This document shows positions 1 to 45,232 of a stretch of DNA of 45,232 nucleotides, piece after piece. Source of the DNA: Candidatus Contendobacter sp. (GTDB lineage: Bacteria; Pseudomonadota; Gammaproteobacteria; Competibacterales; Competibacteraceae). Below the pieces are notes generated by a model. It worked only from the letters and a program-made list of their open reading frames with translations. It ran no database searches and was not told where the DNA came from. Numbering within the stretch: position 1 is the first letter of the stretch; every line of letters starts with the position of its first letter. The translations under genes and the position numbers were made by a program. The stretch spans positions 1 through 45,232 of the forward strand of contig JAJHPN010000030.1 of NCBI GenBank assembly GCA_020890855.1. Reading direction: 5' to 3'.

Positions 1-5
1 GCACC

Positions 6-197
6 ATGCCACTGATTCAATTAATTATCGTTTTGGTCGTTTTTGGGGTGATCCTGTGGGCGATCAATACCTACATTCCCATGGATGGCAATATCAAGAA
101 AATCTTGAATGTGGTCGTCATTATTGCTGCGATTCTTTTTGTATTAAGCGCCTTCGGAGTTTTGGGTTCCCTATCAGGAATGCATGTAGGAAGGTAA
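6..197 (+). CDS. small hydrophobic membrane protein (two predicted TM helices)
   Basis: 63-aa ORF, almost entirely hydrophobic (LIQLIIVLVVFGVILWAI ... VVVIIAAILFVLSAFGVLG). It resembles short 'Thivi_2564-type' membrane proteins; that family name is from memory and unverified. Confidence 0.55.
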   Translation: MPLIQLIIVLVVFGVILWAINTYIPMDGNIKKILNVVVIIAAILFVLSAFGVLGSLSGMHVGR

Positions 198-267
198 TTG
201 AATGCGAAACCGTGAGTGATGCGTCGAGCAGACACTCATTCCCGATTCAGAACAGGAGTAAGCCTCA

Positions 268-555
268 ATGTTAACTAGAGACCAATATGTGGAAAAAATG
301 AAACAGCGCCTTGATCAATGGAGCGCTGAAATGGATGTCCTGGAAGCGAAAGCGCATAAGACCCAGGAGGAGGCCAAGGAGAAATATCAGGAGCAACTGG
401 TCGCGCTGCGCGCCAAGCGTCAGGAAGGCGAGGAAAAGCTGAAGGCGATCCAATCGGCAACGGAAGACTCCTGGGAGCAACTTAAAGCAGAAACGGAAAA
501 TGTCTGGGACGCTTTTAAGGATTCTTTCCATGCGTTCAAAGCGCATTTCAAATGA
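268..555 (+). CDS. small charged coiled-coil protein (stress-associated type)
   Basis: 95-aa ORF with ATG start. Helical, K/E/Q-rich heptad-like sequence (EEAKEKYQEQLVALRAKRQEGEEKLKAIQ). No enzyme motif. Confidence 0.55.
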   Translation: MLTRDQYVEKMKQRLDQWSAEMDVLEAKAHKTQEEAKEKYQEQLVALRAKRQEGEEKLKAIQSATEDSWEQLKAETENVWDAFKDSFHAFKAHFK

Positions 556-610
556 GTAAACCCTAAGGCTTTCACTCCGTCCGTTCGCTCTGAGCCTATC
601 GAAGGATCAT

Positions 611-736
611 TGATCAACAGGACTTTCGCTTTTTGTCATTCCCGCGTCAGCGGGAATCCAGTAACCCGCTGAGAAAAATAGATACCCGTTTTCACGGGTA
701 TGACGACGCAAGGTTTATTAGCGAAAGTCCTGATCA
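611..736 (+). mobile_element. MITE-like repeat, diverged copy A
   Basis: Terminal inverted repeats TGATCAACAGGACTTTCGC (611-629) and GCGAAAGTCCTGATCA (721-736). The core has two 8-bp-stem hairpins, ATTCCCGC/GCGGGAAT and ATACCCG./CGGGTAT, shared with the copies at 13551 and 22602. Confidence 0.6.
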
Positions 737-854
737 ATAAAGAACAGGATTCGACCGGCTCACCCCGAACGGTTTTTGAACTGGAAGCAAAAGTTCTGAA
801 ACCTTTTCCACCCTACGAACACCCTAAGATTCATCATTCACCAGGAGTATCACT

Positions 855-1166
855 ATGAAATTATTCAGTCGATTCGCTACCTTTCTTGTCATCATTTTTT
901 TCGCCTCTCTCTTGGGATGCGCCTCAACCTCAAAGCAGGAAGGAACCGGAGAATATGTGGACGACACCGTCCTGACTGGCAAGGTCAAGGCGGCCATCTT
1001 CAACGATCCTGCGCTGAGTTCGGCGGAGATCAACGTTGAAACCTTCAAGGGCGTGGTGCAGTTGAGCGGTTTCGTCAATTCCAAGGGCGACATTAACAAG
1101 GCCATCCAAGTTGCGCGCAGCGTCCCCGGCGTGACATCCGTTAAGAATGACATGCGGCTCAAGTGA
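855..1166 (+). CDS. BON-domain lipoprotein (OsmY-like)
   Basis: 103 aa. Lipobox ...SLLGC-AST. BON-type segment 'DDTVLTGKVKAAIFNDPALSSAEINVETFKGVVQLSGFV...VARSVPGVTSVKNDM'. Confidence 0.85.
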   Translation: MKLFSRFATFLVIIFFASLLGCASTSKQEGTGEYVDDTVLTGKVKAAIFNDPALSSAEINVETFKGVVQLSGFVNSKGDINKAIQVARSVPGVTSVKNDMRLK

Positions 1167-1449
1167 CGGGAGACCGCGCCTCACCAATCGCGAACTGATC
1201 CTCGGGCATTAAGTCCGAGGAGCGGTTCGCTCCGCAGTCGGCCACCGCAACCCAGGAACGGTTTGCTCGATCATTGCCTTCTGATTGAAGAACCCATTCG
1301 CACCGCCCAGCGGCATCGGTCCAAAAAGGGCATAATTCAAGGAAACGTCGCTTTGCATCTATGCGCTAGCGTACAGACCACCCCCTCATCTTGCGTACCA
1401 TATTGAAAATAGTCGTCAGCGGGTTCCCAGAAATCAGGAAGGAGTAGCC

Positions 1450-3201
1450 GTGAACGAGATGAAGCGATCAGCCCCACAACCCCTCTCCAAGAGAGCCACC
1501 GGCATCGAGGGATTCGATGCGCTGAGCGGCGGTGGGTTGCCACGGAACCGCACCACCTTGGTGATGGGTGGTCCTGGATCGGGCAAAACCGTCTTCTCGC
1601 TGCAAGTCCTGGTCAACGCCGCACGCCAGCGCGACGAAGCCGGGATTTTCGTCGCCTTTGAGGAGCGAAGCCACCAGGTCATGGCGAACGCCGCCACCTT
1701 CGATTGGGGGCTGCCCGCGCTGGCGGAAGACCAGATCTATATTCTTGACGCCCATCTATCGCCCACCATCGTCCAGTCCGGCGAGTTTGATTTGAGCGGC
1801 ATCTTAGCCATCCTCAAGGCCAAGCAAGAAGCGATGAACGCTGAGTGGATCGTGTTTGACGGCATCGATGTGTTGCTGACGCTGTTGCGGGACCCGATTT
1901 TGGAAATGCGGGAAATCTATCGGATCCGGGACTGGCTGGCGGACAACGAGTTGACCGCGATCATCACGGCCAAGATGGATAGCCAGGCCTCCGCAGTGGC
2001 GAACTACGGCTTCATGCAGTTCATGGTGGATTGCGTGATTCGCTTCAACCGGCGTCTGGAGTACGGCGTCCCGGCCCACCGGCTCCAAGTCACCAAATAT
2101 CGCGGCTCGGATTTTGCGTCCGGCGAATTTCCGCTCAGTTTTGGGATCTCCGGAATCGAAGTGGCCCCCCCTGAGCCGCCGGAAATTATTCACGAAGCCT
2201 CGACCGAACGGGTGTCCGCCGGCTTTGAGCGTTTCGACATCATGTTAGGGGGTGGCCTGTTCCGGGGCAGCAGCACACTAATCACCGGAGCGCCCGGCAC
2301 CTCCAAGACCACGTTGATTGGCAAGTTTGCCGAGGCCGCCTGCCAACGTGGCGAGCACACCCTGTTCGTGAGCTTCGATGAAGGCGCCGACCAAATCACG
2401 CGCAATTTGTCTTCAGTGGGCATCGATCTCAACACGCACATCCAATCCGGCCTATTGCGGATGTACTCTGGACGAACGGAAGCGCACAGCGCCGAAGAGC
2501 ATTTGATCAAGCTGCGCACGTTGATCCGCGAACATCAACCACGTTGCATGGTGATTGATCCGCTGTCCGCGATGGCTAAGGCTGGAGGGATCGGCGCGGC
2601 GCGCGCGGTCGCCAACCGGCTCATCCACATGATGAAAGATAAAAAAATCACGGTGGTGATCAGCGCCCTCATCGAAGGCAACGATCCGCAGATGGAAGCG
2701 ACCGATCTCCAGATTTCGACCATTGCCGACACCTGGATTCATCTCTCCTATCTGGTGCGCAGCGGGGAACGCAACCGGGCGTTGACCATCGTTAAATCGC
2801 GGGGAACCTGGCACTCCAACCAGGTGCGCGAATTGGTGCTGAGCGAAGCCGGCCCCATGCTCACCGATGTTTATTCCGCCGGGGGTGAAGTGCTCATGGG
2901 CACGCTGCGCTGGGAAAAGGAGGCTGAGGAGAGCGCCCGACAGAAACAGCGACAGGCCGAGTTTGAGCATAAGCAACGCGATCTGGAATTTGCCGAAGCG
3001 GATACGCAGGCCCGAATTAAAGCCCTGCAACTGGATCTTCAGCGGCAGCAGGCCGAACTGGCGTTATACACCCTGGCCGGTGAAGCACGGATTCTGTCCT
3101 CAAGCGAGCGAGAGAATGCGTTACGCCGGATACGCGGGGCCGACTTGTCCACCCGCATGGAGTCGGCTGCGACGTCCCTCACGCCCCGTGAAACCTCGTA
3201 A
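1450..3201 (+). CDS. kaiC: KaiC-family circadian/hourglass ATPase with extended C-terminal tail
   Basis: 583 aa; GTG 1450 is preceded by GGAAGGAG. Duplicated RecA-like halves with Walker A GGPGSGKT and GAPGTSKT. Acidic pairs 'FVAFEE' and 'FVSFDE'. 'QISTIADTWIHL' is a phosphosite-like segment. About 60 extra charged, heptad-rich C-terminal residues. Confidence 0.9.
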   Translation: MNEMKRSAPQPLSKRATGIEGFDALSGGGLPRNRTTLVMGGPGSGKTVFSLQVLVNAARQRDEAGIFVAFEERSHQVMANAATFDWGLPALAEDQIYILDAHLSPTIVQSGEFDLSGILAILKAKQEAMNAEWIVFDGIDVLLTLLRDPILEMREIYRIRDWLADNELTAIITAKMDSQASAVANYGFMQFMVDCVIRFNRRLEYGVPAHRLQVTKYRGSDFASGEFPLSFGISGIEVAPPEPPEIIHEASTERVSAGFERFDIMLGGGLFRGSSTLITGAPGTSKTTLIGKFAEAACQRGEHTLFVSFDEGADQITRNLSSVGIDLNTHIQSGLLRMYSGRTEAHSAEEHLIKLRTLIREHQPRCMVIDPLSAMAKAGGIGAARAVANRLIHMMKDKKITVVISALIEGNDPQMEATDLQISTIADTWIHLSYLVRSGERNRALTIVKSRGTWHSNQVRELVLSEAGPMLTDVYSAGGEVLMGTLRWEKEAEESARQKQRQAEFEHKQRDLEFAEADTQARIKALQLDLQRQQAELALYTLAGEARILSSSERENALRRIRGADLSTRMESAATSLTPRETS

Positions 3202-3248
3202 TGCTTCCGGCTTTGGAACGAGCAAAAAGACCCGCAAGGGGGAGTGAG

Positions 3249-3575
3249 ATGCGCCGCAAACCGATCGTCATACCATCCGATCCCGCTGCCGTGACTGCGG
3301 CAGTGGTGATGCGGCTCTATGTGGTGAGCGGCGCACCGAATTCGGTTCAGGCGCTCGCCAATCTGGAGGCGATTTGTCAGCGGCAATTGAAAGGGAGCTA
3401 CCAGTTGGAGGTGGTTGATGTGCTTGAACAACCACTCCGCGCCTTGGCCGATGGCGTCATCGTCACCCCCAGTCTCATCAAGCTGTCTCCGCCGCCCGCC
3501 GCGCAGATCGTCGGCAACCTCAGCGATAAAAGTAAAGTGCAGCGCGCGCTTGGACTGGAAGAAAAAATCGTATGA
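3249..3575 (+). CDS. kaiB: KaiB clock protein
   Basis: 108 aa from ATG 3249 (RBS GGAG). An alternative ATG at 3201 overlaps the kaiC stop as TAATG. KaiB-like 'RLYVVSGAPNSVQALANL...VVDVLEQP...ADGVIVTPSLIKLSPPP...IVGNLSD'. Confidence 0.85.
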   Translation: MRRKPIVIPSDPAAVTAAVVMRLYVVSGAPNSVQALANLEAICQRQLKGSYQLEVVDVLEQPLRALADGVIVTPSLIKLSPPPAAQIVGNLSDKSKVQRALGLEEKIV

Positions 3576-4459
3576 AAACGGCCAGTTCCGACTCAACAAC
3601 AGAGACTGATTTTGCGGAAACCGAAGCCGCGTTCGCGACGTTCATTCGGCGACTGATCCAGGATGCCGCGACGCTGCGGGCCATCGACTCGGGCGAGGTG
3701 GACGCCATCCTGGATCCGGTGAGTGGCCGCGCGATCCTGCTGCCGGAGGCGCGGGCGGCGCTGCGCGAAGACAAAGCGCCCACCAACCGGGTGTTGGCGA
3801 CCCTGCCCCGCAGGGAATATCAGCGTTTACAAGCCGGATTCGAACTCGTCACACTCAATTTTGGGGATGTGCTCCATGAACCTGGAGAGTTGATTCAGCA
3901 CATCCACTTTCCCAACGAGGGCCTTCTGGTTTCTTTGCTCACGCTGATCCAGGACCACATGGGTTTGGAAATTGGGCTGGTCGGCAGTGAAGGCATGATC
4001 GGACTTCCTGTGGCGCAAGGGATCGATACGTCGTCCGTTCGCGCCGTAGTGCAGGGAACAGGAACGGCCCTGCGGATGGAATCTTCACAATTTCGCCAAG
4101 TCCTCGAAACCAGCCCCGCATTGCAACGTGCGCTCCACCGCTATACCTACGCCCTGATCGCCCAGATTACGCAAACCGCCGCGTGCAACCGCTTTCATCA
4201 GGTGGAAGCGCGCCTTGCCCGTTGGCTGCTGATGGCGAGCGACCGCCTTCAGTCGGACTCCATCCGTTTTACGCACGAATGGCTGGCGGATTTGCTGGGG
4301 GTGCGCCGGGTCGGAGTCACTCTAGCAGCCAGCGCGCTACAGCAACAAAGGCTGATTCAATACAGCCGCGGCAACATCACGATTCTGGATCGAGAAGGTC
4401 TCAAGGTGTCCTCTTGTGAGTGTTACCAGAAGATCAAGGACATTTTCGACCACGCATAG
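3572..4459 (+). CDS. Crp/Fnr-family transcriptional regulator with ~75-aa N-terminal extension
   Basis: 295 aa; its ATG overlaps the kaiB stop (ATGA). cNMP-binding-like barrel region (GDVLHEPGE...HIHFPNEGLLVSL). C-terminal HTH 'FTHEWLADLLGVRRVGVTLAASALQQQRLIQYSRGNITILD'. Confidence 0.85.
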   Translation: MKTASSDSTTETDFAETEAAFATFIRRLIQDAATLRAIDSGEVDAILDPVSGRAILLPEARAALREDKAPTNRVLATLPRREYQRLQAGFELVTLNFGDVLHEPGELIQHIHFPNEGLLVSLLTLIQDHMGLEIGLVGSEGMIGLPVAQGIDTSSVRAVVQGTGTALRMESSQFRQVLETSPALQRALHRYTYALIAQITQTAACNRFHQVEARLARWLLMASDRLQSDSIRFTHEWLADLLGVRRVGVTLAASALQQQRLIQYSRGNITILDREGLKVSSCECYQKIKDIFDHA

Positions 4460-4650
4460 CCCTGACTGACGCCTACTGTCAGTCGTAGCCGCGCAAGGAT
4501 GCTGCCCTCCCCGGCACGTTCGCGCCGGTCTTCCTGCTCAATCAGGACGTCCACTATCCGCTGAATTCGTCATCCCTCCTAAAACAGGTATCCAATATTT
4601 TCAATTGGTTACTCGATTATCACTGGTATGAGAATCACAAAAAGCGAATG

Positions 4651-4676
4651 TTTTAGGGAAAAATTTTAGGGAAAAA
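4651..4676. repeat. perfect 13-bp tandem duplication TTTTAGGGAAAAA x2
   Basis: Read directly in the AT-rich intergenic region upstream of the glucan synthase gene. A partial third TTTAGGG lies at 4729-4735. Confidence 0.9.
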
Positions 4677-4895
4677 AGCCAGGCTTACTGATTGATCTGT
4701 TCGCTAGCGCACAGAAGCTTGTCAGCCATTTAGGGTAGGTTTCTCCCCATTCCAGAAAAAACGAAACAGCGCCCTGTTTTTGATCGAACGAGTCGTTGGG
4801 GTTGCTCTATCGTTGGCCTAAGAAAGGCTTCGCAACGACATGGAAGATTGAAGTTCACTCCGAAGCCGGAGACCGCAAACCCGAAGGTGAGCACT

Positions 4896-7800
4896 ATGAC
4901 TATTCACGAAACGCTGCTCCAGGTGAGGATGCGGATCCTAGGCAACGGCCTGGCCAAAAAGTACGTTGGCGACGAGCAACCCCTGCGGGCGGAACTGTTC
5001 AGCGCCATTCAGATGGAACAGCACGGCAAGGAGCTGGCCGCTTCGCATGTCTTGACGCCGCGTCAGGCGCGAGACCAACTGCTGGTTCGACTCACCGCCA
5101 ACGAGCGGACCCTGATCGACGTGTGTGCGCTGCTCATGGAAGCGGTGACGGCGAACCGGCGGATTGCGCCCGCCGGAGAATGGCTGCTCGATAATTTCTA
5201 TCTGATCGAAGAACAAATCCGCACCGCCAAGCGGCATCTGCCCAAAGGTTATAGCCGGGAGCTGCCGCGTCTGCGCAATGGCTCATCCGCCGGGTTGCCA
5301 CGGGTGTATGACCTCGCGCTGGAGATCATCGCCCACGGCGATGGCCGGGTGGACCCGGAAGCCCTCAGTCGCTTCGTCGCAGCCTATCAGAGCGTCACCC
5401 CGCTGAAGCTGGGTGAGTTGTGGGCCATTCCGATCATGCTGCGCCTGGCGCTGATCGAGAATCTGCGCCGCGTCGCGGCCCGGATCGCCGGCAGCCGCAC
5501 CGGCCATAACCTGGCCGACGAGTGGGCGGATCAGATGACGGCGATGGCGGAGAATGACCCAAAAAATCTGCTGTTGGTGATTGCGGACATGGCGCGATCG
5601 AACCCGCCGATGTCGAGCGCTTTTGTCGCCGAACTGGCGCGTCGGCTCCAAGGCCAGAGTTCCGCTTTGGCGTTGCCGCTGACCTGGATCGAGCAGCAAC
5701 TGGCCGAGTCGAACCTGACCATCGAACAGTTGGTGCAGGTCGAGAACCAGCAACAGGCCGGCGACCAGGTATCGATCAGCAACAGTATCGGCAGTCTCCG
5801 CTTTCTGGGAGCGATGGACTGGCGCGAGTTCGTCGAAACCATGAGTGTGGTCGAGAGTATCTTGCGTGACGACCCTGTCCGGGTGTACGGCAGAATGGAT
5901 TTTGCCAGCCGGGATCGCTATCGGCATGTCGTCGAGAAAGTCGCCAAAAACAGCCAAATTTCCGAAGCGGCGGTGGCTCACCACGCCATTGATCTAGCGC
6001 AGGAAGACGCGGTCAACCGCGACGGCGATCCGCGAACCGCGCATGTCGGGTTTTACCTGATTGACCGGGGATTGGCGCTGCTCGAACGGCGGGTCAAGGC
6101 GTGCCGGTGTACGCTGGAATCGCTGCAACATCAGGCTCGCCGGTTCCCGTTATTCCTGTATGTGGGCGGGATTGCGCTACTGACCGCGCTATTGACCGGG
6201 GGCCTGCTGACCAAAGCCCAGACTGACGACTGGCCTGCTGGGCTGCTCCCGGTGCTGGGTCTGATCGCGTTACTCGGCGTTAGTCATCTGGCGGTTGCTC
6301 TGGTGAACTGGCTGGCTACCTTGCTGGCGACGCCTTATCCGTTGCCGCGTCTCGACTTTTCCGCAGGCATTCCCCCGGAAACCCGGACTTTGGTGGTGAC
6401 CCCGACGATGCTCACCAGCGCCGCGAATATCGAGGATCTGATCGAGGCGCTGGAAGTTCGCTTCCTGGCTAATCGGGACGACAGCCTGCACTTTGGCTTG
6501 TTGACCGATTTTCGGGATGCGCCGGAGGAAACCCTGGCGGAGGATCAAGCGCTGCTGCGGTTGACCGTGCAACGGATTGATGCGCTCAATGAAAAATATC
6601 CGCAGGTGCGCGGCGACACGTTTTTCCTGTTTCACCGCCCGCGCCGCTGGAATCCGCAGGAACAAATCTGGATGGGTTACGAGCGCAAGCGCGGCAAACT
6701 GGCCGATTTGAACGCGCTGCTGCGCGGCGACTGCGGGGATCGCTTTGCGCGGGTGGTCGGCGATACCACCCTGTTATCCAATGTGAAATACGTCATTACC
6801 CTCGATACCGATACCCAGTTGCCGCGGGATGCCGCCCGCGAATTGATCGGCACGATGGCGCACCCGCTCAATCAGGCCCATTACGACGAGCGTCGGCAGC
6901 GGGTCAGCGCCGGTTACGGCATCCTGCAACCGCGCGTGGCCGTGAGTTTGCCCGGCGCCAATCGGTCGCACTATGCGCGGCTGTACGGGAGCGATGCCGG
7001 GATTGACCCCTATACGCAAGCGGTTTCCGATGTCTACCAGGATGGATTTCAGGAAGGCTCGTTCATCGGCAAGGGCATTTACGAGGTCGATGCCTTCGAG
7101 CAGGCGCTCAACGGCCGCTTTCCCGAAAACCGGATTCTCAGTCACGACCTGCTGGAAGGGTGCTACGCCCGGTCCGGGCTGGTCAGCGATGTGCAGTTGT
7201 ACGAAGACTATCCGGCCTGCTACAGCGCTGATGTCAGTCGCCGGTTCCGCTGGATTCGCGGCGACTGGCAGATTGCGCGCTGGTTGTTGCCGCGCGTTCC
7301 CGGTCTGGATGGCCGGTTGCAGAACAACCCGCTGTCGGCCCTGTCGCGCTGGAAACTGTTCGATAACCTGCGGCGCAGCCTAACCCCGGCGGCGTTGATC
7401 CTGCTGTTGATTCTGGGCTGGGCGGTAATGGCGTCGCCCGGATTCTGGACCGGGGCGGTCCTCGGCATCCTCCTGATCCCGGCCTTGGCGACCTCGCTTC
7501 TGAACGTGCTGCGCAAGCCCGGCGATGTGCGCTGGAGCCAGCATCTCGCCGCCGCCGCCCGCGCGACCGGCCACCATTTGGCTCAGGCCGCTTTCACCAT
7601 CGCCTGCCTCCCTTACGAAGCGTTCTTCAGTCTGGAGGCGATGGTTCGCACGATCTGGCGGATGCAGGTCAGCCACCAGCATTTGTTGGAATGGACCTCG
7701 TCGGGCGAACAGGATCGCCACCGCCGTGACTTGATCGCCTTCTACCGGATAATGCGAATGGCCCCCGCGCTGGCCGGGATCACCGCGCTAGGTCTGGCGA

Positions 7801-10800
7801 TAATCAAACCGGCGGTGTTGTTGGTCGCCGGGCCGCTGCTGGTGCTGTGGCTGGCTTCCCCGGCGCTGGCCTGGTGGATGAGTCGCCCACTAACCCATCG
7901 CGAAGCCCGCCTGACCGCTGATCAAACCCGCTTTCTCCATGCCGTGGCTCGTAAAACCTGGGCATTTTTTGAAACCTTCGTCGGCCCGACCGATCATTGG
8001 CTGCCGCCGGACAATGTTCAGGAGCATCCGGTGGCGGTGGTCGCGCATCGCACCTCGCCGACCAACATGGGCTTGTCATTACTCGCCAATCTGGCCGCCT
8101 ATGATTTTGGCTACCTTTCGGCGGGACGGCTGATTGAGCGGACCACCAGCGCACTGGACACGATGGTTGGGCTGGAACGGTATCGCGGCCACTTCTACAA
8201 CTGGTACGACACCCAGTCCCTGAAATCGCTACCGCCGGTCTACATTTCGTCGGTGGACAGCGGCAATCTCGCCGGCCACCTGCTGACCTTGCGGCAGGGG
8301 CTGCTCGGACTGATCGATGATCCGATCCTGAGTCCCCGCTATTTCGCGGGCCTCGGCGACACCTTCAATCTGCTGGTCGAGGCGGCGGAAGGCGCAATAC
8401 CGGCCTCGTTCGCACCCTTTCAGCAGACCCTGGCAGCAGCCACGACCGCGCCCCCGGCTACTCGGGTAGCGGCGCAGTTATGCCTTGACCAGCTGGCGAC
8501 CACCGCCGAGGCCGGAGTTCACGGTCTGGCGGCGAATGCCGGGGGTGAAGTCAGCGACTGGGCGCTGGCGCTGACCCGGCAATGTCGGGAGGCGCTCGAT
8601 GAATGGCTGTTCCTGGCGCCTGCAATCCCCCCGGCTTCGCTACCCCCCTTTGAAAAAGGAGGACAGGTGGAATTGACTGCCCAGGCCATCCCCACCCTGC
8701 GCCAATCGGCGGCGCTGGATCAGGCAGCCAGTGGCCGCGCCCGCGACCGGATCGCCGCGCTTGAACACTTGGCGTTGCAGGCCGGCGAACTGGCGCAAAT
8801 GGACTATGACTTCCTGTTTGACGAGACGCGGCATCTGCTGGCGATTGGCTACAACGTCAGTGAGCGGCGGCGGGATGCCAGCTACTACGACCTGCTGGCG
8901 TCGGAAGCCCGGTTGGGCAGTTTCGTCGCGATTGCTCAGGGTCAACTCCCGCAAGAGAGCTGGTTTGCCCTGGGCCGCTTGCTGATCATCGCCGGTGGCG
9001 AGCCGACCCTGCTGTCGTGGAGCGGCTCGATGTTCGAGTACCTGATGCCGTTGCTGGTGATGCCGACCTATGAAAACACCCTGCTGGATCAGACCGGTCA
9101 GGCGGCGGTGGCCCGGCAAATCGAATACGGCAAGCAGCGCGGCGTCCCCTGGGGCGTTTCGGAATCGGGCTACAACACGGTCGATGTCCAGCTCAACTAC
9201 CAGTACCGCGCCTTCGGAGTGCCCGGTTTGGGGCTGAAGCGCGGTCTGGCCGAAGATTTGGTCATTGCCCCATATGCCTCAGCGCTGGCGCTGATGGTCG
9301 CGCCCGAGGCCGCCTGCCTGAATTTACAACGCCTCGCCGCCGCCGGGTTTGCCGGACGATTCGGTTTCTATGAGGCGATTGACTACACGCCTTCCCGGGT
9401 GCCCCGCGGACAAACCAGCGCGGTGGTGCGGTCGTTCATGGCCCATCATCAGGGCATGAGTTTTCTGGCGCTGACCTACCTGCTGCTGAATCGGCCCATG
9501 CAGCAACGCTTCGTGGCGGCCCCGCTGTTCCAGGCGACCCTCCTGCTGCTCCAGGAGCGGATTCCCAAGGCTCCGGCGTTCTACTCGAACACTACCAGCC
9601 AGATCACCGATCTCCGGCCGACCGCCAGCAGTCAGGACGCGCCGATGCGGGTGTTCAACAACCCCAATACTCCGCTGCCGGAAGTCCAGTTGTTGTCGAA
9701 CGGTCGCTACCATGTGATGGTCACCAACGCCGGCGGCGGCTACAGCCGCTGGAAAGATCTCGCCGTGACCCGCTGGCGCGAAGACGCCACCTGTGACCCG
9801 TGGGGCGCCTTCTGTTACCTCCGCGACGTAGCCAGCGGCGCGTTCTGGTCGACCGCCTATCAGCCGACCTGCCATGTGCCGGACCACTATGAAGCGATTT
9901 TTTCCGAGGGCCGCGCCGAGTTTCGTCGCCACGACCACGAGATCGAGTCCTACACCGAGATTGTGGTCTCACCGGAAGACGACATCGAACTGCGCCGGGT
10001 CCGCATCAGCAACCGTTCCCGGATCCGCCGGGTCATTGAAATCACCAGTTATGCCGAAGTGGTTCTCGCTCCGCCCGCCGCTGACGCGCTGCATCCGGCG
10101 TTCAGCAACCTGTTTGTGCAAACCGAGATTCTCCACCCGCACCCGGCGATCCTGTGTACCCGCCGCCCGCGTTCCCGGGATGAAGCATCGCCCTGGATGC
10201 TGCACCTGATGGTGGTGCGCGGGGCCGAGTGTGGCCCGGTGTCTTACGAGACCGATCGGCTGCGCTTCATCGGTCGCGGTCATACCACCGCCGATCCTCA
10301 GGCGCTGACTCAGGACATGGCGCTTTCGGGTAGCGCCGGCTCGGTGCTGGATCCGGTGGTCGCGATCCGCTATCGGATCACCCTCGATCCCGAACAAACC
10401 GCGACCGTGGATCTGGTATCCGGGATCGGCGAGACCCGCGACAACGCCCTGACCCTGGTCGGCAAATACCAGGATCAGCGGCTGGCGGATCGGGTGTTTG
10501 ACCTGGCCTGGACCCACAGTCAGGTGGTGCTGCGCCAGCTCAACGCCACCCAGGCTGACGCCCAACTCTACGGGCATCTGGCCAGTTCGATCCTCTATGC
10601 CAACGCTACGCTGCGCGCCGAAACCAGCGTCCTCAGCCAGAATCGCCGGGGGCAATCCGGGCTGTGGGGCCACGCCGTCTCCGGCGATGTGCCGATTGTG
10701 CTGCTACAGATTACCGACTCCGCCAACATTGAGCTGGTCCACCAACTGGTGCAGGCCCACGCCTATTGGCGGCTGAAAGGCCTGACCGTGGATCTGGTGA

Positions 10801-13538
10801 TCTGGAACGAAAGTCAGAGCGGCTATCGGCAACAGCTCCATGATCAAATCCTGGGCTTGATTCCGGCGGGCGTTGAAGCCCATGTGATGGATCGGCCCGG
10901 CGGGATCTTCATTCGCCCGGCGGATCAGATTTCGAACGAGGATCGGATTCTGTTCCAAACGGTGGCGCGAGCGGTACTCAGCGACAGCCGGGGTACGCTG
11001 GCGGAACAGCTCAACCGGCGCAGGCCGCTGGAAAAGCGGCTGCCGCGCTTCCAGCCCACCGGCATCCACCGGGCTGAATCGTTGCCGTCTGCCGCCCTGC
11101 CGCGCCGCGATCTGATTCTCGGCAATGGTCTGGGCGGATTCGCCGCCGATGGCCGCGAGTACCTCATCACTCTGGCCCCTGGGCAGACCACGCCCGCGCC
11201 GTGGGTCAATGTGCTGGCGAATCCGAACTTCGGCACGGTCATCTCCGAGAACGGTGTGGCCTACACCTGGAGCGAGAACGCCCACGAGTTCCGCCTGACG
11301 CCCTGGCACAACGACCCGGTCAGCGACGCCAGCGGCGAAGCCTTTTACCTGCGCGACGAAGACAGCGGCCAGTTCTGGTCGCCGACGCCGCTGCCGGCTG
11401 GCGGCGCCACGCCCTATGTCAGTCGGCACGGCTTCGGTTACAGCGTCTTCGAACACGAAGAAAACGGCATCCACTCCGAGTTGTGGGTGTATGTCGCTGT
11501 GGATGCGCCGATCAAGTTCTCGGTGCTGAAGATTCGCAACGAATCGGGCCAAACCCGCCGATTGTCGGCGACCGGCTACATGGAGTGGGTGCTGGGCGAT
11601 CTGCGCCCGAAGTCAGTACTGCATCTGATTACCGAAATCGACCCCACCAGCGGGGCGCTGTTCGCTCGCAATCCGTACAACACCGAGTTCGCCGACCGTT
11701 TGGCCTTTTTCGACGTGGATGATGTGATGCGGACCTTTAGCGGCGACCGCACCGAGTTCATTGGCCGGAACGGCACGCTGCGTCAGCCGGCGGCGATGAC
11801 CCGGGCCGGACTGTCCGGCAAGGTCGGCGCGGCGCTGGATGCCTGCGCGGCGATTCAGGTGAACTTTGAACTGGCCGCTGGGCAAGAGCATGAAATCGTG
11901 TTCCGGCTGGGCGTGGCGGGTCGGCGCGGCGCGGATGACGCCAGCACCCTGGTGCATCGCTGCCGGGGCGCATCAGCGGCGCGGACGGCGCTGGACGCGG
12001 TGCGGCGCCACTGGCAACACACCCTCGGCGCGGTGCAGGTGGCAACGCCGGACCCAGCCCTCAATGTGCTGGCGAACGGCTGGCTGGTGTACCAGACCCT
12101 GGCGTGCCGGCTGTGGGCGCGCAGCGGTTACTACCAGTCGGGCGGCGCGTTTGGGTTCCGCGACCAGTTGCAGGATTTGATGGCGCTGATCCACACCGAA
12201 CCGGGTCTGCTGCGTGAACATTTGCTGCGTTGTGCGGGCCGCCAGTTCCGGGAAGGCGATGTGCAGCATTGGTGGCATCCGCCGTCCGGTCGGGGGGTGC
12301 GAACCCACTGTTCGGATGATTACCTGTGGCTGCCGTTGGCGACCTGCCGCTATGTGCTGACCACCGGTGATACCGGGGTGCTGGATGAACCGGCGCCGTT
12401 TCTGGACGGTCGCCCGGTCCCGGCAGCGGAGGACTCCTATTACGATCTGCCGGTCCGGTCGGAAGCATCGGCCAATTTGTACCAGCACTGTGTCCACGCC
12501 ATCCTGCACGGACTCCGCTTTGGCGAGCATGGCCTGCCGCTGATCGGTTCCGGAGACTGGAACGACGGCATGGATCGGGTCGGGAGAGAGGGCCGGGGCG
12601 AAAGCATCTGGCTGGGCTTTTTCCTCTATGACGTGCTGATCCGCTTCACCGAAATAGCCCGGTTACGGGGGGATCTGTCCTTCGTCGAGCGCTGCCAGCG
12701 CGAGGCGGTGGCCGTCCGTCAGAATCTGGAGCAGCAGGGCTGGGATGGCGGCTGGTATCGCCGCGCCTATTTCGATGACGGGACCCCGCTGGGGTCGGCG
12801 AGCAATGCCGAATGCCAGATTGATTCGATCGCCCAGAGCTGGTCGGTGCTGTCCGGGGCCGGCGATAGCAACCGGGTGCGCCTGGCGATGGCAGCTTTGG
12901 ATACGCGACTGGTGCGCCGCGATCAGGGCCTGATTCAATTGCTGGACCCGCCCTTTGACACCTCGCCGTTGAATCCGGGCTATATCAAAGGCTACGTTCC
13001 CGGCGTGCGGGAGAATGGCGGCCAATACACCCATGCCGCGATCTGGGCGGCGATGGCGTTGGCGGCCCTGGGCGACCGGCAGCGGGCCTGGGAACTGTTC
13101 GCCATGATCAATCCGGTGAACCATGCCCGTTCCCCGGAAGCGGTGGCGATTTACAAGGTGGAACCCTATGTGGTCGCCGCCGATGTGTATGCGGTGGCGC
13201 CCCACACCGGGCGCGGCGGCTGGACCTGGTACACCGGATCGGCGGGCTGGCTGTACCGGCTGATCGTGGAATCGCTGCTGGGGCTGCGGCTGGAAGGGAA
13301 CACCCTGCATTTCGCGCCGTGTCTGCCGGTGGACTGGCCGGGATTCAAACTGCGCTACCGCTATCGGGAAACGACCTACGCCATTGTTGTCACCCAAACT
13401 GCCGACGCAACCGGCGAAATGCGGGTCACGGTGGATGGGGTTGAGCGGGATGATGCCGTGATTCCGCTGGTGGACGACCGCCGGGAACACACGGTTGAGG
13501 TACGCTATCGAACAGATGCGGGTCGGGAAAGATCGTAA
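4896..13538 (+). CDS. ndvB: cyclic beta-1,2-glucan synthase (NdvB/ChvB/Cgs type)
   Basis: 2,880 aa from ATG 4896 (RBS GAAGGTGA; the track ORF begins at TTG 4848). GT region with 'ITLDTDTQLPRDAA'. Hydrophobic TM blocks. C-terminal GH94-like glycan phosphorylase blocks 'FREGDVQHWWHPPSGRGVRT' and 'GSGDWNDGMD'. Size and layout match NdvB/Cgs. Confidence 0.9.
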   Translation: MTIHETLLQVRMRILGNGLAKKYVGDEQPLRAELFSAIQMEQHGKELAASHVLTPRQARDQLLVRLTANERTLIDVCALLMEAVTANRRIAPAGEWLLDNFYLIEEQIRTAKRHLPKGYSRELPRLRNGSSAGLPRVYDLALEIIAHGDGRVDPEALSRFVAAYQSVTPLKLGELWAIPIMLRLALIENLRRVAARIAGSRTGHNLADEWADQMTAMAENDPKNLLLVIADMARSNPPMSSAFVAELARRLQGQSSALALPLTWIEQQLAESNLTIEQLVQVENQQQAGDQVSISNSIGSLRFLGAMDWREFVETMSVVESILRDDPVRVYGRMDFASRDRYRHVVEKVAKNSQISEAAVAHHAIDLAQEDAVNRDGDPRTAHVGFYLIDRGLALLERRVKACRCTLESLQHQARRFPLFLYVGGIALLTALLTGGLLTKAQTDDWPAGLLPVLGLIALLGVSHLAVALVNWLATLLATPYPLPRLDFSAGIPPETRTLVVTPTMLTSAANIEDLIEALEVRFLANRDDSLHFGLLTDFRDAPEETLAEDQALLRLTVQRIDALNEKYPQVRGDTFFLFHRPRRWNPQEQIWMGYERKRGKLADLNALLRGDCGDRFARVVGDTTLLSNVKYVITLDTDTQLPRDAARELIGTMAHPLNQAHYDERRQRVSAGYGILQPRVAVSLPGANRSHYARLYGSDAGIDPYTQAVSDVYQDGFQEGSFIGKGIYEVDAFEQALNGRFPENRILSHDLLEGCYARSGLVSDVQLYEDYPACYSADVSRRFRWIRGDWQIARWLLPRVPGLDGRLQNNPLSALSRWKLFDNLRRSLTPAALILLLILGWAVMASPGFWTGAVLGILLIPALATSLLNVLRKPGDVRWSQHLAAAARATGHHLAQAAFTIACLPYEAFFSLEAMVRTIWRMQVSHQHLLEWTSSGEQDRHRRDLIAFYRIMRMAPALAGITALGLAIIKPAVLLVAGPLLVLWLASPALAWWMSRPLTHREARLTADQTRFLHAVARKTWAFFETFVGPTDHWLPPDNVQEHPVAVVAHRTSPTNMGLSLLANLAAYDFGYLSAGRLIERTTSALDTMVGLERYRGHFYNWYDTQSLKSLPPVYISSVDSGNLAGHLLTLRQGLLGLIDDPILSPRYFAGLGDTFNLLVEAAEGAIPASFAPFQQTLAAATTAPPATRVAAQLCLDQLATTAEAGVHGLAANAGGEVSDWALALTRQCREALDEWLFLAPAIPPASLPPFEKGGQVELTAQAIPTLRQSAALDQAASGRARDRIAALEHLALQAGELAQMDYDFLFDETRHLLAIGYNVSERRRDASYYDLLASEARLGSFVAIAQGQLPQESWFALGRLLIIAGGEPTLLSWSGSMFEYLMPLLVMPTYENTLLDQTGQAAVARQIEYGKQRGVPWGVSESGYNTVDVQLNYQYRAFGVPGLGLKRGLAEDLVIAPYASALALMVAPEAACLNLQRLAAAGFAGRFGFYEAIDYTPSRVPRGQTSAVVRSFMAHHQGMSFLALTYLLLNRPMQQRFVAAPLFQATLLLLQERIPKAPAFYSNTTSQITDLRPTASSQDAPMRVFNNPNTPLPEVQLLSNGRYHVMVTNAGGGYSRWKDLAVTRWREDATCDPWGAFCYLRDVASGAFWSTAYQPTCHVPDHYEAIFSEGRAEFRRHDHEIESYTEIVVSPEDDIELRRVRISNRSRIRRVIEITSYAEVVLAPPAADALHPAFSNLFVQTEILHPHPAILCTRRPRSRDEASPWMLHLMVVRGAECGPVSYETDRLRFIGRGHTTADPQALTQDMALSGSAGSVLDPVVAIRYRITLDPEQTATVDLVSGIGETRDNALTLVGKYQDQRLADRVFDLAWTHSQVVLRQLNATQADAQLYGHLASSILYANATLRAETSVLSQNRRGQSGLWGHAVSGDVPIVLLQITDSANIELVHQLVQAHAYWRLKGLTVDLVIWNESQSGYRQQLHDQILGLIPAGVEAHVMDRPGGIFIRPADQISNEDRILFQTVARAVLSDSRGTLAEQLNRRRPLEKRLPRFQPTGIHRAESLPSAALPRRDLILGNGLGGFAADGREYLITLAPGQTTPAPWVNVLANPNFGTVISENGVAYTWSENAHEFRLTPWHNDPVSDASGEAFYLRDEDSGQFWSPTPLPAGGATPYVSRHGFGYSVFEHEENGIHSELWVYVAVDAPIKFSVLKIRNESGQTRRLSATGYMEWVLGDLRPKSVLHLITEIDPTSGALFARNPYNTEFADRLAFFDVDDVMRTFSGDRTEFIGRNGTLRQPAAMTRAGLSGKVGAALDACAAIQVNFELAAGQEHEIVFRLGVAGRRGADDASTLVHRCRGASAARTALDAVRRHWQHTLGAVQVATPDPALNVLANGWLVYQTLACRLWARSGYYQSGGAFGFRDQLQDLMALIHTEPGLLREHLLRCAGRQFREGDVQHWWHPPSGRGVRTHCSDDYLWLPLATCRYVLTTGDTGVLDEPAPFLDGRPVPAAEDSYYDLPVRSEASANLYQHCVHAILHGLRFGEHGLPLIGSGDWNDGMDRVGREGRGESIWLGFFLYDVLIRFTEIARLRGDLSFVERCQREAVAVRQNLEQQGWDGGWYRRAYFDDGTPLGSASNAECQIDSIAQSWSVLSGAGDSNRVRLAMAALDTRLVRRDQGLIQLLDPPFDTSPLNPGYIKGYVPGVRENGGQYTHAAIWAAMALAALGDRQRAWELFAMINPVNHARSPEAVAIYKVEPYVVAADVYAVAPHTGRGGWTWYTGSAGWLYRLIVESLLGLRLEGNTLHFAPCLPVDWPGFKLRYRYRETTYAIVVTQTADATGEMRVTVDGVERDDAVIPLVDDRREHTVEVRYRTDAGRERS

Positions 13539-13550
13539 TACCCATTCTGA

Positions 13551-15545
<1,995 letters not shown>

Positions 15546-15553
<8 letters not shown>

Positions 15554-15884
15554 CCCATTGGAAAGCCAGCGCGGGAAAGACCCGACAGCGTTCAGTCGAG
15601 AAGTCGGCGCGAAGGCGGCGCGCAAGCTCAAGGCGCGGCGTAACCCCACGCCGGGGGTCTGGTTTGGCCTGGGCATGATGGGGCTGATCGGCTGGTCGGT
15701 GGTGGTGCCGACGCTGCTCGGCGCGATGCTGGGCTTGTGGTTGGACCGAACGTATCCGGGCGGCCGTTCCTGGACACTGGCGCTGCTGGTGGCCGGGCTG
15801 GCGATGGGCTGTTTCAATGCGTGGCGTTGGGTTGCCAAGGAAGACCAGGCCATGCGGAAGGAACAGGAGGATGACGATGAATGA
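15546..15884 (+). CDS. atpQ: AtpZ/AtpI-like small membrane protein of N-ATPase operons
   Basis: 112 aa with two TM helices (VWFGLGMMGLIGWSVVVPTLLGAMLGLWL; WTLALLVAGLAMGCFNAW). Located between atpC and atpR. Confidence 0.75.
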
Positions 15885-16197
15885 AACCTGGATCTTGATA
15901 TTGGCCGGGCTGGCGGGCGCTGCACTCGGGGCGCTGTTTTTCGGCGGCCTGTGGTGGACGATTCGCAAAGGAACGTCATCCCAACGGCCAGCGCTATGGT
16001 TTTTCGGCAGTTTTCTACTGCGGACAAGCCTGACGCTGGCTGGATTTTACGAGGTCGCTGGCGATCAGTGGCAGCGGTTGCTGGCGTGTCTCGTGGGATT
16101 TGTCATGGCGCGTCTGATCATCCTGCAACTGACTCGAACGGCGCAACAGCCCACTGCCTGGGTAGCGGAGGCTGACCATGCGCCTGAGTCCGGATGA
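15871..16197 (+). CDS. atpR: N-ATPase subunit AtpR
   Basis: About 108 aa (ATG 15871 or 15877, after AGGAGG). Hydrophobic, with the 'FFGGLWWTIRKG' motif characteristic of AtpR. Located before atpB. Confidence 0.75.
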   Translation: MTMNETWILILAGLAGAALGALFFGGLWWTIRKGTSSQRPALWFFGSFLLRTSLTLAGFYEVAGDQWQRLLACLVGFVMARLIILQLTRTAQQPTAWVAEADHAPESG

Positions 16198-16873
16198 GAT
16201 GATTTTTTGGCAATACGGGTTTTTCAAACTCAACGCTACCCTGGTGTTTACCTGGGGATTGATGCTGGTGCTGGTCGTCAGTTCAACCCTCATTACCCGC
16301 AAGCTTTCCACCGATCTGAAGCGTACCCGCTGGCAGAATCTGCTGGAAATCATCGTCACCGCCATCGAGAAACAAATCGAAGAAGTGGGCCTGAGCCAGC
16401 CGCGAAAATACCTCGGTTTTCTGGGCACGCTGTTCCTGTTCATCGCGCTATCCGCCCTCTGCACCGTGATCCCCGGCTACGAGCCGCCGACCGGCTCGCT
16501 ATCAACCACCGTCGCCCTCGCCTTGTGCGTGCTGGTGGCGGTACCGTTCTTCGGCATCCAGGATCAGGGAGTGGGCGGCTATCTCAAATCCTACATCGAG
16601 CCGACGTTCATCATGCTGCCGTTTAACATCATCAGCGAAATCTCCCGCACCCTGGCCTTGGCTGTCCGACTGTTCGGCAACATGATGAGCGGGGCGATGA
16701 TCATCGGCATTCTGCTGTCGATTACGCCCTTCATCTTTCCCATCATCATGACGCTGCTTGGTCTGCTCACCGGCATGGTGCAGGCCTATATCTTCACCAT
16801 CCTGGCCGCCGTTTACATTGTGGCCGCCACCCGCACACGTCAGCCTAAACCTGAACCTGCGGCTGAAACCTGA
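16178..16873 (+). CDS. atpB: F0 a subunit
   Basis: 231 aa; RBS GGAGG. Polytopic, with the stator Arg context 'LALAVRLFGNMMSG'. Confidence 0.88.
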   Translation: MRLSPDEMIFWQYGFFKLNATLVFTWGLMLVLVVSSTLITRKLSTDLKRTRWQNLLEIIVTAIEKQIEEVGLSQPRKYLGFLGTLFLFIALSALCTVIPGYEPPTGSLSTTVALALCVLVAVPFFGIQDQGVGGYLKSYIEPTFIMLPFNIISEISRTLALAVRLFGNMMSGAMIIGILLSITPFIFPIIMTLLGLLTGMVQAYIFTILAAVYIVAATRTRQPKPEPAAET

Positions 16874-16898
16874 GACCACCACCCATCAAGGACATCCC

Positions 16899-17180
16899 AT
16901 GGAAAGCATGACCCTCATTGCAGTGACATCCATCGTCATCGCCGGACTCACGACCGGTTTCGGCACGATGGGACCGGCGCTGGCGGAAGGTCGGGCGGTT
17001 GCGACCGCGCTGACTGCGCTGGCGCAGCAACCCGACGCCTCCGCGACCATCACCCGCACCCTGTTCGTGGGTTTGGCGATGATCGAGTCCACGGCGATCT
17101 ACTGTTTCGTGGTTTCGATGATTCTGCTTTTCGCCAATCCGTTCTGGAACTTCGCCATCGCGCAGGCGGCGGGAAAGTAA
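16899..17180 (+). CDS. atpE: F0 c subunit (rotor ring)
   Basis: 93 aa from ATG 16899 inside a longer track ORF. Helical hairpin with 'GPALAEGRA' in helix 1 and 'GLAMIESTAIY' in helix 2. Confidence 0.88.
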   Translation: MESMTLIAVTSIVIAGLTTGFGTMGPALAEGRAVATALTALAQQPDASATITRTLFVGLAMIESTAIYCFVVSMILLFANPFWNFAIAQAAGK

Positions 17181-17183
17181 GCC

Positions 17184-17999
17184 ATGCTCATCGACTGGTT
17201 CACCGTGGGTGCGCAGGTGCTTAACTTCCTCATCCTGGTGTGGTTGATGAAGCACTTTCTCTACCAACCGATCCTCGACGCCATCGATGCGCGGGAACAG
17301 CGGATCGCGACCGAACTGACCAACGCCGCTGCGAAACAGGCCGAAGCGCAACAGGAGCGTGAGGCGTTCCAGCGCAAGAACACCGAGTTTGCCCAACAGC
17401 GCGCCGCGCTCTTGAAACAGGCGACTGACGAGGCGCAGACGGAACGCGAGCGACTCCTCGACGAGGCGCGGAAGGCCGCTGCGGCTTTGCAGGCAAAACG
17501 GCAGGAAACATTGAGAAACGAAGCACAGCACTTGCATCAGGCGCTTCGCCGCCGAACCCAGCAGGAAGTATTTGCCATCGCCCGCAAGGCGCTGACTGAT
17601 CTGGCCGGGACAAGTCTGGAAGAACGGATGGTTGAGGTGTTCGCTGGCCGATTGCGTGAACTCGACGGAGCGGAACAGGACCGGCTGACCGCGGCGCTCA
17701 AGGCGTCGCCTGGCCCGGTGATGGTTCGCACCGCATTCGACCTGCCGCCGGCGCAGCGCGCCTCCACCGAAGCGGCGATCAAGGAAAGCCTGGGCCTGGA
17801 GACGCCCGCCCAGTTCACAACGGCCCCTGACCTGATCAGCGGTATTGAACTCACCACGAATGGGCAAAAGGTCGCGTGGAGCATCGCGGATTATCTGGCG
17901 TCGCTGGAAAAAGGCGTCGCGGAACTGCTCAAAGCGCAGGATTTACCTGAAGCCGCGCCGGAACCGGAACAACCTCAGCCCGAAGTCACCCACTCATGA
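17184..17999 (+). CDS. atpF: F0 b subunit, long N-ATPase form (b/delta-like)
   Basis: 271 aa. N-terminal TM helix ([15 protein letters not shown]), then a long charged helix. No separate delta gene is present in the operon. Confidence 0.8.
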
Positions 18000-19537
18000 A
18001 CGCCGAACCGGAGCGCCTTCAGCCCGTTTTCGACCGTGCGTTTGCTGGCATCCGTCAGGTGCGCGAAGCCTTCACGCCGCAACTGACGCCCCAGGAGGTC
18101 GGCACGATCACCCGTGTCGCCACCGGCATCGCCAAGGTCTCCGGCCTTCCCGGCGTGGGTTTTGACGAATTGGTGGCGTTTCCCGGCGAGGTGCTCGGTA
18201 TGGCGTTCAACGTCGACGAGGACGACATTGGCGTCGTATTGCTCGGCGAATACTGGCATCTCCACGCGGGCGGTGAAGTCCAGCGCACGGGCCGGGTCAT
18301 GGACGTAGCCGTGGGCGATGGCGTGCTGGGGCGCGTGATCGATCCGCTCGGTCGGCCCCTGGATGGCCACGGGCCGGTCATCGCCAGCCAGCGCCTGCCG
18401 GTCGAACGCCCGGCGGCGGCGATCATGGACCGTGCGCCCGTTACCACGCCGCTTCAGACCGGCCTCAAAGTCGTCGATGCGCTCATTCCCATCGGGCGTG
18501 GTCAGCGCGAGTTGATTCTCGGCGATCGGCAGACCGGCAAAACCGCCCTTGCGCTCGATACGATTCTCAATCAACGCGACCAGAATGTGCTGTGCGTCTA
18601 TTGCGCCATTGGCCAGCGGGCGTCCGCCGTGGCCAAGGCCGTGGCCATTTTGCGGGAAAAGGGCGCGATGGCGTACACCGTCGTGGTGGTGACCGAGGGC
18701 AACGACCCGGCGGGTCTCGCCTACATCGCACCCTACGCCGCGACCAGCATCGCGGAATCCTTCATGGAAGCGGGTCGCGACGTGCTGATCGTGTACGACG
18801 ACCTCACCCATCACGCCCGCGCCTACCGCGAACTCTCGCTACTGCTGCGCCGTCCGCCCGGTCGTGAAGCCTTTCCCGGCGACATCTTTTATATCCACTC
18901 GCGGCTGCTGGAACGGGCGACGCACTTGCGCCCGGAACTCGGCGGCGGTTCCCTCACCGCCCTGCCCATCATCGAAACCGAAGCGCAGAACCTGTCCGCC
19001 TACATCCCGACCAATTTGATTTCCATCACCGATGGGCAGATTTACCTCTCGCCGGCGCTGTTCGAGTTGGGTGTGCTACCGGCGGTCGATGTCGGTCAAT
19101 CGGTTTCGCGCGTTGGCGGCAAAGCGCAACGGGCCGCCTATCGGGCGGTGGCGGGCGACCTCAAGCTCGCCTACGCCCAGTTTGAGGAACTCGAAACCTT
19201 TTCCCGATTCGGCGCCCGCCTGGATGAAAACACCCGCACGATCATCGAGCACGGACGACGCATTCGCGCCTGCCTCAAACAGCCGGAATCCGCTCCGGTG
19301 TCGGTGCCTGCGCAAATCACCGTGCTGCTGGCGTTGACCGCAAACCTCTTCGACGACGTGCCGCTGGATCAGATGACGGCCGCTGAACAGACCGTGATCC
19401 AGGCGGCGGCGGAAATCCCGGCGGACGTGAGCGAACGATTGAAGACCGCCGAAAAATTGAGCGACGCGGATCGTGCAACGATCATCGAAATCGCTCGCCA
19501 GGCGCTCGCAGGCCGTTTGCCAAAACCTAGCCCGTAA
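17996..19537 (+). CDS. atpA: N-type F-ATPase alpha subunit
   Basis: 513 aa; ATG overlaps the atpF stop. Walker A '[13 protein letters not shown]'. '[32 protein letters not shown]'. Confidence 0.92.
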
Positions 19538-19565
19538 CCATTCATCACCAACCCAGGAGAACACC

Positions 19566-19937
19566 ATGCAAATTCAAATCAATACCGACCGTAATATTCC
19601 AGGTCACGAGGCGTTGGCTGCTTGGGTCAGTGGCGTCGTGGAGAATACTCTGAGCCGATTCAGCGATCACATCACACGAGTGGAAGTTCATCTGAGTGAT
19701 GAGAACAGCGACAAGAAGGGCGGCAATGACAACATGCGCTGCTTGATGGAAGCCCGCCTGGAAGGTCGCCAACCGGTCGCGGTGACGCATCAGGCCGCAA
19801 CCTTGGACCAAGCCGTTGACGGCGCTGCCGACAAGTTGGCCCGTTTGATCGAGAGTACCCTCGGGCGGCTGCGTGATCACAAGGGTCGCCGGACTGAGCT
19901 GCCTCCGGGGGAGCCGAACCTCACCGATCCGTCATGA
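19566..19937 (+). CDS. HPF/RaiA-family (ribosome-associated inhibitor-like) small protein embedded in the ATPase operon
   Basis: 123 aa from ATG 19566 (RBS AGGAG). 'MQIQINTDRNIPG...ITRVEVHLSDENSDKKGGNDNMRCLMEARLEGRQPVAVTHQAATLDQAVDGAADKL' matches short HPF/RaiA-like proteins (from memory). Its stop overlaps the atpG start (ATGA). Confidence 0.65.
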   Translation: MQIQINTDRNIPGHEALAAWVSGVVENTLSRFSDHITRVEVHLSDENSDKKGGNDNMRCLMEARLEGRQPVAVTHQAATLDQAVDGAADKLARLIESTLGRLRDHKGRRTELPPGEPNLTDPS

Positions 19938-20836
19938 GCGATACCGCCGCGAGCCTGCGCCGCAAGATCGCCAGCGCCGGAGACCTCCAATCCGTGGTGC
20001 GCACGATGAAGGCTATGGCGGCGTCGAGCATCGGGCAATATGAAAACGCGGTGTGCGCCCTGGATGACTATTATCGGACGGTGCAACTGGGCTTGGTCGC
20101 GGGTTTCCGACAGCGCGAACCCCCGGGCGTCACGCTGCAAGCGGAGCTGAAGGAAACCGGGGCGATTGGCGCGGTCGTGTTCGGTTCTGACCAGGGACTG
20201 GTGGGACCCTTTAATGAAGCAATGCGGGACTTTGTCGTGAAGACGCTCAGCCCTCTGCCCGGTCAAAAGACGGTCTGGGCGGTTGGCGAGCGCATTCAGT
20301 CGCGTCTCGCGGACACTGATCTGCGGCTAAAGGCGCCCTTCGTGCTACCCAATGCCATTGGCGCGATTACGCCACTGGTGGGGCAGATTCTGATCGAGGT
20401 GGAAACGCGGCGGGAACAGGGCGAGATCGCGCAGGTTTACCTGTTTCACAACCGCCCGGAGGCAAGAGCGATTTATACCCCGGTGAGTCAACGCCTGCTG
20501 CCGCTGGACGACGTATGGCGGCGTGATCTGGCGACTCTCCATTGGCCGACGGGAAATTTGCCCGAGGTCATGAATGATGGGGGGCAGACGCTGCTGGCGT
20601 TCGTTCGCGAATATCTGTTCGTCTCGCTGTTCAAGGCGTGTGCGGAATCCCTGGCCAGTGAAAACGCCAGCCGTCTGGCGGCGATGCAACGCGCTGAAAA
20701 GAATATCGACGAACTGCTGGAAGATCTGAACCGGACGTTTCACCGCCTGCGTCAGAGCAGTATCGACGAGGAACTGTTCGATGTCGTCTCCGGCTTCGAG
20801 GCGTTGTCGAGCAAGCCGCGCAGATCCGCCGGATAG
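19934..20836 (+). CDS. atpG: N-type F-ATPase gamma subunit
   Basis: 300 aa. 'LRRKIASAGDLQSVVRTMKAMAASS' at the N-terminus and 'ENASRLAAMQRAEKNIDELL...RQSSIDEEL' at the C-terminus are typical of gamma. Confidence 0.88.
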   Translation: MSDTAASLRRKIASAGDLQSVVRTMKAMAASSIGQYENAVCALDDYYRTVQLGLVAGFRQREPPGVTLQAELKETGAIGAVVFGSDQGLVGPFNEAMRDFVVKTLSPLPGQKTVWAVGERIQSRLADTDLRLKAPFVLPNAIGAITPLVGQILIEVETRREQGEIAQVYLFHNRPEARAIYTPVSQRLLPLDDVWRRDLATLHWPTGNLPEVMNDGGQTLLAFVREYLFVSLFKACAESLASENASRLAAMQRAEKNIDELLEDLNRTFHRLRQSSIDEELFDVVSGFEALSSKPRRSAG

Positions 20837-20846
20837 AGATTCAGCC

Positions 20847-22220
20847 ATGATCACGAAACTCCACCATGTGTGGCAAGAAATGCGGTCGAGCTTCTGGTTC
20901 GTACCGACGTTGATCGTTCTGGATGCTGTGGTGCTCGCTACCCTCCTGATCACCGTTGATGCGACCGTTGATCTCCATGTCGTCGAGCGGTGGCCGCTGC
21001 TCTTCGGCGCCGGTGCGGCCGGCGCTCGCGGCCTGCTCACGGCCGTTGCCAGCTCGATGGTCACGGTAGCGGGTGTGGTGTTCTCCATTACCCTCGTGGC
21101 GCTCTCGCTGACCTCCAGCCAGTACACGTCGCGCGTCTTGCGCAATTTTATGCGCGACCGTATCAATCAGATCGTACTCGGCATGTTCGTTGGGATCTTC
21201 GCCTACTGTTTGGTGGTGCTCAGGGTCATTCGCGGCGGTGACGAAGGGGCGTTTGTCCCGTCGCTGGCGGTGCTGGTTGGGTTGATCCTGGCGTTCGTCG
21301 GCATCGGCTATCTGATCTTCTTCATTCACTACATCTCGAAGTCCATCCAGGCGTCGAGCATTATCGCCATGGCCGCACAGGAGACCCTTGCGACCGTGGA
21401 TCACTTGTTTCCCCAGAAACTGGGTGAAGAGGCCGAAGAAGATGCGGACGGATACCTTGTAAAGGCTTTCGCGGAGCAGGCGTGGTCTGCCGTCCCTGCC
21501 CGCAAGACCGGCTACATCGAGAGCATCGACGCAGACGCGCTCTTGGATTTAGCGCGGAAGTACCAGACTATCGTGCGCATGGAACGCGGCGTCGGCGAGT
21601 TTATCGTCGAGGGGACGCCGCTGATTTCGGTGACCAAGGGGGGCGGCGTGGATCGCACAACGACGGACGAACTGAACGGGGTCTATGTCATCGGTCGTCA
21701 GCGTGTGGTGGAACAGGATGCGGCCTTCGGCCTTCGGCAGATCGTGGACATTGCCATGAAAGCGCTGTCGCCCGGCGTCAACGACACTACGACTGCGGTG
21801 ATCTGCGTGGATTATCTGACCGCGATCCTGGTCCGGTTGGCCACGCGCCGGATTACGACCTCCCACTGGATGGATGACCAGAGAGAGCTGCGGGTAATCT
21901 CTCGTGGCCCGAGCTTCGAGAGCCTGTTGAACGAAGCCTTCAACCAGATTCGGCAGAATGCCGAAAGCAATGCCGCTATCCTGTCACGGATGCTCGGCTC
22001 GCTGCAAACCATTGCCGTTCTGACCTCCAGCCCCAACCGGCGGTGGCTGATCCGACAAAAAGTGGAAGAGATCGCCGAAGCGGCCGAACGCACCATCGAG
22101 TCGCCGCACGACCGGGTCCGGTTTGAGAACCGGCTGGCGCGGGTACGCGAAGCCCTCGAAACGGGGCCGGTTTTATCGATGCATGAAAAACCAATTAACG
22201 GCAGTTCTATAAAACAATAG
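20847..22220 (+). CDS. DUF2254-family membrane protein
   Basis: 457 aa from ATG 20847, 10 nt after atpG. Four N-terminal TM helices ('FWFVPTLIVL', 'VAGVVFSITLVALSLTSSQYTSRVLRNF') plus a soluble C-terminal domain. Family recalled from the motif pattern. Confidence 0.7.
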   Translation: MITKLHHVWQEMRSSFWFVPTLIVLDAVVLATLLITVDATVDLHVVERWPLLFGAGAAGARGLLTAVASSMVTVAGVVFSITLVALSLTSSQYTSRVLRNFMRDRINQIVLGMFVGIFAYCLVVLRVIRGGDEGAFVPSLAVLVGLILAFVGIGYLIFFIHYISKSIQASSIIAMAAQETLATVDHLFPQKLGEEAEEDADGYLVKAFAEQAWSAVPARKTGYIESIDADALLDLARKYQTIVRMERGVGEFIVEGTPLISVTKGGGVDRTTTDELNGVYVIGRQRVVEQDAAFGLRQIVDIAMKALSPGVNDTTTAVICVDYLTAILVRLATRRITTSHWMDDQRELRVISRGPSFESLLNEAFNQIRQNAESNAAILSRMLGSLQTIAVLTSSPNRRWLIRQKVEEIAEAAERTIESPHDRVRFENRLARVREALETGPVLSMHEKPINGSSIKQ

Positions 22221-22475
22221 TTCGGACAATTTTTGAGGGGATCTGATTGATAGGGTGGCGGGATCGGGTCATTTTCAGTAGGGTGGGATTGTCACAAACC
22301 AACCTTGCTGATGAATGCTCCGATGCTGATGAGTGTACTGTCAAACCTGTAATTCAGCCAACCATTTCGGAAGTTTCTGAACGAATGGCGGGTGCGCTTG
22401 TTGATGATGCCGGGGCGGACTGACGTTTCGGAATCAGAGTTGCTACCGTGAGTATGACGAGAAGACCTTATACCG

Positions 22476-22602
22476 TTTCCCGATAGGTTTTGTCCTCTTC
22501 AAAGGCCAAAAACCACCCTGTTCTTCATACCTGCGAAAGCGGGTATCCAGTGGTTCAGCGGCCACCTGGATTCCCGCATTCGCGGGAATGACGAAAACCT
22601 AT
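22476..22602 (-). mobile_element. MITE-like repeat, copy C (inverted relative to copy B)
   Basis: The reverse complement of 22483-22602 aligns without gaps to 13551-13670 (106/120 identical). It generates a spurious '...IPAFAGM...' ORF (22499-22684). Confidence 0.8.
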
Positions 22603-22709
22603 AGGAATCCGATCTGAGTTGTGAAATAGGTAGCTTCTCTTGGCGCTTCTTACTTCTCGGACTCCACCATCCGGTGAGCGCCACACTGTCGAGCTAACAT
22701 CGGAGCGCA

Positions 22710-23489
22710 TCAGCGGTAAACGATCCCACCATCAATGATGGGTGCCTGTCCGGTCATATAGTCTGAATCCGGACCCGCCAGATACGAGACGAAAGCGGCC
22801 ACATCGTCCGGTGTCTCAGCCCGGCCCAGTGCAATCCCCTCCACATACTTCTGGTAGGTCGCCCCTTTCGGCGCACCGGTCAGTTTCGCAAAGCGTTCGT
22901 CAATCTCAACCCACATATCCGTTCCAACAATGCCCGGGCAGTAGGCATTGACCGTGATGCCGTCGCTGGCATATTCGAGCGCTGCCGCCTGAGTGAGTCC
23001 GCGGATTGCGAACTTGGTGGCGGAATACACGCCGAGCATGGCAAAACCGTTATGACCGGCCACCGACGACGCATTAATGATTTTGCCCTTGTGTCCGCGC
23101 GCCTTGAATTTCCTGGCCGCAGCCTGAATTCCCCAGAGCACGCCCTCGATGTTCACTTTGAAAATAGTTGCCACTTCCTGTGGCGTGACATCAGCTAACG
23201 GCTGGACCTGAGCGATCCCGGCATTGTTGACCATGATGTCGAAGCCGCCCAGTTCCTTTTCGGCATGATCAACCGCGGCATAGACTTGGTCGCGATTCGT
23301 TACGTCTGCAACGAAAACCGTGGCCTTGCGGCCTAAGGCTTGCACTTCTTGGGCGACGGCATCCATTTTGTCTTTCTTGAGATCGACAATCGCAATGTCT
23401 ACACTACCCTTCGCCAGCCTTAAGGCAATGGCCCGCCCAATTCCCTGGCCGGCACCCGTGATCAACGCCACTTTAGCTTTTTTATTCAT
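22710..23489 (-). CDS. budC: SDR-family acetoin reductase / 2,3-butanediol dehydrogenase
   Basis: 259 aa. 'ALITGAGQGIG' Rossmann motif, 'NNAG', catalytic 'SSVAGH...YSATKFAIRG'. Overall it reads like BudC-type enzymes. Confidence 0.8.
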   Translation of the reverse strand: MNKKAKVALITGAGQGIGRAIALRLAKGSVDIAIVDLKKDKMDAVAQEVQALGRKATVFVADVTNRDQVYAAVDHAEKELGGFDIMVNNAGIAQVQPLADVTPQEVATIFKVNIEGVLWGIQAAARKFKARGHKGKIINASSVAGHNGFAMLGVYSATKFAIRGLTQAAALEYASDGITVNAYCPGIVGTDMWVEIDERFAKLTGAPKGATYQKYVEGIALGRAETPDDVAAFVSYLAGPDSDYMTGQAPIIDGGIVYR

Positions 23490-23569
23490 CTCTCGATTTC
23501 CTTATAGTCGCTGATGACTCAATGGCTTAAGTGTGGTCAGCCCTGGACTTTCCCAATCCTGCATACTCT

Positions 23570-23959
23570 TCACGTCTCGAGGCTCGCGCAGACTTTCTGC
23601 AGTAGTGCCCGCACTTCCTTACCAAGGGCATGCACTTCCGGTTTGTCGACCAATTGCAACACAGCCGCAGGATCCATGAACGCAACCGTGATGCTTCCAT
23701 CGTCTTCTTCGCGCACGACCACATTGCACGGTAGCAGCAACCCGATGTCGGGGTCGGCCTCGATCGCGCGATGGGCGAGCGGCGGGTTGCATGCGCCGAG
23801 TATGCGGTACGGCCGATGTTCGATGTTGAGCTTTGCTTTCAACGTCGCCTTGAGATCGATATCGGTGAGTACCCCGAAGCCTTCATTTTTCAGAGCCTCG
23901 GTGACTCTCATGACGGCGATATCGAACGGCAGCTTTAACTGAGTGCTGAATCCGTACAT
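23570..23959 (-). CDS. DUF302 domain protein
   Basis: 129 aa. '[45 protein letters not shown]' is typical of DUF302. Confidence 0.8.
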
Positions 23960-24060
23960 GAATTGACTCCTGCTGGTGGTGGTGAAACGATTAATGCTAT
24001 TCGTACATCGGCAATTTCTAATTCTGCTTCTTTCCCGGCAGCTTCAACTGTCGGTTCAGT

Positions 24061-24226
24061 TGCACCCAATGCGGGAGAAAGAATCACGCCCTGCGAGTAG
24101 AGCGCACCGGCGGCCAGCGGGATGGCAAAGGCGCTATAGCTGGTCGCCCATACCAGATTTTTAATCATCTTGTTATAGGTGGCCTTGGAAAGCTCGGTTT
24201 CTCCACTGGCAATATAGGGTAGGGTC
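24061..24226 (-). pseudogene. C-terminal relic of a heavy-metal (P1B, CopA-like) P-type ATPase
   Basis: After an in-frame TAG, the minus strand reads 'TLPYIASGETELSKATYNKMIKNLVWATSYSAFAIPLAAGALYSQGVILSPALGA'. This corresponds to the last two TM helices of P1B ATPases. No upstream body is present, and the sequence degenerates afterwards. Confidence 0.7.
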
Positions 24227-24256
24227 TAAAAAGGTGTGGCTTCATCATCCAGCACG

Positions 24257-24571
24257 TTACTGATCCCACATCACATCGCATTTTTCTGTTGCAGCGGCTG
24301 CCAATAACTCGATCAACGGGAAAGCCCGCTGCGCTAAATCGACCGGGCTTTCGTCCGCGTCGTCGTCTTCAACATCTTCTGCCGCCTTCGGGACCGTTGC
24401 CTTATGGGCCGCGACGGCGGTTCGCAAGCGCTCCAGTGCGGCAGGCACCTCGTCGGCCAGGAGGGCGCTCGGCACAGTTCCGCTGTGTCCCATCAGCTTG
24501 AGCAAGGTGATAGCGATATCGCCAAATATCACGATATCGGCGTGTGCTTTGGTTCGAAAGGTAACGATCAT
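24257..24571 (-). CDS. DUF1840 domain protein
   Basis: 104 aa from ATG 24571 (RBS GAGGAGG). 'MIVTFRTKAHADIVIFGDIAITLLKLMGHSG' is a typical DUF1840 N-terminus. The track ORF is longer (136 aa). Confidence 0.75.
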   Translation of the reverse strand: MIVTFRTKAHADIVIFGDIAITLLKLMGHSGTVPSALLADEVPAALERLRTAVAAHKATVPKAAEDVEDDDADESPVDLAQRAFPLIELLAAAATEKCDVMWDQ

Positions 24572-24656
24572 TAAAACCTCCTCAAGACAACTTCTGTCCT
24601 CTTTTACCCTGCCCAGTTCTGATCCCCTTGGAGTGCGGCCTGGAAATGTCCAACCC

Positions 24657-25082
24657 CTATTTGACAACCAGGTTGTTCTTCACCGATGCCACACCCTGGT
24701 TATTGCGCGCCACCTCAGACGCCCGATCGAGACTGAGCTGTGAATCGACGGTCCCGCTCAGCGTCACCACGCCGTTGGTGGTAGTCACGTCAATCTGGAA
24801 GACCTTGAGCACCGACTCCGCCAGGATTTCAGTCTTGATCCTGGCGGTGATCGCCGCGTCTTCCAGATAATCTCCGGCTCGATCCGCTTTTTTGTCCATG
24901 GACTCCTTGGTCACCTCGAGCTGATTGCCCATTTGCTTAGCGGTCTGATCGATCTTGCGACCAGCCTCCTCGGCGCCCCCCTCCTTTTGACAGCCAGCGA
25001 GTCCGAGACTGGCCGACAGGCAGGCGGCCACAACCAGGATTCCTGACAGGGCCATCGGCGTGTAGGCATTTTTCTTTTGCAT
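24657..25082 (-). CDS. BON-domain lipoprotein
   Basis: 141 aa from ATG 25082. Lipobox 'LGLAGC-QK'. C-terminal BON segment 'DAAITARIKTEILAESVLKVFQIDVTTTNGVVTLSGTV...VASVKNNL'. Confidence 0.85.
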   Translation of the reverse strand: MQKKNAYTPMALSGILVVAACLSASLGLAGCQKEGGAEEAGRKIDQTAKQMGNQLEVTKESMDKKADRAGDYLEDAAITARIKTEILAESVLKVFQIDVTTTNGVVTLSGTVDSQLSLDRASEVARNNQGVASVKNNLVVK

Positions 25083-25198
25083 GGTTGATTCCTCAATAGG
25101 GTTTGTCAGGAGCCGTCTTTCAATAAGCGCCAGACAGGTCGATTTCCAGCCGCGAGACCACCTGTCCAGGTGCTTTGTACCACTCGGCAAAGCGCGTC

Positions 25199-25375
25199 TT
25201 AGTGGTCTTTCTTGATCTCCGCCTTAGCATCACCCACGCCTGCCTGAACCTTGCCGGCGTTCTTTTGGAGCTTTCCTTCTGCTTCCAGTTCGTCATTGCC
25301 GACGACATAACCGGCGACTTCATTCACTTTGCCTTTGGCTTCTTTGCAGCGACCTTTGACCTGTTGTTTGTTCAT
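25199..25375 (-). CDS. CsbD-family general stress protein
   Basis: 58-aa ORF, absent from the supplied track because it is under 60 aa. My translation is MNKQQVKGRCKEAKGKVNEVAGYVVGNDELEAEGKLQKNAGKVQAGVGDAKAEIKKDH, with the classic 'KG..KE..GK...D..L..EG' CsbD pattern. Confidence 0.8.
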   Translation of the reverse strand: MNKQQVKGRCKEAKGKVNEVAGYVVGNDELEAEGKLQKNAGKVQAGVGDAKAEIKKDH

Positions 25376-25461
25376 GTGTCTGTCCTGTCAATGAATGGAG
25401 CCATCACCCAGCGCGGACTGTGATTCCCAGCGCTGAGGGGAAACATACGCGAGCGACGAAT

Positions 25462-25527
25462 GGCGGTCGGTTCGACAACGCACACAGGCGACGCCTTTTC
25501 TTTTTGTGCGCTACCGAACCGACCGCC
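25462..25527. promoter_or_regulatory. 13-bp perfect inverted repeat in a divergent promoter region
   Basis: GGCGGTCGGTTCG (25462-25474) and CGAACCGACCGCC (25515-25527), separated by 40 nt. Located between csbD (minus strand) and the methyltransferase gene (plus strand). Confidence 0.5.
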
Positions 25528-25650
25528 ACGACCGCTTCGGTCAAGCTCGCGGTGTACCGAGATTCAACACTTGACGGCGGTGACCAGGCGATCGACTTGG
25601 TCACGGATCGGCCAAGTGAGTCCTGATCCTGTCTTTCGGAGGTACCCTCG

Positions 25651-26820
25651 ATGAGCCAATGCGCAACCGTTTTCGGGGCTTCGGCCTCTGACCGACTCGC
25701 TCGCCTGATTCAGAAGCACGTCTTCGGCGACCGGGTCAAAATCCCGTTGGAAATTCGGCTCTGGGGTGGTCGCACCTATCGCTTTGGCGCTGGCGAGCCG
25801 GCGGTCAAGATCCTGGTGAAGGATCGCAAAGGTTTGAGCGCGCTGCGCCGGCTCGATGAGTTGCGCATCTGCGAGGCCTATATGAACGGGAGTCTGGATG
25901 TCCAGGGGGATATGCTGGGCTTCGCCAGTCTGCGCCCCGGCCTGCACGACCGTCATCCACTGCACGACCTGTGGCAACGGGTCGCGCCCTGGTTCGTCGG
26001 GAGGATCAAGACCGACCGGCACGCCATCGCCGCGCACTACGACTTTGCCAGCGACTTCTATCTCCGGTTCCTGGACCCGACCCGCTGTTATTCGCAGGCC
26101 GTGTTTGAGCGGGATGATGAAGACCTCGAGACGGCACAGCGCCGCAAGCTGGATTTCGCGATCGATGCCTGTCGACTCCAGCCGGGGGATCGTGTGCTGG
26201 ATGTCGGGGGCGGTTGGGGAAGCTTCACGGAACAGGCCGGCGCGCGCGGGATTCAGGTCACCTCACTGACGATCTCCTGCGAGTCGGAGGCCTTCCTGAC
26301 CGACTTGATCGAACGGCGTCAACTGCCCTGCCGGGTGGTGAACCAGGACTTTCTGGCCTACCGCTCGCCCGAACCCTATGACGCCATCGTCATTCTGGGC
26401 GTGATGGAGCATCTGCCCGATTATCCGGCGGTGCTGCAGCAGATCCAGCGGTTGCTGAAACCGGGTGGGCGCGTCTATCTCGACGCCAGCGCGTCCCGGG
26501 ACAAGTATGACAAGCCCCACTTCATCGCCCGCTACATCTTTCCGGCGGACCACGCCTTTCTCTGCCTGCACGACTTCCTGCGCGCGGTGGCAAAGAGTCC
26601 GCTGGATGTGCTGACGGTCGACAACGATCGCCACAACTATTTCCTCACCTGTCGGGCCTGGGCTGAAAACCTGGACGCGGCCCGTGACGAGATCATCGCC
26701 CGCTGGGGAGAGACACTCTACCGGCGCTTCCGGCTCTATCTCTGGGGCTCGGCCCAGGCCTTTCTGAGCGGCGGCGCGGACGCCTTTCGGGTGGTGCTGG
26801 AACGTCCGCTGGAGGCATGA
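25651..26820 (+). CDS. class I SAM-dependent methyltransferase, cyclopropane-fatty-acyl-phospholipid-synthase-like
   Basis: 389 aa. SAM motif I 'VLDVGGGWGSF'. 'AIVILGVMEHLPD', 'LKPGGRVYLD'. The N-terminal part resembles CMAS-family enzymes ('ICEAYMNGSLDVQGDM'). Confidence 0.8.
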   Translation: MSQCATVFGASASDRLARLIQKHVFGDRVKIPLEIRLWGGRTYRFGAGEPAVKILVKDRKGLSALRRLDELRICEAYMNGSLDVQGDMLGFASLRPGLHDRHPLHDLWQRVAPWFVGRIKTDRHAIAAHYDFASDFYLRFLDPTRCYSQAVFERDDEDLETAQRRKLDFAIDACRLQPGDRVLDVGGGWGSFTEQAGARGIQVTSLTISCESEAFLTDLIERRQLPCRVVNQDFLAYRSPEPYDAIVILGVMEHLPDYPAVLQQIQRLLKPGGRVYLDASASRDKYDKPHFIARYIFPADHAFLCLHDFLRAVAKSPLDVLTVDNDRHNYFLTCRAWAENLDAARDEIIARWGETLYRRFRLYLWGSAQAFLSGGADAFRVVLERPLEA

Positions 26821-26823
26821 AGG

Positions 26824-27015
26824 GTTGGGCAGACTGGCTGGCCACCCGATGGTAAAACGCGGGTGACCGTGGATGGCGTCGAGCAACCCGACCCGGCGAT
26901 TCCCCTGGTCGACGACCGTCGGGAGCATGCGGTCGAGGTGAGACCATCCAATGGTGCGGTGAGGGCAATGCTTGATCACCATCAACCGCTTTCAAACGCA
27001 CAGGTTCCAACATGA
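26824..27015 (+). pseudogene. 3'-terminal relic of a second cyclic-glucan-synthase gene
   Basis: The frame reads 'VGQTGWPPDGKTRVTVDGVEQPDPAIPLVDDRREHAVEVRP...'. Compare the NdvB C-terminus 'VTQTADATGEMRVTVDGVERDDAVIPLVDDRREHTVEVRY' at 13390-13510: 23 of 29 residues are identical from RVTVDGV onward. The frame stays open to TGA 27013-27015, overlapping the next gene's ATG. Confidence 0.75.
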
Positions 27016-28085
27016 CTCCACAAATCAAGAAGTCGCTGATACTCGCGACCATGGCTATCGCCGCCGCCGTGATCGGGGTGCTGGCCTGGACCGCGTTGAA
27101 ACCGTCCGGTCCCGGTGCCGGATTCGTCAGCGGCAACGGCCGCATCGAGGCCACTGAGATCGATATCGCCACCAAGCTCGCTGGACGGGTGCTGGACATC
27201 ATGGTTAACGAAGGCGATTTCGTGTATGCCGGCCAGCCCCTGGCGCAGATGCAGATTGACGTCCTCGATGCCCAGCGCGACGAGGCGCGGGCGCAGTCCG
27301 GGCAGGCCGTCACTGCGGTCGCCAGCGCCGAGGCCCAGGTCGCCGCACGCCAAAGCGACAAGGCCGCCGCACAGGCCATGGTGGGGCAGCGCGAGAGCGA
27401 TCTGGATGCGGCGCAGCGACGGTTTGCCCGCTCTGAGCCGCTGTCCAGACAGGGGGCCGTGTCGATGCAACAAGTCGACGACGACCGTGCGCGCGTGCAT
27501 GGCGCGGAGGCCACACTGACCGGGGTGAAGGCCCAGGTCGCCACCGCTGAGGCGGCGATCAGAGCCGCGCAAGCGCAGGTCGTCGGTGCGGGTTCCGGCG
27601 TCACCGCGAGTGAGGCGACCATTGCCCGCGTTGAGGCCGACATCGAGGACAGTCAGCTCAAGTCGCCGCGCGATGGCCGGGTGCAATATCGCGTCGCCCA
27701 GCCCGGCGAGGTTCTGGCGAGTGGCGGCAATGTTCTCAATCTGGTGGATCTCAGCGACGTTTACATGACGTTCTTTCTGCCGGAGACCGCAGCCGGCAAG
27801 GTGGCGCTGGGCAGCGAAGTCCATATCGTGCTGGACGCTGCGCCGCAGTTTGTGATTCCGGCGCAGGTGTCCTACGTCGCCAGCACCGCGCAGTTCACAC
27901 CCAAGACCGTGGAAACGGCCAGCGAGCGGCAGAAGCTGATGTTCCGCGTCAAGGCGCAGATCAGCCGCGAGTTGCTGCAAAAACACCTGAAGCTGGTCAA
28001 GACCGGCCTGCCCGGCATGGCCTGGCTCAAGCTCGATCCGCAGGCGCAGTGGCCGGCCAACCTGGCGATCAAGGTTCCCGAATGA
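27012..28085 (+). CDS. HlyD-family membrane fusion protein (YhiI/YbhG-like)
   Basis: 357 aa. N-terminal TM anchor, '[40 protein letters not shown]' lipoyl-like hairpin, long coiled coil, and '[20 protein letters not shown]' at the C-terminus. Confidence 0.85.
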
Positions 28086-30826
28086 CCCTGGAGTCCTCTC
28101 CTCCGTCACCCGTCGCCCGCCTGACCGGTGTTGGTCTGCGCTACGGCAAGACCGTGGCGCTGGACGCCATCACCCTGGACATCCCCGCCGGGCGCATGGT
28201 TGGCCTGATTGGCCCGGACGGCGTCGGCAAATCCAGCCTGCTGTCGCTGCTGGCCGGGGCCCGCGCGGTGCAGCAAGGCAGCGTACAGGCTCTGGGCGGC
28301 GACATGGCGAGCGCCGGCCATCGGAAAAAGGTCTGCCCGCAGATCGCCTACATGCCGCAGGGTCTGGGCAAGAACCTCTATCCGACCTTGTCGGTGGAGG
28401 AGAACCTGCAATTTTTCAGTCGCCTGTTCGGTCACAACGCCGCCGAGCGCCGCCGGCGCATTGACCAACTGACCGGCAGCACCGGCCTGTCTCCGTTTCT
28501 GGCGCGCCCGGCGGGCAAGCTGTCCGGCGGCATGAAACAGAAACTGGCTCTGTGTTGTGCGCTGATTCATGACCCGGCTTTCCTGATTCTGGACGAGCCG
28601 ACCACCGGCGTCGATCCCTTGGCCCGCGCCCAGTTCTGGGATCTGATCCAGCATATTCGCAGCGAGCGCTCTGACATGAGCGTGATCGTAGCGACTGCCT
28701 ACATGGACGAGGCGCAGCGCTTCGACGAGCTGGTGGCGATGGATGCCGGCAAGGTGCTGGCGACCGGCACGCCGGCCGAACTGCTCGAACGCACCGGCAG
28801 TGACTCGCTGGACGCAGCGTTCATCGCGTTACTGCCGGAGGAGAAACGGCGCGACCATCACGAGGTGACGATTCCACCGCTCACCGCCGGGGATAGCGCC
28901 GAGATCGCTATTGAGGCCACTGACCTTACCATGCGCTTTGGCGATTTCGTCGCGGTTGACCACGTCAGTTTCCGCATCCGCCGGGGCGAGATCTTCGGCT
29001 TCCTCGGCTCCAACGGCTGCGGCAAGTCCACCACCATGAAGATGCTGACTGGCCTGCTCCCGGCCAGCGAAGGCCGTGCGTCATTGTTCGGGTGTGCGGT
29101 TGATCCCAAGGACATCGCCACCCGGCGGCGGGTGGGCTACATGTCGCAGGCGTTCTCGCTGTATTCGGAACTGTCGGTGCGCCAAAACCTGGTGCTGCAC
29201 GCCCACCTGTTTTCGGTGCCGGAAGCGAACATCCCGGCGCGGGTAGACCAGATGGCTCAGCGTTTCGGCTTGGGCGAAGCGCTCGACACGCTGCCCGACC
29301 ACTTGCCGCTGGGCATCCGCCAGCGGTTGTCGCTGGCGGTGGCGATGGTGCATCAACCGGAGCTGCTCATCCTGGATGAGCCGACTTCGGGCGTGGACCC
29401 CATCGCCCGCGACCGCCTCTGGCAATTGATGATCGACCTGGCGCGCAATGACCAGGTCACGATCTTCATCTCCACCCATTTCATGAACGAAGCGGGGCGC
29501 TGCGACCGCATCTCGCTGATGCACGCCGGCCGGGTGCTAGTGACCGACGTCCCGGCCGATCTGGTGCGCCAACGGGGGGTTGCCACACTGGAAGATGCCT
29601 TCATCGGCTACCTGGAAGATGCCGGCGCGGCGACGCCGGTGCAAAAACCACCGGTGGCATCGCCGCCAGTCGCGCCGACGGCTCCCCCGCGCCGTTTCCC
29701 CTTCAGCCTGGGCCGCGCTTGGAGCTATTGCCTGCGCGAGACCCTGGAGCTGCAACGCGACCCGGTGCGCGCCACCATGGCCCTGCTGGGGACAGCGATC
29801 CTGATGTTCGTCTTCGGCTACGGCATCAGCCTGGACGTGGAGAATCTGAGCTACGCGGTGCTGGATCGCGACCAGACGCTGCTGAGTCAGAACTACGCAC
29901 TGAATCTGTCCGGCTCGCGCTACTTCATCGAACGCCCGCCGATTACCGATTACACGGATCTCGACCGGCGGATGCGGGCCGGCAAACTCGCGCTGGCGAT
30001 TGAAATTCCGCCCGGTTTCGGGCGCGACATTGCACGCGGGCATCCGGTGCAGATCGGCACCTGGGTGGATGGCGCCATGCCGGTGCGCGCCGAGACGGTG
30101 CAAGGCTATATGCAGGGGATGCATCAGGGCTGGCTGTTGGACATGGCCGCGCGGCGGCTGGGTCAGGATGTCGCCGCTGGCCCGGCGACCATTGCGACGC
30201 GCTTTCGCTACAACCCTGATGTGCGAAGTCTGCCGGCGATGGTGCCCGCAATCATCCCGATGCTGCTGCTGATGATCCCGGCGATGCTGGCGGCGCTCTC
30301 GGTGGTGCGTGAGAAAGAGCTGGGTTCGATCATCAATCTCTACGTCACCCCGATCACCCGCAGCGAGTTCCTGCTCGGTAAGCAGTTGCCCTATATCGTG
30401 CTGGCGATGCTCAACTTCGGGTTGATGACACTGCTGGCGATCACCATCTTCGGGGTGCCGGTCAAGGGCAGCTTTTTGGCGCTGACGGCGGGGGCGCTGC
30501 TCTTTGTGATCTTCTCGACCGGCTTTGGCCTGTTCGCCTCCACCTTCACCCGTAGCCAGATCGCGGCGCTCTTCGTGACGATGATCGGCACCATGATCCC
30601 GACCATCCAATTCGCCGGCATGTTGAACCCGGTGTCCTCGCTCGAAGGCGTCGGCTTTTTCATCGGTCGCATTTACCCGGCCTCACACTTCCTGACCATC
30701 AGTCGTGGCGTGTTCAACAAGGCGCTGGGATTCGCCAGCCTGCACGCCTCGTTCTGGCCGCTGCTGCTGGCGGTGCCGGTGATCCTGGGCCTGTCCATCG
30801 TGCTGCTGAAGAAGCAGGAGACCTGA
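28082..30826 (+). CDS. rbbA: fused double ABC ATPase + ABC-2 permease (RbbA/YhiH type)
   Basis: 914 aa from ATG 28082 (ATGA overlap with the MFP gene). Walker A 'GPDGVGKSS' and 'GSNGCGKST'. Signatures 'LSGGMKQK' and 'LPLGIRQR'. Six C-terminal TM helices. Confidence 0.85.
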
Positions 30827-30828
30827 TC

Positions 30829-31953
30829 ATGCCGCATCTTGCCACGATCTACCGCTTGGGCATCAAGGAATTGTGGAGCCTGGTGCGCGACCCGATGATG
30901 CTGGTGCTGATCGCCTACACCTTCACCATATCGATCTATGTGGCCGCCACGGCGATGCCGGAGACCTTGCACAAGGCACCCATCGCTATCGTCGATGAGG
31001 ACGGTTCACCGTTGTCCGGGCGGATCGTCACCGCCTTCAATCCGCCGCGCTTCAATCCGCCAGTGATGATTCCCTTGACCGGCATCGATGCGGGCATGGA
31101 CGCTGGCGATTACACCTTTGTGCTGGATATCCCGCCGGATTTCCAGCGCGACGTGCTGGCCGGGCGGTCGCCGGCGATCCAGCTCAACGTCGACGCCACG
31201 CGCATGAGCCAAGCCTTCACCGGCAGCAGCTACGTCCAGCACATGGCGCTGGGCGAGATCAACGAGTTCGTCCAAGGCTACCGGGGCAGCGCCCCGCCGC
31301 CGGTGGAGCTGGCCCTGCGGGCGCGCTTCAACCCCAATCTGGAGCAATCCTGGTTCGGCGCACTGATGGAGATCATCAACAACGTCACTTTATTGTCGAT
31401 CATCCTGACCGGCGCGGCGCTGATCCGCGAGCGTGAGCACGGCACCATCGAGCATCTGCTGGCGATGCCGGTCACGCCCGCCGAGATCATGCTGTCCAAG
31501 GTCTGGGCGATGGGCCTGATGGTGCTGTTGGCCGCCGCCATTGCGCTGGTGCTGGTTGTGCAGGGCGTACTGCGCATCCCGGTCGAAGGCTCGGTGGCGC
31601 TGTTCCTGGCTGGGGCCGCGCTACATCTGTTCGCCACCACCTCGCTGGGCATTTTCATGGCTACGCTGGCGCGTTCGATGCCGCAGTTCGGGATGCTCGC
31701 GGTGCTGATCCTGCTGCCGCTGCAACTGCTTTCGGGCAACTCGACCCCGCGCGAGAGCATGCCCCAGTTGGTGCAGGCGGTGATGCTGGCCGCGCCAACC
31801 ACGCACTTCGTCGCCGCCGGTCAGGCCATCCTGTACCGGGGCGCGGGCCTCGACGTGGTGTGGCCGCAGTTCCTCGCCCTGACCGCGATCGGCGCGGTGT
31901 TTTTCACCATTGCGCTGAACCGCTTTCGCAGCACCATCAGTCAGATGGTCTGA
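30829..31953 (+). CDS. ABC-2 type permease (YhhJ-like)
   Basis: 374 aa. N-terminal TM helix, periplasmic loop, and five C-terminal TM helices. It follows rbbA by 2 nt. Confidence 0.8.
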   Translation: MPHLATIYRLGIKELWSLVRDPMMLVLIAYTFTISIYVAATAMPETLHKAPIAIVDEDGSPLSGRIVTAFNPPRFNPPVMIPLTGIDAGMDAGDYTFVLDIPPDFQRDVLAGRSPAIQLNVDATRMSQAFTGSSYVQHMALGEINEFVQGYRGSAPPPVELALRARFNPNLEQSWFGALMEIINNVTLLSIILTGAALIREREHGTIEHLLAMPVTPAEIMLSKVWAMGLMVLLAAAIALVLVVQGVLRIPVEGSVALFLAGAALHLFATTSLGIFMATLARSMPQFGMLAVLILLPLQLLSGNSTPRESMPQLVQAVMLAAPTTHFVAAGQAILYRGAGLDVVWPQFLALTAIGAVFFTIALNRFRSTISQMV

Positions 31954-32178
31954 ACGATCTCTCAGCGGCGGCTTGCGGCGCACGAGAGGTTTGCGACGGA
32001 CCTTCATCTGCGCTGAATGAGGACTGATCGTGAGCTGTGCCCAGCCTTTTGTACGCTACCGTACAGACTGGCTCGGGGACGATCGGGCATCATCGGCCTA
32101 TCGCTCCGCAAAAGTGACGCTATCCCGCTTGACCGCACTCAAATCCCACGACAGCCCATTGCCGATCCTGGCGGATTC

Positions 32179-33657
32179 ATGATGCCTGATGCTGACCTTC
32201 ACCCGCGCCACTTTCGGGCTAACCCCCGGATCAGCAGTCCCGCCGTGGTGGCCTGGCTGCTGCTGGCTCTGTCCGGCTGCGCGTCGATAGCGCCGCAGCC
32301 GACCGATCCGGGCGCGGTTGCAATACCGGCGGCATGGTCTGCCGCCCCGGTCAGTGTGACCGCCCAACCGACCGTGCTGGTGCAGTGGTGGGCGCGCTTC
32401 AACGACCCGTTGCTCAGCCGTCTGGTCGGCCAGGCGTTGCAGGCCAACCTCAGTATCAAGAGTGCTGAGGCGGCGCTGCGGGAAGCCAGGGCGCTGCGCG
32501 ATGTCACGGCAGCGGCACTGTGGCCGACGGTCGACGGTTCGGGACTGGCCCAGCGCAGTCGCGCCGATAACCATAGCGCCAACCGGTTCAAGGTCGGTCT
32601 GGACGCCAGTTGGGAACTCGACTTTTTCGGCGTTAACCGGAGCGCCTTGGCCGCCAGTGACGCCACGGTGCAGGCCAGTGCGGCCAGTCTGGGCGATGTG
32701 CAAGTGTCGATGGCCGCCGAGGTCGCCCTCAGCTACATCGCCCTGCGCGGCGCTCAGGCGCTGCTGGCGATTGCCAAGGACAACCTGACCAGCCAGCTTG
32801 AGACCTTGCAGATCGCCCAGTGGCGCTTGCAGGCCGGCCTGGTCACCTCGCTGGAAACCGAGCAGGCCCGCACCGAGACCGAACAAACTCGCGCCCTGTT
32901 GCCGGCGTTGCAAACCAGCATCGATCAGAATCGCTATGCCCTCGCGGTGCTGATCGGCCAGCCGCCCGCCGCGTTGGCAACGGTACTGGCCGCCGCCGGG
33001 CCGCTGCCGCAGGCCCCCGCCGATCTGGCGTTGAGCCTTCCCGCCGAGACCTTGCGCCAGCGTCCCGATGTCCGGGCGGCGGAAGATCAGGTCACGGCGG
33101 CCGTCGCTCGCGTGGCCCAGGCTGACGCCGCGCTTATGCCGAATTTTCAGATCGGCGGTTCACTGGGCCTGAGCGCCCTGACCCTGGGCGCTCTGACCGA
33201 GGGTGCGTCGGTGGCCAGTGCGCTGCTGGCCAGCGTCTCACTGCCGATCTTCGATGGCGGCGCGCTCCGCGCCCAGGTTCGCGCCCAGCAGGCGGCGCTG
33301 GATCAGGCGTGGGTGGCCTATCAAGCCACGGTGCTGGCGGCGCTCAAAGAGGTGGAAGATGCGCTGGTGGCGCTACGGGGCGACCGCGAACGCCTGTTAT
33401 CTCTGCAACGCGCCACCCAAGCCGCCGGCAATGCCGCGCTGTTGGCCCGCCAGCGCTACAGCAGCGGGCTGATCGATTTCCAGACCGTACTTGACACTCA
33501 GCGCACTCAGCTCCGGACCCAGGAAAGCGTTGCCAGCACCCGGATCGCCCTGAGCGCCGACCATGTCCACCTGTACAAGGCGCTCGGCGGCGGCTGGCAA
33601 CCCGCAGATCAGACCGCCCCTCCTACCCAAAACGCCCCTCAGGCCACCCGCTCATGA
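32179..33657 (+). CDS. outer-membrane efflux lipoprotein (NodT/OMF family)
   Basis: 492 aa from ATG 32179 (the track ORF is longer). Lipobox 'LALSGC-AS'. Duplicated OEP repeats ('WWARFNDPLL', 'RPDVRAAE', 'ALMPNFQIGGSLG'). Confidence 0.85.
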   Translation: MMPDADLHPRHFRANPRISSPAVVAWLLLALSGCASIAPQPTDPGAVAIPAAWSAAPVSVTAQPTVLVQWWARFNDPLLSRLVGQALQANLSIKSAEAALREARALRDVTAAALWPTVDGSGLAQRSRADNHSANRFKVGLDASWELDFFGVNRSALAASDATVQASAASLGDVQVSMAAEVALSYIALRGAQALLAIAKDNLTSQLETLQIAQWRLQAGLVTSLETEQARTETEQTRALLPALQTSIDQNRYALAVLIGQPPAALATVLAAAGPLPQAPADLALSLPAETLRQRPDVRAAEDQVTAAVARVAQADAALMPNFQIGGSLGLSALTLGALTEGASVASALLASVSLPIFDGGALRAQVRAQQAALDQAWVAYQATVLAALKEVEDALVALRGDRERLLSLQRATQAAGNAALLARQRYSSGLIDFQTVLDTQRTQLRTQESVASTRIALSADHVHLYKALGGGWQPADQTAPPTQNAPQATRS

Positions 33658-35000
33658 GCACGCCCATCCCCGCCGTTGTGATCGCGCCGCCTCCCGGCCT
33701 GGCTCCGGAAATCGACCTGGCCACGTTGCTCGCTGAACCGGCGGCGCCCATCTGGTATCGCCGCCCGGCGCTGTGGGCCGGTCTGCTGCTGGTGGCGCTG
33801 ATCGCTGCCGGTCTTTGGTACTGGCAAGAGCGCCAGGTTGCCAACGCCGCACCCAGTTACACCACCCAGACCGTAGCGCGGGGCAACCTGACCCTGACGG
33901 TCATCGCCAACGGGACCCTGCAACCGACCCGCTCGATGAATATTGGCAGCGAATTGTCGGGCACGGTGCTGAAAGTCAACGTCGATGTGAATGACCGGAT
34001 CAAGAAAGGCCAGGTGCTGGTTGAACTGGATACCGCCAAGCTGCGCGACCAGATCCTGCGCGCGCGGGCCACGCTGGCGGCGGCGAATGCCAAGGTCGCG
34101 CAAACCGTCGCGACGGTGAAGGAGGCCAAGGCCGGTCTGGCGCGGCTTGAAGAAGTGGCCCGGCTGTCGGGCGGCAAGGTGCCGTCCAAGACTGAACTCG
34201 ACACCGGTCGGGCGATGCTGGAACGGGCCATCGCCGACGAGGCCAGCGCCCGCGCCAATGTCAATGACGCCGAAGCGGCGCTGTCCACCGACCAGATCAA
34301 CCTGTCGAAAGCCTCGATCCGCGCCCCGTCTGACGGCGTCGTCCTGACCCGCAGCGTCGAACCGGGTAACGCGGTGGCCGCATCGTTGCAGGCGGTGACC
34401 TTGTTCACCATCGCTGAAGACCTGACCCAGTTGCGCTTGCAGGTCTACGTTGATGAGGCTGACGTTGGATCAGTCAAAGTGGATCAGGAGGCCCGCTTCA
34501 CCGTCAGCGCCTACGCCAATCGCCAGTATCCGGCCCGGATCACCCGGGTGGCTTACGGCTCGACCATCACCGATAACGTGGTGACCTACCTGACCTATCT
34601 GGACGTGGACAACCGCGATCTGAGCCTGCGTCCGGGCATGACCGCCACTGCCACCATTACTGCAACCCAGCGTCAGGATGTGTTGCTGGTTCCGAACAGC
34701 GCGTTGCGCTTCGAGCCAACCGCCGCCGATGCTGGGCAACCAGCCGCCGGCAGCGGCATCGTCGCCAGTTTGATGCCGCCTCGGAGGCCCACCAGCCGTA
34801 CCCGCAAATCCGCTGCCGCCGGGGCCAGTACTGCGGCAGCGCGTCAGGTCTGGGTGTTGCCGGAAGGCGGGGAAGGCCCCGCCGTAGCGATCGCAGTCAA
34901 GCCGGGGATCAGCGATGGTCGGATGACCGAGATCATCGGCGGCGACCTGGAGGTCGGGATGCAGGTGATCACCGACCAGAAAACGGCGGCGGCAAAATGA
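33654..35000 (+). CDS. periplasmic adaptor (MacA-like MFP)
   Basis: 448 aa; ATGA overlap with the OMF gene. TM anchor, 'GNLTLTVIANGTLQPTRSMNIGSELSGTVLKVNVDVNDRIKKGQVLVELD', and a coiled-coil hairpin. Confidence 0.85.
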   Translation: MSTPIPAVVIAPPPGLAPEIDLATLLAEPAAPIWYRRPALWAGLLLVALIAAGLWYWQERQVANAAPSYTTQTVARGNLTLTVIANGTLQPTRSMNIGSELSGTVLKVNVDVNDRIKKGQVLVELDTAKLRDQILRARATLAAANAKVAQTVATVKEAKAGLARLEEVARLSGGKVPSKTELDTGRAMLERAIADEASARANVNDAEAALSTDQINLSKASIRAPSDGVVLTRSVEPGNAVAASLQAVTLFTIAEDLTQLRLQVYVDEADVGSVKVDQEARFTVSAYANRQYPARITRVAYGSTITDNVVTYLTYLDVDNRDLSLRPGMTATATITATQRQDVLLVPNSALRFEPTAADAGQPAAGSGIVASLMPPRRPTSRTRKSAAAGASTAAARQVWVLPEGGEGPAVAIAVKPGISDGRMTEIIGGDLEVGMQVITDQKTAAAK

Positions 35001-35778
35001 ACTCGCCGCCCGGACTGACCAGCGCCGCGGTTCCGGTGACCATCGGCACGCCACTGATTCGCTTGCGCGGCGTGGTCAAGGTCTATGGCAGCGGCCCGAT
35101 TGCGCTGACTGCGTTGAAAGGCATCGACCTCGACATTGGCGCGGGTGAGTTCGTGGCGATCATGGGGCCGAGCGGTTCGGGCAAATCGACCGCGATGAAC
35201 ATTCTCGGCTGCCTGGATACGCCCAGCGCCGGGCAATACCTGTTCCTCGGCGCGCATGTCGAGGCGCTGTCACGGGATCAGCGGGCGCGCTTGCGCCGCC
35301 GTTATCTGGGCTTCGTATTTCAGGGCTTCAACCTGCTGGCCCGGACCTCGGCCCAAGAGAACGTCGAACTGCCGCTGCTGTATCGCGGCGAAAGCACCCC
35401 GGTCCGACACGCGGCGGCGGCCAAGGCTTTGCAGTCGGTCGGTTTGGGCGGTTGGGAACATCACACTCCGGCCGAGCTGTCCGGCGGGCAGCAACAACGG
35501 GTCGCCATTGCCCGCGCCATCGTCACCGAACCGGCGGTGCTGCTGGCCGACGAACCGACCGGCAACCTCGACACCCAGCGTAGTCAGGAAATCATGGAAC
35601 TGTTGTCGCGCCTGAATGGGGAACACGGCATCACCGTGTTGATGGTCACCCACGAGCCGGATATGGCCGCCTATGCGCGGCGGCTGGTGCATTTTGTCGA
35701 TGGCCGGATCGACAGCGATGTCCCCAACCCGCACCCGGTCGCCCGGACTTTGCCCACCCCGCCGGGGGAGATCCGCTG

Positions 35779-35779
<1 letters not shown>
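34997..35779 (+). CDS. MacB/LolD-type ABC ATPase
   Basis: 260 aa; ATGA overlap. 'GPSGSGKST', '[14 protein letters not shown]', '[11 protein letters not shown]'. Confidence 0.9.
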
Positions 35780-36993
<1,214 letters not shown>

Positions 36994-37074
36994 GATAAAA
37001 AACCTAAATTGGAGATATTGACTGTGATTGCTAAAACTGCCCGAACCAATCAACTTAAAAGTGAGGAATGCACA

Positions 37075-38268
37075 ATGAAATACAAGTGCTTGAAATTTTT
37101 GGCCGGACTGGGATTCACCGCGTTTCTTTGCGGCGTCTTCCCAGCCTTGGCCCAGTCACTGGGAGCAGCGGCCAGCTTCGCGGTGCTGGGAGGTTCGGCG
37201 GTGACCAATACCGGCCCGAGCATCATTACCGGCGATCTGGGGGTTAGCCCAGGCAGTGCGATCACCGGTTTTCCTCCGGGGATAGTGACTGGAGGAACCA
37301 TACACGCAGCCGATGCGGCGGCGCTTCAGGCTCAGAACGATGTCACCACCGCATACAACAATCTCACAGCCCAGCCTTGCAGCGCTACTATTTCGACCAA
37401 TCTCGGCGGAATGACGCTCGCGCCAGGCGTCTATTGCTCCGCGTCGTCGATGGGGTTAGCTGGAATTCTTACGCTCGATGCCCAGGGTGACCCCAACGCC
37501 GTCTTTATTTTCAAGATCGGGAGTACGCTCACGACGGCAAGCAACTCGGTGGTTCGCGTGATCAACGGGGGCCAAAGTTGCAATGTGTTCTGGCAGGTCG
37601 GTAGCTCCGCAACGCTCGGCACCGGCACGGCTTTCGTAGGCAATATTCTTGCGCTCGAAAGCATCACCATGAACACTGGCGCCAGCATGGTTGGAAGAGC
37701 CTTGGCGCGGACTGGTGCGGTGACACTGGATAGTAATGCCGTTTCTGCAGCGGTCTGTAGTACCAACCCCACCGACCCCACCCTCGGCAAGACCTTCAGC
37801 CCGGTCACTATCAATGCGGGTGAGGTTTCGACACTGCTCATTACTCTGAGCAATCCCAGTGAGGTGGTGGCCACCTTGACTGCCCCGCTCACCGACACCT
37901 TGCCCAGTGGGGTCGTGATCGCCAACCCGCCGAATGCCAGCACCACCTGCGGTAGTGGGGTAGTGACTGCCAGCGCCGGCGGAAACACGGTGACCTTGAC
38001 CGGCGGCGCAATCCCGGCCAATGGGATCTGTACGTTGACGGCGGAGGTCACCGCAGCGGTTGACGGTTCGTACATCAACACTCTGCTGGCGGGCACCCTA
38101 GTGATCGGCAACAACAGCAACGCCGCGCCAGCTATCGCTATCTTGTCCGTTCGCAACCTTGTTCCCCTTGGTCGCGCCATCCCAACGCTTTCCGAATGGG
38201 CGATGATTATGTTTGCTGGACTTCTCGCTATCGCGGTTTATGTATCGACGAGAAGACAGAACCGCTAA
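37075..38268 (+). CDS. secreted DUF3494 (ice-binding-like) protein with Ig-like repeat domain and IPTL-CTERM sorting tail
   Basis: 397 aa from ATG 37075 (RBS GAGG). Signal peptide ...FPALA-QS. DUF3494 blocks 'AASFAVLGGSAVTNTGPSIITGDLGVSPGSAITGFPPG', 'AVFIFKIGSTLTTAS', 'CNVFWQVGSSATLGTGTAFVGNILA'. The C-terminus is 'IPTLSEWAMIMFAGLLAIAVYVSTRRQNR': IPTL motif, TM helix, basic tail. Confidence 0.8.
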   Translation: MKYKCLKFLAGLGFTAFLCGVFPALAQSLGAAASFAVLGGSAVTNTGPSIITGDLGVSPGSAITGFPPGIVTGGTIHAADAAALQAQNDVTTAYNNLTAQPCSATISTNLGGMTLAPGVYCSASSMGLAGILTLDAQGDPNAVFIFKIGSTLTTASNSVVRVINGGQSCNVFWQVGSSATLGTGTAFVGNILALESITMNTGASMVGRALARTGAVTLDSNAVSAAVCSTNPTDPTLGKTFSPVTINAGEVSTLLITLSNPSEVVATLTAPLTDTLPSGVVIANPPNASTTCGSGVVTASAGGNTVTLTGGAIPANGICTLTAEVTAAVDGSYINTLLAGTLVIGNNSNAAPAIAILSVRNLVPLGRAIPTLSEWAMIMFAGLLAIAVYVSTRRQNR

Positions 38269-38281
38269 GCACAGTGTCAGT

Positions 38282-38473
38282 ATGATTCCGGCAGACGGTT
38301 TGGTGCTGGAAACCAGCGATCGCTTCGTGATCTTCATCATCCGCACCCGCGGCAACCCGTTCAAAAGCCGCGCCCATCCGATCCTGGTGGCGACTTCGCT
38401 GGCCGTGGCGACGATAGGCGCAGTTTTGCCATTTACCTCGTTAGGGACGTATTTCGGCTTTGTGCCGCCCCTC
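38282..38473 (+). pseudogene. C-terminal relic of a Mg2+-type (MgtA-like) P-type ATPase
   Basis: 'DRFVIFIIRTRGNPFKSRAHPILVATSLAVATIGAVLPFTSLGTYFGFVPPL' matches the final TM9-TM10 region of MgtA-like pumps. No upstream body is present; the IBP gene ends at 38268. Confidence 0.6.
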
Positions 38474-38475
38474 GG

Positions 38476-39561
38476 TCATAGAACCTTTAATTCTTGTTTC
38501 CGGGAACTCCACTCCTGGAATAAGGCGTAGGCGATAGCCAGCAAGGTCGGGCCCAGAAAAATGCCGAGGATGCCAAAGGCCATCACGCCACCCAGCACGC
38601 CCAGAAATACCAGAATGAAGGGTAGGCGACTCCCCTGACTGATGAAGTAGGGCTTAATGACATTATCGACGGCGCTCACCACTAAAAAACCCCAGAGTCC
38701 GAGAAACACCGCCCACCCCGTCTCACCGGTCTGGAATAGCCAAATGGCGGCCGGCGCCCAGATGAGTGGCGGCCCGATGGGAATCAACGAAAGGATGCAC
38801 GTCAGAACACCGAGCAGCAGGGCGCCGGGTATGCCCGCGATCAAAAATCCCGTGCCTGCCAGGAATCCCTGAGCCAGCGCGGTGCCAATAATGCCGTAGA
38901 CCACGCTCTTGATGGTATCTCCTGTGATACGGAGCAACCCTGGCGCCCGCCTGCCACCGACTCGATCGAATAAGGCTTCCAGCCTTCCGGAGAGCGCTGC
39001 ACCGTCCCGGTAGAAAAAAAACGCAATGAACACGCTGAGGCTGAGGGACAAGACGCCACCGCCGAGGTTCGTCGCACTGCGTAGCGCCCAGTCCCGCAGG
39101 GGAATGAGGTATTTCATCAACTCCGTGGTCAGTTTGGCGCCACTCCCCGCCATCGCTTGCCATCGGTCGTGCAGGGGCGAACCTACGACCGGCAACTTCG
39201 CGACCCATGTGGGTGGATCAGGCGGCCCTTGACTGAGGAGTTGCCGCGCCATCTCGATCAGCGCGGTCACGTCTTCCGCCAAACTGATTCCGAGGAGCAC
39301 CAACGGTCCGATCAGCACGGTCGCGACCAGCCATACCATCAGCCCGGCCGCGAGCCCTTTCCTGCCCCGGACGGCCCGTTCGATCCAGCGGTAGACCGGC
39401 CAGGTGGAAAAGGACAGGATCACCGCCCACAGGATGGCCGAGAGAAAGGGTCGCAGTACCGCGAAACAGCCCATCATCAAAACGGTGACGAGGGCGATGC
39501 CGGCCCATCGGTCGATACGGGTTTGGCTCAGCGCGGATGTCAGGTCAGGGAGCAATGCCAT
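38476..39561 (-). CDS. AI-2E (PerM/YhhT) family transporter
   Basis: 361 aa from ATG 39561. The 525-aa track ORF runs into the upstream gene, so I trimmed it. Eight hydrophobic segments; 'PFLSAILWAVILSFSTWPVY', 'VVSAVDNVIKPYFISQG'. Confidence 0.8.
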   Translation of the reverse strand: MALLPDLTSALSQTRIDRWAGIALVTVLMMGCFAVLRPFLSAILWAVILSFSTWPVYRWIERAVRGRKGLAAGLMVWLVATVLIGPLVLLGISLAEDVTALIEMARQLLSQGPPDPPTWVAKLPVVGSPLHDRWQAMAGSGAKLTTELMKYLIPLRDWALRSATNLGGGVLSLSLSVFIAFFFYRDGAALSGRLEALFDRVGGRRAPGLLRITGDTIKSVVYGIIGTALAQGFLAGTGFLIAGIPGALLLGVLTCILSLIPIGPPLIWAPAAIWLFQTGETGWAVFLGLWGFLVVSAVDNVIKPYFISQGSRLPFILVFLGVLGGVMAFGILGIFLGPTLLAIAYALFQEWSSRKQELKVL

Positions 39562-39590
39562 CGAACGGCGGTACTCCGTATTGGCGGTTG

Positions 39591-40454
39591 CTACGCTTGG
39601 ATTTCGACCACCCGAACCGCGACCTGCATCCGGGGCGACTGGGGGGTGGCGGCGCGAAACGAGCCGGATACGGGAGGCACCCATTCGGGATGCCGGCTCA
39701 CGGCCACGGCAATGTGGTCGTTGCCGACCACCTGACCGGAGGTGGAGTCGAATCCCTTCCAGCCGGCGCCGGGCAGAAAAACTTCCGACCACGCATGCGT
39801 GGCGCCTTGGCCCCGCACGACAGGGGTCGCGCACAGATAGCCGCTGACAAACCGCGCCGCCAGGCCCAGGTTGCGGCAAGCTTCGATAAACAGGGTCGCG
39901 GAATCCCGGCAGGAGCCGCTGCATTTGGCCAAGGTGGTCGCCGGTGTCTGGACCCCCGGTTGCTCGCGTTGCTCGTAGGCGAAGCCGCCGGCGATAGCTT
40001 TGTTGATCGTATCGAGCAAGGTGTAGGTTTCCACCGCTCGACCAGGCTGCCAAAAGGGTCGCAACCAGGCGCCGAGCAGCGGTTGGTCTGAGACGAAGAC
40101 CGGCAAGAGATAAGGCTCCAGGTCGATACGCTCGGCCGCCGGATACTGGAAAGGGTAAAACACCGCGAAATCCGCCACCAGAAAATCCAGGGGCTGGTCG
40201 TCATAGTGCTGGAGCAGGAGGCGGCTGGCAATCGAAAGCCGACTGCTCGGCTCGTCAAAGCTCGCCCAGGCTACGGCATTGTCATAGATGTCGCGCTGCC
40301 ATTGCAGATGATGGGCCGGGGAAATGGTCAAGTCGGCTGATTCGATGCGGACATCATGCCCTTCGCGGGGCCGCAACAGCAATTTATGCGGCAGCAGGGT
40401 GACGGTTTCGGCGTACTCGTATGTCGTTTCATGCTCTATTTGCAAGCGGCGCAT
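39591..40454 (-). CDS. transglutaminase-like cysteine protease family protein
   Basis: 287 aa from ATG 40454 (the track starts at a TTG 21 nt upstream). 'IEHETTYEY' bacterial TGase N-domain. Catalytic context 'GSCRDSATLFIEACRNLGLAARFVSGY' and 'THAWSEVFLPGAGWKGFDST'. Confidence 0.8.
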   Translation of the reverse strand: MRRLQIEHETTYEYAETVTLLPHKLLLRPREGHDVRIESADLTISPAHHLQWQRDIYDNAVAWASFDEPSSRLSIASRLLLQHYDDQPLDFLVADFAVFYPFQYPAAERIDLEPYLLPVFVSDQPLLGAWLRPFWQPGRAVETYTLLDTINKAIAGGFAYEQREQPGVQTPATTLAKCSGSCRDSATLFIEACRNLGLAARFVSGYLCATPVVRGQGATHAWSEVFLPGAGWKGFDSTSGQVVGNDHIAVAVSRHPEWVPPVSGSFRAATPQSPRMQVAVRVVEIQA

Positions 40455-40790
40455 CGCAATGATTGCCTCTGTCAATACTATGTCGGTATCTCGCGATCTT
40501 CCTAACCCATCTTATGCCCGTATCAAGAAGTGCTCAAGAAATGCCTGTTGCGGCCATGCGATGAGCTGGCCGTCCGCCGGCCCACCAGAAATTCGCCAAC
40601 GCTCGGCGATGGCTCGCGGTAGATGGCGTCCTTGATGTCTTCTTTCAGATCGCCGGAGCCGGCTTGGACCTCGGCTGTGTAGCCCATCCTGGCGGCGATG
40701 GAACCAATGGTTGCCCATTGCGATTCATTCGTTATTGCCAGAGTAGGTAACAGCAAAACTCTTGACGCTCTCAAACATGCCTGTGAGAAA

Positions 40791-40805
40791 TGGTGCGCTA
40801 TGTGC
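40791..40805 (+). promoter_or_regulatory. possible sigma-54 (-24/-12) promoter
   Basis: TGGTGCGCTATGTGC versus consensus TGGCACG-N4-TTGC. GG and GC are at the correct spacing, with 3 mismatches. It lies 141 nt upstream of the first DUF2173 gene. Confidence 0.25.
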
Positions 40806-40945
40806 GACAGCGCACAGATCAGGCTGATCTTTTTTCTTATTTTGATAAGCATTCGTGATGAATGAACCCTCACTGACTTTAAGTGAGAATCCATGCTTTG
40901 TCGCTGAGAGTTCCTGAAATCAAAAGTTCTGTCTGTGAGGTGTCT

Positions 40946-41290
40946 ATGTCCAGAGCATCGGAGTTAATGAAATTGCCGGGCGCGGTGGTGGCCGGCGTTT
41001 TTTCCCGAAAAGGGATATTGGATGACTTCGAGGGTCCTTTCCCACAGGCCCAAGCCAAGTTGCTGATGAGTCTCTGTGCCTCAATGACCATCACCATGGA
41101 GATGCAGGGTCGCCTACTGGCTGATTTGGCGGGGGCGCCCGGTTGGGATACCTGCAATGGCTGGACTCTATGGGGTCCGGAAATGTCCTTGGTAACGGTG
41201 TGTGACAGCACCTGCGTCGTGAACCTGAGTGAAACTTCGTTTCAAGAGGTGATCTCGGCCATGCGAACGGCAGCAGGTGTAGAAGCATAA
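40946..41290 (+). CDS. DUF2173 (Roadblock/LC7-like) protein, paralogue 1
   Basis: 114 aa from ATG 40946 (RBS GAGG). 'LMKLPGAVVAGVFSRKGILDDFEGPF...AKLLMSLCASMTITMEMQ...GW...GWTLWGPEMSLVTV...VVNLSETSFQEVISAM'. Same pattern as the next two ORFs. Confidence 0.7.
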   Translation: MSRASELMKLPGAVVAGVFSRKGILDDFEGPFPQAQAKLLMSLCASMTITMEMQGRLLADLAGAPGWDTCNGWTLWGPEMSLVTVCDSTCVVNLSETSFQEVISAMRTAAGVEA

Positions 41291-41318
41291 AACCGAGCAA
41301 AAATTTAGGAGAACAAAT

Positions 41319-41651
41319 ATGCCTACTTTGGATCAATTGATGTCTCTGTCGGGCGCCTATGGTGCGCTTGAATTTTCTTGCACCGGGGATTTGGGCGAGA
41401 TCCGGGGTGATCTCCATCACGACTTTGCCGAAGTCGTCGCCCAAATGTGCGCCGCCAACATGGCCATCTATCGGATGCAGGCTACGGGCTGGGCGAAGCT
41501 TTCAGGCCAACAGGGGTTTCTACCCGAACGGGGTTTTGCCTTCCTGGGCCTGGATGACGTGATGATGGGCATGGACAGCAAGGCCGTACTCGCCAAAAGA
41601 CAGGCTTTTGATTATGACCAAGCTTATAAGCTCTTCAATGAAAAGGCCTAG
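41319..41651 (+). CDS. DUF2173 (Roadblock/LC7-like) protein, paralogue 2
   Basis: 110 aa; RBS AGGAG. 'LMSLSGAYGALEFSCTGDLGEIRGDL...AEVVAQMCAANMAIYRMQATGWAKLSG'. Confidence 0.7.
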   Translation: MPTLDQLMSLSGAYGALEFSCTGDLGEIRGDLHHDFAEVVAQMCAANMAIYRMQATGWAKLSGQQGFLPERGFAFLGLDDVMMGMDSKAVLAKRQAFDYDQAYKLFNEKA

Positions 41652-41682
41652 AACCATGGACATCGCGAAAGGAGAATGAGCC

Positions 41683-42018
41683 ATGATTAATTTGGAGAGC
41701 CTGCTAAGCGTCCAGGGGGGCATCGCGGCGCTGCGCTTCAGTGACGATGGCGCCTTGATCGAGTCGGTGGGCGAACTGGAGCAGACGCATAGCCGTCTGG
41801 CCGCAGATATCTGTTATGCGAACGGGCGCATGATGCAGCAAGGCGGCGATATGCTGATGACCCTTTCCGGCATGAAAGGATGGTCGCCTTACGGGTGGAT
41901 GATGATGGGCGATGAACGGTCCATCTGTACGGTAGCGGGGGTCGCCTGCTTCGTAAGAAATAGCGAGGCGTCGTTCAACGAAGTATTGCATGTTCTGTCT
42001 GAGGTGGGATATCAATAG
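41683..42018 (+). CDS. DUF2173 (Roadblock/LC7-like) protein, paralogue 3
   Basis: 111 aa; RBS AAGGAG. 'LLSVQGGIAALRFSDDGALIESVGEL...AADICYANGRMMQQGGDMLMTLSGMKGWSPYGWMMMGDERSICTVAGVACFVRNSEASFNEVLHVL'. Confidence 0.7.
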   Translation: MINLESLLSVQGGIAALRFSDDGALIESVGELEQTHSRLAADICYANGRMMQQGGDMLMTLSGMKGWSPYGWMMMGDERSICTVAGVACFVRNSEASFNEVLHVLSEVGYQ

Positions 42019-42142
42019 GGTAGCCTTCCGCCTACTGAGGTCTATGCTCGCTGGTGGACCGCTTGCGATTGAGTGCGCCCTGCTTTTCCTATTGCACTGT
42101 CTCGCTGGACATAAATAATTCATATGTTGAGAAGGAGTACGC

Positions 42143-42550
42143 ATGCCCTCTCACTGTAACCGCAAAACCCATTCCCTTGTTGCCAAGGCGGCGGAACTCG
42201 CCTTCGCCGTGCCGCAGGTCGTCGCTCATCGAGTCACGCGCATGGCTATCGCGGGTTCCACGCCTTCAGCACGTGATCGGAAGGAATTTCAGCGCATGAG
42301 CGCCGAGAAAGCGGCTGCGTTTAGTGAGTCCTGGAACGCAATGACCTTGCAAGCCTTTCGCGCTCATCAAGCGCTAGCGGCTTCCTTTCTTCGCTCGTTC
42401 TGGTCGCCTTCGCTCAACAGGCCATCGGCAAGTGCGGTGGCTGCGCAGTTGCAAAGCGCTGCACTGGATGTTCTGAGTAAAGGCATCGCCCCAGTGCATC
42501 GGAAAGCAGTAGCAAACGCCAAGCGCTTGGCGCGCACCAAGCTCCGGTAA
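42143..42550 (+). CDS. small helical protein resembling betaproteobacterial PHA-granule phasin-like proteins
   Basis: 135 aa; RBS AAGGAG. 'AFAVPQVVAHRVTRMAIAGSTPSARDRKEFQRMSAEKAAAFSESW...GIAPVHRKAVANAKRLAR'. Family assignment is from memory and needs an HMM check. Confidence 0.5.
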   Translation: MPSHCNRKTHSLVAKAAELAFAVPQVVAHRVTRMAIAGSTPSARDRKEFQRMSAEKAAAFSESWNAMTLQAFRAHQALAASFLRSFWSPSLNRPSASAVAAQLQSAALDVLSKGIAPVHRKAVANAKRLARTKLR

Positions 42551-42662
42551 CCGTGCCTAACCCTTCTATCAAACCGACCCACAATGGCAAGCCGTTGTGG
42601 TCTGCCTGTGTCAAACAATAGGCAATTTTCGGCAAGAATCCCGCAACCAACAGGAGAAAGAA

Positions 42663-42950
42663 ATGTCCAGCGTCGGTTATCACGAACCCATAGATGAACT
42701 GTCTGATGAAACGCGCGACATGCATCGCGCCATCGTGTCCCTGATGGAAGAACTAGAGGCCGTTGATTGGTACAACCAACGGGTTGATGCCTGCAAGGAC
42801 ACGGAACTCAAAGCCATCCTTGAGCACAATCGAGACGAGGAAAAGGAACACGCCTCCATGGTGCTGGAGTGGATTCGGCGCAAAGACCCAACGTTCTCCA
42901 ACAAGCTCAAAGACTATTTATTCACCGAAAAATCTATCGCGCATCAGTGA
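42663..42950 (+). CDS. encapsulated-ferritin-type (EncFtn/Flp) ferritin-like protein without targeting peptide
   Basis: 95 aa from ATG 42663 (RBS GGAGAA). 'HEPIDELSDETRDMHRAIVSLMEELEAVDWYNQRVDACKDTELKAILEHNRDEEKEHASMVLEWIRRKDP...YLFTE' closely follows the EncFtn pattern, including the EExEH ferroxidase residues. Confidence 0.75.
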   Translation: MSSVGYHEPIDELSDETRDMHRAIVSLMEELEAVDWYNQRVDACKDTELKAILEHNRDEEKEHASMVLEWIRRKDPTFSNKLKDYLFTEKSIAHQ

Positions 42951-43046
42951 CGATGGCTAACCCTTCGTTCCAGCGGACTGCCTGTGGCAGTCGCTGAACT
43001 CAAACGTGATAGGCGCCGCGCGTGGCTGAGCCGATTTGGGGAAAGC

Positions 43047-43256
43047 CTAGCGGCGCTTCTTCCTCTTCACCGGCGGAGAAGGCGCCAGCACGCCGGTCCA
43101 AAAGCTGAGGATGTCCCTCGTGGCATTTGTCATCGCGGCTGCAGCTTGGCGCTTGGCTTGCACTGCCGCGTGGCCGCGCATCGATCCGGCAACCGTATTC
43201 GCCCCGCTCAGCCAGAGACTCATGAATGGGTTCTTCTTCAGCCAGAGATTGGTCAT
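43047..43256 (-). CDS. small basic protein of unknown function
   Basis: 69 aa; strong RBS AAGGAG 7 nt upstream. 'NPFMSLWLSGANTVAGSMRGHAAVQAKRQAAAAMTNATRDILSFW', then a PPVKRKKRR tail. Confidence 0.5.
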   Translation of the reverse strand: MTNLWLKKNPFMSLWLSGANTVAGSMRGHAAVQAKRQAAAAMTNATRDILSFWTGVLAPSPPVKRKKRR

Positions 43257-43365
43257 TCCGGTTCTCCTTAATGATCACCGCAGTAGTCGGTCGTCGTTAA
43301 ATGGCCGCTGTCCTGCAATCAAACCCGCTCCGGCAGGGCCGGAAGTGGGTCTGTTCGAGTTATTG

Positions 43366-43869
43366 TCATGCTTTCCAGTTCTGATCGACACGATTCCACG
43401 CCGCACGCGCCGCCGGTCTTACCTCTTGCCAAGGGGGATCGAGTTCGGTCTTGATGAGGCTGTATTCCGCCATCAACTCGGGTTCCACCCCTTCGAAAGT
43501 GCGGCCATCGTAACGCACACGGCCTTCCCAGCCGGCGCGAAAGCCCGGAGCATAGTACTCGTAGGTTCTGCCTTGCACGTAGTAGGGTTCGCGGATGTAG
43601 GTCTCTCTCCAGAAGATTTCTTCTGCAGTGGGGTTAACCGTTTCGGCGGCGCGTTTACCCGCCAGTCCTCCCGCCACCGCTCCCACTGCGGCTCCGATCG
43701 CGCTGCCAATCGGCCCGCCCACCGCCATTCCGATAGCGGCTCCGGCCACTCCGCCGGATGCCGCGCCGGCGCCTGTGCCCAGTGGGTGAGCGCCCGGGGC
43801 GCCGGTGAAGGGGTCGCGGTTCAGTTCTTCTTCGTTGGCTACCACTTTCCGGGTTACTGTTTCGATCAT
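43366..43869 (-). CDS. glycine-zipper domain protein with conserved C-terminal Y/W-rich domain
   Basis: 167 aa; RBS AGGAG. 'GAPGAHPLGTGAGAASGGVAGAAIGMAVGGPIGSAIGAAVGAVAGGLAGK', then 'EEIFWRETYIREPYY...YEYYAPGFRAGW'. Confidence 0.65.
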   Translation of the reverse strand: MIETVTRKVVANEEELNRDPFTGAPGAHPLGTGAGAASGGVAGAAIGMAVGGPIGSAIGAAVGAVAGGLAGKRAAETVNPTAEEIFWRETYIREPYYVQGRTYEYYAPGFRAGWEGRVRYDGRTFEGVEPELMAEYSLIKTELDPPWQEVRPAARAAWNRVDQNWKA

Positions 43870-44112
43870 TTCCGTTCTCCTACGCCGATCGTCGGCGTTT
43901 CAAGTGGGTTGTTCAGGGTGAGTTGACCATTGCATGAGTTTTCCCCTTTGCGTCGAATCCGGCATCTGCGCAAGATCGAAAGCGTGCTGAGAGGTTTTGC
44001 TTGGAGCAAGTCGCCATTGAGATGACGACATATGCACCTTAAACCGGGATGCCGCATTCGATCTGTGCGCTGGCGAGCTTAAGAACGTGGTGCCGCCCCA
44101 AACCATGAATGT

Positions 44113-44279
44113 TCCACGAGCGACTTCGTGGGCAATCATGTAGGCGTGGGCAAAATCGCCCAGAGCGCGAAAGAACGCTCAGTCGAGATAGAGCGTCTCG
44201 TCGCCGGCGCACTAGAAGGAGTCCATGGCCGATTGCCGCAGGCCGAGCGAACTTGCCCGTCATAAAGAACCAGCGTCGG
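44113..44279 (-). pseudogene. decayed YpfJ-like neutral zinc metallopeptidase gene
   Basis: The minus strand reads 'PTLVLYDGQVRSACG' in one frame. After a frameshift it reads 'SAMDSF*CAGDETLYLD*AFFRALGDFAHAYMIAHEVARG', with in-frame TAG and TGA. The HExxH motif is degraded to HEVAR. Confidence 0.6.
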
Positions 44280-44439
44280 GGACGGTACTGGCTCTGGTTC
44301 GATTGCGGCGGAAGATAAGACCTGCCAGCCGCTGACCGGCGAGTTGAATCAGTGTGTGTGTTACAGCACAGACGCTCCCCGTGGAGTCATGGTAGTTTTT
44401 GCTTCCTGTAGTACCAGTGAACCCGTGGGGGATTGAGTC

Positions 44440-45195
44440 ATGACAGCACCGAGCATTGCCAGGTCGCGCCGCAACCCTTTTGCGGATTTCTCGCCCGTCA
44501 TTTTGCCGGGCGCCTTGGCGCTGTCCGGGTGTACCTCAGAACATTCAGCCGAGCCCGGCAAAGGGAGCGCCGCTTCCACCTCATCGAGGCACAAGGAAGT
44601 GGGCGAAGCATCCTGGTACGGACCTGGGTTTCACGGCAAAGAGACCGCTAATGGCGAAACCTTTGATCAGAAAAAAATGACCGCTGCTCATCCCAGTTTG
44701 CCGATGGGAACTCAGGCTGAAGTCACCAATCTGGAAAATGGCAAATCGATTATCGTGCGCCTCAATGATCGCGGACCATTTTTATCAGATCGATTAATCG
44801 ACCTCTCTTATACAGCTGCCTACAAGTTAGGAATACTGGCCGGCGGCAGTGGCCAAGTGGAGGTGGAAAGTATATTGCCGGACGATGGTTCAATGAGAAT
44901 AGCCCGATCCCAGTCGGTTACTCCGTCAACAAAAATCTCCGCCCTACCTAACCATATCGAGATGAATACGGTTTACCTGCAATTAGGCGCGTTTGGCTCA
45001 CCAGATAATGCGCATAATTTTCTCTCAAAAATACGAAAGAAACTTCCCTGGCTTAACGATACTGTCAGCATCACCAGAAATAACGGTTTGTATAAAATTC
45101 ACGCGGGTCCCTATCCAGATCAAGTGCTTGCCAAACAAGCAGCCACGACTATCACTCAGCATCTTGCAGTTACACCCGTGCTCGTCATAGATTAA
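44440..45195 (+). CDS. rlpA: septal-ring lytic transglycosylase RlpA (DPBB + SPOR)
   Basis: 251 aa. Lipobox 'LALSGC-TS'. DPBB 'GEASWYGPGFHGKETANGETFDQKKMTAAHPSLPMGTQAEVTNLENGKSIIVRLNDRGPF'. C-terminal SPOR 'VYLQLGAFGSPDNAHNFL...LYKIHAGPY'. Confidence 0.9.
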   Translation: MTAPSIARSRRNPFADFSPVILPGALALSGCTSEHSAEPGKGSAASTSSRHKEVGEASWYGPGFHGKETANGETFDQKKMTAAHPSLPMGTQAEVTNLENGKSIIVRLNDRGPFLSDRLIDLSYTAAYKLGILAGGSGQVEVESILPDDGSMRIARSQSVTPSTKISALPNHIEMNTVYLQLGAFGSPDNAHNFLSKIRKKLPWLNDTVSITRNNGLYKIHAGPYPDQVLAKQAATTITQHLAVTPVLVID

Positions 45196-45210
45196 AAGCC
45201 AAAAAAAAAA

Positions 45211-45232
45211 TCCCTATTGCACGCAATAGGGA
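45211..45232 (-). terminator. intrinsic-terminator-like hairpin (T-run on minus strand)
   Basis: TCCCTATTGC-AC-GCAATAGGGA palindrome, preceded on the plus strand by A13 (45199-45210). On the minus strand this is a hairpin plus U-tract, probably serving a convergent gene beyond the window end. Bidirectional use for rlpA cannot be judged because the window ends here. Confidence 0.5.

Follow-up and report, generated by a model that had tools for sequence, protein, structure and literature searches.

A KaiA-less kaiC-kaiB operon with a Crp-fold regulator as its third gene, and a module that may link the regulator to KaiB

We interpret the locus as a kaiC-kaiB-X operon of the type known from purple bacteria, without KaiA, in which X, the gene after kaiB, is a one-component Crp-fold factor that replaces the usual PAS-histidine kinase. 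Taken jointly with a model in which this factor docks on the timer proteins, we consider this reading slightly more likely than not. The kaiC-kaiB-X operon type is already published, and the new part is the Crp-type transcription factor as X. We found no description of a kaiCB-Crp arrangement in the literature searched (full text), which supports the original prediction that a Crp/Fnr one-component partner is undescribed for Kai systems. Since the third gene is of the Crp type and shares its N-terminal segment with the kinases of relatives, the regulator may be the output by which a bacterial proto-clock acts directly on transcription.

In the window, which is the whole 45,232-nucleotide stretch of DNA analysed, kaiC, kaiB and the signalling gene follow each other as one unit, and the same order was found in relatives. 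The features of the locus are as follows.

1358-1377, no strand: operator-like palindrome TCTATGCGCTAGCGTACAGA, centred 82 nt before the kaiC start, left half degenerate and right half perfect
1450-3201, + strand: kaiC, 583 aa, GTG start, two RecA/KaiC domains, ISTIADTW phosphosite context, KaiC2-type C-terminal extension
2908-3078, + strand: KaiC tail, residues 487-543, charged and helical, homologous to the R. sphaeroides KaiC coiled-coil stalk
3249-3575, + strand: kaiB, 108 aa counted from the ATG preceded by a AAGGGGGAG ribosome-binding site, open frame from 3201
3572-4459, + strand: Crp/Fnr-fold regulator, 295 aa, own ATG overlapping the kaiB stop (ATGA)
3617-3769, + strand: Kai-linked N-terminal module, regulator residues 16-66, predicted helix-helix-beta hairpin-helix, G41, D44 and L57 invariant
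3860-4111, + strand: divergent cNMP-like beta-barrel, regulator residues 97-180, 19.7 bits and below cut-off
4208-4405, + strand: HTH_Crp_2 DNA-binding domain, regulator residues 213-278, invariant R246 aligned to E. coli CRP R180
4696-4715, no strand: perfect palindrome TCTGTTCGCTAGCGCACAGA of the predicted operator, lying after the regulator stop and before the glucan-synthase-like gene
4848-13538, + strand: cyclic beta-1,2-glucan synthase-like gene, 2896 aa, GH94 domains, with the palindrome at 4696 upstream

The open reading frames claimed by the original prediction, namely a 583-aa KaiC, kaiB next to it and a 295-aa regulator overlapping kaiB by ATGA, held against the ORF list and the sequence, where the junction reads gtATGAaa. 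The start of kaiB, called from the frame at 3201, was amended: it is probably the ATG at 3249 with AAGGGGGAG before it, and tblastn conservation of KaiB begins at residue 1 of this start. KaiB, whose gene adjoins kaiC, matched PF07689 with 79.8 bits (cut-off 27), while the cyanobacterial KaiB equivalog models remained below their cut-off (75.7 vs 110). Neither a KaiA nor a histidine kinase was found among the 25 window ORFs scanned (five near the kai genes and 20 of the largest downstream), and the claimed absence of a kaiA-like ORF nearby held within this set. The window contained no second Crp paralogue elsewhere, and no Rfam families or tRNAs. Sigma-70 and terminator scans of positions 1-5200 performed no better than shuffles. 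The kaiC-kaiB-Crp order is kept down to about 50% regulator identity, with the 4-nt overlap in most cases, so the check on conserved synteny came out in favour of the claim. It occurs in Competibacteraceae, Steroidobacteraceae and Burkholderiales, as well as in many metagenomes from soil, wetland and wastewater, and the abundance of relatives in these metagenomes suggests that the circuit is ecologically widespread.

KaiC matched PF06745 in two stretches (E 1e-82), which indicates two tandem RecA-like domains, and scored 487 bits against NF006799 (cut-off 408). Its CI motifs are canonical, with the Walker A GGPGSGKT and the catalytic FEE. In CII, the Walker A reads GAPGTSKT, a Ser taking the place of the usual Gly before the Lys, and the catalytic pair is D-E (F-D-E) and not E-E; both deviations are clade-wide. 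The claim that KaiC keeps both Walker A loops and the CI FEE thus held fully for CI, whereas the CII loop is present only in non-canonical form. Given these CII motifs, kinase activity of KaiC is an assumption inferred without phosphorylation data. The ISTIADTW segment aligned with LSSLMDGW of R. sphaeroides, that is, at positions equivalent to S431/T432, which confirms the proposed phosphosite context. It also aligns with HISTITDT of S. elongatus.

Residues 12-543 of KaiC aligned with R. sphaeroides KaiC (PDB 8DBA) through the coiled-coil segment, up to chain residue 533. The reading of the tail as a coiled coil is based on this homology and not on heptads. A crude heptad count and Fourier analysis gave a modest, register-consistent signal only, and were not used as coiled-coil evidence. 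Of the proposed charged, heptad-like tail, the homology to the R. sphaeroides coiled coil therefore held, and the heptad signal was only modest. In R. sphaeroides, the function of this tail and its phosphorylation-dependent register shift have been described (Pitsawong et al. 2023, PMC10076222). The extension is conserved in all compared KaiCs that are linked to the module described below, and those examined were all tail-extended (571-597 aa).

The regulator matched HTH_Crp_2 (PF13545) with 55.6 bits (cut-off 27) and cNMP_binding (PF00027) only weakly (19.7 bits, cut-off 27.5). An AF2 model from a 79-sequence alignment had a mean pLDDT of 85 and replaced a shallow, unusable run on 14 sequences (pLDDT 57). 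The best Foldseek match of this model was GlxR (4cyd; E 2e-13, target-normalised TM-score 0.82). The Crp fold, consisting of a beta-barrel and a dimerisation helix, is thus a model prediction supported by AF2 and Foldseek; hhalign covered only the C-terminal half. For the claimed cNMP-binding/HTH Crp-Fnr regulator, the HTH and the fold held, and the cNMP_binding match fell below cut-off. We infer from the sequence that the barrel is likely to bind no cyclic nucleotide, with ligand contacts that could not be reliably aligned. C205, C282 and C284 are the only cysteines of the regulator and, like His209, are invariant across the regulators aligned. A profile scan detected no PAS, HATPase_c, PF07689 or kinase match in the regulator, and in some relatives the Crp core is preceded by an insertion of one or two PAS domains. 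More than 600 Crp paralogues were found; most lack kai genes, and they often occur in tandem and have the predicted operator described below upstream of themselves.

About the first 65 residues of the regulator form a module that also heads PAS-kinases and PAS-GGDEF proteins. It includes 'LRAIDSGEVDAILDP' (residues 35-49), and the predicted N-terminal extension containing these residues held. The extension is specific to genes following kaiB and is common to PAS-kinases in the same slot elsewhere. The module is kept through 50% divergence and in the variants with inserted PAS domains. Conservation is strongest in the beta-hairpin (G41, D44, P49 and G52), not in the first helix, which is long and spans residues 9-28 in the AF2 model. 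In a profile search, 221 protein clusters carried the module N-terminally. The 57 long clusters included PAS (48), HATPase_c (29), HTH_Crp_2 (5) and GGDEF/EAL (3) domains, and module proteins also carry sensory PAS and GAF domains.

The genomic position was looked up for eight non-Crp proteins with the module, and seven of them are encoded immediately downstream of kaiC-kaiB. At 80 genome loci with Crp paralogues, the module was present in eight, and these were the sole loci having kaiB and kaiC of this type (one was cut at the contig end, and one had kaiB without a kaiC match). Neither gene of this type was found near the 72 paralogues without the module. All 45 metagenomic loci with a KaiB at least 58% identical had a module ORF, with its start at -18 to +105 nt relative to the end of kaiB, and no module ORF was found at those with a KaiB at most 52% identical. 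The module marks the gene after kaiB regardless of output domain. There is one exception, a module-bearing PAS-GGDEF-EAL protein (P0261) that is not beside kaiB on its contig. The match in alphaproteobacterial kinases is weak and partial (7-9 bits, first half of the module only, mainly the helix and the GEVDA turn). It remains possible that the co-occurrence stems from shared descent of one operon lineage and not from contact. One apparent natural KaiB-module fusion (P0129) was rejected as a frameshifted gene call. A PDB sequence search found no solved module homologue; its hits, to solute-binding proteins and dehydrogenases, matched only trivially over 'GEVDA', and Foldseek matched the Crp core and not the module.

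At two loci (L052 and L105), the kaiB-X pair persists without an adjacent kaiC, which points to KaiB as the closest partner of X. This bears on an alternative in which the module docks on the coiled-coil stalk of KaiC instead of KaiB, so that its N-terminal amphipathic helix reads the phosphorylation-dependent register shift directly. In support of this alternative, every module-linked KaiC examined is tail-extended, the module opens with a long helix, alphaproteobacterial kinases share mainly this helix and the GEVDA turn, and the register shift is documented (PMC10076222). However, the kaiB-X pairs without kaiC and the conservation peak in the hairpin argue against it, and we consider it very unlikely.

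Associated with the Crp subfamily is a 20-bp palindrome, TCTGTnCGCTAGCGnACAGA, which we predict to be its operator. Its pattern TGT-N10-ACA has the 16-bp outer spacing of a CRP site. The window has five matches where 0.02 are expected: besides the sites before kaiC and at 4696, additional matches are scattered through it. An equivalent site lies 41-86 nt before kaiC in 7/7 Crp-linked loci, while three kinase-linked loci (L090-L092) had no good match before kaiC (4-6 mismatches). The site at 4696 is kept in a relative (L007, at 9115). Two other identities for the palindrome were rejected: a LexA SOS box, because the spacing is CTGT-N10-ACAG and not N8, and the Burkholderia lxa motif, which is TGA-N6-TCA (PMC3721108). 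The role of the palindromes as operators of the regulator is inferred from sequence, and there are no DNA-binding data for any member. Paralogues whose recognition helices are nearly identical are likely to share these operators, which makes assignment of a regulon to this regulator uncertain. The next transcription unit is, as originally claimed, cyclic-glucan synthase-like (GH94), and the perfect palindrome before it favours a link to the regulator. This gene is a possible target, inferred from the upstream site and checked in close relatives only.

It is possible, though in our view unlikely, that there is no physical coupling. An ordinary autoregulated Crp subfamily member could control kaiCB and the neighbouring stress genes through its own ligand or redox signal, with the N-terminal segment a lineage-specific extension (e.g. 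for oligomerisation) inherited with the operon. The many paralogues that have the same operator and mostly no kai genes are consistent with this, and the invariant Cys205, His209, Cys282 and Cys284 could make a redox or metal sensor. Against this explanation, the same module occurs on kinases and GGDEF proteins with unrelated outputs, specifically after kaiB. It is also absent from 72/72 non-kai paralogues, and the close spacing of kaiB and X, often an overlap, is conserved.

In the docking model that we prefer, KaiC would autophosphorylate without KaiA by means of an exposed A-loop and the coiled-coil tail. KaiB would bind one phosphorylation or nucleotide state of KaiC, by analogy to R. sphaeroides, where the ATP:ADP ratio drives the cycle. 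Via the module, the regulator would dock on KaiB or on the KaiB-KaiC complex, for which there are no interaction data. A possible mode is that the conserved beta-hairpin extends the edge strand of fold-switched KaiB, like cyanobacterial CikA and KaiA. Docking would sequester or switch the regulator dimer, and operator occupancy would then track the timer state. We thus propose that the state of the timer controls DNA binding, including at its own promoter, which would close an autoregulatory loop on kaiC. Stress and envelope genes may be gated as well, including the glucan synthase and perhaps an N-ATPase-like operon, a cyclopropane-fatty-acid synthase and efflux genes. As a whole, this model seems to us slightly better supported than not; binding, timing, the sign of regulation and the direction, output or input, are all inferred.

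If the direction were reversed, the regulator would be an input or modulator. Bound to KaiB via the module, it would tune how KaiB associates with KaiC, in the manner of KidA in S. elongatus or of KaiA acting on KaiC, and its DNA binding would only autoregulate the operon. A precedent is KidA, a multi-PAS GGDEF-EAL protein, which binds to KaiB in its fold-switched form and makes the clock period shorter (PMC9478674). Sensory PAS and GAF domains in module proteins, the ligand-type beta-barrel retained by the regulator and the operator upstream of kaiC also fit this alternative. However, the C-terminal part of most module proteins is a true output domain (kinase, GGDEF/EAL or HTH), and in the window a perfect operator precedes a non-kai gene and other sites are scattered. 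We consider the input alternative unlikely.

A bolder version of the docking model, which we are more inclined to doubt than to accept, sees the module as an undescribed universal adaptor. It would dock histidine kinases, GGDEF/EAL enzymes or a Crp factor on KaiB or KaiB-KaiC of a KaiC2-KaiB2 hourglass, and KaiCB here would be a direct, autoregulated transcriptional switch gating osmotic and envelope stress genes. If true, a post-translational timer and a transcription feedback loop would be combined in a feast-famine bacterium.

The output route of KaiBC proto-clocks outside cyanobacteria is not known. The PAS-kinases neighbouring kaiCB have been noted, though no report of their dissection was found in the literature searched. 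The locus offers two concrete handles on this problem. The module is short, conserved and easily mutated, and may be the docking element common to all third-gene partners. The partner here is itself predicted to bind DNA, and copies of its predicted 20-bp operator lie in its own promoter and ahead of a plausible target. The question of the output would then come down to binding assays plus a single reporter fusion, without an unidentified response regulator to look for.

KaiC homologues of Legionella and Pseudomonas have been implicated in stress resistance without evidence of timing, which counts against the timer model. Like the present locus, those of Legionella pneumophila and Pseudomonas belong to non-photosynthetic proteobacteria, with kai among stress genes and signalling proteins encoded beside kaiC. 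Pseudomonas differs in the lack of KaiB and in having kinases or response regulators as neighbours, with no Crp-type partner reported. The proposed likeness to SasA, CikA and KidA is that of a signalling protein that would read the KaiB/KaiC state by docking, KidA using N-terminal domains on fold-switched KaiB (PMC9478674). It rests on analogy, and no sequence relationship has been shown. Unlike SasA, the regulator has no KaiB-like thioredoxin domain or histidine kinase, and unlike CikA, no pseudo-receiver. In contrast to the cyanobacterial outputs, the 295-aa regulator lacks PAS domains, and its output would be direct DNA binding and not a phosphorelay to RpaA.

The regulator shares the beta-barrel, long dimerisation helix and winged HTH of GlxR, M. 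tuberculosis CRP, CLP and E. coli CRP (Foldseek target-normalised TM-score ~0.8). With CRP it also shares the 16-bp TGT...ACA outer spacing of the operator and R246, aligned with R180. It differs from Crp/Fnr regulators in its low identity (only ~15-20%), its sub-threshold cNMP_binding match, the extra N-terminal module and the half-site TGTnCGC, and from FNR proper in lacking the N-terminal Cys cluster.

The closest comparison is with Rhodopseudomonas palustris and Rhodobacter (Cereibacter) sphaeroides, whose kaiC-kaiB-PAS/histidine-kinase operon is published (Ma et al. 2016, PMC4794148; Pitsawong et al. 2023, PMC10076222); we also saw this operon in C. sphaeroides KD131 and Sinorhizobium. 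Both operons have kaiC, kaiB and a third gene in this order without kaiA, and a KaiC extension alignable to the coiled-coil tail of known structure. In both, the third gene starts at or near the kaiB stop and encodes an N-terminal helix and an 'AIxxGEVDA' motif. The beta- and gammaproteobacterial module is longer than the alphaproteobacterial one, adding a DPxxGxxxLLxxA hairpin and a helix. KaiC here has S-T and not S-S phosphosites, the CII P-loop GAPGT[SA]K and the CII D-E pair. The third gene here encodes a Crp-fold DNA-binding protein without a kinase, and the predicted operator of its subfamily lies in the kaiC promoter.

The window contains three consecutive genes, kaiC, kaiB and a gene for a 295-aa Crp-fold protein, which we refer to as the regulator (positions are on the forward strand).

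1450-3201: kaiC, GTG start behind GGAAGGAG, 583 aa
3201-3575: kaiB open frame, ATG at 3249 behind AAGGGGGAG, PF07689 at 79.8 bits
3572-4459: regulator gene, 295 aa, ATG overlapping the kaiB stop as ATGA

The operon structure is shown, as all three ORFs of the original prediction were found as described and the ATGA overlap of the kaiB stop with the regulator start held. The ATG at 3249 is the likely kaiB start, preferred over the beginning of the open frame at 3201. The predicted lack of a kaiA-like ORF on the flanks also held: neither KaiA nor a histidine kinase was found among the 25 window ORFs scanned (five near the kai genes, plus 20 of the largest ORFs further downstream). Locus L007 comes from the nearest genome, a MAG of Candidatus Competibacteraceae, and shows protein identities of 91-97%.

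The regulator had been predicted to be a cNMP-binding/HTH Crp-Fnr protein. The HTH_Crp_2 part held (55.6 bits), while the cNMP_binding match reached only 19.7 bits, under the Pfam cut-off. The Crp/Fnr fold itself is shown by Foldseek for residues ~75-295 of an AlphaFold model (pLDDT 85, 79-sequence alignment); the top match was GlxR (4cyd; TM-score 0.82, normalised to the target). Throughout the subfamily, Cys205 and His209 (AACNRFH) as well as Cys282 and Cys284 (CxCY) do not vary, whether or not the N-terminal module described below is present. Judging from sequence alone, these four residues may make up a metal or redox site.

Ahead of the Crp core lies a module of about 65 residues with no match in Pfam, NCBIfam or the PDB. 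Residues ~16-66 are kept down to 50% overall identity; G41, D44 and L57 never vary, and P49 and G52 are almost invariant. The predicted structure (pLDDT about 78) consists of helices at 9-28 and 32-39, a beta-hairpin at 45-56 and a helix at 58-66. A profile search of 1.84 billion representative proteins returned 221 module-bearing clusters, nearly always with the module at the extreme N-terminus. Among 57 long module proteins, PAS domains were found in 48, HATPase_c in 29, HisKA in 19, GAF in 17, HTH_Crp_2 in five and GGDEF/EAL in three. Alphaproteobacterial kinases share with the module just a helix and an 'AIRxGEVDALVV' turn (7-9 bits). The module is retained in relatives of 437 aa and 567 aa, where one or two PAS domains separate it from the Crp core. 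Crp-type partners fall into three size classes of about 295, 440 and 570-590 aa, with zero, one and two such PAS domains (loci L004 8001-9314, L052 6957-8660, L112, L113 and L120). These classes suggest a stepwise derivation from a PAS-containing partner.

The link of the module to kaiB is shown by gene neighbourhoods. A Crp-core genome scan yielded more than 600 paralogues. Among 80 fetched paralogue loci, kaiB and kaiC of the window type lay upstream only in the eight that bear the module; one of these is cut by a contig end, and at another (L052) kaiB was found but kaiC gave no hit. The 72 loci without the module had neither gene. In metagenomes, all 45 loci with a KaiB at least 58% identical to that of the window had a module ORF that begins between -18 and +105 nt relative to the end of kaiB, and the partners were about 34 Crp-type and a few kinase-type proteins. 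No module ORF was present in KaiB clades of 52% identity or lower, some of which had the cyanobacterial kaiB-kaiC order. Two loci, L052 (6634-8660) and L105 (3270-4471), had a kaiB-regulator pair, and the more than 3 kb preceding it contained no kaiC. A copy of the palindrome described below lies 60 nt before kaiB in L052.

Non-Crp module proteins showed the same arrangement: seven of the eight looked up (P0144, P0189, P0208, P0241, P0233, P0265 and P0253) directly follow kaiC and kaiB, and the complete kaiC genes among these encode 571-589 aa. The eighth, P0261 (L166 634-2865), is a PAS-GGDEF-EAL protein with a good N-terminal module that follows a membrane protein, not kaiB, on a short contig. 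Its architecture recalls S. elongatus KidA, which is likewise unlinked to kai genes and binds KaiB. We propose that the module would dock the regulator onto KaiB or KaiB-KaiC, which is inferred. The regulator may instead be a KidA-like modulator, or the genes may merely be co-transcribed without contact between the regulator and the Kai proteins; both remain possible.

The kai operon is preceded by a palindrome (TGT-N10-ACA) that recurs in the window.

1358-1377: palindrome TCTATGCGCTAGCGTACAGA, 82 nt before kaiC
4696-4715: perfect copy TCTGTTCGCTAGCGCACAGA, after the regulator and before the glucan-synthase-like gene
13497-13516: weaker copy, before the N-ATPase-like atp operon
25503-25522: weaker copy, before cyclopropane-fatty-acid synthase (25651)
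32048-32067: weaker copy, start of the OEP/HlyD/ABC/MacB efflux operon (32017)
40799-40818: weaker copy, region of small ORFs

The sites and their positions are shown, with 5-6 matches in the window vs 0.02-0.08 expected from shuffles. In 1.13 Mb of loci, selected solely for carrying the window Crp subfamily, there were about 170 matches vs about 4 by chance (our own estimate). Many of these sit 60-250 nt before a paralogue gene (e.g. L043 7887, L062 7809 and L076 7908). Therefore, the 20-bp palindrome TCTGTnCGCTAGCGnACAGA is probably the operator of the whole subfamily, an inference made without binding data. The subfamily carries the motifs AACNRFH and ARLARWLLM, occurs in Beta- and Gammaproteobacteria and Acidobacteriota, often with paralogue genes in tandem, and to our knowledge neither it nor its DNA motif has been described. 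A site lay 41-86 nt ahead of the start in each of the seven Crp-linked kaiC promoters; its left half was always weak, and its right half was a perfect ACAGA. No good match (4-6 mismatches) preceded kaiC at the kinase-linked loci L090-L092. The outer TGT...ACA shares its 16-bp spacing with the CRP site, and invariant R246 of the regulator aligns with R180 of CRP. A perfect tandem direct repeat (TTTTAGGGAAAAA x2, 4651-4676) precedes the 4696 operator by 20 nt. The near-identical relatives L095 and L107 have this repeat, and it is deleted in L007.

Two genes lie upstream of kaiC.

268-555: sll1863-family stress protein
855-1166: OsmY-like BON lipoprotein

A Steroidobacteraceae kai locus also has a BON gene upstream (L001 345-671). 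Directly after the window BON gene, an inverted repeat (1190-1230; 16-nt arms, 88% complementary, 9-nt loop) is its likely terminator, judged by sequence only, so that kaiC would be the first gene in its unit. Downstream of the regulator, a gene encodes a protein of 2896 aa that carries GH94 cyclic-glucan-synthase domains. An additional F-type ATPase operon (13693-20836) starts with the beta subunit, followed by a, alpha and gamma, an order typical of N-ATPases; its small subunits were left unannotated. N-ATPases are linked to Na+ export. A secreted ice-binding-like protein (37009-38268) follows the MacB-type efflux genes; it carries DUF7933 and an IPTL-CTERM sorting signal. From the scattered operator copies, we infer that much of the window might form one regulon.

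Two KaiC domains (PF06745, E 1e-82) were recognised in the window KaiC, which passed the NCBIfam KaiC equivalog (487 bits vs a cut-off of 408). Among solved structures, R. sphaeroides KaiC (8DBA, E 2e-100) is the closest to it, and the alignment reaches query residue 543, covering the coiled-coil tail of 8DBA. In R. sphaeroides, this tail joins two KaiC hexamers and is part of an allosteric path substituting for KaiA, and the ATP:ADP ratio drives the timer (PMC10076222). The tail was kept in every relative examined. Because a heptad count gave only a modest signal, its coiled-coil reading rests on homology. The module could possibly dock on this KaiC stalk rather than on KaiB. Under the proposed docking onto KaiB or KaiB-KaiC, KaiC would cycle like its R. 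sphaeroides counterpart and docking would alter operator occupancy, with the sign and direction of regulation (output vs input) undetermined. The circuit would autoregulate and gate stress and envelope genes.

Compared with R. sphaeroides KaiC, the window clade differs in its phosphosites, which are S-T (ISTIADTW), its CII P-loop, GAPGT[SA]K[TS], and its CII catalytic pair, D-E.

2257-2280 and 2368-2376: KaiC CII P-loop GAPGTSKT, without Gly before Lys, and D-E catalytic pair instead of E-E

Both CII deviations are kept in Crp-linked and kinase-linked relatives and are absent from R. sphaeroides and S. elongatus KaiC. A 'kaiC-B-PAS/HK operon' was named for R. palustris and R. sphaeroides by Ma et al. 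2016 (PMC4794148), and the KidA paper (PMC9478674) notes that non-cyanobacterial kai homologues can have PAS genes as neighbours. We found this layout (kaiC, kaiB, HWE kinase) on a C. sphaeroides KD131 plasmid and an equivalent kaiC-kaiB-third-gene layout on a Sinorhizobium plasmid. A Crp-type Kai partner or the module was not described in the literature searched on Kai partners, most subscription papers being outside its scope. Given the published and observed kinase layouts, the window locus is therefore a variant of an already known kaiC-kaiB-third-gene operon type, whose Crp-type partner is likely new within that literature.

Follow-up and report, generated by a model that had tools for sequence, protein, structure and literature searches.

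A 3' remnant of an ndvB gene, probably non-functional, in front of the yhiI-rbbA-yhhJ exporter operon of a Candidatus Contendobacter

In E. coli K-12, icdC is the orphan 3' end of the isocitrate dehydrogenase gene and lies at the far end of e14 (PMC13626634). Orphan 3' ends also occur in T6SS effector/immunity and Rhs arrays, where they have been attributed to homology-facilitated illegitimate recombination (PMC5361080). Here we describe an orphan gene end in a stretch of 45,232 nucleotides from Candidatus Contendobacter sp. (contig JAJHPN010000030.1, positions 1 to 45,232), which is referred to as the window in the following. The window carries an intact ndvB/cgs-type gene for a cyclic beta-1,2-glucan synthase on its forward strand (4848..13538; Pfam GH94_b-supersand, Glyco_hydro_94, Glycoamylase) and, separated from it by an interval of 13.3 kb, a leftover of 162 bases (26854-27015), which is very probably the non-functional remnant of a full-length ndvB gene.

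This leftover is part of an open frame of 64 codons that starts at 26821, directly after the stop codon (26818-26820) of a gene encoding a CMAS-type SAM methyltransferase (25651..26820, forward strand; Pfam PF02353, E=5.6e-54). The frame is the same as that of the methyltransferase gene and ends in a TGA (27013-27015) overlapping the ATG (27012) of a yhiI-like gene. All of this had been described in an earlier note on this DNA and was confirmed on the sequence, as was the degree of similarity to NdvB given there, since a comparison of RVTVDGVEQPDPAIPLVDDRREHAVEVRP with RVTVDGVERDDAVIPLVDDRREHTVEVRY yields 23 identical residues out of 29. The tblastn search suggested in the same note, for which we used the C-terminal 200 amino acids of NdvB, did reveal a second site in the window: positions 26851-26964 encode 38 residues, of which 26 are identical to the C-terminus of the intact protein (E=5e-10). 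This is the sole significant second match (next best: E=1.2), and further pieces of ndvB besides the intact gene and the relic were not found in the window by tblastn. The counterpart within the intact gene is located at 13413-13526, which corrects the previously given position of 13390-13510. The core of the relic (KTRVTVDGVEQPDPAIPLVDDRREHAVEVR; 26854..26943, forward strand) is homologous to residues ~2858-2887 of the intact NdvB, that is to the extreme C-terminus behind the GH94 catalytic domain, and about 30 conserved codons are left out of ~2,900. Over 27 aligned codons, the relic and the intact gene differ by 23 nucleotides, with 4, 3 and 16 of them at the codon positions 1, 2 and 3, respectively. 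The differences had been called mostly synonymous, and indeed 13 codons differ synonymously and 5 non-synonymously.

When 5.8 billion proteins were searched with the relic, all matches were C-termini of NdvB/GH94 proteins (best match: P0001, E=1.3e-11), and related matches carry PF03633 / PF17167. A match of only 38 residues is short, and one might think of chance or low complexity as its cause. With the E-values given above, both within the window and against the database, and with a homology that also runs through the non-coding tail of the relic into other ndvB loci, such an explanation is practically out of the question. Among eight contigs of the same species, the relic shows 100% identity.

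The entire 64-codon frame had originally been regarded as derived from ndvB. This is not true for codons 1-11 (26821..26853, forward strand; RVGQTGWPPDG), which were recognized as the native 3' flank of the CMAS gene by alignment to Ca. Contendibacter odensensis (L176) and to a further locus (L175). The ndvB-derived part therefore comprises 54 codons (26854-27015), and the DNA upstream of it consists of the CMAS gene and its flank. In Ca. Contendibacter odensensis there are two CMAS ends, one belonging to a full CMAS copy and one to a 141-nt CMAS-end fragment that adjoins an IS. The window matches both of them up to position 26853, 33 nt past the CMAS stop codon, and then diverges, and the same is observed with L175. 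Past this position, the two Contendibacter copies run on together for at least some 50 nt (>50 nt), whereas the sequence of the window becomes ndvB-like. Because the two Contendibacter flanks agree beyond 26853, the joint is derived in the lineage of the window. According to these alignments, the rearrangement junction is located at 26853|26854 and is very probably younger than the divergence from Ca. Contendibacter odensensis. The CMAS flank shares 11 identical nucleotides (GGGCAGACTGG) with the ndvB gene of the Competibacteraceae contig L179, which were considered as a possible junction microhomology and rejected, since the homology of the Contendibacter flank continues past it.

The core of the relic is followed by a tail (26944..27015, forward strand), which, by comparison with the Competibacteraceae contigs L169 and L170, corresponds to the former spacer between ndvB and yhiI and stays in frame up to the TGA that overlaps the yhiI start codon. 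The 72 nt after "VEVR" share 74-78% nucleotide identity with the ndvB tails of L169 and L170, and the differences are spread 3/7/6 over the codon positions. In L179 the tail DNA is non-coding, as it lies behind an earlier stop, and in the Contendobacter sp. contig L178 it lies in another frame. Since the differences are evenly spread over the codon positions and the frame differs in L178 and L179, the tail represents spacer DNA and not constrained coding sequence. Its last ~30 nt (about 26983-27011, forward strand; …CACAGGTTCCAACATGAC) match the yhiI leaders of Thiocapsa (CACAGGATCCATCATGAC) and of Lamprocystis-type loci, and the leader motif CACAGG(A/T)TC.A.CATGAC is common to the window and the yhiI loci of these two genera. 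By this similarity, the end of the frame is predicted to be the native ribosome-binding (Shine-Dalgarno) region of yhiI. The yhiI-like gene itself encodes a membrane-fusion protein (27012..28085; Pfam HlyD_3 / HlyD_D23), whose MTPxxKK start is kept in the orthologues, and is the first gene of an ABC-2 exporter operon that also contains an rbbA-like gene for a fused ABC ATPase/permease (28049..30826; Pfam ABC_tran x2 + ABC2_membrane_3) and a yhhJ-like gene for an ABC-2 permease (30829-31953; Pfam ABC2_membrane_3), all three on the forward strand. The ATGA overlap had been read as an ancestral coupling to this operon. It proved to be lineage-specific, and other taxa have a gap of 77-278 nt or a small ORF at this place.

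The supposition that an ndvB-type gene once ended upstream of yhiI-rbbA-yhhJ is well supported by other genomes. We scanned species-representative genomes and metagenomes for YhiI and then searched the loci for NdvB. A MAG of Thiodictyon (L009) has precisely the arrangement for which a look at relatives had been recommended, namely a full-length ndvB gene directly upstream of yhiI-rbbA-yhhJ. This gene comprises 2,926 codons, its protein is 74% identical (amino acids) to the intact NdvB of the window, and it ends 278 nt before yhiI. An 87-codon ORF lies in between, and the TGA of this ORF overlaps the ATG of yhiI. In Thiocapsa imhoffii (L011) and in L101, an ndvB remnant is located 77 nt upstream of yhiI, and this Thiocapsa relic is independent of the one in the window. 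In L026, an ndvB remnant followed by the same small ORF as in L009 is found a few kb away from the exporter operon. The Competibacteraceae contigs L169, L170 and L179 show the reverse situation: the ndvB end, the tail, the yhiI leader and the first bases of yhiI are present and yhiI itself is gone. After the leader, these contigs continue with ATGACC(CCACAG) or TTGAC and then with unrelated cargo, which is a Fic/HsdR-like region in the case of L169 and a PIN toxin-antitoxin module in that of L170.

Among the matches listed, the adjacency of ndvB and yhiI is thus intact in one locus (L009), is preserved as a relic in the window, L011, L101, L169, L170 and L179, and is confined to Chromatiaceae and Competibacteraceae. 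The order yhiI-rbbA-yhhJ is the same in ~160 related loci, and ~150 other yhiI loci, mostly from Betaproteobacteria, are devoid of ndvB, most of them having a gene for an outer-membrane factor at the head (both counts among the matches listed). Four short proteins that had been taken into account as additional relics (P0004, P0011, P0014 and P0018) turned out to derive from an IS-split ndvB (L171), from frameshift-fragmented ndvB genes in long-read data (L172 and L173) and from a contig edge (L174), and none of these loci adjoins yhiI.

Concerning its origin, the relic had been described as a diverged homologue and not as a recent duplication, and this view holds. The nucleotide identity of the relic core (81 nt) is 72% to the ndvB gene of the window itself, 91% to L171a and 83-85% to L169, L170, L171b and L172, with all relic identity values resting on only 81-162 nt, and 25 of 27 residues of the core are identical to P0146. 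The parent of the relic was thus very probably a different allele or copy of ndvB and not a copy of the intact gene at 4848-13538. The core is at most 3 of 27 residues off real NdvB proteins, the frame contains no stop, and there are almost no private amino acid changes. Neutral decay was simulated with 0.21 substitutions per site, or half of the corrected distance at third positions between ndvB of the window and ndvB of the Competibacteraceae MAG L180, and the probability that the core stays free of stops and has no more than 3 replacements was P=0.002. With 0.05 substitutions per site, which corresponds to the scale of the Contendibacter split, it was P=0.6. Since the relic is almost undecayed at the protein level, its parent was very probably intact and under selection until recently, and the relic is young, too young to display decay.

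The interval between the current ndvB stop codon and the end of the CMAS gene (13538-26820) had been considered, as one option, to be an inserted block. Instead, it is a mosaic of blocks native to Competibacteraceae, which are mostly 90-97% identical to Ca. Contendibacter odensensis and have been rearranged. This nucleotide identity applies to positions 15237-22192 and 23554-26853 (compared to L176 and L177), with the homology stopping at 22192 and resuming at 23554. Homologues of the DUF2254 gene with 86-90% identity are present in Ca. Contendibacter odensensis and in Competibacteraceae MAGs, and in L180 the order is ndvB-MscS-DUF2254, without an N-ATPase operon in between. In Ca. Contendibacter odensensis, the N-ATPase genes ... 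MscS-DUF2254 are followed by a CMAS-CsbD-BON-DUF1840-(P-type ATPase)-DUF302 block whose orientation is opposite to that in the window, and its CMAS gene, whose product is 95% identical to that of the window, is inverted relative to DUF2254. The N-ATPase operon and DUF2254 are bracketed by inverted REP/MITE-like repeats of 127 nt. The left arm (13551..13677, forward strand), which was detected by a repeat search, directly follows the stop of the intact ndvB gene, and the right arm (22476..22602, reverse strand) is 89% complementary to it. This element is also present in L178.

As judged by Pfam, the tested ORFs between 13.6 and 26.8 kb encode N-ATPase subunits, DUF2254, an SDR, DUF1840, BON and CMAS proteins, and DUF302, CsbD and an S30AE-like gene were additionally called on contigs of the same species. 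Neither Pfam nor the gene calls revealed any integrase, transposase, recombinase or phage gene in or next to the interval, and there are no tRNA genes in the window and no mobile-element genes to the right of the ABC operons. The GC profile shows a mild dip (0.54-0.55) over the small stress genes between 22 and 25.5 kb and no clear island signature. This profile, made to look for a foreign 13-kb block, showed nothing beyond the dip. GC3 does rise across the junction, from 0.63-0.78 on its left side to 0.79-0.87 on its right. The two ndvB ends share only scattered identities of 6-8 nt, and the repeat search reported no junction-spanning repeat. A crossover point within the intact ndvB could not be called either, since the sliding-window identity to L180, L178, L179, L171 and L009 drops in the last ~170 nt for all pairs.

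As a gene, the relic is inert. Its frame has neither an ATG start nor a convincing ribosome-binding site, and no gene was called at this place in eight contigs of the same species. There is no Rfam match at E<=1 in the region 26600-27200, and the predicted fold of the relic is ordinary (MFE z-score: -0.23). No sigma-70-like promoter was found between 25400 and 27400, and the search for terminators yielded one site on the minus strand inside yhiI, which is no more than expected by chance. The Thiocapsa relics appear to decay neutrally, as L011 and L101 differ in 11 codons non-synonymously and in 5 codons synonymously and are ~80% identical, compared to 75% at the third positions of yhiI. Moreover, L011 lacks the 5' part of the relic that is still visible in L101. 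It could be argued that the frame is nevertheless a genuine small gene, or an upstream ORF that is translated and kept by its ATGA coupling to yhiI, since it is open over 64 codons and ends in this overlap, GTG codons are present at 26863 and 26869, and at least two lineages have retained ndvB remnants upstream of yhiI. We regard this as extremely improbable. Apart from the missing start signals and gene calls, CMAS flank makes up the first 11 codons, in L178, L179 and L180 the tail is out of frame or located after a stop, and in these three as well as in L011 and L101 the frame is disrupted or comes to an earlier end. In Thiocapsa, the relics end 77 nt before yhiI and evolve neutrally, and the database matches all correspond to the C-terminal ends of large GH94 proteins or to fragments of them at contig edges. 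For annotation purposes, the open 64-codon frame should be treated as a pseudogene fragment plus yhiI leader and not as a gene.

The course of events that best accounts for the locus, and that we consider very probable, starts from source DNA in which the parent ndvB was located immediately upstream of yhiI-rbbA-yhhJ and in the same orientation. A single illegitimate-recombination joint would then have fused the position 33 nt behind the CMAS stop (26853) to ndvB, ~54 codons before the end of the frame (26854), and the parent ndvB 5' of the joint would have been lost entirely. The exporter operon would now carry the remnant along as its 5' leader, and yhiI would probably be transcribed either by read-through that starts at CMAS or from a promoter that went unrecognised. 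None of the genomes examined has the parent arrangement (CMAS ... full ndvB-yhiI) or qualifies as a donor, and the event is reconstructed and not observed. As for the partners, we favour a recombination between two locus types of the family, ndvB-yhiI-rbbA-yhhJ and ndvB-(N-ATPase)-MscS/DUF2254, to which we assign about an even chance. The relic would then stem either from the edge of an imported yhiI operon or from the 3' end of the recipient, pushed aside by an incoming block with an ndvB of its own. Several observations count for such an exchange. The third positions of ndvB are 68% identical between the window and L180, compared to 85% for the adjacent DUF2254, GC3 rises to the right of the joint, and in L169 and L170 it is the DUF2254-linked ndvB that carries the yhiI leader. 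In addition, no relatives of yhiI and yhhJ with at least 90% identity were found outside the species in a cluster look-up, which is a weak indication as it also missed the 95%-identical CMAS of Contendibacter, and the best yhiI matches elsewhere reach ~80-83% among the matches listed. The lack of an integrase, a transposase or a tRNA, and hence of any mechanistic signature of import, counts against it.

Another option in the earlier note was the near-complete deletion of a second ndvB copy. In this case, a recent ancestor would have contained one functional ndvB copy before N-ATPase/DUF2254 and another one directly before yhiI, and a deletion (or an inversion plus a deletion) would have removed everything from 33 nt past CMAS to codon -54 of the second copy. 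The mostly synonymous differences between the relic and the intact gene would fit, as they imply that both were functional genes, and the related genome L171 has two ndvB 3' ends within 10 kb, of which one belongs to a copy that is split by an IS and lacks its 5' part. Compared to Contendibacter, the CMAS block has the opposite orientation, indicating that intragenomic rearrangements did take place here, and REP-like repeats are found at the borders of the blocks. We nonetheless consider this course possible but on the unlikely side, since the yhiI leader behind the DUF2254-linked ndvB of L169 and L170 suggests one locus rather than two paralogues, no Competibacteraceae locus with two intact ndvB copies was seen, and the GC3 step together with the failure to find close relatives of yhiI in the family fits a separate origin of the right-hand side. 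Quite improbable is the remaining alternative, in which the 3' end of a single ndvB gene received one block of 13.3 kb, either by plain insertion or, as a variant, through a site-specific element of the e14/icd type bringing a replacement 3' end. Its geometry does resemble the order icd ... e14 ... icdC of E. coli K-12 (PMC13626634) and the displaced 3' ends of T6SS/Rhs loci (PMC5361080). However, a simple insertion into one ndvB gene is excluded, because it cannot yield two 3' ends that overlap and have an identity of just 72%. The mosaic nature of the interval, with N-ATPase and DUF2254 between the inverted repeats and a stress-gene block inverted compared to Contendibacter, its lack of integrase or phage genes and the lack of a crossover point within the intact ndvB speak against the variant, too, and the linkage of ndvB and DUF2254 (L180) predates the relic.

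A functional link between the glucan synthase and the exporter had also been proposed. It builds on an adjacency that is restricted to one clade and has been broken repeatedly, and the evidence for it must be called weak. A search of the literature for a connection of rbbA, yhhJ or yhiI to ndvB returned nothing relevant. One could imagine that ndvB and yhiI-rbbA-yhhJ formed one operon in an ancestor of Chromatiaceae and Competibacteraceae, that the pump exported cyclic beta-1,2-glucan, and that 3' fragments of ndvB were kept as promoter or leader of the pump, although we consider this rather improbable. If it were true, the membrane-fusion/ABC-2 pump would be a non-homologous counterpart of the alphaproteobacterial NdvA/ChvA. 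In any case, the order ndvB-yhiI-rbbA-yhhJ is the only available hint to the substrate of the poorly understood exporters of the RbbA/YhhJ type. It is also an ancestral order that could be recovered here and is now almost erased. The scar furthermore provides a dated and base-precise breakpoint (26853|26854) in an uncultured lineage of glycogen-accumulating organisms from wastewater (Competibacteraceae), and it draws attention to the DNA downstream of ndvB as a rearrangement hot spot in this family, with the same gene end leading into at least five different continuations.

The similarity to icdC and e14 consists in an intact gene accompanied by a short C-terminal pseudogene at a distance of ~13-15 kb, with 3' ends that differ mainly conservatively or synonymously (PMC13626634). 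In contrast to e14, which is a site-specific prophage with integrase and att sites that supplies a replacement 3' end, the interval described here is free of recombinase and phage genes and is composed of family-native chromosomal blocks, and the left joint of the relic lies in the 3' flank of a methyltransferase gene. With the T6SS/Rhs loci, the locus would have in common that a conserved 5' body can serve as an anchor and that a resident 3' end, displaced by incoming DNA, survives beside its old downstream gene (PMC5361080). Those are polymorphic toxin loci under diversifying selection with serial arrays, whereas the remnant in the window stands alone and stems from a glucan synthase of the housekeeping type, and, in contrast to T6SS/Rhs, no evidence was found that displacement at the relic site is adaptive or recurrent. 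Although the relic is homologous to the extreme C-terminus of NdvB/ChvB/Cgs proteins (GT84 + GH94) after the GH94 domain, it has neither a catalytic domain nor a start codon and is a fragment rather than a member of this gene family. The operon downstream of it has the same three-gene architecture and the same Pfam domains as yhiI-rbbA-yhhJ of the E. coli type, and it is unlike most betaproteobacterial yhiI operons among the matches listed, which begin with the outer-membrane factor gene and have no ndvB nearby. Measured against these systems, the relic is an ordinary gene scar that records both a recent rearrangement and an old neighbourhood of ndvB and the exporter.

The ndvB relic (window 26854-27015) is not the only gene scar of the zone between the intact ndvB gene and the yhiI-rbbA-yhhJ operon. 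A second one is a 134-nt remnant at window 24061-24194 (97% identical) from the 3' part of a P-type ATPase gene encoding 670 aa, and this gene is intact in Ca. Contendibacter odensensis (locus L176, 18431-20443), where it is located between DUF1840 and DUF302. The same organism also carries orphan duplicates of two gene ends, namely the 3' end of the CMAS methyltransferase gene, which adjoins an IS (L176 12203-12343), and the 3' end of atpG (L176 8182-8430). Block borders with duplicated gene ends recur within the Competibacteraceae.

Several pieces of ndvB itself are present in a related MAG contig of 805 kb (L171). There, a 5'-truncated ndvB is split by an IS of the DDE_Tnp_1 type (5235-10219), a 5' fragment of approximately 100 nt is fused next to the crp orthologue (14034-14132), and a second ndvB end is found on the other strand (19925-20113), which shows that ndvB was broken up repeatedly in this group. 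Moreover, at third codon positions the window and another Competibacteraceae MAG (L180) share only 68% identity in ndvB (window 4848-13538) but 85% in DUF2254 (window 20847-22220), and the CMAS gene is 89% identical at these positions to that of Contendibacter. The ndvB alleles are much older than the DNA around them, an indication that alleles were exchanged or that paralogy is hidden in the Competibacteraceae.

The sequence directly 3' of the shared ndvB end and yhiI leader (the conserved ribosome-binding region) differs in each of three related contigs: it is a Fic/HsdR-like region in L169 (224-2325), a DUF2281-PIN toxin-antitoxin module in L170 (150-1013) and a G+C-rich palindrome in L179 (from approximately 1750 onward). 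Past these differing stretches, L169 and L170 rejoin in a common segment leading to a truncated MscS gene and DUF2254. The region is a variable islet with a fixed junction.

In loci of Thiodictyon and Thiocystis, yhiI is preceded by a conserved ORF of 87-100 aa without any Pfam match, on the other side of which stands ndvB or what remains of it (L009 9741-10004; L010 3312-3608). In L026 this ORF adjoins an ndvB relic (9375-9680, minus strand). Its TGA overlaps the yhiI ATG in L009, and it is absent from the window. To the right of the window's relic, two export systems, yhiI-rbbA-yhhJ and then an OEP-MFP-MacB-like ABC-FtsX system, stand back to back (window 27012-36993). Their GC3 of 0.79-0.87 exceeds that of the genes on the left side of the relic (0.63-0.78).

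Within the zone, the N-ATPase operon and DUF2254 are exactly enclosed by a pair of REP/MITE-like inverted repeats of 127 nt (window 13551-13677 and 22476-22602; arms 89% complementary). Further copies occur near the window start (622-706) and upstream of ndvB (4567-4651), and L178, a contig from Contendobacter sp., has the element as well (4350-4473, 94%). Between its alpha and gamma subunit genes, the operon contains a ribosome-hibernation-factor-like gene (Ribosomal_S30AE, window 19566-19937). In Contendibacter (L176 4373-5932), the operon has a bacterial eRF1-like (baeRF) gene as an extra at this site, and PPK2 and a duplicated 3' fragment of atpG follow the gamma subunit gene.
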